Part shown: positions 1-54,191 of the stretch, piece after piece | Layout: each line of letters opens with the position of its first letter | How positions within the stretch are numbered: position 1 is the first letter of the stretch | Source of the DNA: an uncultured Eubacteriales bacterium | GTDB lineage: Bacteria > Acidobacteriota > Aminicenantia > Aminicenantales > Aminicenantaceae | NCBI GenBank assembly: GCA_964580235.1 | Contig: CAZOJY010000007.1 | Span: forward strand, 1 to 54,191 | Reading direction: 5' to 3' | Length of the DNA: 54,191 bases | Translations under genes and position numbers: made by a program | Notes under the pieces: generated by a model | The model's input: the letters and a program-made list of their open reading frames with translations, nothing else | What the model was told of the DNA's origin: nothing | Databases searched by the model: none

Positions 1-116
1 TGGTAGAGATTGGGAGTTAGCGAGCGCAGTTCCGAGCCGCCGAGAAGAGCAGTGACAATCCCGTCACTTTGGGACGATCTCTAATTTTTATTGAGTGGCT
101 TTTGAATGAGTTTTCG

Positions 117-145
117 TTGCGTTTTATCCGGAGACCAGGTATGAT
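117..145 (+). promoter_or_regulatory. Putative sigma70 promoter of the TauE gene
   Basis: TTGCGT (117-122), 17 bp spacer, TATGAT (140-145), 31 bp upstream of ATG 177. Confidence 0.5.
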
Positions 146-176
146 TTTTGTGAATTTTGATATTGAAGGATAGTGG

Positions 177-923
177 ATGGATTACTGGAACTTGTTGCTA
201 TTGTTTGGCGTCGGCTCGATAGCTGGATTCATCAACGTGAATGCCGGCGGCGGGTCCAGCCTTACACTGCCCACATTGATATTTATGGGCCTCGACGGCG
301 CTCTAGCTAACGGCACTAACCGCATCGCTATTTTTATCCAGAATATTTTTGCAGTCGCTTCCTTTGGAAAAAACAAGATGCACGAGTTCCGGACAAGTAC
401 AGAGCTTTCCCTGCTCACCCTTCCTGGCGCAATCCTGGGGGCAATCCTGGCCGTAAGAATCAGCAGCGAATTGTTCGAGCAAATTTTGGGGGGAGTATTG
501 ATCGTTATCGTAATATCCCTTTTATTTTCACACTCTTACAAAGAAAGGAATCCAGGGCAAAAGGAACAGAGGAGTTGGTGGATATATCCCGCTCTGTTGG
601 GGATCGGATTTTACGGTGGATTTCTCCAGATTGGTGTGGGTTTTTTGTTTATGGCTTCTCTCTATCATCTTCTCCGCGTCGATCTGATAACAGTCAACAT
701 GCACAAGGTGTTTATTATTCTGATCTACACTTTGCCTGCATTGTTGATATTCACATTGAGTGGAAATGTAAATTGGAAATATGGCCTTGCCCTTGCTGCT
801 GGGAATGCTTTTGGAGGCTGGTGGGGCGTTCACGTGGCGGTTAAGGGAGGCGAGAGAGTCATCCGTATCATTCTGGCCGTCGCAATCAGCATAATGGCCC
901 TCAGGCTCTTCGGACTTTTCTAG
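177..923 (+). CDS. Sulfite exporter TauE/SafE (TSUP) family membrane protein
   Basis: 248 aa, very hydrophobic; N-terminal GxxAGFINxxAGGGS motif and second-half GFYGGFLQIGVG repeat typical of TSUP. Confidence 0.88.
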   Translation: MDYWNLLLLFGVGSIAGFINVNAGGGSSLTLPTLIFMGLDGALANGTNRIAIFIQNIFAVASFGKNKMHEFRTSTELSLLTLPGAILGAILAVRISSELFEQILGGVLIVIVISLLFSHSYKERNPGQKEQRSWWIYPALLGIGFYGGFLQIGVGFLFMASLYHLLRVDLITVNMHKVFIILIYTLPALLIFTLSGNVNWKYGLALAAGNAFGGWWGVHVAVKGGERVIRIILAVAISIMALRLFGLF

Positions 924-947
924 GCCGGTGATTCGCTGGCGAATTTC

Positions 948-976
948 TTGACAAATTCCTTTCCGAAACATATTCT
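948..976 (+). promoter_or_regulatory. Putative sigma70 promoter directly upstream of sdhA
   Basis: Perfect TTGACA (948-953), 17 bp spacer, TATTCT (971-976); GAAAGGA SD before the TTG start at 1009. Confidence 0.6.
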
Positions 977-1008
977 ATAAAAACTTAGCACAGGAAAGGA
1001 TATATTTC

Positions 1009-2745
1009 TTGATTCACGAATACGATGTGGTCATTATAGGAGCCGGAGGTGCTGGGCTGTATTCGGCCTTAGAGGCCAGCAAAAAGGCAAAAACAGCAGT
1101 CATCTCAAAACTCTACCCGATTCGCTCTCACACGGGTGCAGCCCAAGGGGGAATCGGTGCGGCCCTCGGGAACGTAGAAGAGGATAAACCGGAATGGCAT
1201 GCCTTTGACACTGTCAAAGGCGGGGACTATCTCACGGACCAAAAAGCAGCCTGTCTATTAGCCGAAGAGGCTGTTCAAGCTGTGTATGATCTAGAAAACC
1301 GGGGCCTCCCTTTCAGTCGCACACCAGAAGGGCGAATCGACCAGAGGCGTTTTGGAGGACATACCCGAAATTTCGGGGAAGCCCCAGTCCGCAGAGCCTG
1401 CTATGCGGCAGATCGGACTGGCCATATGATCCTACAAACCCTCTATCAGCAATGCATTAAAAACAATGTGTCCTTTTTTGACGAATTTCATGTCATAGAT
1501 GTTTTAATCGAAGGGCACAAATGTGCTGGACTTATTGTTATCGAACTGGCCACCGGTGAACTCCACATCTTCAGAGCCAAAGCTGTGCTGTTTGCTACTG
1601 GAGGCTTTGGACGTATGTTTCGGATAACCTCCAATGCCCATGCGAATACCGGCGACGGGCCAGCTCTGGTTGCTCGAAGGAATGTTCCTCTGGAAGACAT
1701 GGAGTTCTTTCAGTTTCATCCGACAGGTATCCGAAACATGGGAATCCTAATCACAGAAGGAGTTCGGGGTGAAGGCGGCATATTGAGAAACAATAAAAAT
1801 GAACAGTTCATGGAACGCTATGCTCCCAAACTCCTGGACCTGGCTCCCCGTGATATGATTGCCCGCGCCATCGTCACAGAAATCCGGGCTGGACATGGAA
1901 TCAAAGGGGATGCATCCATTAATGATTATGTGTATCTGGATGCCACTCACTTGGGAAAAGCTGTTATCGAAGCAAAGCTGCCAGAAATCGCAGACTTTTC
2001 CCGCACATACTTGGGGATCGACCCAGCAGACAATCCCATGCCCGTCCACCCCACAGCTCATTATGCCATGGGCGGAATTCCCACTGACGTGCATGGAAGG
2101 GTGTTAGCCGACGGTTCTGGAAGACTTTATGAGGGTTTGTATGCCGCCGGAGAATGTGCCTGCGTTTCTGTCCACGGAGCAAACCGCTTGGGCACAAACA
2201 GTCTTGTGGATTTAATCGTTTTCGGCCGCCGGGCTGGACTTCACATCGCCAATTTTGTAAAAAATGCTGATTTTATTTCCGTTCCAAAAAACGCCGCGGA
2301 ATCGGCACAAAAAATATTGGATCGACTTTTGGATGGAAAACATGGTCCGCAACCAGGCATGATAAGAAAAACCATGCAGGACCTGATGATGCAAAACATC
2401 GGGATTTACCGGAATAGCAAAGAGATGGCCGAAACTGTTCAAAAACTGGGAGAGCTGCGGCAGGAATACAAAGAAGTCAGGGTGAAAGATCACAACAAAT
2501 CTTTTAACACAAATCTTCTCGATATCCTGGAACTTGGAAATCTCCTGGACCTTGCTTATATTACAGCCGCGTGTGCCCTTAACCGCACCGAAAGCCGGGG
2601 TGCACACGCCCGAGAAGATTACCCTCAGAGGGATGACGCAAACTGGCTAAAGCATACTTTTGCGTGGTTGATAGAGGATAGAGTGGAGATTGACTATTCG
2701 CCAGTGGATGTGTCTGTGTGGGAGCCAAAGCCAAGAAAATATTAG
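1009..2745 (+). CDS. sdhA: Succinate dehydrogenase/fumarate reductase flavoprotein subunit
   Basis: GAGGAG FAD motif, SHTGAAQGG (covalent-FAD His), [35 protein letters not shown]; followed by an Fe-S subunit. Confidence 0.95.
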
Positions 2746-2757
2746 TGAAGGAATCCG

Positions 2758-3486
2758 ATGAAAATTCATCTCGACATTCAGCGTTTTAATCCTGAAAAAG
2801 ATAAGGAGCCGACTTTCCAGAAATACGAAGTTGAGGTCAATCCAACAGACCGCTTGCTGGATGCCTTGATGAAAATAAAAAATGGCGAAGACCCCACACT
2901 GGGATTTCGCAAAAGCTGTGCTCATGGTGTCTGCGGCTCGGATGCAATGGTTATAAACGGAAAAGAGGGGCTAGCTTGCAAGACATTGATCAAGGATGCT
3001 GTCGATAAAGATGGAGCCACTGTAAAAGTGCAACCTCTCCGAACCTTACCAGTCCAACGAGATCTGATGGTGAATCAATCCTCTTTTTTCCAAAATTACC
3101 GGCAGGTGAAACCTTATCAAATCAATCCCGCCCAGGTCCAAGAAAAAGAAAGGATTCAAACCCCTGAGAAAAGAAAACAATTCGATGATGCCACCAGGTG
3201 CATTCTTTGCGCAGCCTGCTTTTCAGCCTGTCCGGTCAAGCAGGAGGTGAATCCGAATTTCCTCGGACCAGCAGCAATCGTGCAAGCCTCCCGTTTTATC
3301 GAAGATGACCGGGACAAAGGAATCGAAGAGAGACTTCCCAGCTTGGACTATCCCGACGGCATATGGCCCTGCGAAAACCGATTCGAATGCACCCGTGTGT
3401 GCCCGCGAAAGATCAAAGTAACAAAACTGATCAATCTCATCAAAAGAAAAATCACTGAATTCCGAAAAGACAGGGGAAAAACATGA
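2758..3486 (+). CDS. sdhB: Succinate dehydrogenase/fumarate reductase iron-sulfur subunit
   Basis: SCAHGVCGSDAM..C [2Fe-2S], CILCAACFSACP [4Fe-4S], CENRFECTRVCP [3Fe-4S]. Confidence 0.95.
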   Translation: MKIHLDIQRFNPEKDKEPTFQKYEVEVNPTDRLLDALMKIKNGEDPTLGFRKSCAHGVCGSDAMVINGKEGLACKTLIKDAVDKDGATVKVQPLRTLPVQRDLMVNQSSFFQNYRQVKPYQINPAQVQEKERIQTPEKRKQFDDATRCILCAACFSACPVKQEVNPNFLGPAAIVQASRFIEDDRDKGIEERLPSLDYPDGIWPCENRFECTRVCPRKIKVTKLINLIKRKITEFRKDRGKT

Positions 3487-3579
3487 TCATGGCGTTAAAG
3501 ATCCGAATTAGAGCGGAGGACATCTCTGATGGCAAAGAAACACATTGAAAATTGCACAGAAAGAGAATTAGCTGTCAGC

Positions 3580-5085
3580 TTATTTCTTGAGTGCCGATTT
3601 TAGTGCAATAGAATCCTTCATTTCCTGCAAATTTTTGGTCAGATTCCACCATCCGTTTTTGAACGCGGCATAATCCGGCCCCATCATGGCTGATGCATAC
3701 CGCACAGAATTGGCATAAAACAGCCACTGTGACATCCATTTCTGTTCAATGTTCTCATCAAAGAGATTAGACTGATCTGCCAACCCATTTTTCCACGCTT
3801 GAAGCATCAATTTTGTTGCCGCTTCCACCATCCGGTCCGCCTCCTTTAGAGTGAACTCAAATTTTTCGAAATGGCCGCTGACCAAGCTGGGACCGTGGCA
3901 GGCAGAACAGACTTTAGACATCTTTTGCTTTCGACTTTCTTGCGCTTCTTCTGTCAGTAAAAATTCTTCAGCTGCTTCTCCCGAAAAAGTTGTGGGCAAA
4001 GGAAGCCCATCCTTATTTTTAATCACGAAGGTCTGACCACTTTTTGGCTGGGGATGGGAATAAATCAGACCGAATATTCTGACCCATAGTCTGGCTCCGA
4101 AGTCATGACTTCGCTCGGCGACAACATCGCCCTCCGTGTTTACCAGAAGACTGTTGTGGCAGGCCGCACAAGTGGGTGCTGTGAAATCCTTTCCGATAAC
4201 CCAAGGGATGTGGTTCCAATCCCACTCCGTACTTTTTGCATGAAATATATTGCCGTGCTTGCTCTCTCTATACACATTCCAGGCGGGAACATCAGGCTCC
4301 AAATGGCATTGGGAGCACGTGCCGGGCTTCCGGGCAATTTCGATGGAAAAACTGTGTCTGGGATGACAGGCCGTACACGCACCGGCTGTCCCATCCGGAT
4401 TGATCCGTCCTACACCATGATTCGGCCAGTTGGACAGATCAGGCACTTCGATCTCTCCAAGCTCAGTCTCCAACGTGCGTAAACCTCTGACTTGCACCTG
4501 AGTGCCATGACAAGCATAGCAGGTCTCGGCTTTAGCCGCCGGCGAAGAGTCGCGCTGCAAGACGCTCCCCTCCCGGACGTCTTTGACACTTGTAATAGTC
4601 TCAACAAGAGTATGGTAAACGGGGTTCTTTTTGAGGTTGAAATAGGCGTTTGCTTTTTTGCTGGGGAGATACTGTTTTACCTCATCTAGATGGCACGTCG
4701 CACAGTCCTTTGGAGATACAACCAGATTGATTCGGTAATCAAAATGTTCAAAATTATCCTTATGGTTTTGGGCGTTCAGGCTGTGGCACTCATAACATCC
4801 AACCGCATTAGTCCTCAGGTTATCCGGAACAGATGGACTTGATACTTCCCTTTCCAAAGCCGGCTTCTTCATCGATTCCGCAGGTATTCCATGTGCATGC
4901 GCGCTCGTCATCCAGTCCTCGACAATGCCTGGAGTATAGACACGGTGGCACTCCAAACATTCCTCAGTTTGTTCACTCAAAGAAGGTAAGGATTCGGTGG
5001 CCTCCTGTGTGGCAACTTTCCCCCAAAACATGAGAACGAACAGAAAAATCAGAGAAAGATGAACGACCAAGATTTTTCTCTTCAT
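3580..5085 (-). CDS. Octaheme cytochrome c, hydroxylamine oxidoreductase (HAO)-like family, exported
   Basis: Signal peptide; eight CxxCH motifs (CLECH, CYECH, CATCH, CYACH, CTACH, CSQCH, CAACH, CSACH); C-terminal helical part with MGPDY..GW. Confidence 0.85.
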   Translation of the reverse strand: MKRKILVVHLSLIFLFVLMFWGKVATQEATESLPSLSEQTEECLECHRVYTPGIVEDWMTSAHAHGIPAESMKKPALEREVSSPSVPDNLRTNAVGCYECHSLNAQNHKDNFEHFDYRINLVVSPKDCATCHLDEVKQYLPSKKANAYFNLKKNPVYHTLVETITSVKDVREGSVLQRDSSPAAKAETCYACHGTQVQVRGLRTLETELGEIEVPDLSNWPNHGVGRINPDGTAGACTACHPRHSFSIEIARKPGTCSQCHLEPDVPAWNVYRESKHGNIFHAKSTEWDWNHIPWVIGKDFTAPTCAACHNSLLVNTEGDVVAERSHDFGARLWVRIFGLIYSHPQPKSGQTFVIKNKDGLPLPTTFSGEAAEEFLLTEEAQESRKQKMSKVCSACHGPSLVSGHFEKFEFTLKEADRMVEAATKLMLQAWKNGLADQSNLFDENIEQKWMSQWLFYANSVRYASAMMGPDYAAFKNGWWNLTKNLQEMKDSIALKSALKK

Positions 5086-5126
5086 CGGGAACTCAAAGCC
5101 TTACGGTCTGAATTATGGACATACAT
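5082..5126 (-). CDS. Putative 14-aa leader ORF (MYVHNSDRKALSSR) whose stop overlaps the octaheme start codon
   Basis: GGAAGGAGG SD before ATG 5126; TGA 5084-5082 overlaps ATG 5085 (ATGA); the octaheme ATG has no SD of its own. Confidence 0.35.
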   Translation of the reverse strand: MYVHNSDRKALSSR

Positions 5127-5200
5127 CGTTACCTCCTTCCATTCGCTTTTACCACATGAAAGGAAGAAGGTCAAAACAAATACACGGGCTAAAAAGACGT

Positions 5201-8200
5201 TTAGAATCCCGGCATGATCGTGAACTGGAACACCCAGTTTTTGTTTGGCCTGTTGAAAGGCTTCACAGCATTAAATCCCATAATCAGGTATCCAAACAGA
5301 TTCATCCGGAGTCCGATGCCAGCACTTGTTAAAGGTTTGCGATTGCCACCCAAAAAAAATGGTTTATTTTCTGTGTCACCCTCAATTTCATATCCCCAAG
5401 CAATCCCGGCATCATAGAAGGCCACAAAATCCAACGGGAGAATGCCATAATATCCCCTGCCCAAACCGAGAACCCCAAATAGAGGAAATCGGAGTTCTAC
5501 ATTGGCGACGGCCATCTTGCTGCCGAATAGCTGCGCATAAACATCATTTTCGCTAAAACCAAAAGAAGATGAATTGTATCCCCTAAGCAGAGTTTCATAG
5601 CCTAAAAACAAGGGATAAAAACGGCTGTCTGTGGCATTATTGCCATAACGGCCATAATGCATAATGCGGAAAGCCAAAGTAAACGGCCGCACGGGCATGA
5701 AGTACCGTCGGTAATCTGCAAGAATCGAGGAAAAATTCAAATTGCCGCCAAAATAGGGCGTAAATTCGAGACGATAGCTCTGCCCCAGGATAGGTGCTGT
5801 GGCTCCGAAGAACGAGCTGTCATACACATAAGCTGCCGTGAAAAATCCGTAATACAGACTTTCCGGAGCATCCAATTCCTGTTTGTATTCATCCATAAAA
5901 AATCCCTCAACTGTATAAGCACGGGTGCGAACTTCTTGCTGGTAATCGATTAGCCGGTAGCCCGCTGACAGCTCGAACCGGCGGGATTGATTAAAAGGAT
6001 AAAAGGCAAAAATCGAGGCTTGATAATTGACCTGGCGAAAAATAAATTCTTCCTCGAGGAGAGCCACCTGGCCGAAGAAATCCCCGTATCCCACCGAATA
6101 TCCTCCGTACACATAAGGTATCCGCTGTACAACAGCTCCCCAATTCAATCTGCTCTTGGTATTTTGATATCCGGCTAAAAGGGCTGAATCCTCAACTCGG
6201 CTGTTTATCTGAGCCATGGTGAACACATTATGATAGCCAAGCATGTCGCTGAAGTTCAGCGTAATTCCGCCCCCTGCGTAGGTCCCAAACCGGTCTGTGC
6301 CTACGGCCATCTGAGCAGGGCTGACATAATCCAGAGCCAGCTTGGGCTTGTAATCCGAAACTTCAAAATCAGATTCTTCAGGCAATCCGTACATCGGATT
6401 GTTGAGAAGGGCCAGAACCTCTCCCTCGCTCTTTTTTCTCGGGGGAAGCAAAGATGGCGAGATATCTCCGAAATCACCGTTAGGCTTTTCTCCGGATAGA
6501 AGTTCAAGAGAATCGATAACATAGATGCTGTAGTTATCCTCCTGGTAGACGCTGTAAGCCATTTGGCCGGTCTTTTGTGCGACGGATAAGGCAGGGCTCT
6601 CGGCCGTGATCCCGCTCACACCTGTGTAAAGATTGGTCACCTGTGAAATCTCCTCGCTGGCAAGATCGATTCTGTACACATCTGGTATGCCGCTGCGATC
6701 GGAAAGAAAAAACAGGCTTTTTGAATCAGGAGCCCATTGGGGATTGATATGATTCGCTCCGAGGAATCCATGAATCTGCTCGATCTCGCCCGAGCGGGGG
6801 TCCAGAAGGGCCATCTGAAAGTCCCCAATATTGAGGAGAGAAAGATCCGTCGAGAAACGGTCTGTAACAAAAGCAATGGTTCGGCCATCAGGAGACCAGG
6901 ATGGATAAAGGTCGGAAAATGGATCATCTGTGAGTTTTCTAAGTTCTTCCGTTTCCAGATCAAACAAATAAATGTCTGATAATCCGCCATCAAGGGCTGA
7001 AAAAGCGATAAAGCGCCCCTCGGGAGACCAAGTTGGATTCAGAATCTCTCCTAGGTGTCCGAAAATTATCTCCTTTTCCCTCTTCCCGGTATCTGCATTG
7101 ACAATCACAAGCACAGGCTCACCTTTGGTAATCGCGCCAAAAACAAAATGCCTTCCCTCTGAATCCCAGGAACCAGAGGATTTTATGAACTGTAAACTTT
7201 CAAAATGCGGATTTGCGGCCGTCTTTATCAGCTTTCGAATGGTCCTTCCTGTTTTTGCATCAGCCAAATACATATCGATCGAAAACAGATCCCGGCTGCT
7301 GAGATAAACGACTTTGCTCCCATCCGGGCTGAGCATCGGAGACACATTATACCTGTTCTCTTCAGTCCCTTTAAAAAGAGGACGGCTGCCTCTTTCGACA
7401 AGCTGTGTGTGTTTGGCAATGGGCTCATATGCCTCATTCATAGCCTGGTGCCATTGCTTTGTCAGTGCTTCGAAATTCACGTTCAGCACCTTTTTCATCG
7501 CGGATTCCAGCTCCCCTACCCGGCTAACCTGTTTCAGCAGGGAAGGGACAGCCTCATCCCCCCATTTCCCAGTGATATAAGCCCAGAGGGACTGACCATA
7601 TCTGTACGGAAAATACTTATAGGGATCATCGAGTTTTTTGATTGTCGGGAGTTCTTTCCTCTGAGTGACATCCCTCATCCACATAGCAGTGTTTGGGTCA
7701 ACCGAACCGATGGACAGATATTCGGCCAGCCCTTCGACAAACCACAACGGAATACGCGCAATCCCCGGGTTGGCTCCGCCATAGCTGGATTGTCCCTGCG
7801 AGGTCATATCATACTGGAATGCGTGGACAAGTTCGTGCCCGATCACACGATCCGTCGAATCCAGAGAGCCCGTGACTGGCAGGATAATCCGCCTCTTGAA
7901 TGACTCGGTCACACCTCCTGTCCCTTCTCCGATAAATCCGGGGATAGCGGCCGTCTGTTGAAAATCAGAAGAACTCGCATAAAGAATCAAAGGCTGACGC
8001 CCTTTGAGTTTATGATTGAGCAGACGTGACAGGCGGGCATGCCATCTTTCTGCCATCCGGGCGGCCTGTGTTGCCGCTTTTTCCATTTCAGGATAAAAAT
8101 AGACATCAAAGTGCTGTGTCTTCAAGATTTTAAAATCGAACTTGTCATACTGCACCTTATTCCGTCCAAAATACTGGGCATGAGCAACAGACGCTGTTGA

Positions 8201-8263
8201 TGCTATTCCTAAAGAAATTATTGTCAATATCGCGAAAAATCGTGAAACATAACGGGCAAACAT
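5201..8263 (-). CDS. Outer-membrane protein: N-terminal HExxH peptidase-like domain + PD40/TolB-like propeller + C-terminal BamA/TamA (Omp85) beta-barrel
   Basis: Start moved to ATG 8263 (GGAGG SD); signal peptide; GHELVH; repeated PxWSPDG; barrel motifs LRGY, NVELRFP, GIGLR and C-terminal F. Confidence 0.85.
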   Translation of the reverse strand: MFARYVSRFFAILTIISLGIASTASVAHAQYFGRNKVQYDKFDFKILKTQHFDVYFYPEMEKAATQAARMAERWHARLSRLLNHKLKGRQPLILYASSSDFQQTAAIPGFIGEGTGGVTESFKRRIILPVTGSLDSTDRVIGHELVHAFQYDMTSQGQSSYGGANPGIARIPLWFVEGLAEYLSIGSVDPNTAMWMRDVTQRKELPTIKKLDDPYKYFPYRYGQSLWAYITGKWGDEAVPSLLKQVSRVGELESAMKKVLNVNFEALTKQWHQAMNEAYEPIAKHTQLVERGSRPLFKGTEENRYNVSPMLSPDGSKVVYLSSRDLFSIDMYLADAKTGRTIRKLIKTAANPHFESLQFIKSSGSWDSEGRHFVFGAITKGEPVLVIVNADTGKREKEIIFGHLGEILNPTWSPEGRFIAFSALDGGLSDIYLFDLETEELRKLTDDPFSDLYPSWSPDGRTIAFVTDRFSTDLSLLNIGDFQMALLDPRSGEIEQIHGFLGANHINPQWAPDSKSLFFLSDRSGIPDVYRIDLASEEISQVTNLYTGVSGITAESPALSVAQKTGQMAYSVYQEDNYSIYVIDSLELLSGEKPNGDFGDISPSLLPPRKKSEGEVLALLNNPMYGLPEESDFEVSDYKPKLALDYVSPAQMAVGTDRFGTYAGGGITLNFSDMLGYHNVFTMAQINSRVEDSALLAGYQNTKSRLNWGAVVQRIPYVYGGYSVGYGDFFGQVALLEEEFIFRQVNYQASIFAFYPFNQSRRFELSAGYRLIDYQQEVRTRAYTVEGFFMDEYKQELDAPESLYYGFFTAAYVYDSSFFGATAPILGQSYRLEFTPYFGGNLNFSSILADYRRYFMPVRPFTLAFRIMHYGRYGNNATDSRFYPLFLGYETLLRGYNSSSFGFSENDVYAQLFGSKMAVANVELRFPLFGVLGLGRGYYGILPLDFVAFYDAGIAWGYEIEGDTENKPFFLGGNRKPLTSAGIGLRMNLFGYLIMGFNAVKPFNRPNKNWVFQFTIMPGF

Positions 8264-8611
8264 TTTGTCCCTCCAAAATTTATGTGATTTCAATCTCTCA
8301 TCCGAATCAATTTCCTACTAATCCCACATGTTTTATAACAATTATTCATGCGGAAACGTTGCAAAATCGGTTGGTATCGTATTTTCTTCATCATTATTAG
8401 ACAATATATACATGATAATCCATTCCATGCAGACGTTCAATGAAAGCCTTTTAACTTTTGAGTCCAATGCAAAAAACATGCCAAATAGTTCCTCCTCTTT
8501 TTTCTGATAAGCGGAAATAAAGGTGTGTATGGATTTCAGGTCATCTGTCCTTAAAAAAATTCATTTGAAAAAACTGAGTATTGATGTAAAATTCTTCTGC
8601 CACAAGAGATC

Positions 8612-9352
8612 ATGAAAACATTGATTACACTGAAGCTTGCGTCTTTGTTTTTTGTTTTAACGCTTGTCATGGCTTCCGGCTCTGTTAATCTAGCACAGGA
8701 AAACACGCCACTTCTTTTTAAAATCACCGAGCTCAAGAATGGTCTGAAGCTGCGATACAGTCTTTATCTTCCACGGCAATTTTCCCCTTCAGAATCCTAT
8801 CCGTTGGCGGTTGCCCTCCACTACGGCGGTAAGGTCACGCCATTTTTCAGCAAAGACTTCATGACCTCCCTTGTAGCACCTGCCCTCCAGGATCTGGGGG
8901 CCATCATTGTCGCGCCGGATTGTCCTGCACGGGAATGGACAAATTCCGTTAGCGAAGCGGCTGTCCTGGAATTAATCCTTATTGTGATGGAGGAGTATAA
9001 TATCGACCCCGACCGAATACTGATCCTGGGATACAGCATGGGAGGACTGGGCACGTGGTACATGGCTGCCCGACATCCCGATCTTTTTTCTGCAGCCATT
9101 CCAATCTCCGCGCCCGGCAATCTGGATTCAATGCCTGTTTTGAAAGATGTCCCTCTATATATCATCCACGGAGAACAGGACGAGCTCTTTTCTTTCGCTG
9201 GGGTGAAAAAACTTTATCAAAAGCAAGAAGCTGCCGGGGCCGAGATCGAATTGAAAATCATCAAAGGCGCAAGCCATAACCAGCTGCACCGGTTCATCAC
9301 GCCCCTTAAAGCCACGATTCCCTGGATCAGGAAAGTCTGGGAAGAACGATAA
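8612..9352 (+). CDS. Secreted alpha/beta-hydrolase (predicted peptidase/esterase)
   Basis: Signal peptide; GYSMGG nucleophile elbow, HGEQD acid, late His (ASHN). Confidence 0.8.
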   Translation: MKTLITLKLASLFFVLTLVMASGSVNLAQENTPLLFKITELKNGLKLRYSLYLPRQFSPSESYPLAVALHYGGKVTPFFSKDFMTSLVAPALQDLGAIIVAPDCPAREWTNSVSEAAVLELILIVMEEYNIDPDRILILGYSMGGLGTWYMAARHPDLFSAAIPISAPGNLDSMPVLKDVPLYIIHGEQDELFSFAGVKKLYQKQEAAGAEIELKIIKGASHNQLHRFITPLKATIPWIRKVWEER

Positions 9353-9369
9353 ATGAAAAACATAAGCTG

Positions 9370-10887
9370 ATGGATGTTTTTGCCACAAATTTCCGGACTG
9401 TCGACTGGGTCATCGTCTGCGTCTATATCTGCATCCCCGTTGTTATCGGAATAATCGTCAAAAGATACATCCGGCAATTGAGTGATTTCATTGTTGCCGG
9501 CCGTTCGCTCAAGCTGTTCATCGCCATCGCAACTCTGACAGGAACAGAGCTGGGGCTTGTGACCGTCATGTACAACGCCGAGTTGGGATTTAAACATGGA
9601 TTTTCGGCATTCCATGTGGGAATCATCGAAATCTTCTGCATCCTGGCAATCGGAGTGACAGGTTTTATCGTCTATAAGCTTCGCCAGCTCCGGGTCATGA
9701 CCATTCCGGAGTTTTATGAACTCCGGTTTGGGAGAAATGTGCGGATTGTCGGAGGTATCATACTGGCCCTGGGAGGGATCCTGAATATGGGTCTGTTTCT
9801 CCAGGCAGGCGCTCGGTTCATGATGGGGGTGACCGGGTACAGCAATCCGGCGGGATTAAAGCTCTTCATGTCAGCCATGCTGACCATGGTGCTTGTTTAT
9901 ACGGTCCTTGGCGGTATGGTCTCTGTGGTTCTCAATGATTTCATGCAATTTGCGGTCCTTTCAATTGGGATGCTTGTCGGATCCTTTTTTGTAATATCCA
10001 AGGTTGGCTGGGGAAATCTCTTTAAGGCACCATCTGCAGTCGACAGTGCATCCTGGTTCAATCCCATCAGCGAAGGATCTGGATTCGGGAGCCTGTATGT
10101 GATTTTTATGGTAATTCTCACTTTCTCGGCAGGAGCACTGTGGCAGTCAGGAACCCTCCGTGCTCTTTCTGCCAAAACACCCAGGGTGGCGAAACAGCTC
10201 TATGCCTGGAGCTCTGTATCTTATCTTGCCCGTCGGGTCATCCCTATGCTCTGGGGCATCTGTGCCTTTATCTTCATTTCCCAAACACCCAAGCTTATGG
10301 CGGCCTTTCAAGGACCAGAGGCTTTGAATAGCCAATTCGGCATGCCCATCTTCATTGCCAAGGTGCTGCCCAGCGGCTTCTTGGGCCTGATCGCCGCCGG
10401 GATGTTTGCGGCTTTTATGTCCACCCATGACAGTTACCTGCTGAGCTGGAGCTCTGTGATCACGCAGGATATCGTCGCTCCGCTGAATAAGGACAGGCTT
10501 TCGGACAAAAGCCGCCTATTGATCACCCGGATTTGCATCGTAAGCATCGGAATCTTTTTGCTCATTTGGGGATTGTGGTTCGAGGCCCCTGTCTCGCTCT
10601 GGAATTACATGGCTGTCACCGGAACGATTTACCTCGCGGGGGCATTTACCGTGGTGACAGCAGGCCTATACTGGAAAAGGGCCAGCAAAACCGGAGCAAA
10701 AATCGCACTGTATGCCGGCCTTTTGGCCATCCTGGGAATAGGGCCATGGACAACAGGAACGAATGTCCCCTTTTATTTAAGCGATAAGTTTATCGGCCTC
10801 ATGACATTTGTGATTGCTTTCGTCGGGATGATCCTCGGATCGCTGTTATTCCCCGATAAAACCAAGCCAGAGGAGGAAGAGAGATGA
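9370..10887 (+). CDS. Sodium:solute symporter (SSS) family transporter
   Basis: About 13 hydrophobic segments; SDFIVAGR, MTIPEFYELRF, YTVLGGM, AAFMST motifs. Confidence 0.9.
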   Translation: MDVFATNFRTVDWVIVCVYICIPVVIGIIVKRYIRQLSDFIVAGRSLKLFIAIATLTGTELGLVTVMYNAELGFKHGFSAFHVGIIEIFCILAIGVTGFIVYKLRQLRVMTIPEFYELRFGRNVRIVGGIILALGGILNMGLFLQAGARFMMGVTGYSNPAGLKLFMSAMLTMVLVYTVLGGMVSVVLNDFMQFAVLSIGMLVGSFFVISKVGWGNLFKAPSAVDSASWFNPISEGSGFGSLYVIFMVILTFSAGALWQSGTLRALSAKTPRVAKQLYAWSSVSYLARRVIPMLWGICAFIFISQTPKLMAAFQGPEALNSQFGMPIFIAKVLPSGFLGLIAAGMFAAFMSTHDSYLLSWSSVITQDIVAPLNKDRLSDKSRLLITRICIVSIGIFLLIWGLWFEAPVSLWNYMAVTGTIYLAGAFTVVTAGLYWKRASKTGAKIALYAGLLAILGIGPWTTGTNVPFYLSDKFIGLMTFVIAFVGMILGSLLFPDKTKPEEEER

Positions 10888-11042
10888 ATTGGGTATTGTT
10901 ATGGAAAATAGTACTAATCTTTACTCTTTCAGGGTATTCTCTGCTGGTGATTATCGTTATTTTCGGAGGAGTAGGCAATATCGCAGACATGCTTCGCGAC
11001 CTCACAAATCCGCCAGATCAGGATCAGTCTGATAGAAGTTGA
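10884..11042 (+). CDS. 52-aa single-pass membrane protein coupled to the SSS gene (not in the ORF track)
   Basis: MNWVLLWKIVLIFTLSGYSLLVIIVIFGGVGNIADMLRDLTNPPDQDQSDRS; ATGA overlap with the SSS stop; GGAGG SD upstream. Confidence 0.75.
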   Translation: MNWVLLWKIVLIFTLSGYSLLVIIVIFGGVGNIADMLRDLTNPPDQDQSDRS

Positions 11043-11060
11043 ATAATCCATCTTTTGTCT

Positions 11061-12206
11061 TTAAATCTTGATAAATATCTTTTTCCGGTATAAAGGAATC
11101 ATGATAACGACCCAGAAAGAAAGGAGCAACAAAGGGAAAAGAAGGGACCCGTTGAGGTGGCCGGCAAGCGGCACCAACAGATGATCATAGATATAAGGAT
11201 AGAGAGCCATTGATCCTTGGCCTGTCGAAACCTTTGTCGCGATCAGAAACTTCACCATAACCGTTGAACTTGCATAAACGAATATCGCGTTTGTGCCCAG
11301 AACGAGAAACGGGAAAGCCCATTTTTTTGTTCCAAAGCCTTCCATTAGCCCAAAACATATGCTGAAAAGCATCAACGCCGCTCCCGCCGTAAAAAGCACA
11401 TAAGTGCTTGTCCAGAGCTGTTTGTTTATCGGAAAAACCGGATGAAGCAGCAGCCCCGAAGCTGTCAGAATGATCCCAAAAGTCAAAAGTCCGCCCGATT
11501 TCTGGAACACACTCTTGGAGGAACGGAGCCAATCCCCTGCCAGTGTTCCGAGCAAAGTGGTCGCAATGGCTGGAAAGGTGCTGAGTATCCCTTCCGGATC
11601 GAATTGAAGCTTGTACAAGTGCCCTCCCAGAACTCTTGTATCGATGTACCCGCAGAGGTTTCCTTGATAATCCCAAACGCCTGGTCCATACCCAGGAACT
11701 GGAACAAATTTCATCACCATATAATAGCCGGCCAGGAGAAAAATAACGATGGCGATTCTTCCTCGGGTCCTCACTTTCGAAAAAATCAGAGCCGAAGCAA
11801 AATAACAGATAGCGATGCGCTGCAGGACTCCCGGAATCCGGAGATGCGTAAATTCAAAGCGAAACAGCAACCGAAGTGCAATCCCGAGAGCGAAAAGGAT
11901 GAGACTTCTCCGGAATATTTTTGTGTACAGAGCGAAAGATCTGCCTTCTCGCTCCATTCTTTTCGTTAGAGCCAGAGAAATGGAAACACCGGCAATGAAC
12001 AGGAAAAAGGGGAAAATGAGATCTGTTGGTGTCCAGCCATGCCAATTGGCGTGACGGAGAGGAGCATACACATGCTGCCAGCTCCCGGGATTGTTCACCA
12101 AGATCATTCCGGCAATGGTGATGCCGCGGAACGCATCCAAGGAGGAAAGCCGGAGCCCAAAACCGGCCTCGCAGCTGCCCGTATTTCTCCTTTCCTCCCG
12201 CATCAT
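11061..12206 (-). CDS. nagX: Heparan-alpha-glucosaminide N-acetyltransferase-like (DUF5009/NagX) membrane protein
   Basis: RLSSLDAFRG, MILVN, HANWHGWTPTDLIFPFF, PGVLQRIA, DPEG, PINKQLWT motifs; start at 12206 by ATGA coupling to the GH20 stop. Confidence 0.85.
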   Translation of the reverse strand: MMREERRNTGSCEAGFGLRLSSLDAFRGITIAGMILVNNPGSWQHVYAPLRHANWHGWTPTDLIFPFFLFIAGVSISLALTKRMEREGRSFALYTKIFRRSLILFALGIALRLLFRFEFTHLRIPGVLQRIAICYFASALIFSKVRTRGRIAIVIFLLAGYYMVMKFVPVPGYGPGVWDYQGNLCGYIDTRVLGGHLYKLQFDPEGILSTFPAIATTLLGTLAGDWLRSSKSVFQKSGGLLTFGIILTASGLLLHPVFPINKQLWTSTYVLFTAGAALMLFSICFGLMEGFGTKKWAFPFLVLGTNAIFVYASSTVMVKFLIATKVSTGQGSMALYPYIYDHLLVPLAGHLNGSLLFPLLLLSFWVVIMIPLYRKKIFIKI

Positions 12207-14872
12207 CTGTGAATTTTTCCCCAAAGTTTGATGCCGCCAAAACTACCGGTGTCATCAAACGACCCCACGCCGACCAGCCCATGCCCCAGGCTAGCATCTG
12301 TGGCTGTTAAGATCGGGACTTTCATGTCGTCCAGATAGGCTCTGATTTCACCGGTCCCGGCATTGCAGGTGACCCTGAATTCATGAAATTTCATGTCGGT
12401 CAGACGAAAAACGGACTGTCCCGCCGGTTCGTGATTGATCTTCACTCGGTCTTTTCCATTCACGATGCCGATGATATTGTGGTTTTCATCGCTGACAGCC
12501 GAAAAGTGAACATAATAAAAGTGAGAGGGATCTTGATAATGGAAGACAACGACCATATCCCGATTTGGATTATCGAGAGGTGCGCTGCATTTGAGATACC
12601 CAGAAAAAAGAAAATCAGAAACATTAAAATTCTGCAGGACCGACCAGGAGGTAGGAGCTTTCACTTCTCCTTGAAGTCCAGGAACCAGGAGCTGGTAGCA
12701 CCGGCGCCCCATTTCTTCGCCGACCTTCCAGTTTTCCGGAACATTCGGCTCCCAGCCGTGAGCTTTCTCATCCTTAAAATTATCGCTTCCCAATGGAGGC
12801 CGGGCGGTTTCGACCAGCTTTTGGATGGCCGGCGCGATTTTGAGGACACATTCATATTCGGGCTTTTCCGGACGGCTCAAAACACCAAAGACTGCGTCCA
12901 GCCAGGAGAGTGGAGCTTCCTGTCCTTTTTCGATAAAATCCATGGCCCGGAGACCTGCCTCGGCCAAAACAGATACATCCTCTGAGAGCGGGATAATCTC
13001 TTTCAGCAAGGCTGACTCTTCGAGCACTGGCTTTAAAACATCATGGTTGTCCCGCCATATAGACAACCGATGCTGGATTATTTCTGTATTAGTTTTATAA
13101 TTTGGAGCATCATCCAGAAAGCCCTCCACCATATTCTCAAATTCCCGTGCCACATGACTTTCAGGACGGGCGGCATCCACCAGCCGGATCAAGGGTGTCA
13201 TTTGGGTATACTCGTACGTTCCTGGCCGCGTATAATATTTGACCGGCTCCACGATATCTGCCACATTTTTTAGCGCATCGATAGGATGTTCTCCTGCAAG
13301 TCTTTTTAACATAAGAGGATAATTGGCACGATGCTTCAACCCAAAGACATCCAGTCTCGGACCTAGATGTTCTAACCTACGATACATATCGTTCACATCG
13401 ATTAGGCCTTGAGGAGACCAGAACCTCTCAGCAATCGCCGCAGCTCTTGGCCAGATCCGTGAGTCAACGGTCTCGGGCCCGACAAACTCACCCCACATGC
13501 AGGCCTCTCCGCCCAAAATGCGGGATTTTTCCTTTTTTGTCAGGTCGGCCGCATCGCCACTAAGAGGATCCACATGATAATGATAGGCAGCAGACAGCAT
13601 ATGATCCAGATAATATCCGTTGGATAAAATTCCCAAGTAGCCCTCCCTGGCTGTCCTAGCCAAGGATTTTGTCCCGCGCCAGCTCTGCACAACCACATCT
13701 TTCGGCAGATCAGGATGGAAAATCTCATCCCACCCGATCATCTTTTTTCCATGTTTTTGAACGATTGTCAGAATTCTTTTGTTAAAATATGCCTGCAAGT
13801 CCTGGTTGTTTTTCAGGCCTTTCTGTTTTTTAAATGCCACAATATTTGGATTGCTGTTCCAGAGTTTACCGCTCACTTCGTCTCCACCGATGTGGAAATA
13901 GGCATCCGGAAAAAGTCCGGCCATCTCACCGATAAAAGTCTCCAGAAAAGCATAAACCTCTTCTCGGGTCGGGTCCATGCAGGGATCATGTACGCCCCAG
14001 TACCGCTCGATGGCAAAAGGTCCTGAACCGCTGGCTAACTCTGGATAACCAACAAACCAGGCAGTCGTGTGTCCGGGAATGTCAAACTCCGGAACAACCC
14101 GGATCCCAAGGTTCCGCGCATAATCCAGTATTTCCCGCACCTGTTCCTGCGTAAAATAGTGGCCGTCAGAACCCATTTCATGAAGTTTGGGAAAGCTTTT
14201 GCATTCCACCCGGAAACCTTGATCTTCGGAAAGATGCCAGTGCAGGACGTTCAATTTTACAGCAGCCATTCCATCCAGGTTTCGTTTGATCACTTCCACA
14301 GGTAGCCAGTGACGGCAGACATCGATCAACAATCCTCTCCAAGGAAATCGGGGCTTATCCTGTATCCTGACAGCCGGCATATAAAGACCTTCAGCATCCT
14401 TTTCTATGAGCTGGAAGAGCGTTGCAAGGCCTCTTAAAATACCAACTGGGGTTGGTGCTTTTAGCACGGCCCGAGATGAACTCACATGAAGGGAGTAGGA
14501 TTCATCTTCTTTTACTGACTGGACCTCTTCCCCCGGGTCATAGCATTGTATCTTGAGAAGAGGTGACGCGGCACCTGAATCCAGTTCTCGAATTGGCACA
14601 CGGAGGATTCCGGCCAGATCCTGCATATGCCGATTGAAACGCTTGACAGCTCGCAAAAGACGCAATTCTTTGTGTCCTTTCCAGGTCACACGGAATCCAT
14701 ATGTTATGCGGAGCTTTCCAGATTCAACAGATATTTCTGCGGGCCAGGGCATCAACTGAAACCGGGAAAAATCTTTGTCAGATTTTTGTTTGCCCTGACA
14801 AAACATCATGAACAAGGTTACAAAAAATACAAAAAAGAGAATTGATCGCGGCTCTTTTAATTTCATCATCAT
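12203..14872 (-). CDS. Beta-N-acetylhexosaminidase (GH20) with an extra C-terminal beta-sandwich domain
   Basis: RGLLIDVCRH, LHWHL, PEFDIPGH, catalytic HIGGDEV, GGEACMWGE, WPRAAAIAE; export signal; about 190 extra C-terminal residues. Confidence 0.93.
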   Translation of the reverse strand: MMMKLKEPRSILFFVFFVTLFMMFCQGKQKSDKDFSRFQLMPWPAEISVESGKLRITYGFRVTWKGHKELRLLRAVKRFNRHMQDLAGILRVPIRELDSGAASPLLKIQCYDPGEEVQSVKEDESYSLHVSSSRAVLKAPTPVGILRGLATLFQLIEKDAEGLYMPAVRIQDKPRFPWRGLLIDVCRHWLPVEVIKRNLDGMAAVKLNVLHWHLSEDQGFRVECKSFPKLHEMGSDGHYFTQEQVREILDYARNLGIRVVPEFDIPGHTTAWFVGYPELASGSGPFAIERYWGVHDPCMDPTREEVYAFLETFIGEMAGLFPDAYFHIGGDEVSGKLWNSNPNIVAFKKQKGLKNNQDLQAYFNKRILTIVQKHGKKMIGWDEIFHPDLPKDVVVQSWRGTKSLARTAREGYLGILSNGYYLDHMLSAAYHYHVDPLSGDAADLTKKEKSRILGGEACMWGEFVGPETVDSRIWPRAAAIAERFWSPQGLIDVNDMYRRLEHLGPRLDVFGLKHRANYPLMLKRLAGEHPIDALKNVADIVEPVKYYTRPGTYEYTQMTPLIRLVDAARPESHVAREFENMVEGFLDDAPNYKTNTEIIQHRLSIWRDNHDVLKPVLEESALLKEIIPLSEDVSVLAEAGLRAMDFIEKGQEAPLSWLDAVFGVLSRPEKPEYECVLKIAPAIQKLVETARPPLGSDNFKDEKAHGWEPNVPENWKVGEEMGRRCYQLLVPGLQGEVKAPTSWSVLQNFNVSDFLFSGYLKCSAPLDNPNRDMVVVFHYQDPSHFYYVHFSAVSDENHNIIGIVNGKDRVKINHEPAGQSVFRLTDMKFHEFRVTCNAGTGEIRAYLDDMKVPILTATDASLGHGLVGVGSFDDTGSFGGIKLWGKIHR

Positions 14873-16059
14873 CTCGGTTTCCTTGCTGAATTTTTTCCCA
14901 ACTTCTTCTTTACAGATTTCCCCTTGAAAATGGTGTCCAGCACCTGGAATTCTTGATCAAAAACAGCAACATTAGCGAGCTTGCCCTTTTGGATGCTTCC
15001 AATTTTATTTTCCAAACCGAGAATGCGCGCAGGATTTAAAGAAGCCATATTTATGGCTTGGTTTATCGTCACATCAGTCCAATCGATCATGTTTTTTACG
15101 GCTCTAATCAGGGTCAAAACACTTCCGGCCAAAACTCCGCTTCTGCGGATTGCTGCTTTGTTGTTCTTGACTTCTATTTCATTGTCACCCCAATGATAAA
15201 CACCATTCCCCACTCCTGAGGCCATTATCGAGTCAGTCACCAGACAAATATTTTTCGTTCCTTTTTTAGCCACGGCCAGGCGTAAAGCTGCTGGATGCAC
15301 ATGGATGCCATCAGCGATAAGTTCAGCCATTATGTTTTCGGTATCCAGCACTGCCCCGACAACACCCGGTTCTCTGTGGTTAAACCCGCTCATCGCATTA
15401 AAAAGATGGGTGGCGAGGCTTACGCCTTTTTCGAAACTCTCCACCGCTTGATGGAAGTTTGCGTTGCTGTGTCCAATAGCCACTACAAAACCATTTTTGT
15501 TTAACAAAGGAATAAACCGCATGTTGTTTTCGACCTCAGGTGCCAGGGAGAGGATGGATTTTAGGCCCTGAGTGGATTCGACCAATCGTTCACAATCCAT
15601 TTCGGTAATTCCTCTGATAAAAGAAGCCTGATGGACACCTTTTTTATGCGGACTCAAAAAAGGACCCTCAATATAGATTCCCAGGAGTTCAGATGGAAAA
15701 AGATCCATATTGGCATGTTTAATTATGTTGACGGTTTCGAGAACTGAGTCCATGGGTGCAGATATCGTGGCCCCCAGAAATCCAGTGACCCCATTTTTTG
15801 CCTGGTATTCTGCGATCCTTCGCAAGCTCTTTTCCTGATTGTCCATCACATCTTTTCCCAGAGCCCCATGGAGATGAAGATCCACCAGCCCTGGAACGAT
15901 GTATGCTTCGCCATAATCGATGAACTTGATCCCCTCATTCTGGAATTGATCCTTGCGGGCAAAAACTCCCAAAATTCTTTCTCCTTCTGCAACCACATAA
16001 CCCCTCTGGAGGATATCATCCGGAAGGATGATGTTTCCTCTGAAAGCGGTTTTATGCAT
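14869..16059 (-). CDS. nagA: N-acetylglucosamine-6-phosphate deacetylase
   Basis: PGLVDLHLHG, EGPF, APE, GHSNA, THLFNAM, DGIHV, TD motifs. Confidence 0.95.
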   Translation of the reverse strand: MHKTAFRGNIILPDDILQRGYVVAEGERILGVFARKDQFQNEGIKFIDYGEAYIVPGLVDLHLHGALGKDVMDNQEKSLRRIAEYQAKNGVTGFLGATISAPMDSVLETVNIIKHANMDLFPSELLGIYIEGPFLSPHKKGVHQASFIRGITEMDCERLVESTQGLKSILSLAPEVENNMRFIPLLNKNGFVVAIGHSNANFHQAVESFEKGVSLATHLFNAMSGFNHREPGVVGAVLDTENIMAELIADGIHVHPAALRLAVAKKGTKNICLVTDSIMASGVGNGVYHWGDNEIEVKNNKAAIRRSGVLAGSVLTLIRAVKNMIDWTDVTINQAINMASLNPARILGLENKIGSIQKGKLANVAVFDQEFQVLDTIFKGKSVKKKLGKNSARKPR

Positions 16060-16080
16060 GCTTGTCTTTCAGCCCGGATA

Positions 16081-16881
16081 TCAAGAATCCTTTTTTTCCC
16101 GGGACAAAAAATGGGATTTTTCCACTTCCCGTTTGTGTTCCAATACCCACAGGTAATAGTCTTTCCTCTTGAGAAGTTGCGCGGCTGCTTGATCGCAGAT
16201 GACTTTCACCCTGGGATGCAATTGAAGGACCGAAGCAGGACAGGAGGCAGTGATTGGCCCTTCGACCATTTGGGATATGGCCCGGACTTTTTTTTCGCCG
16301 GCCGCGACCAGGATGATTTCCTTGGCATCCATAATCGTCCCAATTCCCATGGTGATCGCAAATCTTGGTCCTTCTCTATTTCCAAAATTGTCTCTGATCG
16401 TCTCATCGGTTAACGTCTTTACACGTGTTCTTGCCTGGAGTGAAGAGGAAGGTTCGTTGAATCCGATGTGCCCATCTCTGCCGATGCCGAGAAGCTGGAT
16501 GTCTAACCCTCCCTTTGCTTTGATGGCCTCCTCATAGAGGTCGCATTCTCTCTCGACGTTCTCGGGTAAAGGATTGGGAATCAGGATGTTGTTTTTATTC
16601 ACATTCACATGCGAAAAAAAATTCCTGCGCATGTAGGAATGAAAGCTTAGGGGATCTTCCGGGTCCACTCCCAAATATTCATCCAGGTTGACGGTTGTCA
16701 CGGTGGAAAAATCCACGCGTCCCTTTTTATGATCTTTGATCAGATTTTTGTATATCCCAACCATGGTCTTCCCTGTGGCCAGCCCGAGAACCGCGCTGGG
16801 ATTTTTGCGAACGCAATCGACGATCCGAGAAGAAGCTTCTGCATAAACGTCTTTCTCGTTGGCTAAGATTATGATTTCCAC
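16081..16881 (-). CDS. nagB: Glucosamine-6-phosphate deaminase
   Basis: GLATGKT, NLDEY, LGIGRDGHIGFNEP, TMGIGTI motifs. Confidence 0.95.
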   Translation of the reverse strand: MEIIILANEKDVYAEASSRIVDCVRKNPSAVLGLATGKTMVGIYKNLIKDHKKGRVDFSTVTTVNLDEYLGVDPEDPLSFHSYMRRNFFSHVNVNKNNILIPNPLPENVERECDLYEEAIKAKGGLDIQLLGIGRDGHIGFNEPSSSLQARTRVKTLTDETIRDNFGNREGPRFAITMGIGTIMDAKEIILVAAGEKKVRAISQMVEGPITASCPASVLQLHPRVKVICDQAAAQLLKRKDYYLWVLEHKREVEKSHFLSREKKDS

Positions 16882-18219
16882 TCAGATCTCCTCCATGATT
16901 TGTTCAAATACCTTTTTCGCCGATTCCTCGTTTTTTCCCTCGACCTGAATCCGGACAACGGGTTCTGTATTGGAAGGACGCACATGAAGCCAGAAATCAG
17001 GATAATCCGCCCTGAGGCCATCTATAATCTGAATTTTACCTTCGCTGAATTTCTTGCCGATTTTATTCAGGATCACCCGGGCTTCGCGGAATGAAGCTTT
17101 CACCTTGTGTTTGATCATAAAATAATCCGGGAGTTCCTTCCTCAGTTCAGAGACCTTTTTCCCGGACCAAGCCATATATTCCAGGAGAAAGGCCATGCCG
17201 GCAAAGCTGTCCCGGCAGGTATGAACATCGGCAACCATAATTCCCCCGTTGCCTTCGCCCCCGATTTTTGCCCCATTTTCTTCCATCATCCGAGCAACAT
17301 TGATTTCTCCCACCCGTGACCGAAGCAGTTTTACACCTGCCTTTTGGGCGATATCTTCTATGACTTTGGATGTGGACAGATTGACCACAACTGGGCTCTT
17401 TTCCTTTTGCTGTAGGTAATAATTCACCGTGAGTGCCAGTGTATATTCTTCCCCGACCGGGACGCCATTCTCGTCTACGGCTGCCAGCCTGTCTGCATCC
17501 GCATCTTGGGCGAATCCCACATCTGCTTTGTATTCTCTTACTGTCTCACACAAAAGGTGCAGATTTGCGGCGACAGGCTCAGGGTTGCGCGGAAAACCTT
17601 CGCTCAACTCACAGTTCACACAGACCACTTCAGCTCCAAGTGTCTCGAGAAAATCCTTCACAAACGGAGACGCAGCACCTCCACAGGGATCGACAACCAC
17701 CCGCATCTTTTTTTGTTTAATGAGACTCGTATCAACAAGCCCCCTGATTTTTTTCTGATGAATCAAAAATGCTTCCTTCTCTATTTCGATTTTTTCCGGG
17801 TGTACCACCCGTTGGAACTTCCCTTGGTAATAAACATCCAACAGTTCTTCGGCTTCATAGGGATATAAATAATGCCCTCCTTTCCGTATCAATTTCAGAG
17901 CATTCCATTCGACCGGATTGTGGGATGCGGTTATAGATACTGCCCCATCCAGTTTTTTTTCTCTGGTGTAAATCTGGAGCGATGGAATCGGCAGAATCCC
18001 CACGTCCATGGGGGAAGCGCCACAGGAAAGGAGGCCTGCAAACACCGCATTTTTTACCATTTCCGCAGAGGGGCGGGTGTCTGAACCAACAGCGATTTTG
18101 CCTCCACCGATGTATGTGGAAAAAGCCTCAGAAAATTTTATGATCAACTGGGGTGTCAGGCTGGCTCCGACAATGCCCCGGATACCGGAAATACTGATTT
18201 TAAGGTCTGAAATTCTCAA
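16882..18219 (-). CDS. glmM: Alpha-D-phosphohexomutase (phosphoglucosamine mutase/phosphomannomutase), intact active site
   Basis: SISGIRG, phosphoserine loop ITASHNP, metal loop DADADR, GGEGNGG, RPSNTEP; exact sugar specificity uncertain. Confidence 0.8.
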   Translation of the reverse strand: MRISDLKISISGIRGIVGASLTPQLIIKFSEAFSTYIGGGKIAVGSDTRPSAEMVKNAVFAGLLSCGASPMDVGILPIPSLQIYTREKKLDGAVSITASHNPVEWNALKLIRKGGHYLYPYEAEELLDVYYQGKFQRVVHPEKIEIEKEAFLIHQKKIRGLVDTSLIKQKKMRVVVDPCGGAASPFVKDFLETLGAEVVCVNCELSEGFPRNPEPVAANLHLLCETVREYKADVGFAQDADADRLAAVDENGVPVGEEYTLALTVNYYLQQKEKSPVVVNLSTSKVIEDIAQKAGVKLLRSRVGEINVARMMEENGAKIGGEGNGGIMVADVHTCRDSFAGMAFLLEYMAWSGKKVSELRKELPDYFMIKHKVKASFREARVILNKIGKKFSEGKIQIIDGLRADYPDFWLHVRPSNTEPVVRIQVEGKNEESAKKVFEQIMEEI

Positions 18220-19556
18220 AATCTCATCCTGTCTCTTAGCTCATCTTCGACCGATTCCACGTCTTCCACTTTATCCCCTTCGATCGATATCCGCAAAACG
18301 AATTCTGTCGAAGAAGGCCTTATGTTGAACCAAACGTCATTTCTTTCCACACGGATGCCATCCGTGTAATCAGGATTTTCTCTGGAGTAGATCTCTTCAA
18401 GCCAGTCCATAACTCTGTATGTTCTCTCTGGCGGAACATCGATTTTGATCTTTTTCATGTGCTTTTCAGGAAATAGGGCTGTCAATGCGGAGAGGGATTT
18501 TTCTTCCCTAGCCATAAAATCTAAGATCAAGGCCAGAGCCAACAGGGAATCATATCCAAGTGAAAAATTCAACAGGCAAAGGCTGCCGCTCCCTTCCCCT
18601 CCCACTCCAGCACCCACAGACTCCATGACATGAACCACCGAAGATTGTCCGACCTTAGTGCGCGACAGGTCAATCCCGGTGTTTCGTGCAGCCCAATCCG
18701 CCCATGATGTGGTAACGGCCGTGGTAACGGCTTTGGAGATCCGGCCCTTCATAGAAAGGAGAATAAGTGGAAAGGTCATTTCCTCACTCAATGCTATTCC
18801 TTTCTCACTGACAAAAGAGATGCGGCTTCCGTCGGAATTCAACAAGAAGCCGATGTCTGCTCCGATGGACTTCACGACAGCTTCCACCTGAGAAGCATTT
18901 TCGACAGAGGGTTCGGGCGGATGGGGAAAGGGCTTTGCTGGGGTGTCATGAATTGGGATGAGATCGAGGTTGAAAAAATCACCATAGTGCTTCAAATAGG
19001 ACGAGGAGGCTCCATTACAGGGGTCGGCAACCACTTTGTAGTGCTTTTCCCTGATTCTTTCGGCATCGACAACGTGGGATAACTCATCGAGGTAGAGATT
19101 CATCGGGAACGTCATCGTCCGGGTTTGCCCAAGCTCCTTCCACGAAGCTTTTGTGAAACTGCCCGCTTCGTAGATGTTGAACACTTCCGCGCCTTCCGAA
19201 ATATCCAGGTAATCTCCTTCTGTGTCAAGGAGGATCACGGCATTCCAAGAAATCGGATTGTGCCCTCCTGTAATGGCAATCCCTCCCGAATATTTTTCCC
19301 TCCCCATCAAAAATTGCAAAAATGGCGTGGGAAGCAGCCCAAAGTCTGCGCAGTCCAAGCCCCCGGCAATGACCGATGAGAGAACGGCCATGGCGAACAT
19401 ATGGCTCGAGATACGGGAGTCCCTGCAGAGGGCGATCTGTCCCCTTTCGAAGGTGGAAGAAAAGGCCGAAGAAAATTTCGAAACCACTTCCACATTGAGT
19501 GCACCCGGCACTTCCCCCCGAATCCCCGAAACATTGATCCGAAGTCGATCCTTCAT
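18216..19556 (-). CDS. Second phosphohexomutase paralogue with a degenerate active site
   Basis: Same fold motifs (NVSGIRG, GGEG, RPSSTE) but ITGGHNP instead of ITASHNP and NSDGSR instead of DxDxDR; translationally coupled to the intact copy. Confidence 0.85.
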   Translation of the reverse strand: MKDRLRINVSGIRGEVPGALNVEVVSKFSSAFSSTFERGQIALCRDSRISSHMFAMAVLSSVIAGGLDCADFGLLPTPFLQFLMGREKYSGGIAITGGHNPISWNAVILLDTEGDYLDISEGAEVFNIYEAGSFTKASWKELGQTRTMTFPMNLYLDELSHVVDAERIREKHYKVVADPCNGASSSYLKHYGDFFNLDLIPIHDTPAKPFPHPPEPSVENASQVEAVVKSIGADIGFLLNSDGSRISFVSEKGIALSEEMTFPLILLSMKGRISKAVTTAVTTSWADWAARNTGIDLSRTKVGQSSVVHVMESVGAGVGGEGSGSLCLLNFSLGYDSLLALALILDFMAREEKSLSALTALFPEKHMKKIKIDVPPERTYRVMDWLEEIYSRENPDYTDGIRVERNDVWFNIRPSSTEFVLRISIEGDKVEDVESVEDELRDRMRF

Positions 19557-19592
19557 CTTGTTACTCTCTCACCTGCCATTTGAATCCTATGG

Positions 19593-19620
19593 ATTATATT
19601 TTCTTATACATCAAATCCAA
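19593..19620 (-). promoter_or_regulatory. Possible internal sigma70 promoter for the mutase-nag genes
   Basis: Minus strand: TTGGAT (19620-19615), 16 bp spacer, perfect TATAAT (19598-19593), 36 bp upstream of ATG 19556. Confidence 0.4.
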
Positions 19621-19733
19621 ATCCAAACTCAACAGGGAAAAAGACGGAAATTCCAAGACGACACACCCATTATCCCCGGCCCGAAACCAGTGTTTTGTAT
19701 TCACGGGAAGTGTGTGCTGTTCCCCTGCTCCTT

Positions 19734-20948
19734 TTATTTTATCAGAATCGAGCCGGCCACGACATTCGCCACCCGACTTCGCATGGAAACGATGTCTCCC
19801 TTGTCGTCAGGATGGACTCTGTTGGTTAAAAATATGACGATCGTTTCGGTATCGGGATCGATGATCAAAGAGGTCCCCGTATAACCCGTGTGGCCATAGG
19901 CATTCGGTCCAAACAGGTCGCCCTGATTGGTCGAATAGGCAGACTTTAAATCCCAGCCCAATCCGCGTCCGGCAAAATTGGTGATTCGATAGATTTCTGT
20001 CATCCGGTCCACGGCCAGAGGACTGAGAATTCGTTTTCCCTTATAAGTGCCATGATTCAGCATCATCTGGGCAAAAATCGCCAGGTCATCGGCTGTCGAA
20101 AACAGACCAGCATTTCCAGAGACTCCTCCCAGCAACCTTGCCAGAGGATCATGAACCACACCGACAAGAGGTTTCCCGCCATACACCTGGGTTGGCACAC
20201 ACGACGGCCAAAACTTTTTAGCAGGTGTGAAAAAAGTATGGTTCATCCCCAGCGGCGCGAATATGTTTTTCCTGGAAAATTCGGCTATGGTCTGACCCGA
20301 CACTTTTTTTACGATGTAGGATAACGTTATAAAACCCAGGCAGCTGTAGTGGAATTCTTGAGCCGGAGGATTGAGTTTCTGCAGATGGGCGATGTGATCG
20401 ACCATAGATTCCAGCGTAATCGGATAGCCATATTTGTCCTTCAAATCATCGGCATCCGTGTAAGGAGGGAGGCCGGATGTGTGGGTGAGTAGATGCCACA
20501 GGCGGGCATCCTCCCCGGCCTTACCTTCATCGTCGGTGTAGGCCACAAACTCCGGAACAAAGTCAGTCACCTTATCCCATAGCCGCAATTTTCCCTGCTC
20601 GACCAGTATCATGACAGATGTGGCCGTGGCGACAGGCTTTGTAATCGAAGCCAAGTCAAATATTTTCGATACATCCATCGGGACCAAATCCGGGACCCAC
20701 TGGCTGTGCCCAAAAGCCTTGCGCCAAACGGTCTTTCCCTTCCGAGCGATCAGAATAACCGCTCCAGGGAAGTCTTTCCGGTCGATGGCCTCGTTAATAA
20801 TTTTATCCACACGGGCAAGGCGGGCGGACGACATCCCAACCGACTCTGGCGCGTCGGAGGGCTCGAGTCTGGGTTTAGTTTGACACCCAAAAAAAAGAAT
20901 GAGCGAGAACAGGAAAGAAAAAATAAATAGTCTTGAAACTGATTTCAT
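19734..20948 (-). CDS. Serine hydrolase, beta-lactamase/AmpC-like family, lipoprotein (possibly AmiE/NamA-like muropeptide amidase)
   Basis: Lipobox FFGC; SxxK (ASITK), LLTHTSGL, YSC, HTGYTGT; start at ATG 20948 with GAGGAG SD. Confidence 0.85.
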   Translation of the reverse strand: MKSVSRLFIFSFLFSLILFFGCQTKPRLEPSDAPESVGMSSARLARVDKIINEAIDRKDFPGAVILIARKGKTVWRKAFGHSQWVPDLVPMDVSKIFDLASITKPVATATSVMILVEQGKLRLWDKVTDFVPEFVAYTDDEGKAGEDARLWHLLTHTSGLPPYTDADDLKDKYGYPITLESMVDHIAHLQKLNPPAQEFHYSCLGFITLSYIVKKVSGQTIAEFSRKNIFAPLGMNHTFFTPAKKFWPSCVPTQVYGGKPLVGVVHDPLARLLGGVSGNAGLFSTADDLAIFAQMMLNHGTYKGKRILSPLAVDRMTEIYRITNFAGRGLGWDLKSAYSTNQGDLFGPNAYGHTGYTGTSLIIDPDTETIVIFLTNRVHPDDKGDIVSMRSRVANVVAGSILIK

Positions 20949-21361
20949 GGAAATCTCCTCAGAATCTTGGCTCAACCATATTATACAAAAATTCTTCTGG
21001 CAACCGTTATGGTTTTCCCTCTCACAAAAACATCCACCAAATAAAATTCCTGATCCGTCGGCCTTTCCTTCTTTAGAAAGTTTGCTTTCAAGATTTCAAG
21101 TATACAAAAAGCGGCAAAGAATAACCACAATAGCATGGCCTCCCTGGGCATGGAGTTCATCCTCCCTCTCATTCATGCCTTCTTGTTCAACCTCTTCAGG
21201 CCCGGCTCGTGAAGAAGCCGGACATAATTGAACACGCATTTGACTTTGGACGATCGTTGTTTTATAAATCTCAGGCATTGTTTTTATTTTGTGCGGCACA
21301 ACGGCCCTTATGAATTACAAGTCAGCAATGCGTGCAGGGACATTGGAAAAATTTCCTTAAT

Positions 21362-23029
21362 ATGAGTCTAGGAATTCTTTCTGCACTCGCTTTTTTGCCC
21401 ATTCTCTCTGTGTTTGTCCTGATCGTTCTGTTCCGCTGGCCTGCCACTCGGGCTATGCCTGTAGCATATCTCATCACCATCCTTTTAGCCCTGCTCATGT
21501 GGAAAGTCCCGCTTGCCCAAATCGCTGCAGCCTCTTGCGATGGGCTCGTAACAGCAGCTTCGATTCTCTACATCGTTTTGGGAGCGGTCCTTCTTCTCAA
21601 CTTGATTCAGGAAAGCGGGGCCATCCATTCCATCCGCAAGAGCATGTTTTTAATTTCGCCTGACCGCCGGGTTCAAGCCATCATCATCGCTTTCTTTTTC
21701 GGCGCATTCATCGAGGGCTCAGCCGGGTTTGGCACTCCGGCCGCTGTGGCTGCTCCTCTTCTGGTTGCTGTGGGCTTTCCGGCCATGGCGGCAGTCATGG
21801 TCACCCTGATCATCCAGAGCACACCCGTTTCCTTCGGAGCTGTCGGCACACCAATCCTGATCGGTATCAACGCAGGACTGAGCGGCCAAGCCGAAGTTAC
21901 GGACTATTTGAATGCCCATTCCGCCGATTTTCCTGCCTATCTTCATGCCATCGGCGGCAAAGTGGCCATCATTCATGGGATCACAGGAACTCTTATCCCT
22001 CTCATCCTGGTGTTGATGATGGGCCGGTTTTTCGGTCAAAAGCGGAAATGGACAGATGGTCTTTCGATCCTGCCTTTTGCCCTTTTTGCCGGACTGTGTT
22101 TCACCATCCCCTACACGTTGACCGGTGTGTTTTTGGGGCCAGAATTTCCAACTCTTGTCGGTTCCCTCCTGGGACTGATGATTATCATTCCTGCCGCAAA
22201 ATCCGGCTTTCTCATCCCGAAGGATACCTGGGATTTTCCGAATCGAGAGACGTGGCCTTCCGAATGGGAAGGCCAAAAATTCAATACGAAAGTGCAAGCT
22301 CAAACAGGAACCGGCATTTTCAGAGCCTGGCTTCCGTATGTTCTTGTGGCAATTTTCCTTCTTGCCAGCCGCCTCTGGCCGTGGCTCAAGAATATCCTGG
22401 CCTCTATAACTGTGAACTGGCGGCAAATCTTTGGCTCTCAAGTGGACACCAGTTTTCAGCCTTTTTTCCTGCCCGGATTTCTGTTTTTAGTCGTGTCAGT
22501 TCTCACCATTTTTGCACAAAAAATGACTAAAACTATGGCTGCCAATGCCGTAAAACGGTCATTTCGTTTGCTCCTCGGCCCGACAATAGCCCTCGCATTC
22601 GCTGTTCCGATGGTCAAAGTTTTCATCAACAGCGGAATCCCTGGAGGACTGGATAAGATGCCTGTTGTTTTAGCCGCAGGAGCCTCCGCTTTGGTGGGGA
22701 AAGCCTGGGCAGGACTGGCAGCCATGATCGGAGCCTTGGGCGCTTTCATCGCTGGCAGCAACACGTTTTCCAACATGATGTTCAGCCTTTTTCAATTTGC
22801 TACGGCTCTCAAAACAGGAGCTGTTCCTGGGGTTATCGTTGCTCTCCAGGCTGTGGGAGGAGCTGCGGGAAATATGATCTGTGTGCACAATGTGGTCGCC
22901 GCATCAGCCGTCGTTGGATTGACCGGGAGAGAAGGGCACCTCATCCGCAAGACCCTCATTCCAATGATATATTACTTGATTGTGGCAACCTTCGTCGGGA
23001 TCATAATGCTTCAGATTTTTAAATTTTAA
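21362..23029 (+). CDS. lctP: L-lactate permease family transporter
   Basis: [46 protein letters not shown] motifs; start uncertain (21332 GTG or 21362 ATG). Confidence 0.9.
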
Positions 23030-23101
23030 AAGAAGATATTAAAAAAAAATATCCGTATGGTTGGTCATCGGAGAGATCACACAGGACTCTGGAAAAGCAA
23101 G

Positions 23102-24448
23102 CTATTTTTTACGCAGCATCAATCTTTCGATCTCTTCGAGTTCTTTCGGCACATCCTTTGTCAAAATCTCGCATCCATCCTTTGTGATGAGAATCGTATC
23201 CTCGATCCGGATGCCGATGCTTTTTTCAGGATAATACAGGGCCGGTTCTATGGCAAAAACCATGCCTTCCTTCAGCGGGACACCCCGAAGCCCGACATCA
23301 TGGACACACATTCCCACATAATGGCCGATACCGCCTTTCAATTCCCTGGGATTGATTCCTTTCTGCCTCATGACTTCGGCCACATGCTTTTGAACATCCT
23401 CAGATGTCACTCCTGGTTTGTAGGCTTCGATACAGGCTTTCTGGACTGCCAGCACAATCCTATAAATCTTCCTTTGTTCAGGTGTAAACTTGCCTGAGAC
23501 AGGCCATGTGCGGGTAATATCCATGCACAGGTAATCAAGGTCTGCCCCAAAATCCATGAGCACCAAGTCCCCATCCTTGACTTTTCTCGAATTTTCATCG
23601 TAATGCCAAATGCAGGAATTCGGGCCTGAACCCACAATTGGCGGGTATGCCGCTCCTCTGGCTCCGCCATTCAGTATCGTGTGCATCGCTGCGGCTTCAA
23701 TCTGATATTCGTAAACGCCTGGCCGGGTAACCCGCATGGCTTGCTTTACCCCTTCTGCCGAGATTTTTCCGTTCCTTCTCAGGATTTCGATTTCCTCGGT
23801 TGACTTAATTAAACGCATCTCATCGATTAAAGGGGTGATATCCTGGAAGGAGATAATCGGGTACCGCTCCTTCAGTTTTTCGATCCGGTAATTGTCCAAG
23901 GAAATCTGGTCATTGTAATGAGTCCTGTTCTTGCGGCCCACAAATATCAGCGTCTCCCACCGGGCATTGTCCACAGAATCCCGAGGAGATAACCGCATTT
24001 GAAAAGACAGCCCATATTTTCTGGCATTCCGGGCGATGAACTCATCAAAATAGGTCACAGGATAAATTTCGGTGAAACCGGTCTTCTGTTTGGCTTTCTC
24101 ATCCCTCAAAAGATTTTCTCCTTCGATCATCATCTCTCTGGGCGTCTGCCGGGGCAGGAACAGAAAGGATTCTTTTGTTTTTGGAGCCATAACCACGATT
24201 GCCCCCCTGTTTTCGATCCCGGTAAAGTAGTAAAAATCATTATCCTGCCGAAAATGCCATCCTGGCACAGGCATGCTGTCGCCAAACAGGACGATCATCC
24301 CTCCAGGCAGACTGTCCATCAAAACCTCTCTGCGTCTCATCATTTCCTGTTTAGTGAATCCGGCTCTCTGGGAAAACAGGGCGGTTTGAAGGCCAAAGGC
24401 AATCAAAAACAAAATTCCAGGCATTTGCCAAAATTTTTGCTTGTTCAT
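23102..24448 (-). CDS. Xaa-Pro aminopeptidase (M24B), secreted
   Basis: FRQDNDFYYFTG N-domain; metal ligands in DFGA..DITRT, GHYVGMCVHD, EP, RIED. Confidence 0.9.
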   Translation of the reverse strand: MNKQKFWQMPGILFLIAFGLQTALFSQRAGFTKQEMMRRREVLMDSLPGGMIVLFGDSMPVPGWHFRQDNDFYYFTGIENRGAIVVMAPKTKESFLFLPRQTPREMMIEGENLLRDEKAKQKTGFTEIYPVTYFDEFIARNARKYGLSFQMRLSPRDSVDNARWETLIFVGRKNRTHYNDQISLDNYRIEKLKERYPIISFQDITPLIDEMRLIKSTEEIEILRRNGKISAEGVKQAMRVTRPGVYEYQIEAAAMHTILNGGARGAAYPPIVGSGPNSCIWHYDENSRKVKDGDLVLMDFGADLDYLCMDITRTWPVSGKFTPEQRKIYRIVLAVQKACIEAYKPGVTSEDVQKHVAEVMRQKGINPRELKGGIGHYVGMCVHDVGLRGVPLKEGMVFAIEPALYYPEKSIGIRIEDTILITKDGCEILTKDVPKELEEIERLMLRKK

Positions 24449-24457
24449 AACAGCCTC

Positions 24458-25981
24458 CTAATGATCGATTTTAATGATCCTTCCTTCAACTTTATAATCG
24501 AGGTGCCGGTATTTCTCCAGCCAGCTGATCAAAACTTGATTGATCAGAACTCCCGTATCCCTGCTTTTTCCGACAGGAAAACCGAAGTATTTGTCCTTGG
24601 CCTGGCTGACAAGGTAATTATTGCTCACCACATTGAAAACCTTATCGGGATGAAGGACTTTTCCATCTTCCGCCAAAATCTCCCCATTAATTGCGATGCG
24701 GACAATCCGTTGGCCCAGCGGTCGCTCTCCTTTGGGATAATAAGCATAACTCAAGCCCGATACTTGAAGCCGATCCCAGTCTTTTTCGACGTCATGTTCG
24801 AGCAGGTCTTTGATGTCTTTGCCTGTGAGTTGAAAAACGACGAGCGTGTTCCGGAAAGGAGATACCTCAAAAATTTCTTTTTTTGTGATCGGACCTGCGG
24901 ATATGTTGTTGCGGATTCCTCCAGAATTTTGGAGGCCTATTTCTGCTCCTGTTTTCCAGCGCATGGCATCGGTTATCCAGTTTCCCAGGGCATTCTCTAT
25001 AAATTTCCCCGTCTGGAGATGGTCGTGTTTTGCCTCTCCGATCACCCTGGCATATTCTGATCCGACCGCTTCATCCACGCGTTTGACCAAAGCCTTTATT
25101 TCTGGGGATGATTTCAAATGCTCATTGGCCCAAAGCCAGACCTGTTTTCCTTCATAATCCACAACACGATCATTTTGGACATCCACCTTCAAATAGCCCA
25201 GGCTTCTTTGATGTCCAAGGGTGGACTGGATCAGCACTCCATCGACGGCCTCCAATCGGCCTTCCTCCGAAGCAACCAGCAGGATATCGATTCCTGGAAC
25301 ATTTTTTGCTATGTCAACCGCTTCAGGATACCGTCCATGAAACAACACAACGATAAGTTCCGTTTTTTTGTCCAATTCAGGTATCATGGACCGCAGGGTG
25401 GGAACAACCGGAAGAACATCCAATTTTTCGATGCGCTCCTTCAAAACCTCGACCAAGAATTTTTCTGACATAATACCGATAAAACCTACGTTCAGCCCTC
25501 CCACATTGGAGATATGGAAAGGTTTTACCGGAATGAGCTTGCCGGTCTTTTTAACCACAATATTGGACATGACCGTCGGAAAATTCGCCAAGCGGGCAAG
25601 ACCTAATGCATTTTTGAGACCCAGATCGAAATCGTGATTGCCAAAACACCAGACACCGCATTTTAACGTATTTAAGAATTCGATCATCAAACCTCCGGTC
25701 ACGTTTTTGTATACCAATTCCGTGGCCAGAGTTCCGGTCATTAGATCTCCGGTGTCGATATAGACGACATAATTTTCTTTCTCCCTGATGGTATTTATGT
25801 AGTGCCAGGTGGCTTCCATTCCCCCTACCCATCTTTCACCGTTTTTTGTCTTAATTTTAAATGGCTTATAGATCCCATGAGTATCGTTCGAATGAATAAA
25901 AATGATGCTTTTCGAGAAAAGAGATGGGACGGCGAGGATTAAAAATGCCAGAACAAAAATACGGGATAAAGGTTTATTCAC
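24458..25981 (-). CDS. 5'-nucleotidase/UDP-sugar hydrolase family metallophosphoesterase, secreted
   Basis: NDTHG, DTGD, GNHDFD motifs; C-terminal domain with NSGGIR, PFRN, QVSG. Confidence 0.88.
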   Translation of the reverse strand: MNKPLSRIFVLAFLILAVPSLFSKSIIFIHSNDTHGIYKPFKIKTKNGERWVGGMEATWHYINTIREKENYVVYIDTGDLMTGTLATELVYKNVTGGLMIEFLNTLKCGVWCFGNHDFDLGLKNALGLARLANFPTVMSNIVVKKTGKLIPVKPFHISNVGGLNVGFIGIMSEKFLVEVLKERIEKLDVLPVVPTLRSMIPELDKKTELIVVLFHGRYPEAVDIAKNVPGIDILLVASEEGRLEAVDGVLIQSTLGHQRSLGYLKVDVQNDRVVDYEGKQVWLWANEHLKSSPEIKALVKRVDEAVGSEYARVIGEAKHDHLQTGKFIENALGNWITDAMRWKTGAEIGLQNSGGIRNNISAGPITKKEIFEVSPFRNTLVVFQLTGKDIKDLLEHDVEKDWDRLQVSGLSYAYYPKGERPLGQRIVRIAINGEILAEDGKVLHPDKVFNVVSNNYLVSQAKDKYFGFPVGKSRDTGVLINQVLISWLEKYRHLDYKVEGRIIKIDH

Positions 25982-26051
25982 ACAGAGGCTTATAGCACAG
26001 ACAAAAAAATAATGTCAAATTGTTAGGTTTGATGCCAGCTATTCGGAAAAC

Positions 26052-27152
26052 TCAGTTTTTTACGATTTTGTAGGCCGCTTTTTCCAGGAACAAATTGTCT
26101 TCCTTATCCGACCGGATAAAAAACATGTGTTTATCCGAAATGTAAAGGGGCTTATCGGGCACATGCGCGGCTCCCAAAAACTCTCCCTTTATCGAAAAAA
26201 CGTCCACCGGGAATGGACCAGACTCCCGGGTGATATTTTTTTTTGTCCGGAACACAAAAACATACTCCTCTGTCAGCAATATCCGGTCATAAAAAATCTT
26301 TTTATCCGGAATTTTTTTAACAAGATTCCGCACGATACTTCCGGGCCATCCACGCTCCTTCCCAAGCTTTTTGATGTCTTTTTCAAAGTATTTTTTTTCC
26401 TCTTTTCTAAAGCTTCCGGGTTGGACATTTCTGCGAAGGTGAATTATGGTTTTTCCCTTTTCGTCCAGAATCGAGATGTCGTATTTATCACCAATTCCAA
26501 CAGCAGAATATCGGCCAAAATGAGCAAATTGAAGGGAAGGAACAAACTCTTCCCGGGAATAATTGAACATGACCGGCCGGCCGCTTTCGTCCGGGGCAGA
26601 GACCGAGAATGTCCTTTTAAGAACCTGGCCGAAAGTCCTAAGAATTTTGTTCTGTTTATCTACCATCACCTGGCACCGGCTATCCTCCTGCCATATCCAT
26701 GCATAATACCGATCCTTTCCAATGAAACCGACAGCAAGACGTCCATCCAGGTGAATTCGCTCGATGAAATTGCCCTCATCGGTCATGAAAGACAGATTAT
26801 ACATTTCATCCGCCACAACGAGCTGGCCCTCTGGCGTAAATGCCAGCAGATGGGGATTTTGGTAATCTCCAGGCCCCTGCCCTTTTTGGCCAAATGATTG
26901 GATTAGATTCCCTTCGGGTGAAAACTTAAAAACCTTGTGTTCCACCCTATCCAACACATACAGGTTGGAATCGGTATCCTCACAAACAGAAGCGATCGAG
27001 GCAAACATCAGGTCTTTTTTGCCGATTTCCAAAACTTTGTTGATCTTCAACTCGATCTTTTTCTCAGCCCCTGACATCCCCAGATTCAAGGCCATAATCC
27101 ACAGAAGCATAACGCCAATGCTTTTTCTTATCATGACATAATTATGCTTCAT
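26052..27152 (-). CDS. Secreted 6-bladed beta-propeller (NHL-like) protein
   Basis: Signal peptide; YVLD..EHKVFKF, FGQKGQGPGDY..P repeats; C-terminal DVFS..GEFLG. Confidence 0.75.
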   Translation of the reverse strand: MKHNYVMIRKSIGVMLLWIMALNLGMSGAEKKIELKINKVLEIGKKDLMFASIASVCEDTDSNLYVLDRVEHKVFKFSPEGNLIQSFGQKGQGPGDYQNPHLLAFTPEGQLVVADEMYNLSFMTDEGNFIERIHLDGRLAVGFIGKDRYYAWIWQEDSRCQVMVDKQNKILRTFGQVLKRTFSVSAPDESGRPVMFNYSREEFVPSLQFAHFGRYSAVGIGDKYDISILDEKGKTIIHLRRNVQPGSFRKEEKKYFEKDIKKLGKERGWPGSIVRNLVKKIPDKKIFYDRILLTEEYVFVFRTKKNITRESGPFPVDVFSIKGEFLGAAHVPDKPLYISDKHMFFIRSDKEDNLFLEKAAYKIVKN

Positions 27153-27266
27153 ACTTCATCCCCGCCCAATGAAATTCGTATTTTGAAGAACAATTTAGGT
27201 GGGTTTCTTCCTTTACCCCATCAGGTATAGCCACGGCAATATTAAAGAATTGGTTTTCCCGAGAGG

Positions 27267-27659
27267 CTATGACTGCTTTTTAAGCTCGATGTCACCCTGA
27301 TCCCCCTCTGCAGTCTCCCAGTATCCCTTCATCGTATCCTCTTCCACTTCGAGGGTAATCCAAACGGTCAGAGATTCCATTTCCGCCGCAATCGTAAGGC
27401 TGAATGTCACGGTGCCTTCTTTGAACTCGAACTCCTCACATTCTGCATCCATCAACATGCCGAAGGAGTCGGACAGAGTGGCTGCGTATTTGCCATCGTC
27501 TTTCTTGACTACGAGTGTCATCTCATCCTCTCCTTGGTCAGGAACGACTGTGGAACCCATCCATGTACCTGTCAGGTCGATATCTTGGCTAAAGGATAAA
27601 ACAGAACAAAAGGTCATCAGGAATAAAAAAAAGGCCAAATAGGACAAAAGTTTCTTCAT
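27267..27659 (-). CDS. Secreted acidic hypothetical protein (beta-rich)
   Basis: 130 aa, signal peptide, DLTGTW motif, GGAG SD. Confidence 0.7.
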   Translation of the reverse strand: MKKLLSYLAFFLFLMTFCSVLSFSQDIDLTGTWMGSTVVPDQGEDEMTLVVKKDDGKYAATLSDSFGMLMDAECEEFEFKEGTVTFSLTIAAEMESLTVWITLEVEEDTMKGYWETAEGDQGDIELKKQS

Positions 27660-27742
27660 GTGCTTCTCCTTTTTATAGGCCTATTCACACACAAACACAT
27701 CATATCATACGCAAATGGCTGGGGAAAAGTTCTGACAAAGCT

Positions 27743-28537
27743 CTAATTTTGCATTTTGCCGTCGATCCCGACCACGACTTTTTTAACATTAATATTAGTG
27801 CCTGACATCTCCACAGCTCTTTCAACGATGTGGTTCAATCCAGAACAGCAGGGTACCACCATGGTTGCCACGGTCACTGAATAAACGGTGTTTTTCTTCA
27901 GAATCTCTGCAATTTTTTCGACATAGGTACTTGTCTCATCCAACTTCGGACAGGCAATGATCAATTTTTTCCCTTTCAGGAGGTCCTGATGAAAACTTCC
28001 TAATGTGAACGCGGTGCAGTCAGCTGCGATCAGAAGATCGCTTTCGTTGAAATAAGGGGCAAAAGGTGAAATCAAATGAAGTTGGATTGGCCATTGGCTC
28101 AACTCTGAGGTCCCAGATACAGTATTGTCCTTTCGTGGGGCAGGTGATCTATTGATTTCCTGAGCCATGCTTCCCGGGCAGCCAAAAGTATAGCGTCTAT
28201 CGGGTGGGAGCTCAGATTCTGCTTCTGCCCCTTCTTCCTCGTGCTCTTTGTGGTTAATTCCATGCACATGATCGGCCGCCTCCTCCCCCCGAGTTTTCAA
28301 TACGTGTCGGAAGGTTGCATCGGGGTCATATTCATCACTTTCCCTTTCGACAATCTTCAGCGCGCCAGTCGGACACACATCCAGGCAGGCCCCCATCCCG
28401 TCACAAAATATTTCTTTTGCCAGAACGGCCTTATTCTCATCATCCAGTACCAAGGCTCCTTCTGCACAGGCATCGGTACAAACACCGCACCCGTCGCATT
28501 TATCCCGGTCAATTTGGATGATTTTTCTCTTTCTCAT
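27743..28537 (-). CDS. 2x[4Fe-4S] ferredoxin-domain protein of the type usually linked to hcp/HcpR (FrdX-like)
   Basis: CDGCGVCTDACAEGA and CDGMGACLDVCPTGA; GCPGS, QWPIQL, ADC, ACPKLD, VPCCSGL. Confidence 0.85.
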   Translation of the reverse strand: MRKRKIIQIDRDKCDGCGVCTDACAEGALVLDDENKAVLAKEIFCDGMGACLDVCPTGALKIVERESDEYDPDATFRHVLKTRGEEAADHVHGINHKEHEEEGAEAESELPPDRRYTFGCPGSMAQEINRSPAPRKDNTVSGTSELSQWPIQLHLISPFAPYFNESDLLIAADCTAFTLGSFHQDLLKGKKLIIACPKLDETSTYVEKIAEILKKNTVYSVTVATMVVPCCSGLNHIVERAVEMSGTNINVKKVVVGIDGKMQN

Positions 28538-28575
28538 TATGATTCTCCTTTATCATGATTTCATCTTCCAGATCT

Positions 28576-28617
28576 ATGATAAACAGGAAGGAAATATATT
28601 TCCTTGACTTAGGTCAA
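28576..28617 (-). promoter_or_regulatory. Crp/Fnr-family operator TTGAC-N4-GTCAA with a class II promoter for the ferredoxin-like gene
   Basis: Perfect palindrome TTGACttagGTCAA at 28604-28617; minus-strand -10 TATCAT at 28581-28576 places the box centre at -41.5. Confidence 0.7.
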
Positions 28618-28708
28618 AAAGAAAAACTTTATATGACTAGCCCTGAATTTGATTCCTCTTTTTTTCTGTGCCATAATATTTTTCCTCTGGGAAAGACGAG
28701 AACCGGGC

Positions 28709-30187
28709 ATGAAAAAAGAAGAACAAAAGCATCCGAACATCATCCTGATTGTTATCGATGCCCTGAGAGCCAGAAATCTCGGCTGTTATGGGGCGCAGGG
28801 AAATCCAAGTCCCAATATCGATAAACTAGCCCAAGACGGCATCCAATTCGAAAACTGTTATTCCTGTTGGAACACAACCGACCAAAGCCTGACCTCCATT
28901 TTCAGCGGTAGATTTCCAAAAACCCATGGCATTATTCATCATGGCGACAAAATCACCCCGGAAAATCTGATAAGCTTCAAGAAGCTAGACGTCAAATTAA
29001 TCGCCGAAATATTGCGGGAGGATGGGTTTAAAACATATGCTGTCGACTGGATGGACCGATGGTTTAAACGCGGATTTGATTTTTATGGATATGAGCAGGA
29101 CAGGGACATCTGGCAAAAATTCATTCGGGTCGTTTTTATCCTGCCTTACGTGCATTTGCGCTACATGGCAGCAAATATCTCCTTACTAAGAATATATGCA
29201 AAACGAAGGATGCCATCCATCTCCTCTGTGTGGAAAGGATTAAAAGGAGTATGGAACACATTTCGATTTACCTTTGAGCTGGCAAGAATTCAGGATGCCG
29301 ATTATGTCACAAGTTTTGCCCAGAAACTCATCAGCGATAGAAAAGACGATAAATTTTTTCTCTTTCTCCATTATTGGGACACCCACACTCCTTACAATTG
29401 TCCTAAAAAACACATGGATCGGGATAAATTCAGTCACAATTCTATCGATATTTTTGCATCAAAATACCATGGCGCGGTGAATTATGTGGATAAGTCTATC
29501 GGGAAATTGATCGAGTGTTTGAAAACCCACAAACTCCTTGAAGACACATTGATTATTATCACTTCGGATCATGGGGAAAGTCTCACCGAACATGGCATTT
29601 TTTTCGATCATCACGGACTCTATGAAGTGACCACTCACGTTCCTCTTATCCTATGCCATCCTGCACTTTTCGCACAGCCAAAAAAAATAAAAGGACTGAT
29701 TCAACATGTGGATCTCTTGCCTACGCTTTGCGATTTCTTGGGGATCAATGTTAAAAATGCAAAATTCGATGGGATCAGTATGAGGCCCCTTATAAACGGA
29801 GATAAAGAAGACATCCGAAAATTCGCTTTTTTCGAAGAATCCTATGTGCAGAGAAAAAGCGGAATCAAAAACACAAGACATAAATATATTCTTGCACCGG
29901 ATGGGATCGGAATGTGCAACTATTGCCAAAAAGTCCATGCCGGTGTCACAGAATTATATGATTTAGAAAAAGATCCCGGAGAAACAAATAATATTGTCTC
30001 TGAAAACAGAATAGTAGCCGACCAGATGAGAGCTGAACTGGAAGCTGTGATACGGAGTCTAAATTCCAAAAAACAGCAACTTCTCGAAAAAAATATCTTG
30101 ATAACGCCAAAACTCGAAGATTTACAGGACCTTGCAGGCCAAAAAAAGATAAAAAAGAAACTCCGCAGCCTGGGCTATATGGACTAA
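28709..30187 (+). CDS. Sulfatase-like hydrolase/transferase (alkaline phosphatase superfamily), non-canonical nucleophile motif
   Basis: IVIDALRA, HYWDTHTPY, ITSDHGE, FFDHHGLY, ELYDL..DPGE, LRSLGY; no C/S-x-P-x-R; start at ATG 28709. Confidence 0.82.
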   Translation: MKKEEQKHPNIILIVIDALRARNLGCYGAQGNPSPNIDKLAQDGIQFENCYSCWNTTDQSLTSIFSGRFPKTHGIIHHGDKITPENLISFKKLDVKLIAEILREDGFKTYAVDWMDRWFKRGFDFYGYEQDRDIWQKFIRVVFILPYVHLRYMAANISLLRIYAKRRMPSISSVWKGLKGVWNTFRFTFELARIQDADYVTSFAQKLISDRKDDKFFLFLHYWDTHTPYNCPKKHMDRDKFSHNSIDIFASKYHGAVNYVDKSIGKLIECLKTHKLLEDTLIIITSDHGESLTEHGIFFDHHGLYEVTTHVPLILCHPALFAQPKKIKGLIQHVDLLPTLCDFLGINVKNAKFDGISMRPLINGDKEDIRKFAFFEESYVQRKSGIKNTRHKYILAPDGIGMCNYCQKVHAGVTELYDLEKDPGETNNIVSENRIVADQMRAELEAVIRSLNSKKQQLLEKNILITPKLEDLQDLAGQKKIKKKLRSLGYMD

Positions 30188-31461
30188 GATAAATAGCTGT
30201 TAACGTAATCAATAATCGGGCCTGGTTTAAGCCCATCAAAACATTTCACCCTGGGACAGGCCTTAAATATCTTATCGATGCAGGTGAGATTTTTGCATTC
30301 TGGAAAAACCTCAAAAGCCTTTGACGGAGCCTTCTGTGGTGCTGCGATATGCTCTTCAGAGAAGGAATCATATCCATAGATTTTTGAGCTCGTTGCCCCG
30401 AATATTCCAATCACAGCGGTCGAGTTCTGAAAACTCAAATCAGAATCCAGGATGATTTTTTTTGCCGCTGCAATATGAAGAGGAGCCGTGTCTCCGCTTA
30501 TGAACATATCACAATAATCGATCAAAGCCGCATAAACATCAATAGGCGTTTCTTTCGGAATGACCGTGATTCTTTTTTTTAAAAAGGAAGGAATCTCATG
30601 GAGCAACTCTTTTTCGATCCCTTGGAAAGTGAATCCACAGTTCATAAGGACCTGGATTTCCGGATTTGCCAGGATTCCTTTCAACACTTCCTTCTGAATT
30701 CCTATGGGAATACGTGTATAAGAACAAGATGTATCGGGATTCAAAAAAAGCTTTTTGCATTGGGGTTTTATCTTGAGTTTTTTAATAGTCCTTTGTGTCT
30801 TCAGGAAAAGATCCGAAGTTGTGTAAAAACAGTTAGGGGGAAAATCTTGTTGTCTCTTAGACTCATTTTTCGGATTTGCTTTAAGAGTCTCGATCAACTC
30901 ATTGGCAAATTTGCTCATTTGGATGGATATGTGGGCTCCTCTGCTGCTGGTCGTGTAGCTTCGAATAACATTGGAGATCAGACGGGTCGAATAGATAACG
31001 GGAGAGCGTGTGAACCGAAAATTCTTGGAAGAAAAATAGGGATTGAGATTAAAGATCAGATCAAAATGAAAACCCTTCAACAGATTTTTAAGGCTTGCAA
31101 AATCCTTATCAGACGGATATCCAATACTCCTAAACAACGGAAAATGTTCGTCAATATCCGGATTCGTACAGACCAAAGGGGAAGCTTTTTTGTGGTAGAT
31201 ATAGCTGATTTCAATCTCCGGAAAAGCCTTCTTCAGCGGCGCGATAAAAGACTGACAAATCATCGCATCGCCGATATTGATATCCGGAATTATCAGGATT
31301 TTTTTTAAACGGCCAATCTGCTGCAGTTTCTTTCTGTTCTTTGCTTTTAAAAAAAGATTGAGTTTTTTATTAAAAGACAACCATTTGACGGAGCGGTCCA
31401 GCAAAGGACTCGATATTCTGATGAATTGCCGCATGAGCTGCTCTGTAGATAACATGATCAT
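30184..31461 (-). CDS. Glycosyltransferase family 9 (heptosyltransferase-like)
   Basis: NIGDAM N-terminal loop; FISGDTAPLHIAAA and GIFGAT C-terminal motifs. Confidence 0.8.
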   Translation of the reverse strand: MIMLSTEQLMRQFIRISSPLLDRSVKWLSFNKKLNLFLKAKNRKKLQQIGRLKKILIIPDINIGDAMICQSFIAPLKKAFPEIEISYIYHKKASPLVCTNPDIDEHFPLFRSIGYPSDKDFASLKNLLKGFHFDLIFNLNPYFSSKNFRFTRSPVIYSTRLISNVIRSYTTSSRGAHISIQMSKFANELIETLKANPKNESKRQQDFPPNCFYTTSDLFLKTQRTIKKLKIKPQCKKLFLNPDTSCSYTRIPIGIQKEVLKGILANPEIQVLMNCGFTFQGIEKELLHEIPSFLKKRITVIPKETPIDVYAALIDYCDMFISGDTAPLHIAAAKKIILDSDLSFQNSTAVIGIFGATSSKIYGYDSFSEEHIAAPQKAPSKAFEVFPECKNLTCIDKIFKACPRVKCFDGLKPGPIIDYVNSYLS

Positions 31462-31485
31462 TTTTTATTGTTTATCCCGCCATTT

Positions 31486-31697
31486 AGCCTGGATAATTCA
31501 TAAATTATCCAGGCTGCCCTGAATTATTCATGTAAGAGCATAAAATCAAGGGACACGTTACCGGAAATTTAAGGGACACGTTACCGATTTTGAAAAAATC
31601 GGTACATGTCCCGAATTTCCGGTACATATCCCTGATTTCCATGCATATAACACTAAATCATGCTAATAAAATCATGTTTATGAATAATTCAAGTTAA
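31486..31697. repeat. Cluster of palindromes / MITE-like element, copy 1
   Basis: 13 bp perfect IR 31486-31498/31503-31515; 12 bp IR TGAATTATTCAT 31520-31531/31680-31691; exact 16 bp direct repeat AAGGGACACGTTACCG at 31548 and 31571 mirrored by CGGTACATGTCCC (31600) and CGGTACATATCCC (31620). Confidence 0.8.
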
Positions 31698-31886
31698 CTA
31701 CTTGCATATCATAACCTCTAGATAACTTCAAGAAAAAGAAGATCCAACAGCCGATCAAAATTCTGAAGGGCCGTTGCAGGTTTGTTTCACAAGAGATGGT
31801 CACCAATCAGGCGGCCGCTCATAAAGGGATTGCTGTCAGAATAACGGGCAATGTTTTTTGCATCTGAATTTGTGCGGTGATTATTT

Positions 31887-32552
31887 TTATATACTGAGGA
31901 GTTCTTCTCTCAACAGGGTGCAGTTATTGATCAAGACTCTATTTCCTTTAACCTCGATGAGGCCCTCCTCCTGCATCTGTTTTAAGTTGCGGGATAGGGT
32001 TTCGCTGATCGTCCCCAAAATTTTGGCCAGTTCTCCTTTTTTGATTTTTAATTCTACAAGACAATATTGATCACCCGAACAATAGGAAAGAAGATATCGG
32101 ATTAAACGCTGGCGCACCGTTCGGAGGCCCAGTGATTCGATCTTGTTGCTCAATACCACACACTTTCTGGCCAGAAGATGCACAAAATACACAGCAATGC
32201 GTGGATTTTTAGCTATCTCCTGGTTGATTTTTTTCTTAAGAAAAAAAAGGACGTCGGAATCAGTCAATGCTTGGGCAAAAACAGGGTATGTCTCTGAAGC
32301 AAAAACGATCGCTTCGCCCAAAAAACCTCCCGGGCCAAGGCGAGTCACTTCCGCTTCCCGTCCCTGTTCATCCATTTTGTAGACGCGGATTTCTCCTTTT
32401 TCCACATAATAAAATCCATCCGCTTCATCCTGAGCTGAGAATAATATCTCTCCTTTTTGAAACTTTTTAAGACGGCCCAGTGCGATCAACCCATCTGGAA
32501 TGGCCATCCCTTCATTTTTTTGTGTTTTTCCCTTTTCCATTTTCAGCTTCAT
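31887..32552 (-). CDS. Crp/Fnr family transcriptional regulator (HcpR/DNR-like)
   Basis: cNMP-binding-like domain (GFYYVEKGEIRVYK, GFLGEA); HTH LAKILGTISETLSR with the FNR-type E..SR recognition helix; no N-terminal FNR Cys cluster. Confidence 0.9.
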   Translation of the reverse strand: MKLKMEKGKTQKNEGMAIPDGLIALGRLKKFQKGEILFSAQDEADGFYYVEKGEIRVYKMDEQGREAEVTRLGPGGFLGEAIVFASETYPVFAQALTDSDVLFFLKKKINQEIAKNPRIAVYFVHLLARKCVVLSNKIESLGLRTVRQRLIRYLLSYCSGDQYCLVELKIKKGELAKILGTISETLSRNLKQMQEEGLIEVKGNRVLINNCTLLREELLSI

Positions 32553-32572
32553 GGATCAACGGAGATTATGAC

Positions 32573-33943
32573 TCATTCAACTAAGCTGTACAATTTTTCC
32601 CGCGATATCTCCAACGCCAGGTTAAATTCTCCGGCCAAAACTTGGGCAGCCACCGATGCGGCAAACTCCTTGGCTGTCTGGATGCCCATGATATGAAGCG
32701 CTTCCCTCCCAACCGGGGATATCAGGCCCTCCTGCGAAGACACCACTCCCGCCTCGATATTAGGCAACTCTACCCGGTAAACGATATCTCCCCGGTCTTT
32801 TTCTACAAAGATATTCTGAAAACAGGACACCAAAGGGCTGTAAGGATTGACCTTTGTGGCTTTATATATCGCAGGCAAAATCTCACCTCCCATACCGGAA
32901 TAGAAGGGACAGCCGAGCTTTTGGGATCCGATACGATCGACCTCCACAAAAGAAAGGAACTTTTCAGGATCGACTTTCAAGAATGTTTTAAAATCTGAGG
33001 CAGGCACCCTCACTTGAGCCGATGCTTTCCTGCCTCTCTTGTTTCGCGGGCTGGGCTTCAAATCCCCGTCATGTCCTTGGGCAATCACACTCAATTTATA
33101 AACGACATCCTGTGCCGATATTTTTTTTTCCACCTCTTGCTTGATGAAACCCACAGCACGGCTGATATCTCCATGTCCACGGAAGTTGGAAAATTCTGCC
33201 ACAAAGTCCACATAGAGGATAAATCCCCGCAGCGTCTCCGCATGATCAAAATCCACCGAACGGATTCGGCCGCCAAAATCTGACATCTTATCCTGCATTT
33301 TGACAGTCTCCTCTGGGAGAAATGCCTCGATAATATTCTGAGCCTCTGTGCGCTGTTCCTTTGTTTGGAAAATAAATCCCAAACAACGAACTGCCCGGGC
33401 AAATTCCGCCACTTTGACCTCTGCTCCACCCAATTTATTGATCAGATAACTCCCCCGGGTCACCCCGATCGGGCCCAGCCCTGTTCCGTACACCAGGAGG
33501 TTCGTGAATGTTTTGCGGACGTCGCCTGTGACAGCAATCTGTCCCGCATACGAAAAATAATCTTCTTGGCCGCCGACATAATTTGCGACAAGAGGGGCAA
33601 ACTGATCCAAGGACTTCAGCTCGGACGCACAGAGAGAACATGTGTGATTTTCATCACGAATATCCAGCTCCCAAACAAGATTTTCTTTTGCGCAGAGATA
33701 ACGAGTCTTGTAAGGCTTATCCGGAACATGAATAGAACGGAAGTTCTTCCCTGTTATTTCTTTGATAAAATGCTGACGGCACAGGGCTGCGATCCTGAAA
33801 TTTTCGGGAGGATCAATGCTAAAACTTGTTTCCAGCTCCTCCTCCACCTTCCAGGGAGCGAGAAGGTCTTCCCTCAATCTTTCGACACACGCGTGGATGA
33901 CTCTGCTTTCCGTGTCTTTTTCTCTTGCTGCCATCAAAAACAC
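32573..33943 (-). CDS. Divergent class I HMG-CoA-reductase-fold protein with catalytic motifs replaced and a Cys-rich N-terminus
   Basis: Collinear matches to HMGR motifs: TRGSYLINKLGGA, GDLKPSPRNKRGRKASAQVRVP, IGSQKLG, GDIVYRVELPNIEAGVV, VAAQVLAGEFNL; by-eye alignment only. Confidence 0.7.
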   Translation of the reverse strand: MFLMAAREKDTESRVIHACVERLREDLLAPWKVEEELETSFSIDPPENFRIAALCRQHFIKEITGKNFRSIHVPDKPYKTRYLCAKENLVWELDIRDENHTCSLCASELKSLDQFAPLVANYVGGQEDYFSYAGQIAVTGDVRKTFTNLLVYGTGLGPIGVTRGSYLINKLGGAEVKVAEFARAVRCLGFIFQTKEQRTEAQNIIEAFLPEETVKMQDKMSDFGGRIRSVDFDHAETLRGFILYVDFVAEFSNFRGHGDISRAVGFIKQEVEKKISAQDVVYKLSVIAQGHDGDLKPSPRNKRGRKASAQVRVPASDFKTFLKVDPEKFLSFVEVDRIGSQKLGCPFYSGMGGEILPAIYKATKVNPYSPLVSCFQNIFVEKDRGDIVYRVELPNIEAGVVSSQEGLISPVGREALHIMGIQTAKEFAASVAAQVLAGEFNLALEISREKLYSLVE

Positions 33944-33960
33944 ACTTCAGAGCCTGGATG

Positions 33961-35694
33961 TCAATACCGCCAGCTGGTTAGATCCGCTCCTGCCGGGGCT
34001 GTTTTTAGCATGCGGTCCACAAACTTTGGGATAAACATCTGATGGTAGCGGAGTCTGGAAATGGCATTGGGTTGGGTGTGATCCCCATTCCAGCAATGCT
34101 CGGCCCTATCCCCGTAATCCACTTCTCCGCTGTAATAAGGATTTGTTGTGCTTTCCAAGAATTCTTCAGTCAGATATACCGCATTGTTGAGGTAATAATT
34201 ATCCATGTCCCCGCAATAGATATGGATCTTACCCATAAGCCTGGGACCTAAAGTGGCCCAGTCTCTCTTCAAGATATAGCTGAGGTCGTAATTTTCTCGC
34301 CAGTACTCGGCCACTTCGTGATCGATTTCACCTGTCAGTTTATTCCAGATCGGCTTGGGATAACCATCCTCTCCCACCGGAGAATACACCGCCTGCCAGA
34401 TGTCCCACTGGTCTCCTGACCGGCCCTTTGTCGCGATGGCCAACTCTTTGTGGTTTGTATCTTCTAAGGTGCAGCTGATTTCTCCCAACCAGTTTCGTTT
34501 GCCAGGTCTGGGTGTTTTTTTGAAAAAGCTGTCGAGATAGTAGGCGTTTTTATCCTCATAAATGTTGACCAAACAGTATTGCCGAAAATCGATCGGATCA
34601 GGACAGGCCGCATAACATCCGTTATATTCGTCGGGATAAAAGACCTGGACACCCAGGGCTTCCCAACCTCCGGTGGATCCGCCGTAGAGAGTTCTGGCCC
34701 AGCCCTCCCCTATGCCGCGGAATTTTTCCTCGATGAAAGGGATCAGCTCATAAGTAATCGCATCCCCATAAGGTCCGAGATTAGCGGAATTGACAGCGTA
34801 GGAGTCGTCATAATAGGGGTTGGCGTGCTGAACCTCGATGATGATAACCCTTGGCGTTCCGGGTGCCGTCCACCACTTGTAAAACTTATAAGCAAATTCC
34901 TGTTGAGTCTTGTTGTAGCCCGGCCAATCAAAACGGTCGCTGTATTCGGGTTCGACATCAGGATCAGGGGGTTTCTCGCGGAATCCGCCAAAAGTGTAGG
35001 GAAAGTGGCCATGATTGATGACAAGAGGATAATGCGCATCGGGATGTTCGTCAAATCCTTCGGGTAAAAGGATGCATGCACCCAGAAACATCGGACGTCC
35101 CCAGAATTCTGAGAGGAGTGTGCTCTGGATTTTTACGTGTTTGATGTACTTGGTATCCTTGGGTGGGAGGATCGGCGGGATTTCCTGGTCCAAAACAATC
35201 TGGATGGTTCTATCTTTTTGCGGATCGATGGACATTTTCTCCGGTGTGCTGTAAAAGTTGCCTGGCTTTCTGTTCCAGTGTTGACCTTCGCCTTTATCAG
35301 GCGGGACCTTTATGGTATGGCCATCCGAACGATGGAAGGTTTCATACCGGTTCAAAAATCCCTGCACCCAATAATCGCCAGGAGGAATCTCTGCAATGCT
35401 TTTCAAAGGATAACCAAAAGCGCTCCCTTCGATGACAGCAGTTTCCCCAGGTTTAAGTCCGTCCACGTCGACGCCGAATACGAGCTGCGTGTCTGGACCA
35501 TCACTGATCTGGAATCGAGGCTCTCGGCTGTCGTCCTTAGAAACCAACAACAACACACGACCATCTAACGGCTCTGCGCTCCGCTCCTCTGGAAAAGAAA
35601 ACCCGAAGGACAATTGGCTCTTTTGTGTGCTTCGATTCTGCTGACAGGCAAAAATCAAAAGAAATACACTCAACAGAATAAATAATTTTTTCAT
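33961..35694 (-). CDS. Esterase-like alpha/beta-hydrolase lipoprotein with an N-terminal extra domain
   Basis: Lipobox IFAC; GGSTGG elbow, GDMD acid, EHCW His; start at ATG 35694 with GGAGG SD. Confidence 0.75.
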   Translation of the reverse strand: MKKLFILLSVFLLIFACQQNRSTQKSQLSFGFSFPEERSAEPLDGRVLLLVSKDDSREPRFQISDGPDTQLVFGVDVDGLKPGETAVIEGSAFGYPLKSIAEIPPGDYWVQGFLNRYETFHRSDGHTIKVPPDKGEGQHWNRKPGNFYSTPEKMSIDPQKDRTIQIVLDQEIPPILPPKDTKYIKHVKIQSTLLSEFWGRPMFLGACILLPEGFDEHPDAHYPLVINHGHFPYTFGGFREKPPDPDVEPEYSDRFDWPGYNKTQQEFAYKFYKWWTAPGTPRVIIIEVQHANPYYDDSYAVNSANLGPYGDAITYELIPFIEEKFRGIGEGWARTLYGGSTGGWEALGVQVFYPDEYNGCYAACPDPIDFRQYCLVNIYEDKNAYYLDSFFKKTPRPGKRNWLGEISCTLEDTNHKELAIATKGRSGDQWDIWQAVYSPVGEDGYPKPIWNKLTGEIDHEVAEYWRENYDLSYILKRDWATLGPRLMGKIHIYCGDMDNYYLNNAVYLTEEFLESTTNPYYSGEVDYGDRAEHCWNGDHTQPNAISRLRYHQMFIPKFVDRMLKTAPAGADLTSWRY

Positions 35695-35860
35695 GCTTTT
35701 TCCCTCCAATGAACCTGAATTGTTGCCTTAAAAATGTCGATGCCAATCCACTGCCTTCCTGTTATCAAGGAAGAATATGAACGTACTTGCATCACAACTT
35801 CCAGCAATATCTGAATATTATCCTGAAATTGCTGCAAATGACAACAAAAACATTTTTGCG

Positions 35861-35928
35861 CTGAATTATTCATAAGCATGATTTTTTTTACCGGGATTTT
35901 AAGCTCGTACATGAATTATCCAGGTTAA
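35861..35928. repeat. MITE-like element, copy 2 (about 68 bp), inverted relative to copy 1
   Basis: 35862-35885 matches the reverse complement of 31668-31691 at 23/24; 35911-35924 is the exact reverse complement of 31488-31501. Confidence 0.8.
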
Positions 35929-36045
35929 GCCACTGCTATAAAGAAAGGGGTAAGGCGGATCGGCTGGGAATTCCTCCGTTGTCAAATAACAGGCCCCCAT
36001 TTCTTCTTGATTTAGAGAGGGAATCCCCTTATATTTATCAGGGTC

Positions 36046-37089
36046 ATGAATCCCCTCAAAACCATCCATGCCATTGCTCCGATTCGGATCAACGACATCG
36101 GCGGCTGGACAGACACGTGGTTTGCACAGCATGGAAAAGTCCTCAACATGGCTGTTTTTCCGTTGGTGGAAGTTCGAATCAAAGTGCTAAAAAACAGGGG
36201 GAAATTCGACCAGCGAGTCCTGGTCCGATTAGAAAACTATGGAGAAGCTCTGTGGATAAATCCTGAAAAGCCAGCCTATGACCAACATCCCCTAATCCAA
36301 GGAGCCGTTAATGCTTTGACCATCCCTAAAGATGTGATGCTTCAGATTTCCCTTTTCTCCCATGTCCCCGCCGGAAGTTCTACCGGCACATCCGCCTCGG
36401 TTTGTGTGGCATTGTTGGGTGCGCTGAATTATATCTCTCATCATAATCATCCCATCCATGAGATTGCCTATTTAGCCCACCGTGTAGAAACAGAGAAACT
36501 CGGGCTGCAAAGCGGGATCCAAGACCAGATGGCCGCAGCCCATGGGGGTATCTGTTTTATCGACATGCACAAATATCCAGAAGCTATTGTCACAAAATTG
36601 GATCTCGAGGAACATCTCCTTGAGGAACTGGGCCGGCGAATATCTTTGGTCTATCTAGGACAGTCCCACAGTTCATCTGCCATGCATAAAGAAGTCATCA
36701 CATTTCTTGAAAAAAAAGGGGCTCAATTCACCATAATTCAGGCGCTGCGAAATTTGGCTGACCGGGCAAAAAATCATTTGCTTGGGGGAGATCTTGAAGC
36801 CTTTGGCGAGGTGATGATCCAAAACAATGAGTGCCAGAGATCTTTGCATGCAGGACTCATATCAGAGGAGGCGGATTCCATCATCCGTATTGCCAAAAAA
36901 TACAAGGCAGCCGGCTGGAAGGTGAATGGGGCAGGTGGAAAAGGAGGATCTTTGACAATACTGGGCAATCAGGAAGAAAAATGGCGCGAGGGGATGCTCG
37001 GAGAGATAAATTCTCTGGGAAAGGGAATCCGGTCAATCCCGATCTCCCTTGCAAGATTTGGGGTAACGGTTCAGGAAGAATATCCGTAG
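36046..37089 (+). CDS. GHMP-family sugar kinase (HddA/fucokinase-like)
   Basis: APIRINDIGGWTD, PAGSSTGTSAS, GIQDQMAAAHGG, WKVNGAGGKGG. Confidence 0.85.
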   Translation: MNPLKTIHAIAPIRINDIGGWTDTWFAQHGKVLNMAVFPLVEVRIKVLKNRGKFDQRVLVRLENYGEALWINPEKPAYDQHPLIQGAVNALTIPKDVMLQISLFSHVPAGSSTGTSASVCVALLGALNYISHHNHPIHEIAYLAHRVETEKLGLQSGIQDQMAAAHGGICFIDMHKYPEAIVTKLDLEEHLLEELGRRISLVYLGQSHSSSAMHKEVITFLEKKGAQFTIIQALRNLADRAKNHLLGGDLEAFGEVMIQNNECQRSLHAGLISEEADSIIRIAKKYKAAGWKVNGAGGKGGSLTILGNQEEKWREGMLGEINSLGKGIRSIPISLARFGVTVQEEYP

Positions 37090-37105
37090 GATATCCATAA
37101 AGGGG

Positions 37106-38692
37106 ATGATAAAAAAACTCTCTTTGTCACATGTTCTCCTGATTTCGCTTTTTATGCTTTCTTTTCCCTGCACAGAAAAACAGGTCAAACCGGTCAACAA
37201 AAACATCCTTAAAATCGGAACCACCAGAGAAGGATTGAAATCGGCCAGTCTCCTCGGCGACACATTTCTATCCCTGTTCGCGCAGATTTCTAATCCTCCG
37301 CTGATGGTAATGAATCCACAGGGAAAAATCGAAGGATTAGTCATTGATAAAGTTATGGTTTCTGAAGACAATAAGGTCTGGAAATTTGCCTGCGATCCCA
37401 ACTTATACTGGAGCGATGGGATTAAAGTAACAGCCGAGGATGTTAAGTTTTCTATTGAGCTTATTTCTAAGGTTGTTCCGCATGCCCGGTGGATCCAGGA
37501 CATCATCAGCAAGGCCTCTGTCTTCGAAGATAACGTTCTTATACTTGAACTCTTTAAGCCTTATTCAAGGCTGGATTTTGAGTTTACCTCTTATAATCTC
37601 ATTCCAAAACATATTTGGGAGAAAATTGACGATCCTTTAAGATATGTCAGCACTTATGACATTGTGGGGTGTGGTCCTTTTGTTATCAAAAAAATCGATC
37701 TGAACATGGGAATGATTTCCTTTCGAAAAAACCCTTACTGGGAACATCAGCAACCAGAGCTCGACGGCTTCGAGCTCCACCTATACAATAGCATCGATGT
37801 GCTGGCATTTGCTCTTGAGAAGGGCGAAGTGGACACGTATTACAGGTACGCTTCATCCTATCCATATTCCAACATCGAGAGATTAAAAAAAACGGGTAAA
37901 TTTGATTTCATAGAACATCCTTACCTTGGGATGAAATTCCTTGGATTTAACCTCAGGAAAAAGCCCATGTCAGATATCCGCTTTAGAGAAGCTGTCTCTT
38001 ATGTGATCGATTACGGCGAGATCATCAAACTTGATATCCTGGGTTATGGGGAAATTCCTCACCGGGGTTTTATCCCAAGAAGCATGCCGGCTTTTGAACA
38101 AACGGCAGAATTAGAATTTGATCTTGATAGGGCAAAATATTTGTTGACCGAAGCAGGATATATCGATAGGAATGGAGATGGCTTCCGGGAAACTATAAAT
38201 AGAGAACCAATGAGGCTTTCTATTTTAATCAGCAAAGATTATGTGCGGTTGGCCGAATTGGTGCAGGATTACCTGAGTGAGGCCGGTCTAGATACTCAAA
38301 TAAAAACCGTGGATTACAACACATGGATTAGCATGAAAGATACATACAACTATGATTTAGTCATATCCAGAACCTCTCCCTGGGGAATGTTCATGCATGC
38401 CAACTGGGCAACTGGCTACTTTGATGCAAGACGGACAGGCGAAGGTGTTCTCCACAACGTAGACGATCCTCAATTTCTCAGGATATGTGACGACATCCTT
38501 TCCACGAAAGACGAAAAGAGATTGAAAAAATATGCCAATGGCATCCAGGATTATTATGCCCAGCATCTACCTGCTATCGCTTTATATTGGAGCCGCATTG
38601 TAACTCCTTACCAAAAGAAATTTTCCGGATGGACCCCAAATCCACTCTATGGCATTTACAACATCCAAAACTTTCTACACCTCCGGAATTAA
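37106..38692 (+). CDS. ABC transporter substrate-binding protein, family 5 (peptide/nickel/oligosaccharide)
   Basis: WSDG..VTAEDVKFS, GCGPF, ALEKGEVD, FREAVSY.ID, AKYLLTEAGY motifs; export signal. Confidence 0.9.
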   Translation: MIKKLSLSHVLLISLFMLSFPCTEKQVKPVNKNILKIGTTREGLKSASLLGDTFLSLFAQISNPPLMVMNPQGKIEGLVIDKVMVSEDNKVWKFACDPNLYWSDGIKVTAEDVKFSIELISKVVPHARWIQDIISKASVFEDNVLILELFKPYSRLDFEFTSYNLIPKHIWEKIDDPLRYVSTYDIVGCGPFVIKKIDLNMGMISFRKNPYWEHQQPELDGFELHLYNSIDVLAFALEKGEVDTYYRYASSYPYSNIERLKKTGKFDFIEHPYLGMKFLGFNLRKKPMSDIRFREAVSYVIDYGEIIKLDILGYGEIPHRGFIPRSMPAFEQTAELEFDLDRAKYLLTEAGYIDRNGDGFRETINREPMRLSILISKDYVRLAELVQDYLSEAGLDTQIKTVDYNTWISMKDTYNYDLVISRTSPWGMFMHANWATGYFDARRTGEGVLHNVDDPQFLRICDDILSTKDEKRLKKYANGIQDYYAQHLPAIALYWSRIVTPYQKKFSGWTPNPLYGIYNIQNFLHLRN

Positions 38693-38702
38693 TAGGGAAA
38701 TT

Positions 38703-39647
38703 ATGTTCTCCAAGAAGAAAGTGCTGCGCTATTTGGCAGCTCTGTTTATCATTTTCACCCTCAACTTCATCATCCCCAGGGCTATGCCAGGAGATCCTAT
38801 CACTAACCTTCTTGGCGAAAACTTTATCGCTTCCAAGGCCACGCTCCAGGCACTCAAGATAGAACTCGGTTTAGACAAATCATTGCCTGAACAGTACCTC
38901 AATTACTGGAAAAATATCTTAACTCTCCGCCTTGGATACTCCTATCATTTCAATCAGAAAGTCATCTCTATCATCTTAGTACGAATGAAATGGACATTGG
39001 CCCTCCTCCTTCCTTCCCTCCTCCTGGGGGCATTCCTGGGAACAATTTTCGGAGCTCTCTCAGGCTGGAAAAAAAATACCCTGGCAAACAAAACCACAAC
39101 CTGGGCTTTTTTAGCTGTTTACAGCAGCCCTCCCTACTTTCTTGGGATCATCTTCCTTTATGTGTTCTCCTTTAAATGGGGTTTGTTTCCTTTCAAAGGA
39201 TTTTATGAAACAGGGACTTTTATCGACATTCTTCAGCATTTTTTTCTCCCTGTCCTGATCATGAGTGCCTTTGCTGCATCCCGCAACTATATGATCATGA
39301 GAGGAAGCGTAATGATCGAAAAAGAAAAATTGTATGTGGTTTATGCTCGGGCCAAAGGCCTTTATGGTGACTCTATACTTTTTCGGCACATATTCAAAAA
39401 TGCCTCTCTCCCTGTAATAACCCTGATTGCATTGGACTTCGGCTTCCTTCTCAGCGGAGCCCTGTTTGTCGAAATCGTGTTTTCCATGAATGGCATGGGA
39501 ACTTTGATTTACGATGCCTTAATGTCCCGGGATTATCCTGTTCTTCAAGGATGTTTTTTAATCATTACCATCATGGTTATCGCCGCAAATTTCTTGGCCG
39601 ATTCCCTCTACAGTCTTATCGACCCCAGAGTGAGAGAAAAAGCATGA
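38703..39647 (+). CDS. ABC transporter permease (OppB/DppB-like)
   Basis: MPGDP, LGYSY, EAA-like loop YARAKGL, RDYPVLQG. Confidence 0.92.
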   Translation: MFSKKKVLRYLAALFIIFTLNFIIPRAMPGDPITNLLGENFIASKATLQALKIELGLDKSLPEQYLNYWKNILTLRLGYSYHFNQKVISIILVRMKWTLALLLPSLLLGAFLGTIFGALSGWKKNTLANKTTTWAFLAVYSSPPYFLGIIFLYVFSFKWGLFPFKGFYETGTFIDILQHFFLPVLIMSAFAASRNYMIMRGSVMIEKEKLYVVYARAKGLYGDSILFRHIFKNASLPVITLIALDFGFLLSGALFVEIVFSMNGMGTLIYDALMSRDYPVLQGCFLIITIMVIAANFLADSLYSLIDPRVREKA

Positions 39648-40453
39648 TAAACAAAAGACACATAAACCGATTCGGTCTTGCCATGGTTGTTCTTTTCCTT
39701 CTGGCCGCCCTTTTTGCAGAATTCATCGCTCCCCATAATCCCTGGGAAAGATACGAGCCCTACGAAAAGCCCAATCGAAATCACCCTTTGGGAACCAATG
39801 ACATAGGCAACGACATTCTCTCAGAGCTCATCTTCGGATCCCGGGCTTCCCTTATTGTGGGAATCGGCGCAGCCGTCATTGCCACTCTATTAGGACTTTT
39901 TGTCGGGTTGTTTTCGGGTTACTTTAAAGGGCCCCTGGATGAGCTGTTTATGGGGATCACGGATATATTCCTGATGATCCCAAGGATCCCCCTCATCATT
40001 ATCCTGGCGGCTTTTCTGAAAGCAAACATCTGGCTCATCATGCTGTCCCTCGGCCTATTATGGTGGACCTCCACAGCTCGGGTCGTGAGATCCCGAACCC
40101 TTCAGATCAGGGAGATGGATTTTGTAGCCAGCGCGAAATGCCTGGGATTTAAAAACAGGCATATCATCTTTTCAGACATTCTTCCAAGCATTTTTCCCGT
40201 TGTGGTGCCAAAATTCACGCTGACAGTCGCAACGGCCATGATTTCCGAAGCTTCCCTTTCTTTCCTGGGCCTCGGGGACCCTTCGATGAAAAGCTGGGGA
40301 TTGATGATCAACTTTGCTTTAATCAAGGGAGGATTGGTTAATGAAATGTGGTGGTGGTATCTGCCCCCAGGCCTATGCATTATTTTGTTAGTTTTTTCCA
40401 TCGTGTCGCTTGGTTTTTCTTTTGAGGAGTGGAAAAAGGTTGGCTTCAAATAG
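39644..40453 (+). CDS. ABC transporter permease (OppC/DppC-like)
   Basis: HPLGTNDIGNDI, EASLSFLGLG, SWG motifs; ATGA coupling. Confidence 0.92.
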   Translation: MINKRHINRFGLAMVVLFLLAALFAEFIAPHNPWERYEPYEKPNRNHPLGTNDIGNDILSELIFGSRASLIVGIGAAVIATLLGLFVGLFSGYFKGPLDELFMGITDIFLMIPRIPLIIILAAFLKANIWLIMLSLGLLWWTSTARVVRSRTLQIREMDFVASAKCLGFKNRHIIFSDILPSIFPVVVPKFTLTVATAMISEASLSFLGLGDPSMKSWGLMINFALIKGGLVNEMWWWYLPPGLCIILLVFSIVSLGFSFEEWKKVGFK

Positions 40454-40461
40454 GTAACACC

Positions 40462-41400
40462 ATGTGTTTATTGAGGATCGAAAAGTTGAAAGTGGAGTTT
40501 CTCTCCCCCTCTGGTCAAGTCCAAGCAGTGGATAGAGCAACGTTTGAGCTGAGAAAGTCAGAGACACTGGCCCTTGCAGGGGAGACAGGAAGTGGAAAAT
40601 CGACTATTGCTCATTCTATCCTCAACCTTTTGCCGGAAAACGCTGCTGTCCACGGAAAAATCATTTACAAAGACAAAGACCTCCTGCATCTGCATGATAA
40701 AGATCTGGCTCAACTGCGGGGGAGAGAAATTTCCTTGGTCATACAGAATCCAGCGTTGGCCCTCAATCCTGTCTATTCTATCGGACACCAGATAACAGAG
40801 CCTTTGATCGTGCATCGCAATTTTAAAAAAAAGGATGCCATCTTAGTGGCAAAAGATCTGTTGAAAAAGCTGCGTTTTAAGGGACCGGATAGGGCCATAA
40901 AAGCTTACCCCTTTGAAATATCAGGCGGGATGAAGCAACGGGTGTTGATCGGCATTTCGGTCATCCTGAATCCCAACATCATCATAGCCGATGAGCCAAC
41001 AAAAGGCCTGGACTCCCGGCTGAGAGATATGGTCCTTGAGGAGCTAAAACTTGTTAGAGAAATGGATCATTCTTCGATGATTTTGATCACCCATGATCTC
41101 AATGTTGCCAGGGAGATTTCAGACAGGATCGCGGTTATGTATGCCGGAGAGATTTTAGAATTGGCAGAAACAAAAGAATTTTTTAGAGAGCCCTTTCATC
41201 CGTACTCCCAAGCATTATTGGAAAGTCTCCCGGAGCGGGGATTCAAGCCAATCCCGGGAACATTTCCCTCGATGATCCATCCACCGGAGGGATGCAAATT
41301 TCATCCGCGCTGCCCGCAGAAAAAAGACATTTGTTCCCAAAAGCGGCCAGATTTTGTGAGGACAGCGGATAGAGACGTCAAATGTGTGCTGTACAGCTAG
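40462..41400 (+). CDS. ABC transporter ATPase (OppD/DppD-like)
   Basis: Walker A GETGSGKS, SGGMKQR, DEPT; C-terminal HPY and GCKFHPRCP Cys motif. Confidence 0.93.
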   Translation: MCLLRIEKLKVEFLSPSGQVQAVDRATFELRKSETLALAGETGSGKSTIAHSILNLLPENAAVHGKIIYKDKDLLHLHDKDLAQLRGREISLVIQNPALALNPVYSIGHQITEPLIVHRNFKKKDAILVAKDLLKKLRFKGPDRAIKAYPFEISGGMKQRVLIGISVILNPNIIIADEPTKGLDSRLRDMVLEELKLVREMDHSSMILITHDLNVAREISDRIAVMYAGEILELAETKEFFREPFHPYSQALLESLPERGFKPIPGTFPSMIHPPEGCKFHPRCPQKKDICSQKRPDFVRTADRDVKCVLYS

Positions 41401-42086
41401 AAGTTCTCAACATCACAAAGACCTTTGAATCAGGTCTGTTTACAAAAACACCCAGGTCTATTCTTGAAAATATTTCCTTTGAAGTCCAGAAAGGTCGGAC
41501 TTTTGGCATTGTCGGAGACTCGGGAGCAGGGAAAACAACATTGGGAAAAATCATCGCGGCCATCAAACATCCCACTGCAGGTGAGATCTATTTCCTCGGA
41601 AACGCACTGGCCCGGATGAGGAAAGAGGAATTTTCTTATTTTCGACGAAAAGTCCAGATGTTGTTTCAGGATCCCGAAGGTTCCCTCAATCCGAACAAGA
41701 CTATCAAGAAATCACTCGATGAGATATTGAATCTCATTAAAATACCACAAAGTTACAGAAAGAGCGCTCTCGAAAACATCCTCCAAACAGTCGGAATATC
41801 ATCGGAAGTTCTATTGCGGCATCCCAATCAGATATCGGGAGGGCAGAATCAGCGCATAGCCCTGGCAAGAATTTTGCTCCTCGAGCCAGAAATCATAATT
41901 CTGGATGAACCAACATCATCTCTGGATATCTCAGTCCAGGCTCAGATCCTGAATCTGCTAAAGGACCTGCAAAAACAGAAAGGTTTGACTTATGTATTCA
42001 TCTCTCACGATAGGGATGTCATCCGATTCATGTGCCACGACATCGCACTTCTCCACAAAGGGCATCTCACAATCCTGAAGTACTAA
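41382..42086 (+). CDS. ABC transporter ATPase (OppF/DppF-like, no C-terminal extension)
   Basis: GDSGAGKT, QDP, SGGQNQR, DEPTSSLD, HD motifs. Confidence 0.92.
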   Translation: MCAVQLEVLNITKTFESGLFTKTPRSILENISFEVQKGRTFGIVGDSGAGKTTLGKIIAAIKHPTAGEIYFLGNALARMRKEEFSYFRRKVQMLFQDPEGSLNPNKTIKKSLDEILNLIKIPQSYRKSALENILQTVGISSEVLLRHPNQISGGQNQRIALARILLLEPEIIILDEPTSSLDISVQAQILNLLKDLQKQKGLTYVFISHDRDVIRFMCHDIALLHKGHLTILKY

Positions 42087-42931
42087 TACTTATTTGGCTG
42101 ATTATTACCCTCTTTTTGGACAAAAATTTTCTTCAATAAATCGGGAACATCAGTGATGATGCCGTCGACACCTAAATCAATGAACTTTTTCATTTCCGCA
42201 GGATAATTCACAGTCCAAACGAACAGCTTTTTTCTGTTCTGCTTAGCCTTCATTACAAATTCCTTATCTACAATATTTCGTTTGCTGCACACGATCTCCC
42301 AATTTCCCTCGAAGATTTCTGGCGGATGCTCTTCATCGAAGATAAATCCGGTGATCAAATCCGGAGCGATATCTTTGACTTTCTCAATCACGGGTTTTTC
42401 AAAAGAAGTGACTATGCATTCTTTTGCAAAATTTTCGGAGCGGATGATATCCACGACTTTTTGAGCGATATCAGGATCATTCCCGGAAACTTTCACTTCA
42501 ATATTCAGCTTAATCCTCCCTTTGACCAGTTGAATCACTTCCCGCAACGTCGGAATGGGTTCTCCCCTGAAATTTTCGCTGAACCAGGAGCCCACTTCCA
42601 TTTCCCTCAGTTCGGCCAAGGTATAATCCCATATCATCCCCTTTTTGCCTGTCGTCCGCGCGATATCCTCATCATGAAACAATACGATCTCGCCATCTTT
42701 TGTCTGGAAGACATCACACTCAGCATAGTCAGCGCCGAATTCAATCGCTTTTTTCATCGCAGACAATGTGTTCTCCGGAGCGGCTCGGGATCCTCCCCTG
42801 TGAGCGATAACGACAATTCCTTCCGGTTCTTTTTGTTGACACATCACCGCCCCCATCATCAATAAAAAAATTAAGATAATTCTTTTTGCAGATAATCCTT
42901 TCAGCCAATTCTTCATTCCATTTAGATTCAT
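42083..42931 (-). CDS. Glycerophosphodiester phosphodiesterase family protein, exported
   Basis: IAHRGG, PENT, ECDV..TKDG..VLFHD, NIEVK, WTVN, GVDGIITD. Confidence 0.92.
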   Translation of the reverse strand: MNLNGMKNWLKGLSAKRIILIFLLMMGAVMCQQKEPEGIVVIAHRGGSRAAPENTLSAMKKAIEFGADYAECDVFQTKDGEIVLFHDEDIARTTGKKGMIWDYTLAELREMEVGSWFSENFRGEPIPTLREVIQLVKGRIKLNIEVKVSGNDPDIAQKVVDIIRSENFAKECIVTSFEKPVIEKVKDIAPDLITGFIFDEEHPPEIFEGNWEIVCSKRNIVDKEFVMKAKQNRKKLFVWTVNYPAEMKKFIDLGVDGIITDVPDLLKKIFVQKEGNNQPNKY

Positions 42932-42982
42932 TTATTACCCCATAGTTTGGTCTTGAAAAAAGAAAACGGGTATGGCTTCTTG

Positions 42983-43471
42983 TCATAATATTTTTTCGAG
43001 GCGGTGTTTCCGCTGCAAAATGAGATTGCACCACCGAGCATCACTCAAATGGACCAGGTCTCCCACTTCGGCAGACAACAGGTGCGCCACTTCTGGACTG
43101 ACTGCTATATCCCCTATTTTCCCATCCCGCACAATCTTTACAGTAGCTTGTTTCCCTTCTCTTTCATTTATCTGGCCTCCCTTGAAGCCTTCTTTAGCCA
43201 GATCTAAGGTACCGGTCACCAACCCTTGAATTTTTTCTTTTGATTTTGTTTTTGTCAAGAAGCTTATGACCACGCCTATCAGCAAACTTCCTGCTAATCC
43301 ATACAAAGCCCTAGTGTACTTAAAACCTCCAGCCGGGTCGACATCATGAGAGAATGGAGTAATGAGAATCGGCCAAACAATAGAGAGTGCCACGATCATG
43401 GATCCCCCAAACATCGTCCAGAATGCCGCCGACGACACATTGATAGACAAGTGACAAAAAGGACATCTCAA
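42983..43471 (-). pseudogene. Remnant: C-terminal part of a sodium:solute symporter-like gene
   Basis: AAFWT..GGS, RALYG, GLVTGT..A...FKG, DLVHLSDARW resemble the SSS C-terminal tail; no N-terminal helices, no SD; reading frame degenerates after DARW. Confidence 0.55.
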
Positions 43472-43522
43472 AATTACCTAGGGAGTCTCCTCATAGGAAG
43501 GCCCCAGTTCGGTCTTCTATAA

Positions 43523-45550
43523 TTATTTTTTCATATGTTTTTCGAACCAGGCCATCAAATACAGAGATTGGAGCAGGCGATGGGAAGGACGCCGCCATCC
43601 GTGAAATTCGTTCGGCATTCGCACCAAAAGCGTATCTTTTTTCAGCATCTTCAAAGCCCGGTAGTATTCTTCACTCTGCCCCATCGGCGTGCGCAAGTCC
43701 GCTTCTCCCGTCATAACCATTGTCGGAGTTTTAACGCTGCCCACATAATGCAGAGGGGAACGAAAGGCATACTCCATCGGATCCTCCCAGGGATATTTCT
43801 TGAACTGCCTGTACCAGCTTGAGCCATCCGTTGTTCCCACGAAGGAGTGCCAGTTGATCACAGGCCGCATGGAAACGGCCGCTCTGAACTTATCTGGAGC
43901 GGTGTGGCCCACAAGCCAGGCCGTCAACACTCCACCGCCGCTTCCGCCGCAGACAAACAGGTTTTCCTCATCGATGAAACCTTTAGCAACAGCGGCATCC
44001 ACACCTGCGATAAGATCGTCCCCATCCTTCCCTGGGTAGGAAAACTGAATGCCGTTGACAAAATCCTGGCCATACCCGGTGCTGCCTCTTGGATTCATAT
44101 AAAAGACAGCGTAACCAGCAGCGGCAAAATTTTGCCAGACCCAGTCAAAACGGACGGTGTACATGGACCAGGGTCCACCGTGGATATACAGGACCATCGG
44201 GTATTTTTTCCCCCTTACGAATTCGGCCGGCTTTATCAGCCATCCCTGCAGATCCAGCCCGTCAGGAGATTTGAACCACATTTCCTCGACCTCTCCGAGC
44301 TTTACATCGGCCAACACATCCTTGTTGAAATCCACGAGTTTAACGATCTTGTCAGCCTGGCTCAGGTTGAAAGTGATCAGATAGGCAGGAGAATAAAAAG
44401 TCGAACGTGTGGCTGCCACTTGTCCACTTTTTGACACACTTATGCCGGATAAGTAATGCGTGCCTTTTGTGATTTTTTTGATCTTTCCCTCAGTCGAAAC
44501 AAAATACAAATTTGCAACGCCTTTTTCCCGCATCAGATAATACACACCGGAGCTATCAGAAGTCCAGTTCGCATTGGAAGGAGAATTCGGCAGATCCCCG
44601 GCCAGCATCCGTTTCTGGCCGCCACCGGCACCCATCAAATACAGGCTGGAAAGATGGCTTGTGTAATTCTTGTCATCATAGCCCGTATAGGCAATCCACT
44701 TCCCATCCGGCGAAACCGAGGGCCCTCTGTCAGGACCTTTCCGATCGGTTAAAGCCTTAATCTCCAGTGTTTCGAGATCCACAGAATAGATCTCCGAGTC
44801 GCCGCGCAGGTACTCGGCATCCGGCTTTCGGATCGCTGAGAAATATATTTTTTTCCCATTCATAGACCACTGCGGATCACTGTGGGAATAGTCACCGGAC
44901 GTCAATTGCCGGGGGGTTCCCCCCAATTCGGCATCCATCACAAAAATATGAGAGTAGCCTTTGGGCACGGGCCCACGGCCGTCTCTCCGCCAGCTCAAGC
45001 GATCAATGATAATAGCCGGCTTGGCCCAATTCGCACCTTTTGGCCTTTTTGGAAGCTTTACGGGAAGAATTGAACTCGTGTCTTCAAGAAACATAGTAAA
45101 AGCCAGCATTTTCCCATCCGGAGACCACCTGAGGCTCCCCGGAGTTCTTTCTAGATGCGTCAGCTGAGCCACTTCTCTTGTATCCAGCCACATCACATGG
45201 ATTTGGCTGGTGCCGTCTCTGTCGGAGAGAAAAGCGATTTTCTTGCCGTCAGGAGACCAAGAAGGCGAAGAATCCCGCCAGTTGCCATGGGTTAACTCCC
45301 GAATCCTTTCCCCACTGCTGTCGGCAATCCACAGGTTGCTTGCCCGGCGGTCATTCATCTTGTCTACCCAACCCCGAGTAAAGAGAATTTCTTTTCCATC
45401 GGGCGAGATATTCGGGTTTCCGACAGTTTCCATTTCCATATAGGTTTCCTTATCTAACAGCTTGTAGTTCTTTTCTGCTGCATAACTCAAATTCATACCC
45501 AAGGAGAAAATGAAACCCAAACAAAATACCAATAAACTCCATTTTTTCAT
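43523..45550 (-). CDS. S9 family peptidase (acylaminoacyl/dipeptidyl peptidase), secreted
   Basis: PD40 repeats; IHGGP, NPRGSTGYG, GGSGGG nucleophile, GEADLR, EFHG. Confidence 0.93.
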   Translation of the reverse strand: MKKWSLLVFCLGFIFSLGMNLSYAAEKNYKLLDKETYMEMETVGNPNISPDGKEILFTRGWVDKMNDRRASNLWIADSSGERIRELTHGNWRDSSPSWSPDGKKIAFLSDRDGTSQIHVMWLDTREVAQLTHLERTPGSLRWSPDGKMLAFTMFLEDTSSILPVKLPKRPKGANWAKPAIIIDRLSWRRDGRGPVPKGYSHIFVMDAELGGTPRQLTSGDYSHSDPQWSMNGKKIYFSAIRKPDAEYLRGDSEIYSVDLETLEIKALTDRKGPDRGPSVSPDGKWIAYTGYDDKNYTSHLSSLYLMGAGGGQKRMLAGDLPNSPSNANWTSDSSGVYYLMREKGVANLYFVSTEGKIKKITKGTHYLSGISVSKSGQVAATRSTFYSPAYLITFNLSQADKIVKLVDFNKDVLADVKLGEVEEMWFKSPDGLDLQGWLIKPAEFVRGKKYPMVLYIHGGPWSMYTVRFDWVWQNFAAAGYAVFYMNPRGSTGYGQDFVNGIQFSYPGKDGDDLIAGVDAAVAKGFIDEENLFVCGGSGGGVLTAWLVGHTAPDKFRAAVSMRPVINWHSFVGTTDGSSWYRQFKKYPWEDPMEYAFRSPLHYVGSVKTPTMVMTGEADLRTPMGQSEEYYRALKMLKKDTLLVRMPNEFHGWRRPSHRLLQSLYLMAWFEKHMKK

Positions 45551-45562
45551 CCTGAACCTCCT

Positions 45563-46699
45563 TTAAAATGCTTCATTGATCATGGCATAGACGCCAAAAG
45601 ACCCGCGGGCGAACCCAAAATCCAGTCTCACATTTGTCCCAGATTTCCTGTTGACCTGGAAGCGAATCCCCAATCCGCCGGTCACCTTGAATTTCTCAAT
45701 CTTGAATCGCTTCATCTTATCCGCGACATCTCCGCAAGCCACAAAACCAGCGGCACATAGCCGCCAGATTAGAGGCATGCGATATTCCATCTGCAGGAGA
45801 ATCGAATGTTTATCCCGGAAACGTCCAAGGATATACCCCCGCATGGCCGAGGGCCCACCCAATATAGACATCCATTGGAAAGGAACATCGCCCGAAGTCA
45901 GGTTGACGTTCTGTTGAAATGCCAGGACATGTTTGGAAAACACAGAGATGTACTGTCGAAAATCAAAGTTGACCTTTTGAAAATTGTAGCCGCTTCCAAA
46001 GGCTTGGCTGTACAAAGAAGCCTGCACCTGGAAAAGAGTTCCCCTTGTTGGAAAAAATATATTATTCCGATTATCCTGCACGAGCACGATGCCCAATCCA
46101 GAAATTGTTCCGCCCTCTTTTCCCACGACATCCTGGCTGTCCAGTAGACCTCCTGGCTTAACCTCAATTATTTTGGAGTGCTCAAAATCAAACTGAACGC
46201 CCGCATAAAAGCTGGGGTTGACCCTGTTTCGGAGGGAACATTTCAGCATGACGTTCCAAAAGCTGTAGTCTTCCTCCATATTATTTGTCGTATGAGATCC
46301 TATTCCATAAAATTTCTCAACATACTTTTTCAATCCGATGTATCCCACAAGATGGATTCGGCCATTTTTCAAGTAAAGATCGGGAGTTATTTCAAAGAGG
46401 GCCTGTTTTCTCTGGGTGTAAACCAAATCGATGAAAAAAGTGGATGGGCGATTTCTCAATTGGTCTTTCAGAGTCCGCAGATAATAGATCCCACCTGCTC
46501 CTCCGGCAAGTTTTGTTTCAGGTGTGTAATAAAGAATGGGAAGCACCACCAATTGATTCTGATTTTCTCCCCCATTTTTTTCATCTGCTTTATTCTCATC
46601 CATCATTCCTGATACTGGAAGCAATATGCAGCAAAAAAAAAGAAACACCCAAAACAGCCATTGAGCTATGAATTTGTTCACGCCAATGTTTCGTGTCAT
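45563..46699 (-). CDS. BamA/TamA (Omp85) family outer-membrane beta-barrel without POTRA domains
   Basis: LPILYYTPET, DNRNNIFFPTRG, MRGY..GRFRD, MEYR, GLGIRF, NVRLDFG, C-terminal EAF; start probably ATG 46699. Confidence 0.8.
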   Translation of the reverse strand: MTRNIGVNKFIAQWLFWVFLFFCCILLPVSGMMDENKADEKNGGENQNQLVVLPILYYTPETKLAGGAGGIYYLRTLKDQLRNRPSTFFIDLVYTQRKQALFEITPDLYLKNGRIHLVGYIGLKKYVEKFYGIGSHTTNNMEEDYSFWNVMLKCSLRNRVNPSFYAGVQFDFEHSKIIEVKPGGLLDSQDVVGKEGGTISGLGIVLVQDNRNNIFFPTRGTLFQVQASLYSQAFGSGYNFQKVNFDFRQYISVFSKHVLAFQQNVNLTSGDVPFQWMSILGGPSAMRGYILGRFRDKHSILLQMEYRMPLIWRLCAAGFVACGDVADKMKRFKIEKFKVTGGLGIRFQVNRKSGTNVRLDFGFARGSFGVYAMINEAF

Positions 46700-46844
46700 C
46701 AGGATTTTTGCTGCCCAGATTTTAAACTTTAAAAAGCGAATTTGCAAATAAAGCAGAAGCAAAGACACATAAAAATGGAACCGTCCCCTTTTTTTTTGTA
46801 TGATGTCGCAGAAAGAAATAGTCTGGATTTATGCAGGAGGTGTG

Positions 46845-48272
46845 ATGAATCGAAGGCAGTTTTTAAAAACAACCGGCGCAGCCAGCGCGGCTCTGGGTAG
46901 TGTCGGGCTCGGTTTTTTCGGATACGAGGCCGGGAGGGACCCTGAATCATACACAGGATGGGAGCTCCATGAGGGAGCTTTTCAGACATTCAACAGGAAA
47001 AGATACGCCAAGGATCATCCCCACTATAAAAAGGTCGGAACGACCAGCCGGCCAGATGCCCGCACCGAAGTCATTTTCTACAGACGCGGGGACTTCATGA
47101 GATACTGGAAGGACGACACCAGAATGGAGGGACTGCCCGAGCATATGCAGGTGTATTACAAGCAAAATCCAGATGTTCTGGAGCAAGATATTTATCAGAT
47201 GAAGGAAGTCTTCCCAAAGATGAGAAAGGACAACCGCAAATACCGGAATAAATTCATTCTTGCCACAGCATGGTCCAATGCTATGGGCGCTGTATCTCCA
47301 CGGCCGATAAGCCAACCGCCCGAAGTGTCTGATTTTCCACGCAGAGACCGTTTTGAAGGGACACGTGAACCTGTGAAGATGAAAAGCCCGGAAAGGACAT
47401 CCAAACTCATGAAAAAAATCGCCCATGAGCTGGGATCCACTCTCGTGGGTATTGCCAAACTCAACCCGGATTGGGTTTATCTCTACCCAATGATGGGACG
47501 GGGATTTGAACCGGATAAACCGATTGTGATTCCCAGGCACTGGCAGTATGCACTTATAGTAGGAACTCCGATGTCCTGGGACCCGATGTACGCCAATCCC
47601 AATTATGGGACTTCTGATGATGCCTATTCCCGATCCCGGATCATCGCATTCCGTGTGGCTTCGTTCATCAAACAATTGGGCTACGCTGCCAGGCCTCACA
47701 CACCCGGGACCTCATACGATTTGATGGTTCCCCCCATTGCTATCGATGCGGGGCTGGGCGAACAGGGCCGCCACGGCGTCATGATCACACCAGAGCTCGG
47801 ATGCAACATCCGTCCGGCTGTCATCACAACGAATATTCCTCTCGTTCCGGACAAACCGATCGATTTTGGGGTCCAGAGGTTCTGCGATACCTGTAAAATC
47901 TGTGCAAAAAATTGTCCCAGCGGGGCGATTCTATTCGGCAACAAAGTGGAAGTCCGAGGCTACTTGAGATACAAAATTGATACCGGTAAATGCCACACCT
48001 TTTGGAGCCAGAATCAGGGAAACATGGGCTGCCGGATATGCATCGCTGTTTGTCCCTACACACGAAAAGCGAACTGGCTTCATAAGGCTGCACTCAAAGT
48101 TTCGGCCAACGATCCGACAGGAATTTCACACCGTGTCCTCACCGGACTCCAGAAACGGTTTTATCCTGGACCCGATCCGCAAAAATACTACAGCCCATCA
48201 TTTGGAGGAGAGAATGCATCCTATAGAAAACCTCCCTGGTGGCTTCATGCAGAGGATTTTATCGAATTCTAG
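46845..48272 (+). CDS. rdhA: Reductive dehalogenase catalytic subunit (cobalamin, 2x[4Fe-4S]), TAT-exported
   Basis: AGGAGG SD; TAT signal NRRQFLK; DAGLGEQGRHG..ITPELG.NIR; FCDTCKICAKNCPSGAI; CHTFW..GCRICIAVCPY. Confidence 0.85.
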   Translation: MNRRQFLKTTGAASAALGSVGLGFFGYEAGRDPESYTGWELHEGAFQTFNRKRYAKDHPHYKKVGTTSRPDARTEVIFYRRGDFMRYWKDDTRMEGLPEHMQVYYKQNPDVLEQDIYQMKEVFPKMRKDNRKYRNKFILATAWSNAMGAVSPRPISQPPEVSDFPRRDRFEGTREPVKMKSPERTSKLMKKIAHELGSTLVGIAKLNPDWVYLYPMMGRGFEPDKPIVIPRHWQYALIVGTPMSWDPMYANPNYGTSDDAYSRSRIIAFRVASFIKQLGYAARPHTPGTSYDLMVPPIAIDAGLGEQGRHGVMITPELGCNIRPAVITTNIPLVPDKPIDFGVQRFCDTCKICAKNCPSGAILFGNKVEVRGYLRYKIDTGKCHTFWSQNQGNMGCRICIAVCPYTRKANWLHKAALKVSANDPTGISHRVLTGLQKRFYPGPDPQKYYSPSFGGENASYRKPPWWLHAEDFIEF

Positions 48273-48284
48273 AGGAGGTTGATT

Positions 48285-48602
48285 ATGCATTTTTTCACCA
48301 CCGGATTGTTTTGGTTCATGGAAGGTATTTTTGTCTGTTTGAGTGTGTTGGGATTCAAGATATGGACAGAAGACCGGGGAATCCCGATGCCCGTATGGAA
48401 ATGGGCACTGCTCAGCATATGGATATTAATGTTCTCATTCTCGATCGCCTTTGTCGGGACAAATCTGGGCGAGAAGGAATCAACGGCCGCGCTTTTGGGA
48501 GGCATCCTGTTCGGCCTGATCACGATAATCGCAGGAGTCGGGCTGTGGCGGTTAATTCTGACCGGGAAAAAAGTTATGAAATTGCCACAGGATCCCTGCT
48601 GA
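48285..48602 (+). CDS. rdhB: Reductive dehalogenase membrane anchor (three TM helices)
   Basis: 105 aa, three hydrophobic segments, WKW and LGE..AA..G..LFG pattern; GGAGG SD; 12 bp after rdhA. Confidence 0.75.
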   Translation: MHFFTTGLFWFMEGIFVCLSVLGFKIWTEDRGIPMPVWKWALLSIWILMFSFSIAFVGTNLGEKESTAALLGGILFGLITIIAGVGLWRLILTGKKVMKLPQDPC

Positions 48603-48644
48603 CACGCACATTATTGTCAAAATCGGAAACGCCGGCTTTCCTTT

Positions 48645-50528
48645 TTACCAGGCAATCCCGTAGTCTTCCCCGTGGTTGCTCGATCCTCCCCAGAATGTGC
48701 CGTGTTCCCAATCGAAAAAGACCGCGTTCATCGGACCGGAGGTCAGTCGGCTGAAATTAAGCCTGTAACCCATCTCCCGCAGTGTGTTTCGGACCCAATC
48801 CGGAACCTTCTCGTTCAACTGCAGCCTTCCTGGCGTCGAAGCATGATTGCCGAAAGAGCTGTACATCTGGTAGCTGACGATATTGGCGGCCTCACAGGCC
48901 TGCTGGACATTCATCCCGAATTCGACAATGTTCAAGAAAAACTGCAGGCAGTTCTGGTCCTGGGTGTCTCCTCCCTGGATGGAAAAGGATAAAAAGGGTT
49001 TCCCATTTTTAAGGGCCATGCTTGGCGTCAGCGTGGCTCTTGGCCGTTTTCCCGGCTCAACGACGTTAAAGGGATTTTTTGCCTCATCCAGCACAAAACT
49101 TTGGGCCCGCTGACTCATTCCAATACCGGTCCGACCAGCAATACAGACCGGAATCCATCCGCCACTCGGAGTCACAGATACCACCCACCCGCTTTTATCC
49201 GCAGCCTGGATGGATGTGGTTCCAGCCGTGAAGCTCTCCTCAAATTCCGCCAGCTCCTGAGGTGACATCCGTCCTGGATTCTGTTTGGCCCTCCATGCCT
49301 TGTGAAAGCCTTCTACGTACTTCAGATAAGGATTTTTCTTTCCTTCAAACGGATAGGGATCCCCCGGTCCAATCTCCGGATCATTTTTGTTTCCATTTAG
49401 CAGCTTGATCCTTTCCTTCGCATATTCTTTGGAAAGCAGTCCTTTGATCGGCTCTTGTGGGGGAAAATAGGAATCTCCATAATAAAAATCCCTGTCGGCA
49501 AAGGCCAAGTTCATCACCTGGTACAGGGTATGGATATACCTGGCGCTGTTGTAGCCCATGGATTGGAGGTCAAAATTTTCCAACATATTCAGCATCTGCA
49601 GCAGGACCGGTCCCTGAACCCAGCTGGTCAGTTTATAGACTTCGATATCCTTGTAAGTGGTCATCACCGGTTCCTCGATATAAACCTTCCAATCGGCCAG
49701 GTCTTTTACGGTAATTTGACCGCCCTGCTCCTGGCACCCGCGGGCAAATTCTTCGGCAATGTCTCCCCTGTAGAACCGGTCATAAGCCGCATAGATGGCT
49801 TCCTTCCGGTTTTTCCCCTCAGCCAGGGTTTTCTGTTCCGTTTCCACCAGTTTTTTGAGGGTATTCATCAGATTGTTCTGTTGGAAGATTTCTCCCGGAT
49901 AGGGCGCCTCCCTCTCTTCGCCAAGATGCGGAAGAAGCACATCCTTAGAGTAGGGCCATTGTTTGATCCGGGCTTTGCCCCTCTCGATGCTGTTGGCACA
50001 CTGGGTTTCAATCGGATACCCTTCGGCCATCTGGATGGCAGGTTCCAGAACATCTTTGAGACTCATTGTGCCGTATTCGGCCAGCATGACCATCAAACCG
50101 CCGGGTGTTCCCGGCGTGACAGCAGCGAGCGGCCCATAACTTGGAGGAAATTTCATATTTTTTTCTTTGAAGAATTCAGCTGTAGCACCAGTCGGAGCAA
50201 CACCCAACGCATTTATGCCGATGACTTTTTTCGTATGGGGATTATAGATAAGGGCCTGGGTTTCCCCCCCCCAACTGAGGGTATCATACATCGTGCAGGT
50301 CGCACCCAACATCGCGCAGGCCGCATCCACAGCGTTTCCGCCCTCGCTGAAAATCATGGCCCCCGCGGTGGCCGCCAAAGGTTTCCCGGTAATGGCCACC
50401 CAATGCCTCCCGTGAAGCACCGGTTTTTCTGTTCTCTGGGCCCTTATGACGGAGACTGCGAAAAGAAGGACCGTCACCAATAAAGAAACGTTCCAATGGT
50501 TGCAGTGGGATTTTATTCGATTGGTCAT
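48645..50528 (-). CDS. ggt: Gamma-glutamyltransferase family Ntn-hydrolase, secreted
   Basis: GGNAVDAA, PGTPGG, FADRD.Y.GD, autocleavage Thr in GTTSIQAAD, PGKRP, GGD. Confidence 0.88.
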   Translation of the reverse strand: MTNRIKSHCNHWNVSLLVTVLLFAVSVIRAQRTEKPVLHGRHWVAITGKPLAATAGAMIFSEGGNAVDAACAMLGATCTMYDTLSWGGETQALIYNPHTKKVIGINALGVAPTGATAEFFKEKNMKFPPSYGPLAAVTPGTPGGLMVMLAEYGTMSLKDVLEPAIQMAEGYPIETQCANSIERGKARIKQWPYSKDVLLPHLGEEREAPYPGEIFQQNNLMNTLKKLVETEQKTLAEGKNRKEAIYAAYDRFYRGDIAEEFARGCQEQGGQITVKDLADWKVYIEEPVMTTYKDIEVYKLTSWVQGPVLLQMLNMLENFDLQSMGYNSARYIHTLYQVMNLAFADRDFYYGDSYFPPQEPIKGLLSKEYAKERIKLLNGNKNDPEIGPGDPYPFEGKKNPYLKYVEGFHKAWRAKQNPGRMSPQELAEFEESFTAGTTSIQAADKSGWVVSVTPSGGWIPVCIAGRTGIGMSQRAQSFVLDEAKNPFNVVEPGKRPRATLTPSMALKNGKPFLSFSIQGGDTQDQNCLQFFLNIVEFGMNVQQACEAANIVSYQMYSSFGNHASTPGRLQLNEKVPDWVRNTLREMGYRLNFSRLTSGPMNAVFFDWEHGTFWGGSSNHGEDYGIAW

Positions 50529-50588
50529 TTTTCCTCCTTTCTAAACCTTTTTTATTCTCTCTCTTTATTCAATCGCAAATAAAATTCC

Positions 50589-51992
50589 TCACTGCGGATT
50601 TTTAAGGTCCGGATCATTCAACTCCCGTCTTAATTCCGTCAGCCTCTCCTGCAGTTGGGCGACGACATCTCTGTATGCCGGATTTGCGTACAGGTTATTC
50701 ATTTCTTCCGGGTCATTCTGGATGTCGTAGAGCTCGAACTCCTCAGGCTCTTCGAAATAGTGGATGTACTTCCAGCGCTTGGTCCGGATGCCTCGATTTT
50801 TGCGCACCATGTGCACCGCCGGGTATTCATAGTATTCATACAGAAAGTCCTTTCGCCAGGGAATGCTTCCGCCCCGGAGAAGAGATTTTGCACTTTTCCC
50901 GTTCATATCAGCGGGGACTTCCACACCGGAAAGGTCAAGGATGGTCGGGGCCACATCCACGTTCAGGAGCAACTCCGCATTAGTCGTCCCGGGTTGGATC
51001 ATCCTGGGATACCGCACCAGCAGGGGAACACGGATAGAAGGTTCGTACATCAGCCGTTTGTCGAAAAAATGATGCTCCCCCAGGAAAAATCCGTTATCTC
51101 CGCTGTACATCACTACTGTGTTTTTCGTGAAACCGAGCCTATCCAGGGAATCCAGCATCCGTCCCAAATTCTCGTCGACTCCCAGGAGAGTCCTGTAGTA
51201 ATTCTTGAGGAAAGTATCCAAATCAGGAACATCATCAAAATCGCCGATTTTCATATCTGCATTTTTTACGGCATCAGGTCTTCCCTTGTAGTCATCATGG
51301 AATGTGGAAGGTTCGGGCATTTTTGTATCTTTGTATAAATCCTCGAATCGTTTGGCCGAATGCCAGCTTCTGTGAGGAGCCTTGAACCAAAAAAGCAAGC
51401 AGAATGGCATCTCATGTTTCTGTTCCAGAAATTTGATGGCATGATCGGTCAGTATATCTGTCACATGCCCCTTGTATTCTTTGTCAGGCCCGAAATTTTC
51501 GGCAATAACCGGATTGAAGTATCGCCCCTGCCCTTTGAATCCAAAGGTGTAATCGAATCCCCTGCCTCTGCCAAGGTCTTTGTTGTGCCACTTTCCCACA
51601 AAAGCGGTTTCGTATCCCGCTTCTTTGAGCATCTCGGGGAACGTCTTTTGTGCCAGGGAAAGCTCTCCCCCGTTCCGCCGAACGCCATGATTGTGGACGT
51701 ATTTTCCGGTCAGAAAGGAGGCCCGGCTCGGACCGCAAAGGGAAGTGGTGACAAACATATTTTCGAAACGAACTCCTTCTGCGGCAATCCTGTCCATGTT
51801 GGGCGTTTTGAGTACAGGGTTACCTGCGCAGCTCATACCATCCCACCGCTGATCATCCGTCAAAAAAAACACAAAATTGGGCCTTTTTTCTCCTCTGGAA
51901 CAGGATTGTGTCCCCATGCCGATGGCCGTTCCCAACAAACCTGCCGAGGAAACTTTGATAAACTCTCGTCTTGATATGTTTTTATTTACCAT
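50589..51992 (-). CDS. Formylglycine-dependent sulfatase (N-acetylglucosamine-6-sulfatase-like), TAT-exported lipoprotein
   Basis: Start moved to ATG 51992 (GGAGG SD, SRREFIK TAT motif, QSC lipobox); LTDDQ, canonical SLCGPSRAS, GKWH, KAPH, GDNG..GEH, DKR. Confidence 0.92.
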   Translation of the reverse strand: MVNKNISRREFIKVSSAGLLGTAIGMGTQSCSRGEKRPNFVFFLTDDQRWDGMSCAGNPVLKTPNMDRIAAEGVRFENMFVTTSLCGPSRASFLTGKYVHNHGVRRNGGELSLAQKTFPEMLKEAGYETAFVGKWHNKDLGRGRGFDYTFGFKGQGRYFNPVIAENFGPDKEYKGHVTDILTDHAIKFLEQKHEMPFCLLFWFKAPHRSWHSAKRFEDLYKDTKMPEPSTFHDDYKGRPDAVKNADMKIGDFDDVPDLDTFLKNYYRTLLGVDENLGRMLDSLDRLGFTKNTVVMYSGDNGFFLGEHHFFDKRLMYEPSIRVPLLVRYPRMIQPGTTNAELLLNVDVAPTILDLSGVEVPADMNGKSAKSLLRGGSIPWRKDFLYEYYEYPAVHMVRKNRGIRTKRWKYIHYFEEPEEFELYDIQNDPEEMNNLYANPAYRDVVAQLQERLTELRRELNDPDLKNPQ

Positions 51993-52217
51993 TGCAAAAA
52001 TCCCTCCTTTTTTATTTATCACAATTCGCGAACAAAATTCCAATTCAATCTTTAATCTCATGGAATGCATGGCCAAAACCAAAAGAAACAACCAGTCAGG
52101 CAAGCTGATATTCAACAGATGCAAGAATTGCAGCGGTCTTGAAAAGGCTTCCACCCGAACGAAATAAGCTGGAGAGGGAGTGACAAGAAATAGAATTTTT
52201 TGTAATATAATAAAGCG

Positions 52218-54191
52218 ATGAGAAGAAAAATCCTTTTTCATCTCGTTGTGTTTATTTGTATTTTTTCAATCCTATCTTTTTCCGGCCAGAAAAAAAAATC
52301 GCCCAAAGACCTGAGCCCTTCCTTCCGAAAGTGGTTGGAAGAAGAGGTTGTCTATATCATCACCCCCACAGAAAAAGAAGTTTTTCTCCAACTCGAAACA
52401 GATCGGGAAAGAACCCAATTCATGGAGGCTTTCTGGAGGTACAGAGATCCAAATCCCAACACTCCTGAGAATGAATTCAAGGAGGAGCACTACCGCAGGA
52501 TAAAATATGCCAACCAGTATTTTGGAAAAGAAGGACCGGGTGCAGGATGGAGGTCCGCGATGGGACGGATTTACATCATTCTGGGAGAACCTGGATACAT
52601 CGAAAGATACGAAAATATGGCAGAGGTCTACCCGATGGTCATCTGGTCTTATGCAGCGAGGCCGGAATTGGGTCTTCTTCAGGCGTTTAATGTTGCCTTT
52701 TTCAAAAGGGGAGGCATCGGCGAATATGAGCTTTACTCTCCCGTACGATTTGGACCTCAGCAGCTGTTGATCCATTATAAAGGGGACCCCTCGGATTATC
52801 TATCCGCCTATCGGGAACTCTTGCGAATCGAGCCCTCGATAGCGGAGGCATCCCTCACCTTGCTTTCAGGAGAGAGGGCCTTCGTCGCTTCCCCCTCCCT
52901 CGCATCCGAGGTCCTCCTTCATGCTACTATCCCGAGCGTTCCCTACAGACAGGTCGAGGACTCCTGGGCAGAGAAACTTCTTGAATATAAAGATATCGTG
53001 GAAGTCGAATATTCTACCAACTACATCAACAGCGACTTTTCGGCAAGTGTTATCGAAGATAAATCGGGCATCTATTTCGTTCATTATCTTATCGAGCCCG
53101 GCCGCCTGACATTCGAGCAGTACGGAGGACGCTTCCTCACCAATCTGGAAGTCAACGGAAACATATCGGATTTAGAGGGAAACACTGTTTATCAATATGA
53201 AAAAACCATCCCTATCGAATTCGATCAAGAGCAGATGAATAATATCAGAAACAAACTTTTCAGCTTCCAGGATATGTTTCCTTTGGTCGAAGGCGAGTAT
53301 AAGCTTAGCGTGCTTTTTAAAAATACCATCTCCAAAGAATTCACCAGTGCTGAAGAGGCCATCGTGATTCCCGCGTCATCGAACGATCTCCAAATGAGTC
53401 CTCTGATCCTTGCCAATAAAGCTTTGACAAACTCAAAATACAAAGGACAAAGCAAGCCATTCCTTTTGAGCGGCATCCAGCTTGTCCCCTCGCCCCGGAA
53501 TGATTTCTGTCAACAAGATCATCTGTATTTGTTTTTCCAGATTCAAGGTTTGACCCCGGATCTAAAGGATAACGGAACGATCGAATTTTCCATCTCAACC
53601 GAAGATAAAATTGTCCAATCGTTCCACAAAGAAATCAAAGATTATCCAAACGCGCCTAATTTTTTCCAGGAGATTCCTCTTTCTGGATTAGCCTCAGGAT
53701 ATTACAAAGTAAAGGCTTCTCTCATGAATGAAAACCAGGCTGAAATCCTGTCCGAAGATGCGGATTTTTCCCTAAGCTTTGCCTCTTCCATCCCAAGGCC
53801 TTGGCTGTTATCGCTGCCTGTATCCTCTCCAGAAGACCCTTCCTATTCGAATATTTTGGGAAACCAGTACATGAATAAAAAAAATCCCTTTAGAGCGAGA
53901 GGATTGCTCGAAGAGGCTTACCGAAAAAATCCTGAGTCCTCCAAATTCGCGCTGGATTTTTGCCAGAGCCTTTTAAGCTTGAAAGAATATAAAAATTTGA
54001 AGGATATTGCCCTGCCTTTTCTTGATCGGCCAGAAAAACATGAATTTTATGCCTTGCTGGGGCAGTCCAGCCAGAAACTCGGCGAATGGGCGGAAGCCGT
54101 TATTTATTACAAGAGTTACTTGGCCTATTACGGAACCCATATTCAGATTCTCAATTCTATCGGTGATTGTTATAATCAGTTGGGCAATAAA
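52218..54191 (+). CDS. GWxTD-domain protein with C-terminal TPR-like repeats, partial (runs off the window; not in the ORF track)
   Basis: Open frame from ATG 52218: signal peptide, KWLEEEVVYIIT, FWRYRDPNPNTPENEFKEEHYRRI.YAN..F...G.GWRSAMGRIYI.LG.P; last codons read GDCYNQLGNK. Confidence 0.85.
   Translation, partial: MRRKILFHLVVFICIFSILSFSGQKKKSPKDLSPSFRKWLEEEVVYIITPTEKEVFLQLETDRERTQFMEAFWRYRDPNPNTPENEFKEEHYRRIKYANQYFGKEGPGAGWRSAMGRIYIILGEPGYIERYENMAEVYPMVIWSYAARPELGLLQAFNVAFFKRGGIGEYELYSPVRFGPQQLLIHYKGDPSDYLSAYRELLRIEPSIAEASLTLLSGERAFVASPSLASEVLLHATIPSVPYRQVEDSWAEKLLEYKDIVEVEYSTNYINSDFSASVIEDKSGIYFVHYLIEPGRLTFEQYGGRFLTNLEVNGNISDLEGNTVYQYEKTIPIEFDQEQMNNIRNKLFSFQDMFPLVEGEYKLSVLFKNTISKEFTSAEEAIVIPASSNDLQMSPLILANKALTNSKYKGQSKPFLLSGIQLVPSPRNDFCQQDHLYLFFQIQGLTPDLKDNGTIEFSISTEDKIVQSFHKEIKDYPNAPNFFQEIPLSGLASGYYKVKASLMNENQAEILSEDADFSLSFASSIPRPWLLSLPVSSPEDPSYSNILGNQYMNKKNPFRARGLLEEAYRKNPESSKFALDFCQSLLSLKEYKNLKDIALPFLDRPEKHEFYALLGQSSQKLGEWAEAVIYYKSYLAYYGTHIQILNSIGDCYNQLGNK

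Follow-up and report, generated by a model that had tools for sequence, protein, structure and literature searches.

A maintained phosphohexomutase paralogue without catalytic residues, encoded in tandem with an intact mutase in Aminicenantaceae

An uncultured Eubacteriales bacterium, assigned by GTDB to the Aminicenantaceae, carries on the minus strand of contig CAZOJY010000007.1 (assembly GCA_964580235.1) two adjoining genes for alpha-D-phosphohexomutase paralogues. The upstream gene (UP, 18216-19556) encodes a protein without the catalytic serine, lysine and Mg site that is under purifying selection and that, judged by its sequence, has long been maintained as an inactive paralogue of the canonical mutase encoded by the downstream gene (DN, 16882-18219). 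We lean toward the interpretation that UP and DN are the subunits of a putative hetero-oligomeric mutase, UP being the non-catalytic, ligand-binding one. The window, that is the whole stretch of DNA analysed, comprises positions 1-54,191 of the forward strand of the contig.

Re-translation reproduced the reading frames, motifs and coordinates of an earlier note on this DNA in every detail. UP has an ATG start and 446 amino acids, DN a TTG start and 445. That UP is full length and free of frameshifts, as the note had stated, is evident from its open reading frame, from the four PGM_PMM Pfam domains (I, II, III and IV), which score above their cut-offs in both proteins, and from an end-to-end alignment with DN at 31% identity. 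DN passes the 439-bit curated cut-off of TIGR03990, the model for archaeal-type phosphoglucosamine mutase, with 485.8 bits, and UP with 341.3 bits falls below it; DN takes the name phosphoglucosamine mutase from this HMM score alone, and its substrate is putative. The AF2 model of UP (pLDDT 94.4, pTM 0.93) confidently predicts an intact four-domain mutase fold, which superimposes on the PGM of Thermococcus kodakarensis (9du5) with a TM score of 0.90. Archaeal-type alpha-D-phosphohexomutases (9DU5, 1WQA from P. horikoshii and 2F7L from S. tokodaii) are also the best sequence matches in the PDB. These enzymes of the TIGR03990 group share the four-domain fold (TM 0.88-0.90) and the sugar and phosphate loops, but they are homo-oligomers with Ser, Lys and DxDxD in every subunit, whereas here one of two paralogues lacks all of these.

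The earlier note had set ITGGHNP and NSDGSR of UP against ITASHNP and DADADR of DN, and both differences were seen again. In loop 1 of UP (ITGGHNP, 19254-19274, minus strand) Gly98, a glycine in all 114 orthologue clusters, stands in place of the phosphoserine, and His99 is kept. In loop 2 (NSDGSR, 18822-18839, minus strand) the first and third Mg-ligand aspartates are replaced by Asn and Ser (N240 and S244, each in 113/114 clusters), and the middle Asp and the Arg remain (D242 and R245, each in 114/114). The loops that bind the ligand are retained and near-invariant among the clusters, as had been claimed: the sugar-binding loop 3, GGEGSG (18585-18602, minus strand), with E321 in 114/114 and S323 in 113/114, and the phosphate-binding loop 4, RPSSTE (18303-18320, minus strand), with R413 in 113/114, S415 in 114/114 and T417 in 113/114. 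Around the former phosphoryl-transfer site Arg13, His99, Asp242 and Arg245 are invariant. UP thus has the GEGxG and RxSxTE loops of an active mutase without its loop 1 phosphoserine and DxDxDR motif, both of which are present in DN (ITASHNP at 17914-17934, WNALK, DADADR at 17488-17505, GGEGNG and RPSNTE).

A further loss in UP had been overlooked in the earlier note. Alignment to 9du5 places Ile108 (19233-19235, minus strand) at the conserved lysine of the WNALK motif, which reads WNAVI in UP; the position is I, L or V in 114/114 UP orthologues and Lys in 26/26 DN orthologues. Since the phosphoserine is replaced by Gly, the Lys is missing and a single Mg ligand out of three remains, UP is predicted to be unable to form a phosphoenzyme. 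Ser-to-Ala mutants of the P. aeruginosa PMM/PGM reportedly show some residual activity; a literature search for the residual activity of Ser108 mutants gave nothing usable.

The orthologue set consisted of 114 full-length UP clusters with 50-85% identity. The pattern Gly98 plus N-S-D-x-S-R is common to all 114 (residue counts 113-114/114) and is therefore not due to chance. At dS values of 0.2-1.3 the dN/dS of UP is about 0.07-0.17, that of DN 0.065-0.15, and the median dN ratio in the comparison of UP with DN is 1.2. The earlier note had expected conserved S-to-G and D-to-N/S changes with dN/dS below 1, which is what the clusters show, and had reasoned that recent decay would leave Ser and DxDxD in the closest homologues; from 85% down to 50% identity all are substituted.

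The UP stop codon (TGA, 18218-18216) overlaps the DN start codon (TTG, 18219-18217), as had been noted, in a 4-nt TTGA. The coupling junction (18216-18230, minus strand) reads ...AGA TTT TGA, with an AGGA (18227-18230) 7 nt upstream of the TTG. An NTGA overlap (ATGA, TTGA or GTGA), with UP preceding DN, is found in 26/26 orthologous Aminicenantes loci in which both genes are present. In loci of the Blastocatellia type a spacer of 10-70 nt or a gluconolactonase-like gene lies between the two, so that tight coupling of the pair is not universal. A promoter and terminator scan of 10800-21400 detected nothing convincing around UP and DN and set no operon boundary; promoter-like sites were within about 1 SD of shuffled controls and terminator-like sites somewhat above them.

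Tandem mutase pairs, the collection of which the earlier note had suggested, were gathered from a narrow Aminicenantes alignment, from single-protein look-ups and from a metagenome scan with P0123, and the order dead-then-live recurs in several lineages. It is present in every related contig that reaches beyond the 3' end of UP. A Ser-less gene followed by a canonical one was also seen in Blastocatellia, Pyrinomonadaceae and Vicinamibacterales. Lentisphaerota have such a tandem too, its genes overlapping as ATGA and a HAD phosphatase being nearby, and so does an unclassified bacterium, in which an epimerase is nearby. Since the pair recurs amid different neighbours, it appears to travel as a module independent of them, and its sequences indicate that dead and live genes are kept together under selection in at least two phyla. 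Among 301 sampled Acidobacteriota genomes 22 have matches to the UP profile at E <= 1e-60, and in nearly all of these the matches are exactly two genes side by side; in one exception (G159) the two matches are far apart, and in the source genome UP and DN are the only matches at this threshold.

In an IQ-TREE tree the first genes of the pairs form one clade and the second genes another (reciprocal monophyly, SH-aLRT 96 and 95), and the subclades of the two match. This points to a single ancient duplication after which the two gene lineages diversified together. UP and DN thus co-occur, as a tandem wherever the locus is long enough, and have co-evolved in mirrored clades. The Ser-less clade is monophyletic, deep and multi-phylum, and its reading frame is intact everywhere. 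Across this wider clade the serine position is occupied by G, A, Q, T or N, and different lineages are without different subsets of the catalytic residues. The Blastocatellia-type partner keeps the lysine and a D-D-E metal loop, which may leave room for some chemistry. In a related lineage the serine is kept in the first gene and the second gene is degenerate instead (VSGGHGS, DGDAGR), which would be the expectation for a complex that needs only a single active site. Orthologue survey, dN/dS, recurring tandems and co-diversification together support the view, put forward earlier, that UP is a maintained pseudoenzyme tied to an intact paralogue.

Further genes follow the pair on the minus strand. 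The start of nagB (glucosamine-6-phosphate deaminase, 16081-16881; TIGR00502, 280.1 bits, cut-off 236.9) abuts the DN stop, and NagB follows DN in orthologous loci too. Then come nagA (N-acetylglucosamine-6-phosphate deacetylase, 14869-16059; TIGR00221, 351.9 bits, cut-off 225.65), a gene overlapping it by 4 nt for a GH20 beta-N-acetylhexosaminidase with an N-terminal signal/lipoprotein-like sequence (12203-14872; PF00728, E = 1.4e-94), and one for a NagX-like membrane protein of the HGSNAT family (11061-12224; PF07786), whose best NCBIfam match, NagX_SO_3504, scores 202.8 bits and is below the 480 cut-off. On the other side, 177 nt upstream of UP and on the same strand, lies a gene for a PBP4B-like beta-lactamase-fold lipoprotein (19734-20975; PF00144; PBP4B model 189.9 bits, below the cut-off of 385), which is upstream but not adjacent in loci L006-L009 and the membership of which in the transcription unit of UP is uncertain.

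Identity of DN or UP with the housekeeping GlmM was considered and rejected: a bona fide bacterial GlmM (TIGR01455, 494.8 bits versus a cut-off of 447.55) is encoded on another contig. Because the source genome contains, besides the pair, this GlmM and two other members of the superfamily, the UP-DN pair is best regarded as a specialised addition. In another lineage an APH-type kinase gene is located directly upstream of the pair. An APH-type anomeric kinase as the reason for a mutase here was discarded, no homologue being found in the source genome (89.8% complete), which has two ROK-family kinases away from the pair.

We propose that one translationally coupled mRNA would give UP and DN in fixed proportion and that the two proteins would assemble as alpha-beta or alpha2-beta2 in place of the homo-oligomer of their nearest relatives. 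The nearest solved homologue, the PGM/PMM of T. kodakarensis, is a stable D2 homotetramer (PMC11940775), and an oligomer interface was thus available to inherit. With its phosphoserine, Lys and Mg2+ machinery DN would catalyze the 1-P/6-P phosphoryl shift on what is presumably a hexosamine phosphate, a step that would feed or drain the NagA and NagB steps. UP would be a structural and regulatory subunit which, keeping the sugar-binding Glu and Ser, the phosphate-binding Arg, Ser and Thr, and Arg13, His99 and Arg245, is most likely still able to bind a phosphorylated or bisphosphorylated sugar.

Conserved adjacency, coupling and co-phylogeny would also be expected for two sequential enzymes of one pathway, among whose genes co-inheritance of this kind is common. 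UP could then be a repurposed enzyme with new chemistry on an amino-sugar phosphate, before or after DN and without a complex, for example with His99 as phospho-carrier or by metal-independent transfer or hydrolysis. The invariant His99, Arg13, Asp242 and Arg245 and both ligand-binding loops would be in keeping with this, as would a selection as strong as that on a working enzyme and replacements (Asn, Ser and Gly) that are specific and conserved rather than random. We nevertheless judge it unlikely, since the serine, the lysine and two aspartates, three distinct elements of catalysis, are gone together, since the variety of residues at the serine position fits relaxed chemistry better than a new nucleophile, and since losses that vary with the lineage, once affecting the other gene, fit a redundant site in a complex better. 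To our knowledge there is no precedent for such repurposed chemistry in the phosphohexomutase fold.

It is still less likely that UP is a free-standing binder of sugar phosphate or bisphosphate, co-expressed with DN in no stable complex and serving as sensor, as buffer or chaperone of an activator bisphosphate or as regulator of another target. The retained ligand-binding loops would suit such a protein, and neutral hydrogen-bond donors in place of the acidic Mg ligands could admit phosphate into the old catalytic pocket. The superfamily provides a precedent for work done via protein-protein binding: GlmM binds the c-di-AMP cyclase CdaA/DacA, and GlmM of S. aureus is described as regulating DacA by direct binding (PMC6368335). 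Structures of this regulator case (7olh, 7ojs and 9g69) were among those matched in the structure comparison of UP. Unlike UP, however, that GlmM is a fully active, moonlighting enzyme, and there is no cyclase gene near the pairs examined here. Strict pairing with one mutase clade across phyla and mirrored phylogenies exceed the needs of a general sensor, and a conserved third partner gene was not seen across the examined pair loci. Finally, UP as a recently inactivated, still-open pseudogene heading for loss would account for the missing catalytic residues and for nothing else; identical substitutions in 114/114 clusters, the most distant of them at 50% identity, a low dN/dS, the deep, multi-phylum Ser-less clade with its intact frame and the confident fold leave it a negligible chance, and recent decay is ruled out by the orthologue survey.

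The preferred reading, a two-subunit mutase, has parallels outside the superfamily. In GlgC/GlgD of Firmicutes and in the small and large subunits of plant AGPase, catalytic and non-catalytic or regulatory paralogues are joined in one heterotetramer; GlgC/GlgD resemble UP-DN in that the paralogous genes are adjacent and act in sugar-phosphate metabolism, although the enzyme family is unrelated. Our working model is the AdoMetDC prozyme of Trypanosoma brucei, a dead paralogue which, as described in PMC5201418, controls its active sister within a functional heteromer. Fold, chemistry and kingdom differ, and complex and activation are demonstrated for AdoMetDC/prozyme, whereas for UP-DN they are inferred. 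Within the superfamily, a literature search for pseudoenzymes or inactive paralogues yielded PGM5 and nothing else, and no prior description of the UP-DN pair. PGM5 (aciculin) of vertebrates, whose substrate binding is intact although it is not active as a mutase (PMC7761743), is like UP a maintained non-mutase member; unlike UP it keeps the phosphoserine (seen phosphorylated) and the three metal aspartates, so that its inactivity is subtle, and it is a eukaryotic structural protein whose gene is neither next to nor coupled with that of an active partner.

More tentatively, UP and DN may belong to an ancient and hitherto unrecognised family of alpha-D-phosphohexomutases, built of two subunits and spread over several phyla, in which work was divided after a single duplication and catalytic residues were lost independently, in either subunit and to varying degrees. 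The UP-type pocket, without Ser, Lys and acidic Mg ligands, would in such a family bind a sugar bisphosphate or effector, either holding an activator or intermediate or gating flux allosterically.

As far as we know, and in agreement with the searchable literature, alpha-D-phosphohexomutases have been regarded as monomeric or homo-oligomeric enzymes whose chains are all catalytic. If our interpretation is true, this well-studied superfamily would gain a heteromeric form and a pseudoenzyme from prokaryotes, and UP would offer a natural system for what a mutase active site can do without chemistry, such as ligand sensing or bisphosphate retention. In public databases some Ser-less members carry the name "phosphoglucosamine mutase" or "phosphomannomutase", and such labels inflate the UDP-GlcNAc and mannose pathway capacity inferred for MAGs of Aminicenantes, other Acidobacteriota and Lentisphaerota.

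Two full-length mutase genes adjoin on the reverse strand: UP (18216-19556, 446 amino acids, ATG start), the upstream paralogue lacking the phosphoserine, and DN (16882-18219, 445 amino acids, TTG start), its canonical partner. The earlier note had described them so, and open reading frames, translation and alignment proved it right: UP carries ITGGHNP, NSDGSR, GGEGSG and RPSSTE, DN carries ITASHNP, DADADR, GGEGNG and RPSNTE, and DN's TTG start (18219-18217) and UP's TGA stop (18218-18216) overlap at a junction that reads AGGA, 7 nt, then TTGA. Both proteins contain all four PGM_PMM Pfam domains and share 31% of their residues from end to end, without a frameshift. DN scores above the cut-off of the archaeal-type GlmM model (485.8 versus 439 bits), UP below it (341 versus 439 bits). 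The Ser and Mg-ligand changes ascribed to UP were borne out, but the list had missed a further catalytic-residue loss, the replacement by Ile of the Lys in the conserved WNALK. In its AlphaFold2 model UP is an intact four-domain mutase (pLDDT 94.4, pTM 0.93), whose best structural match is Thermococcus kodakarensis PGM/PMM (TM 0.90).

An orthologue search with UP in about 5.8 billion protein clusters yielded 120 orthologue clusters (50-85% identity), and residues were counted over the 114 that are full length. The names borne by the nearest homologues assign the window to Candidatus Aminicenantes (phylum Acidobacteriota). The Ser position (98) was Gly and the Lys position (108) Ile, Leu or Val in all 114; the first Mg ligand (240) was Asn and the third (244) Ser in 113 of the 114. 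Asp242, Arg245, His99, Glu321 and Ser415 were kept in every one of the 114 clusters, Ser323, Arg413 and Thr417 in 113, and Arg13 in 112 (2 gaps). Pairwise dN/dS (Nei-Gojobori, 27 orthologous loci, dS 0.2-1.3) lay at about 0.07-0.17 in UP and 0.065-0.15 in DN, with a median dN ratio of 1.2 in the comparison of the two; the constraint on UP is nearly equal to that on its catalytic neighbor. The check proposed in the earlier note, whether the S-to-G and D-to-N/S changes are conserved in homologues with dN/dS<1, thus had a positive outcome. That UP is a lately inactivated gene is hardly credible, since the survey of orthologues refutes recent decay.

Two Aminicenantes species representatives show a mosaic: between L025 (4990-6200) and L027, identity is 96-100% in the 3' two-thirds of DN and at the start of NagB but drops to about 75% in UP and the sequence before it (dS 1.78 for UP versus 0.15 for DN). 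Either a tract has recently recombined here, or one MAG is a chimeric co-assembly.

When one genome of each GTDB species was scanned, 32 orthologue loci were obtained from Aminicenantes. In 26 of the 26 loci holding both genes, DN came after UP and overlapped it by NTGA (ATGA, TTGA or GTGA), and NagB came next wherever the contig continued; in the other 6 the contig ends within or soon after UP, or there is no clean DN reading frame. Where the contig reaches far enough, another 48, more distant loci (other Aminicenantes, Blastocatellia, Pyrinomonadaceae, Vicinamibacterales) have a Ser-less gene with [AG]GHNP ahead of a canonical one (TASHNP, DMDADR), often with GH20 and NagX-like genes close by. 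Degeneration comes in two grades: Ser, Lys and two Asp are gone from the Aminicenantes-type Ser-less gene, and the Blastocatellia type lacks Ser alone and has D-D-E. Many Pyrinomonadaceae-type loci have an SMP-30/gluconolactonase-like gene between the two (e.g., L054:8408-9355, Blastocatellia-type). An exhaustive search through 1.8 billion representatives brought up further Ser-less relatives. In one subclade, which belongs to Lentisphaerota and Victivallales, the Ser-less gene overlaps (ATGA) a canonical mutase gene followed by a HAD-IB phosphatase gene, and in an unclassified bacterium an epimerase gene follows the pair. In an even sample of 301 Acidobacteriota genomes, 22 had UP profile matches at E <= 1e-60, nearly always exactly two adjacent genes. 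In one of the sampled genomes, G159, two matches lie about 140 kb apart (C2:376390-377685 and 232770-234089); they may represent one pair that was split up, or two incomplete pairs.

Built from the 150 best representatives, a FastTree phylogeny placed the Ser-less N-D-S proteins in a single clade (support 96), nested in a larger one (support 98) to which intermediate forms belong as well. With IQ-TREE (23 pairs plus outgroups) the first (UP-like) and second (DN-like) genes of the pairs were reciprocally monophyletic (SH-aLRT 96 and 95), and the Aminicenantes, UBA-type, Lentisphaerota and Blastocatellia subclades correspond between the two sides. Read most simply, a gene was duplicated once, long ago, and the two copies have diversified in parallel since. 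A metagenome scan with a Ser-keeping member of the first clade (TGSHND, NVDGDR, Lys kept) found such genes likewise in tandem with a second-clade gene (L089-L163), and in one sublineage of this set it is the second gene that is degenerate (VSGGHGS; DGDAGR, DGDAVR or GGDADR; Lys replaced by Arg). The genes were therefore paired before any of them degenerated, and the site can be lost from either one.

In this superfamily the phosphoserine sits on loop 1 and the metal is bound by loop 2, the sugar by loop 3 and the phosphate by loop 4 (PMC7761743). With loops 3 and 4 kept and loops 1 and 2 no longer able to serve catalysis, UP should bind substrate-like ligands and is predicted to be unable to run ping-pong phosphoryl transfer. 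The nearest characterized homologue, the T. kodakarensis enzyme, is a stable D2 homotetramer (PMC11940775); a duplicated subunit could take its sister's place. With somewhat better than even confidence we regard a hetero-oligomer of one catalytic subunit (DN) and one ligand-binding subunit (UP) as the best explanation, because the genes are translationally coupled, are invariably paired across contexts, have mirrored trees and show reciprocal loss. UP, with its sugar and phosphate loops, could instead be a repurposed enzyme working in series with DN, which we consider unlikely, or a free-standing sensor or buffer protein, which appears more doubtful still; the same four observations lead us to prefer the hetero-oligomer. 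We infer this complex, as well as its ligand, its substrate and any regulatory effect of UP. We also speculate that the former catalytic pocket of UP could accommodate a second phosphate, because Asn and Ser replace acidic metal ligands while Arg13, His99 and Arg245 stay. As far as sequence evidence reaches, survey, dN/dS, pairing and trees support the proposal that UP is a maintained pseudoenzyme tied to an intact paralogue.

The closest known pseudoenzyme of the superfamily, vertebrate PGM5, is inactive, as UP is predicted to be, but it keeps phosphoserine and metal site (PMC7761743) and has no coupled partner, whereas UP lacks the phosphoserine, has two Mg ligands changed and is coupled to DN. 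The closest known logic is that of the dead-paralogue "prozyme" (PMC5201418). Full-text searches turned up neither a Ser-less member described from prokaryotes nor a heteromeric phosphohexomutase, though their incomplete coverage keeps absence from being proof. Another near parallel to the dead-paralogue logic is GlgC/GlgD. In public records, certain members without the Ser go by "phosphoglucosamine mutase" or "phosphomannomutase" (P0413, P0414, P0421, JGI names) although phosphoserine and metal site are missing; such names are likely over-annotations.

Tightly packed downstream of DN on the same (reverse) strand are the genes for NagB (TIGR00502, 280 bits versus a cut-off of 237), NagA (TIGR00221, 352 versus 226), a secreted GH20 hexosaminidase (12203-14872, Pfam) and a NagX-like membrane protein. 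The GH20 protein (889 amino acids) matches Pfam models only over residues 39-487; its C-terminal ~400 residues had no Pfam family match. On the same strand, 177 nt upstream of UP, lies the gene for a PBP4B-like beta-lactamase-fold lipoprotein (19734-20975). E. coli PBP4B (yfeW) is encoded in the murQP MurNAc-recycling operon, and by analogy the gene at the head of the locus hints at scavenging of peptidoglycan-derived sugars. Genes for a multihaem c-type cytochrome (3580-5085, reverse), a 1030-amino-acid PD40/peptidase-MA protein (5201-8293, reverse) and an L-lactate permease (21332-23029, forward) appear unrelated to the pair. In another lineage, the one whose first gene keeps Ser, a gene for an APH-family phosphotransferase of ~430-440 amino acids directly precedes the pair (L123:3558-4880, L135:3627-4922, L155:3674-4993). 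It had no NCBIfam match; the APH family includes anomeric sugar 1-kinases, and this protein may be one. No homologue of this phosphotransferase is encoded in the organism's genome (89.8% complete), whose two ROK kinase genes lie away from the pair.

This genome encodes five superfamily members, two of them PMM/PGM-like and one, on another contig, a bona fide bacterial GlmM (TIGR01455, 494.8 versus 447.55 bits), which excludes UP/DN as the housekeeping GlmM; UP and DN are thus an extra, peculiar to the amino-sugar locus. The usual order in Aminicenantes is a divergent NagA-like gene, UP, DN and NagB. The divergent amidohydrolase gene abuts or overlaps the UP start in most of them (L010-L037; e.g., L016:4284-5402), and its product scores 160 bits with TIGR00221 (cut-off 226) and is 26% identical to the NagA encoded in the window. 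The window's own family has no NagA-like gene before UP and has the canonical NagA downstream of NagB instead. The NagA-like-UP-DN-NagB unit would fit either the entry of hexosamine 1-phosphate into the NagA/NagB route or a diversion of GlcN-6-P towards GlcN-1-P.

Follow-up and report, generated by a model that had tools for sequence, protein, structure and literature searches.

In class I HMG-CoA reductase (HMGR, EC 1.1.1.34), active sites are formed by two subunits, the catalytic residues are Glu559, Lys691, Asp767 and His866, and Tyr479 stacks on the adenine of CoA (PMC7503714). The residues of the CoA site are Tyr479, Ser565, Asn567, Arg568 and Lys722. HMGR is also the enzyme that statins target. 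The main survey of HMGR evolution mentions types I and II only; these share one reaction, and no HMGR-fold member with another function was found in the surveyed literature. Here we describe an HMGR-like gene from Aminicenantes, found in a contiguous stretch of 54,191 nucleotides (the window).

An HMGR-fold gene and its family

The full open reading frame (32573..33943) encodes 456 aa when counted from a GTG. The coordinates of this gene, its features and its two flanking genes all refer to the minus strand. The true start is likely the ATG at 33934, since it agrees with the gene-caller protein (P0001) and with the N-termini of homologues; the resulting CDS (32573..33934) encodes 453 aa, 3 fewer than a start at the in-frame GTG (33943). 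The translation contains ANYVGG, GTGLG, TRGSYLINKLGGA, NFRGHG, QGHDGDLKPSPRNKRGR, IGSQKLG, YSGMGGE, KATKVN, PNIEAGVVSSQEG and AGEFNL, so that each motif quoted in an earlier note on this DNA was located.

That note had proposed, by eye, an HMGR fold collinear over about 340 aa, and profile and structure comparisons agree. The Pfam family HMG-CoA_red (PF00368) matched ORF residues 161-449 (32597..33463) with E = 1.2e-12 and 48 bits (gathering cut-off 27), and PDB entry 6HR7 matched the family profile with E = 1.8e-13, collinear across 337 positions. A family profile was required for the latter match, as phmmer with the single sequence found nothing in PDB. The AF2 model had a pLDDT of 91.4, and Foldseek searches with it returned 6HR8 as the best match (E = 4e-23), all of the top 50 matches being class I HMGR. 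The NCBIfam equivalog for class I HMGR (TIGR00533) scored 50.4 bits, below its cut-off of 441.8, and the class II model (TIGR00532) gave no match at E <= 10, the structural matches being to class I. The protein has the same three-domain architecture as class I HMGR and is collinear with it end to end at about 18–22% identity. Its closest solved structures are 6HR7/6HR8 from Methanothermococcus thermolithotrophicus, followed by human 1DQ8/1HWI; TM-scores were 0.65/0.73 and the core superposed at ~4 Å across ~345 columns. The N-domain helices (residues 1-61; 33752..33934) are collinear with those of class I HMGR and carry an invariant Pro27-Trp28.

Class I HMGR lacks a 40-residue insert that is predicted here as a Zn-ribbon-like beta-hairpin (residues 74-114; 33593..33715; pLDDT about 95), its hairpins being modelled by AF2 with high confidence. 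Cys81, Cys99 and Cys102 are each invariant (125/125) and position 84 is D, H, E or C in 122/125, giving the pattern C81-x2-[D/H/E/C]84 + C99-x2-C102, which is a complete CxxC...CxxC in one homologue (P0123). A Zn site, which the earlier note had suggested from N-terminal cysteines, is plausible at residues 81, 84, 99 and 102, but not at the Cys of 'CRQH' (C52), which is present in just 94/125 sequences. Such a ribbon of three Cys plus Asp, His, Glu or Cys would be a structural metal site.

Homology searches yielded 343 homologues and 31 species-level genomes, and the bacterial family is essentially confined to Aminicenantes; complete genomes with the gene include CP070750.1. More than 120 homologues are intact full-length ORFs at 60–80% identity, and dN/dS against homologues is 0.10–0.15. 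The HMGR-like gene is intact and under purifying selection, as the earlier note had anticipated in calling it not decaying; frameshifted or rearranged copies occur at 2 of 39 bacterial loci (L040 and L043). A few family members are already annotated as 'hydroxymethylglutaryl-CoA reductase'. None of the curated families in NCBIfam and PADLOC describes the HMGR-like family, and the literature searched on Aminicenantes HMGR and mevalonate, HMGR-like paralogues, DPANN HMGR and class III HMGR holds no prior description, in line with the view that the family is undescribed.

The lost reductase machinery and the rebuilt pocket

Column-by-column alignment with HMGR shows that the hydride-transfer machinery has been lost, namely the four catalytic residues, the C-terminal flap and both NADPH motifs. 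Catalytic Glu559 aligns with Thr151 in GTGLG, which replaces TTEG (33473..33487), Lys691 with Leu292, and Asp767 with the invariant Asn363 in KVNP, which replaces GQD (32843..32854). At the C-terminal REKLY (32588..32602), Tyr449 is invariant and the chain stops 4 residues on, so that the flap with His866, Asn870 and Arg871 is absent; C-termini lie 1–6 residues beyond Tyr449, short of the His866 position, in 125/125 family members. The NADPH motif DAMGMN is replaced by NFRGHG (33170..33187), in which Arg252, Gly253 and His254 vary little or not at all. The glycine-rich NADPH loop ..EVGTVGGG is replaced by PNIEAGVVSSQEG (32726..32764), with GTVGGG aligned to GVVSSxEG and an invariant Glu402 at Gly807. 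Within the former NADP(H) site, the nicotinamide-side positions are invariant and the adenosine-2'-phosphate-side positions variable. The substitutions listed in the earlier note (GTGLG, DLK, KVN, NFRGHG and no C-terminal His) were all confirmed in this alignment, and homologues share them, the canonical catalytic residues being lost in 122–125/125 family members. With catalytic residues, NADPH motifs and flap all gone, the known reductase mechanism is not available to the protein.

Among the HMG-site positions (Ser684, Asp690, Lys691, Lys692, Asp767, Glu559, Lys735, Asn755, Leu853 and His866), only Asp690, Lys692 and Leu853 are kept. The remodelled cis-loop QGHDGDLKPSPRNKRGR (33029..33079) shows the highest conservation of any block in the protein (mean 0.95). 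In this loop Asp289 is new, Asp291 corresponds to the retained Asp690, Leu292 replaces catalytic Lys691 and Lys293 corresponds to the retained Lys692, with 3 residues deleted ahead of RGR. In EVD (32936..32944), an invariant Asp333 occupies the position of Lys735, a charge reversal at the HMG-carboxylate salt-bridge residue that is seen in the bacterial branch only. YSGMGGE (32882..32902) carries Met348 for His752 and an invariant Glu351 for Asn755, both changes being common to the DPANN branch described below. Conservation of at least 97% was found at 9/9 positions equivalent to the catalytic/HMG pocket against a background of 24.5% (111/453 positions; Fisher p = 2.5e-6). This pattern favours a functional pocket and, read through the alignment, shows that the old interfacial pocket was rebuilt, not abandoned. 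The new pocket, with clustering deduced from alignment to HMGR positions, is a far more acidic constellation comprising Asp289, Asp291, Asp333, Glu351 and Glu402 together with His254, Arg252 and Lys293; His254 of NFRGHG had been singled out beforehand as a residue whose invariance should be mapped. Both the acidity of the pocket and the change of Lys735 to Asp argue against old-style binding of an HMG-like terminal carboxylate.

The site had been called completely rewired, which goes too far, since Asp690, Lys692, Leu853, Arg590, Arg568 and, apparently, the CoA-adenine aromatic are kept. Also retained from class I HMGR are Asn697, the Arg702-Gly703 pair, the Gly of DAMG, and the Asn and Gly of the ENVIG dimer motif. 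Trp28 presumably occupies the Tyr479 position (human numbering), although the N-domain alignment is less certain. With the same proviso for the N-domain, the CoA-site positions are Trp28 (125/125), Arg/Lys160 (124/125; Arg160 at the Arg568 position), Lys320 (96/125; at the Lys722 position, mostly Lys), and also Gly157 and Thr159.

Bacterial neighbourhoods and an archaeal sister branch

In the window, the HMGR-like gene is flanked by two co-directional genes. The upstream gene (33961..35709) encodes a 582-aa predicted lipoprotein with a weak esterase match and stops 17-26 nt ahead of the HMGR-like start, and a downstream gene for a Crp/Fnr-family regulator (31887..32552) begins 20 nt past its stop; synteny of each is limited to the closest clade (7 and 6 loci, respectively). 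In another bacterial clade, the divergently oriented neighbour encodes a Fur-family regulator. Neighbourhood clustering of 34 non-redundant bacterial loci revealed no universal partner gene, so that the neighbourhood check proposed in the earlier note yielded clade-specific synteny only. None of HMGCS, MK, PMK, MDD, IDI2 and canonical HMGR was found in 587 kb of bacterial flanks or in the window. When these flanks were searched by tblastn with DPANN canonical HMGR, succinyl-CoA ligase (SCS) alpha/beta, HMGCS, MDD, the kinases and IDI2, weak canonical-HMGR matches fell solely on the family gene itself and nothing else was found. Rfam detected no riboswitch near the HMGR-like gene in the window and six diverse loci, and PADLOC defence models gave no match. 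A GHMP kinase gene elsewhere in the window (36046..37089) was considered as mevalonate kinase; the assignment is unsupported, its score of 86 bits falling short of the cut-off (163), and HddA fits equally poorly.

The sister group of the bacterial family is found in DPANN archaea (bootstrap 100/100 in a Kimura-distance NJ tree). Both branches have the derived states K691L, N755E, M657H, H752M, C688D, S684A and G807E, and both carry DGDL[K/R]P, N.RGR with the 3-residue deletion, Gly-His, GM..E and Glu at Gly807, the canonical motifs being absent. The DPANN proteins, for example MBI4015160.1 (Aenigmarchaeota) and MEM0201550.1 (Micrarchaeaceae), are all annotated 'hypothetical protein'. They have likewise lost the four catalytic residues, but share only about 25% identity with the bacterial family and have no Zn-ribbon insert. 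They carry Arg at Glu559 (Thr in bacteria), keep Lys735, have lost Arg568, are deleted at the Asp767 position, and extend further at the C-terminus, where a Lys or Tyr lies close to the position of His866. We counted the fact that DPANN relatives differ at several pocket positions against the reading favoured below. Together, the bacterial (Aminicenantes) and DPANN-archaeal branches apparently form an undescribed HMGR-like clade.

In 8/8 DPANN loci, the rewired gene belongs to a four-gene module together with an SCS-like alpha/beta pair and a canonical HMGR gene, the gene order being rearranged in one of the 8. The beta subunit of the SCS-like ligase falls short of its equivalog cut-off. The rewired and canonical HMGR genes abut or overlap each other, and several modules lie inside or next to mevalonate-pathway genes; a metagenome scan using the DPANN alignment recovered 2 loci only. 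The module is absent from all 34 non-redundant bacterial loci, window included. As the DPANN sister always adjoins canonical HMGR, the origin of the clade, and perhaps its function, is tied to the mevalonate pathway, and the SCS-like pair and true HMGR suggest that its ancestral context was dicarboxylyl-CoA metabolism of the succinyl-CoA or HMG-CoA type. The earlier claim that the protein is not a mevalonate-pathway enzyme is consequently upheld by the bacterial loci, with no pathway genes in 587 kb, but sits less well with the archaeal sisters. Any link to acyl-CoA metabolism depends on these ~25%-identical relatives, because the bacterial genes have no conserved neighbour.

Possible functions of the rewired protein

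We tentatively favour a model where the HMGR-like protein is a functional, neofunctionalised class I HMGR paralogue with a repurposed non-redox role, probably that of a CoA-binding enzyme. It would act as a homo-oligomer, as HMGR does, and bind the CoA moiety via Trp28 (Tyr479 position), Arg160 (Arg568) and, mostly, Lys320 (Lys722). The new carboxylate/His cluster would perform non-redox chemistry on a CoA-linked acid, for instance CoA transfer, cleavage of a thioester or a metal-assisted reaction, and the ribbon would serve as a structural metal site; for all these elements jointly, our confidence is a little lower still.

Decay into a non-functional remnant, or an annotation artefact, might be expected from the loss of catalytic residues and the few damaged loci, but is effectively refuted by conservation: the frames are intact and full-length, dN/dS is low, 111/453 positions are at least 97% conserved and the AF2 model is confident. 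It is very unlikely that the protein still reduces HMG-CoA or a related acyl-CoA with different catalytic residues, perhaps with NADH. Although the fold, the overall pocket and the substrate-side Asp690, Lys692, Leu853 and Arg590 are kept, and the Arg627 position is sometimes acidic, as in some NADH-preferring enzymes, the protein has none of the four catalytic residues, other sequences stand in for the nicotinamide-side motif and the glycine-rich loop, where an invariant Glu takes the place of a Gly, and there is no flap to close over NADPH. Adenosine-side NADP positions are moreover under no constraint, the protein scores 50 on the NCBIfam equivalog, whose cut-off is 442, and a second reductase would be redundant in DPANN archaea with a fully canonical HMGR next door. 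DxD plus His/Glu arrangements are frequent in metal sites, and the cluster of Asp289/Asp291 (a DxD motif), Asp333, Glu351, Glu402 and His254 could bind a divalent cation, with the scaffold serving unrelated chemistry, such as that of a hydrolase or lyase, on a substrate that is phosphorylated or cationic instead of a CoA ester. Such a metal-dependent enzyme would suit the change from a roughly neutral to a strongly acidic pocket (Lys735 reversal; new Asp/Glu at Cys688, Asn755 and Gly807) and the loss of Lys735 and Lys691, which disfavours a carboxylate substrate. We regard it as improbable, as HMGR CoA-nucleotide positions are kept (Trp28 and Arg/Lys160) and the archaeal sisters are encoded amid two CoA-handling enzymes.

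Strict conservation of the pocket is as compatible with a high-specificity sensor as with an enzyme. Prozymes are paralogues that lack catalytic activity and associate with an active enzyme, as for trypanosomatid AdoMetDC and deoxyhypusine synthase, and the HMGR-like protein is likewise a paralogue of a shared-interface enzyme without catalytic residues, its DPANN copy lying in tandem with an active paralogue. It could be a non-catalytic ligand sensor or a regulatory or scaffold subunit (pseudoenzyme) whose pocket binds CoA, acyl-CoA or a cation and signals to a partner: the adjacent canonical HMGR in DPANN archaea, in a 'prozyme'-like heteromer, and another protein in Aminicenantes, such as the putatively co-transcribed Crp/Fnr regulator. 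Every known catalytic residue is lost, the abutting or overlapping DPANN genes are as expected of subunits of a single complex, and regulators lie 20 nt downstream in the window's clade (Crp/Fnr) and divergently in another (Fur). As HMGR active sites are formed by two subunits (PMC7503714), a heteromer of rewired and canonical chains would make hybrid sites. We nonetheless consider a sensor or subunit somewhat unlikely: no canonical HMGR occurs within the 587 kb of bacterial flanks, regulator neighbours are clade-specific (6/34 loci), and invariant new acid/His residues at the old reaction centre in both bacteria and archaea, at 25% identity, are more typical of catalysis. Unlike the relaxed former active site of a pseudoenzyme or prozyme, that of the HMGR-like protein is under the strongest constraint (9/9 positions) and has gained invariant acid and His residues, and the bacteria have no active paralogue nearby.

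A more specific version of the favoured enzymatic role, which we consider quite doubtful, would add the rewired clade to the HMGR superfamily as its third functional class, one of acyl-CoA enzymes that either need no cofactor or are assisted by a metal, with the DPANN module producing mevalonate. In CoA-transferases the active site employs the carboxylate of a Glu or Asp, and invariant Glu and Asp have likewise been gained at the thioester position of the rewired pocket. The protein might thus be, for example, a succinyl-CoA:hydroxy-acid CoA-transferase with Glu351 or Asp291 as acyl acceptor; succinate–hydroxymethylglutarate CoA-transferase (EC 2.8.3.13) and other CoA-transferases offer a functional analogy only, with no sequence or fold kinship. 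By that analogy, such chemistry would make sense of a module with SCS-like ligase, HMGR-fold protein and HMGR. In DPANN archaea, ligase, rewired protein and canonical HMGR would form a self-contained ATP-driven module that converts a scavenged acid such as 3-hydroxy-3-methylglutarate to mevalonate, and the Zn-ribbon Aminicenantes branch would stem from a transfer into bacteria, followed by adaptation to a different CoA-linked acid.

HMGR-like proteins exceed the Pfam HMG-CoA_red threshold, which poses an annotation risk: the misleading label would result in Aminicenantes genomes being wrongly credited with a mevalonate-pathway step. The DPANN four-gene module provides a testable handle and bears on the supply of isoprenoid lipid precursors in these genome-reduced archaea. 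As the fold and a strictly conserved pocket were kept while the reductase machinery was discarded, the HMGR-like clade would be the first evidence of the HMGR scaffold having been recruited to another role.

Fold and active site of the HMGR-like protein

The HMGR-like open reading frame (32573..33943, minus strand) runs for 456 codons from a GTG, and an in-frame ATG at 33934 gives a 453-aa window protein, which is the gene-caller product (P0001) and agrees with the N-termini of homologues. Its resemblance to HMG-CoA reductase (HMGR), on which an earlier note had based its claim of an HMGR fold, is real. Pfam HMG-CoA_red matched residues 161-449 (E = 1.2e-12, 48 bits; gathering score 27), and a 17-member family profile matched the archaeal class I HMGR 6HR7 (E = 1.8e-13, 337 positions collinear) and, more weakly, human HMGR. 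A confident AlphaFold2 model from a 40-sequence alignment (mean pLDDT 91.4, pTM 0.91) retrieved only class I HMGR structures among its top 50 Foldseek matches, the best being 6HR8 (E = 4e-23, TM 0.65/0.73), and its core superposed on human HMGR at ~4 Å over ~345 columns (Foldseek). On the NCBIfam equivalog for NADPH-HMGR, the window protein reached 50 bits against a cut-off of 442, and is thus a homologue rather than an orthologue.

Substitutions were read from an alignment of 16 bacterial family members, 10 DPANN-archaeal relatives and 26 canonical HMGRs, at the catalytic and the HMG, CoA and NADPH subsite positions listed in PMC7503714. Catalytic Glu559, Lys691 and Asp767 are replaced by Thr151, Leu292 and Asn363, and His866 is absent, as 125/125 bacterial members end 1-6 residues past Tyr449. 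The HMG subsite retains Asp690 (Asp291), Lys692 (Lys293) and Leu853 (Leu439) and is altered at Ser684 (Ala285), Lys735 (Asp333) and Asn755 (Glu351). The NADPH motif DAMGMN reads NFRGHG (Met655→Arg252, Met657→His254, Asn658→Gly255), the glycine-rich loop GTVGGG reads GVVSSxEG with an invariant Glu402 at the Gly807 position, and Asn870 and Arg871 are gone together with the C-terminal flap. Further changes are Cys688→Asp289, His752→Met348 and a 3-residue deletion just before the RGR motif. Every substitution listed in the earlier note proved correct in this alignment, and the rewired active site was confirmed, with a catalytic tetrad of Thr/Leu/Asn/absent and both NADPH motifs replaced. Overlooked there were the retained Arg590 (Arg183) and Arg568 (Arg160), Lys722, mostly kept as Lys320, and an invariant Trp28, which by the alignment and the human sequence would stand at the Tyr479 position. 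In HMGR, Tyr479 stacks on the CoA adenine.

A word-indexed search returned 343 homologues of the window protein, the best 120 of them ~450 aa long and 60-80% identical. dN/dS was 0.10-0.15 for the window gene against four homologues and for three further pairs, all near synonymous saturation; a fourth further pair was saturated at synonymous sites. In a 125-sequence alignment, 111/453 positions (24.5%) were at least 97% conserved, as were 9/9 catalytic/HMG pocket equivalents (Fisher p = 2.5e-6). On the evidence of dN/dS, homologue number and pocket conservation, the gene is intact, as the earlier note had held, not decaying and under strong selection. Two species-level genomes carry a disrupted family gene, with a frameshift near residue 370 (L040 10001-11301) or an internal rearrangement or deletion at residues ~220 to ~245 (L043 4819-5772); an assembly error or an occasional pseudogene could explain either case.

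Nicotinamide-side NADPH positions were invariant (Arg252, Gly253, His254, Gly255, Glu402) and adenosine 2'-phosphate-side positions variable (Met217, Ser218, Gly221). The simplest reading of the alignment is that dinucleotide binding was given up and the reaction centre rebuilt from new residues, themselves strongly constrained. The new constellation (Asp289, Asp291, Asp333, Glu351 and Glu402, with His254, Arg252 and Lys293) is far more acidic than that of HMGR. Together, these data show that the window protein has the HMGR fold, is incapable of the HMGR mechanism and has a rebuilt, strictly conserved pocket.

The earlier proposal of zinc-binding N-terminal cysteines was imprecise about the ligands. 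The conserved candidate ligands, Cys81, Cys99 and Cys102, were each present in 125/125 sequences and lie, together with residue 84, a further candidate (Asp 85, His 20, Glu 12, Cys 5 in the 125-sequence alignment), within a ~40-residue beta-hairpin insert (residues 74-114) that is absent from canonical HMGRs and the DPANN branch; the 'CRQH' Cys was found in only 94/125. A divergent member, P0123, has a complete CxxC...CxxC, and by its sequence pattern the insert resembles a zinc ribbon in which the fourth ligand varies. Cys184 and Cys342 are conserved within the main Aminicenantes group only.

Distribution and origin of the rewired clade

By its named homologues the window belongs to Aminicenantes. 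Among 1.84 billion representatives, searched exhaustively with a profile, the family proper made up only three full-length clusters at 50% identity (793, 481 and 481 bits), after which scores fell to ~100 bits. A scan of GTDB species genomes gave 31 loci, nearly all in Aminicenantes, Aminicenantales or Aminicenantaceae MAGs, apart from one bin each of KSB1 (52% identity) and TA06 (49%). Loci L015, L016, L019, L021, L024, L031, L033-L035, L040, L042 and L043 have the gene content and synteny of Aminicenantes, and the title 'uncultured Eubacteriales bacterium' on these species-representative MAGs looks like a generic placeholder. In the KSB1 bin (L039), group II intron RNA domains (RF02001, RF01998, RF00029; 4988-5683) precede the family gene by ~4 kb. 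A 362-aa protein, P0154, shares with the bacterial family only the central S-domain/cis-loop segment (…ARGHHAISKAVG…AQGYDGDLKPSPRNVRGR…), has unrelated sequence on either side of it and probably stems from a chimeric or frameshifted gene call.

The ~100-bit proteins are no ordinary HMGRs: they share the derived motifs DGDL[K/R]P, N.RGR, G-H and GM..E and lack any canonical HMGR motif. Those with a name come from Micrarchaeaceae and Aenigmarchaeota and are annotated as 'hypothetical proteins'. The catalytic substitutions hold in 122-125 of 125 bacterial members, and the DPANN branch is likewise without canonical motifs. Neighbour-joining over 377 columns (100 bootstraps) gave 100% support each to the bacterial branch, to the DPANN branch and to the clade that joins the two apart from canonical class I HMGRs; long-branch attraction is possible in such a distance tree. 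Independent of the tree, an indel and seven derived residues common to both branches speak for a single origin of this rewired clade.

Gene neighbourhoods in bacteria and DPANN archaea

The window gene is flanked on the same (minus) strand by a predicted lipoprotein gene (33961..35709, 582 aa) 17-26 nt upstream and a Crp/Fnr-family regulator gene (31887..32552) 20 nt downstream. The sole strong promoter-like site of this run lies upstream of the lipoprotein gene, which is apparently co-transcribed with the genes for the cytoplasmic HMGR-like protein and the regulator. The lipoprotein signal peptide ends ...LIFAC, its esterase match is marginal and most of its homologues are without a Pfam hit. 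A divergently oriented GHMP-family kinase gene ~2 kb away (36046-37089, plus strand), syntenic in the closest clade only, scored equally poorly as HddA (heptose-7-phosphate kinase; 89 bits, cut-off 600) and as mevalonate kinase (86 bits, cut-off 163), and its product stays unassigned. Otherwise the window is ordinary chromosomal DNA of an anaerobe that degrades sugars and peptides (sulfatases, GH20 hexosaminidase, peptidases, Opp transporter, fumarate reductase, multihaem cytochrome), and no isoprenoid genes are encoded in it. At 1009-5085, the flavoprotein and Fe-S subunit of a fumarate reductase/succinate dehydrogenase adjoin a multihaem c-type cytochrome; L039 also has a fumarate reductase pair, ~8 kb from the family gene, probably by coincidence.

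The upstream lipoprotein gene recurred at 7 loci and the downstream Crp/Fnr gene at 6, in close relatives of the window only. In other bacterial clades the neighbours are a gene of the beta-lactamase family, one for a small secreted protein, a Fur-family regulator together with cytochrome c peroxidase, or thioredoxin-like genes. No neighbour was universal across 34 non-redundant bacterial loci, and tblastn found no mevalonate-pathway or succinyl-CoA ligase (SCS) genes in 587 kb of bacterial flanks. The earlier statement that this is not a mevalonate-pathway enzyme fits these flanks but is too categorical because of the archaeal sisters.

At 8/8 DPANN loci, the rewired gene stands with SCS-like beta and alpha genes and a ~415-aa HMG-CoA_red gene (L009 5060-9733; L010 596-5570; L011 1587-6250; L012 312-4892; L044 3941-8588; L045 124-3204, cut; L046 1756-6413; L047 2114-6854), a module for which we found no earlier description in the searchable literature. 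The order is beta, alpha, rewired, canonical at 7 loci, with stop and start codons abutting or overlapping, one of these ending with its contig before the canonical gene; at one Micrarchaeaceae locus the rewired gene comes first, ahead of beta, alpha and canonical, and no further mevalonate genes lie nearby. The neighbouring HMGR has fully canonical motifs (ATTEG, AMGMN, CSDKKPA, GQD, EVGT.GGG, K[A/T]H) and scores 403 bits on TIGR00533. In L009 (8480-9733), L010 (4326-5570), L011 and L012 it reads GAAMGMN rather than GDAMGMN (Asp653→Ala), with every other catalytic motif intact. The Aenigmarchaeota module lies within a complete mevalonate cluster (HMGCS, two mevalonate kinases, PMK, MDD, IDI2, polyprenyl synthase). 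A bacterial-type NAD-dependent glycerol-3-phosphate dehydrogenase (Pfam NAD_Gly3P_dh_N/C; L009 14465-15394) closes this cluster, an unexpected find beside archaeal lipid-precursor genes. The SCS-like alpha subunit is above its equivalog cut-off and the beta subunit below (245 versus 370); the beta subunit of SCS sets acid specificity.

Possible function of the rewired proteins

Because the relevant positions are kept, the nucleotide end of CoA is probably still bound. NAD(P)H would have been given up, and the new carboxylate/His cluster would act on a CoA-linked acid by non-redox chemistry, or would do so together with a bound metal; the putative zinc ribbon would be structural or mediate an interaction. 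The make-up of the archaeal module suggests that the context is one of dicarboxylyl-CoAs. HMG-CoA closely resembles succinyl-CoA, and enzymes with succinyl-CoA:HMG CoA-transferase activity (EC 2.8.3.13) are known from other systems. Hypothetically, the SCS-like ligase would recharge a CoA donor, the rewired protein would move the CoA, and HMGR would then reduce the product. The bacterial substrate may differ from the archaeal one, since several pocket positions are unlike those of the archaeal branch (Lys735→Asp; Glu559→Thr, not Arg; Arg568 kept).

In the main rival explanation, the protein catalyses nothing and serves as a sensor or as a partner subunit. HMGR forms its active sites across subunits (PMC7503714), and the tandem, translationally coupled DPANN genes are in keeping with a heteromer. 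Against this reading, no HMGR lies near the bacterial genes, and conservation of the pocket is not what a relaxed pseudoenzyme would show.

The window protein is homologous to class I HMGR, yet lacks the catalytic tetrad and NADPH motifs and stays well short of the equivalog score, and bacterial loci lack pathway context; we place the rewired clade in the HMGR superfamily as a branch of non-reductases. Types I and II are the only ones recognised in the main survey of HMGR evolution. As the earlier note had surmised, the family appears undescribed: it has no curated model in NCBIfam or PADLOC, and no earlier description was found in the literature searched, of which coverage was incomplete. A conserved non-reductase HMGR clade and an HMGR–SCS module would surprise an isoprenoid-pathway enzymologist, and both are directly testable.

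Follow-up and report, generated by a model that had tools for sequence, protein, structure and literature searches.

An exported RdhA and its three-helix RdhB partner in an Aminicenantes genome probably form a quinol:organohalide oxidoreductase

We found that the gene pair rdhAB, at positions 46845-48602 of a 54,191-nt stretch of contig CAZOJY010000007.1 (assembly GCA_964580235.1; the whole stretch analysed is hereafter the window), probably encodes a periplasm-facing two-subunit quinol:organohalide oxidoreductase that would serve its host as an optional electron sink. We infer the corrinoid content of the enzyme, its quinol donor, the dehalogenation and the nature of the substrate. The pair is a further member of a widespread clade whose proteins are already called "reductive dehalogenase", and it is not a new system. 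The host is an Aminicenantes heterotroph of anoxic marine sediment that degrades peptides and glycans, and for this reason the pair is probably an optional terminal reductase for natural organohalogens. The features of the locus are as follows.

46769..46844, + strand: intergenic region between a divergent Omp85-like gene and rdhA, containing the rdhA ribosome-binding site (RBS)
46835-46840, + strand: rdhA RBS, AGGAGG, ahead of the ATG at 46845
46845..48272, + strand: rdhA, corrinoid/Fe-S reductive dehalogenase catalytic subunit, 475 aa (TIGR02486, PDB, Foldseek)
46845..46931, + strand: TAT signal peptide, MNRRQFLK... to about aa 29 (Pfam TAT_signal, TIGR01409)
47625..47627, + strand: Tyr261, aligned with the catalytic SmPceA Tyr246, NpRdhA Tyr426 and DhPceA Tyr337
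47751..47813, + strand: conserved core GLGEQGRHGVMITPELGCNIR, aa 303-323, ending in Arg323 (alignments)
47883..47918, + strand: first Fe-S motif CxxCxxCxxxCP, CDTCKICAKNCP, aa 347-358 (C347/350/353/357-P)
47991..48056, + strand: second Fe-S motif, Cys383 plus CxxCxxxCP (CRICIAVCP, aa 396-404; C383/396/399/403-P)
48063..48083, + strand: RKANWLH, with Arg407 and His413, aligned to DhPceA Lys489 and His495
48272-48277, + strand: rdhB RBS, AGGAGG, ahead of the ATG at 48285
48285..48602, + strand: rdhB, 105-aa membrane anchor with three transmembrane helices (PceB and VcrB matches)
48471..48479, + strand: Glu-x-Glu (ExE), in the loop that joins helices 2 and 3 of RdhB on the P side, invariant

We observe that RdhA groups with the reductive dehalogenases (RDases) and not with QueG, as had been predicted. 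Against the TIGR02486 'reductive dehalogenase' model it scored 186.3 bits (E = 1.2e-54), above the cut-off of 160.35, whereas with the QueG model TIGR00276 it reached 60.3 bits, far under the cut-off of 200. The PDB and Foldseek results agree. The best PDB sequence matches were PceA (8.8e-42) and NpRdhA (8e-39), with E-values from 1e-33 to 1e-46 for PceA, NpRdhA and DhPceA and from 1e-8 to 1e-11 for QueG, and the top 36 Foldseek matches of the AF2 model (pLDDT 71.8) were all PceA, NpRdhA or DhPceA (E~1e-15, TM 0.47-0.56), with QueG appearing at an E of about 1e-4. The TAT signal RRQFLK was recognised by both models, with 24.8 bits for Pfam TAT_signal, where 22.7 is the cut-off, and 19.1 bits for TIGR01409, where it is 16.7; R3 and R4 of the signal are invariant across 40 RdhA homologues, and the motif is present in 109/119 full-length members of the family. 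Tyr261 is invariant within the clade, and the tyrosine is kept in 83 of the 84 other RDase representatives; Arg323, the equivalent of SmPceA Arg305 and NpRdhA Lys488, is also invariant in the aligned clade members, and all eight cluster cysteines are invariant both in the clade and in the reference proteins. Aligned with a numbering offset of 48, taken from Tyr337, Arg407 and His413 fall on DhPceA Lys489 and His495, two residues in contact with the head group of menaquinone (PMC10624902), and may be their functional equivalents. The first ~130 aa are peculiar to the clade and do not match Pfam PF13486. Core identity to characterised enzymes is 37-43%, none of these enzymes belonging to the clade or its near relatives. 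In the scheme of Hug et al. 2013, a named RDase orthologue group reportedly requires at least 90% amino-acid identity to a characterised enzyme; RdhA lies below this, its core being at most 43% identical to any of the solved and characterised enzymes compared.

The start of rdhB follows the rdhA stop after a gap of 12 nt, and its product has predicted helices at residues 7-30, 37-62 and 66-92. Single-sequence searches with RdhB against the PDB and local copies of Pfam and NCBIfam gave no match, and the protein was identified solely through a family profile, a structure model and a newer precomputed Pfam family. The best PDB match of the profile was PceB (8q4h_C, E = 0.029, full length), the same chain was the best Foldseek match of the model (TM 0.63/0.72, rmsd 2.3 A, prob 1.00), and Pfam PF27193 VcrB is precomputed on a protein identical to RdhB. 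E63 and E65 of the ExE loop are invariant (alignments A2 and A4) and align with PceB E61 and E63; the C-terminus of RdhB is positively charged (4 K/R), which places this loop outside the membrane. The parts of the pair that the original prediction had described are all present in the sequence, namely a TAT signal, both Fe-S motifs and the conserved core, and a three-helix partner directly downstream, and with them the exported, RdhB-anchored 'respiratory' architecture.

When examining the distribution of the pair, we found that 52 species-level genomes, which span about nine phyla, carry RdhA orthologues that are 53-88% identical, with rdhB immediately 3' of rdhA in 51/52 loci, which are all 51 of the complete loci, the 52nd being incomplete. 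One of the long sequences that carry the cassette is the Latescibacterota chromosome CP070631.1. Conservation across these loci is confined to rdhA and rdhB, which form a bare, single-copy two-gene cassette throughout, and a hybrid sensor kinase lies directly upstream in only three of them. Public data contain more than 120 full-length RdhA orthologues, many of which already bear the name 'reductive dehalogenase' (Aminicenantes, KSB1, Latescibacterota). An exact-sequence look-up of RdhA in public assemblies returned no match. Some JGI records call family members 'epoxyqueuosine reductase', which looks like a mis-annotation. Aminicenantes were listed among the major rdhA carriers in 2019 (PMC6472368), and a 2025 survey, from whose catalogue several of the 52 loci derive as cold-seep MAGs (CSMAG_*), reports respiratory-type RdhA in Aminicenantaceae and Gemmatimonadota (PMC12219181). 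With orthologues annotated and carriers surveyed, the proposal of an 'unrecognised' organohalide reducer does not hold. According to a recent ocean survey, TAT and RdhB are missing from about 95% of marine RDases (PMC12660952), which puts the present pair in the marine minority that possesses both.

The RdhA clade is deep-branching and has its own N-terminal domain. Together with its near relatives it is monophyletic and apart from the 84 other RDase representatives (95/100 NJ bootstraps). In cluster look-ups of near and typical relatives, the sole cultured near relative was Vibrio sp. SS-MA-C1-2 (41% identity), nearly all others being metagenome proteins. Its cross-phylum conservation is unusual for RDases, with RdhA 61-69% identical over about nine phyla, close to the 74-88% of the central-metabolism protein SdhA. 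It is possible, if doubtful, that the clade constitutes a distinct functional subfamily, a horizontally spread and probably constitutive quinol-oxidising terminal reductase acting on one ubiquitous compound of anoxic marine sediment. This reading draws on the clade's own N-terminal domain, the identity of at least 60% over about nine phyla and the single-copy bare cassette. The compound could be a widely occurring brominated or chlorinated aromatic or an amino-acid residue bearing a halogen, and possibly it has no halogen at all.

We consider it unlikely that RdhA, as an exported corrinoid/Fe-S reductase within the RDase superfamily, acts on another widespread periplasmic compound and not on an organohalogen. 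Such an enzyme would fit the near-SdhA level of conservation, the constant lack of substrate-sensing regulators beside the cassette, the clade-specific N-terminal domain and the separate branch of the tree, and one non-dehalogenase, QueG, is already part of the superfamily. However, the Tyr/Arg dyad, on which PceA and NpRdhA depend for dehalogenation, does not vary here, RdhA exceeds an RDase-specific HMM cut-off, the partner is a true RdhB, and the characterised enzymes of such architecture are all dehalogenases; organohalogens are also abundant in the sediments that host the relatives (PMC12219181).

As a quinol:organohalide oxidoreductase, the pair could work in the following way. RdhA would fold in the cytoplasm with its cofactors, presumably a corrinoid and two [4Fe-4S] clusters, and would be exported through TAT and held by the three-helix RdhB at the outer face of the cytoplasmic membrane. 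By analogy with Desulfitobacterium PceA2B2, quinol would be oxidised at a site of the RdhA C-terminal helices and RdhB, protons would exit through the Glu-x-Glu loop, and the two Fe-S clusters would relay electrons to the corrinoid, at which the carbon-halogen bond would be reduced with the aid of Tyr261 and Arg323. The window also encodes SdhA/B and a multihaem cytochrome, so the host has membrane electron transport, and these proteins suggest a quinone pool.

The ExE and His residues are conserved in quinone-independent organisms too (PMC10624902), and they therefore do not discriminate between donor models. Their conservation there, and the naming of the RdhB Pfam family after Dehalococcoides VcrB, would be compatible with a dehalogenase that is fed by a protein complex of the Dehalococcoidia hydrogenase/OmeAB type instead of quinol, with RdhB as an anchor only. 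In PMC12219181 the enzymes of Aminicenantaceae and Gemmatimonadota are apparently placed among 'quinone-independent' types, a grouping that, if applicable to this clade, counts against quinol as the direct donor; the same survey has a 'novel clade with TMH+TAT+rdhB', to which the present family may equally belong. We nevertheless regard feeding by such a complex as quite improbable, given that hydrogenase, OmeA/B and HupX-like genes neither adjoin rdhAB in the window nor are conserved across the 52 loci, and that the host's SdhA/B and cytochromes point to quinone.

The pair is flanked upstream by the Omp85-like gene and an S9 peptidase and downstream by a GGT and a sulfatase, and the GGT, sulfatase and S9 peptidase had been correctly named by the original prediction. 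It had further noted that accessory, regulatory, cobalamin and mobile-element genes are missing nearby, and we likewise found none: the classical accessory genes of organohalide respiration, with rdhC, rdhT, rdhK/CprK, MarR and two-component regulators, do not occur within about 10 kb of rdhAB, and genes for corrinoid or quinone biosynthesis, a cobalamin riboswitch and a second rdhA copy are absent from the 54-kb window. No tRNA or flanking repeats were found at rdhAB, and the search for mobile-element marks near the pair yielded short chance repeats only, with unshifted composition. The nearest regulator is a Crp/FNR protein at 31887-32552, which was rejected as RdhK/CprK, being 14 kb distant and closest to CAP, DNR and FNR. 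Since the GGT, S9 peptidase and sulfatase neighbours recur only in two or three of the closest relatives and the 52 loci share rdhA and rdhB alone, there is no support for tying the function of the pair to sulfatases and peptidases, as had been proposed. The facultative role that had been proposed fits the heterotrophic gene content of the window, and organohalide reduction, if any, would be facultative because the host lives on peptides and glycans.

Upstream of rdhA, a sigma-70 scan gave zero matches on the + strand, a stretch containing TATGAT is conserved in the closest relatives only, and we detected no conserved palindromic operator, nothing in this region being kept outside those relatives. 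Searches of sequencing runs returned no RNA run matching rdhAB; the DNA matches were weak and came from metagenomes of microbial mats and hydrothermal vents. The same arrangement in two further assemblies shows that the locus is no chimera, one being 98.7% identical at the nucleotide level (L053) and the other 80-84% identical and collinear across 11.7 kb (L002). Purifying selection acts strongly on the cassette, with a dN/dS of ~0.05 for rdhA (against the loci L001 and L002) and ~0.18 for rdhB, and the GC and GC3 of the pair are in line with those of the adjoining genes. That rdhAB is a leftover of horizontal transfer, silent or in decay and functionless today, as the missing regulator, the missing maturation genes (rdhT, rdhC) and the lack of RNA-run matches might suggest, is highly improbable because of these selection data, and the intact frames with strong RBSs, the arrangement that recurs in independent assemblies, both of this species and of related ones, and the host-like composition also speak against it.

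If the enzyme is active, organohalide reduction would extend to Aminicenantes and several uncultured sediment phyla that are usually regarded as fermentative degraders of peptides and glycans, and it would be relevant to natural halogen cycling in marine sediments, an idea already raised from metagenomes. What is added here is that the clade is a minimal, strongly conserved rdhAB cassette on which purifying selection acts strongly. Being minimal and conserved, with TAT and RdhB, the clade offers a well-defined and tractable system in which a non-classical marine respiratory RDase could be tested biochemically for the first time.

Compared with known systems, QueG shares with RdhA the superfamily fold and the ferredoxin-like dicluster domain, but is cytoplasmic, whereas RdhA carries a TAT signal. 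The catabolic cytosolic enzymes NpRdhA and BhbA have a core 38% identical and keep the tyrosine, with NpRdhA Lys488 replaced by arginine here; they differ in having no TAT signal, no RdhB and a fused reductase module. RdhA was rejected as a member of this catabolic type, since it has TAT and RdhB and no extra reductase domain in its 475 aa, as against about 700 aa in NpRdhA. The hybrid transmembrane RdhA proteins (Atashgahi 2019, PMC6797604) are likewise common in candidate phyla of marine sediment, Aminicenantes, KSB1 and Zixibacteria among them, but have three fused N-terminal helices and neither TAT nor rdhB; RdhA is not one of them, as the TAT h-region is the only hydrophobic stretch at its N-terminus and rdhB stands as a gene of its own. 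The rdhA genes of seep metagenomes (PMC6472368; PMC12219181) agree in taxa, habitats, TAT plus rdhB and single copy, and these studies are surveys with docking only. Sulfurospirillum multivorans PceA (4UQU and related entries) is the best sequence match among solved structures, with 43% core identity, conserved Tyr246 and Arg305 and a fold match at E~1e-15; it differs in that its Asn272 is a proline in RdhA, that the N-terminal likeness is a short stretch only, and that its large rdh/corrinoid-biosynthesis gene region is absent here. Finally, PceA2B2 of Desulfitobacterium hafniense TCE1 (8Q4H; PMC10624902) has a catalytic core only 37% identical, a different N-terminal domain, and pceC and pceT genes that the present locus, in an uncultured Aminicenantes heterotroph, does not have, yet it shares with the pair a TAT-exported RdhA and a three-helix RdhB, and its ExE loop, catalytic Tyr/Arg, both Fe-S motifs and the quinone-head K/R and His all align.

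We found that the rdhAB call of the original prediction is correct: both genes are real and well formed, and the predicted coordinates match them exactly.

46845-48272, + strand: rdhA, encoding RdhA (475 aa)
48285-48602, + strand: rdhB, encoding RdhB (105 aa)

The rdhA ATG lies five bases 3' of a ribosome-binding site, AGGAGG, and the rdhB ATG follows a second AGGAGG, which begins on the last base of the rdhA stop codon; an in-frame ATG at 46800 has no AGGAGG-type site. The predicted motifs were also recovered, with an RRQFLK twin-arginine signal above both the Pfam and TIGR thresholds, a conserved core reading GLGEQGRHGVMITPELGCNIR, the two Fe-S motifs CDTCKICAKNCP and Cys383 plus CRICIAVCP, and three predicted helices in the downstream product. 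Compared with 88%-identical relatives, dN/dS is ~0.05 for rdhA and ~0.18 for rdhB, indicating that purifying selection maintains both genes.

Several lines of evidence, namely HMM scores, sequence matches, residues and predicted fold, indicate that RdhA is a reductive dehalogenase (RDase). It scored 186 bits against the NCBI reductive-dehalogenase model TIGR02486 (cut-off 160), and a QueG identity was rejected at only 60 bits, below the QueG cut-off of 200. Of the solved structures, those closest in sequence were PceA of Sulfurospirillum multivorans (SmPceA, 8.8e-42), the cytosolic catabolic NpRdhA (8e-39) and PceA of Desulfitobacterium hafniense (DhPceA, 3.7e-33), with QueG at only ~1e-8, a ranking that a family-profile search left unchanged. 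In all three enzymes Tyr261 aligns with the catalytic Tyr, and Arg323 falls on the catalytic Arg305 in SmPceA and on Lys488 in NpRdhA; these two residues and all eight cluster Cys are invariant in an alignment of 40 homologues and, with few exceptions, are kept in 84 other RDase representatives. The position of SmPceA Asn272, a Pro in RdhA, is not conserved. An AlphaFold2 model (pLDDT 71.8) matched only RDases at E~1e-15 (TM 0.47-0.56), with QueG next at ~1e-4. Several JGI records of family members (P0007, P0016, P0032, P0038 and others) are labelled 'epoxyqueuosine reductase' or 'ferredoxin', which the HMM scores indicate are mis-annotations.

As a single sequence, RdhB matched nothing in the PDB or in local copies of Pfam and NCBIfam. 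Scanning species-representative genomes yielded 52 related loci (53-88% identity to RdhA), of which 51 carry a small rdhB homologue directly 3' of rdhA, the remaining one ending inside rdhA. The RdhB family has the invariant motifs FWF..G, WKW and G-E-x-E, and the top PDB match of its profile is PceB, the RdhB of the cryo-EM complex PceA2B2 (the D. hafniense menaquinol:organohalide oxidoreductase), over the full length at E = 0.029, aligning E63-x-E65 with PceB E61-x-E63. PceB was likewise the first structural match of the AlphaFold2 model (pLDDT 77; probability 1.00, TM 0.63/0.72, rmsd 2.3 Å), the second having a 40-fold worse E-value, and public precomputed annotation assigns Pfam PF27193 'VcrB' to an identical protein. 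[quoted passage not shown] Because the RdhA evidence is joined by these motifs, PceB matches, PF27193 and topology, we conclude that this is a genuine 'respiratory-type' RdhAB, predicted to be exported and anchored.

Upon 50% clustering, the RdhA family collapsed to one representative, and ~10 further relatives, one from a cultured Vibrio, were full-length (35-51% identity), all other RDases matching residues ~175-420 only. In a neighbour-joining (NJ) tree of the 160-column core, in which the references were the 84 other representatives and the three solved enzymes, the family and these relatives formed one clade (95/100 bootstraps) apart from all references; core identity to the solved enzymes was 37-43%. 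Since the other RDases match only the central region and the clade is separate, we infer that it has its own N-terminal domain and lies outside any characterised orthologue group.

The proposal that the clade is 'unrecognised' does not hold: the protein search gave 726 matches, more than 120 of them full-length with at least 63% identity, and several matches from Aminicenantales, Acidobacteriota, KSB1 and Latescibacterota already bear the name 'reductive dehalogenase'. The 52 loci originate from sites such as cold seeps, the Black Sea and Guaymas, with hosts labelled Aminicenantes, Acidobacteriota, KSB1, Gemmatimonadota, Latescibacterota, Phycisphaerae/Planctomycetes, Zixibacteria, Desulfobacterales and Victivallales. 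A 2019 study had already named Aminicenantes as major carriers of rdhA (PMC6472368). Several of the loci are MAGs from the cold-seep rdhA-like gene catalogue of Han et al. 2025, which describes genes of respiratory type in both Aminicenantaceae and Gemmatimonadota, as well as a 'novel clade' uniting an N-terminal helix, TAT and rdhB (PMC12219181). Because 95% of marine RDases in a 2025 ocean-wide survey are without TAT and RdhB (PMC12660952), the present pair is of a minority type.

The genes upstream of rdhAB encode an S9 peptidase and an Omp85-like protein, those downstream GGT and a sulfatase, and the 54-kb window holds no rdhC/T/K, MarR, two-component or corrinoid genes. There is likewise no cobalamin riboswitch, no tRNA and no meaningful repeat flanking rdhAB, whose GC and GC3 match those of neighbouring genes. 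The proposed link to the adjacent sulfatase and peptidase has no comparative support, because clustering of all flanking ORFs left rdhA and rdhB alone common to the loci, the S9, Omp85, GGT and sulfatase neighbours recurring only in L001, L002 and L053. Just three loci have a gene for a hybrid sensor kinase immediately before rdhA and in the same orientation; the window lacks it. Its product may be a dedicated regulator in one subclade.

L011, 178-2706, strand of rdhA: hybrid histidine kinase-receiver-HD(-GYP-like) protein
L012, 3048-5813, strand of rdhA: the same type of protein
L045, 2967-5819, strand of rdhA: the same type of protein

The sole regulator of a relevant family in the window, a Crp/FNR protein 14 kb from rdhAB, resembles CAP, DNR and FNR, not CprK, and was rejected as a CprK-type regulator. 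At 31887-37089, it adjoins a weak HMG-CoA-reductase-like protein, a GHMP kinase and a 582-aa ORF without Pfam match (33961-35709); together these may form a cluster related to mevalonate that includes an unknown component. Elsewhere the window encodes peptidases, a GH20 hexosaminidase, NagA/NagB, an Opp transporter, a second sulfatase, SdhA/B, a multihaem cytochrome and similar functions. The amino-sugar utilisation block (11061-19556, minus strand) comprises an HGSNAT-like acetyltransferase, the hexosaminidase, a NagA-like amidohydrolase, a NagB-like isomerase and two tandem phosphohexomutase paralogues. The SdhA/SdhB-type pair of flavoprotein and Fe-S subunit (1009-5085) has no membrane-anchor gene beside it; its neighbours are a TauE sulfite-exporter-like gene and, on the opposite strand, a multihaem cytochrome c. 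A 264-aa protein (27743-28537, minus strand), which begins with a 4Fe-4S dicluster ferredoxin domain and is otherwise uncharacterised, is unrelated to RdhA by tblastn.

The window SdhA has its highest similarity (84-88%) to metagenome proteins, the best named one being from Candidatus Aminicenantes, and the closest RdhA loci (88%) include an Aminicenantes cold-seep MAG. Because the JGI contig L053 matches at 98.7% nucleotide identity across rdhA-rdhB-GGT and L002 is collinear from 42.4 kb to the window end (11.7 kb, 80-84%), the locus is not chimeric. L002, L004, L006 and L008 are labelled 'uncultured Eubacteriales bacterium'; other genes of the window point to Aminicenantes and, given the L002 identity, these labels look wrong. 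Comparison with L002 also indicates that the sodium:solute symporter-family ORF at 42986-43435 (minus strand; C-terminal ~180 aa only) is a gene remnant or deletion, L002 carrying the full 611-aa gene and the window lacking ~1.46 kb, and that the frame open through the window end (52206-54191, plus strand, 662 aa so far) corresponds to a 698-aa GWxTD-domain and TPR protein.

Overall, rdhAB belongs to a clade already annotated and widely distributed, and its remaining value lies in the unusual cross-phylum conservation and minimal cassette form. A heterotrophic host with SdhA/B and cytochromes makes an optional sink for electrons, or a terminal reductase, the most likely role of the pair. By analogy with PceA2B2, corrinoid-loaded RdhA would be exported by TAT and dock on RdhB, quinol would be oxidised at the A/B interface with the ExE loop as proton exit route, and electrons would pass through the two Fe-S clusters to the corrinoid, reducing a carbon-halogen bond. 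A protein partner may instead be the electron donor, and the substrate may be a non-halogenated compound. R407 and H413 of RdhA, which align with K489 and H495 of DhPceA, would lie at the proposed A/B interface.
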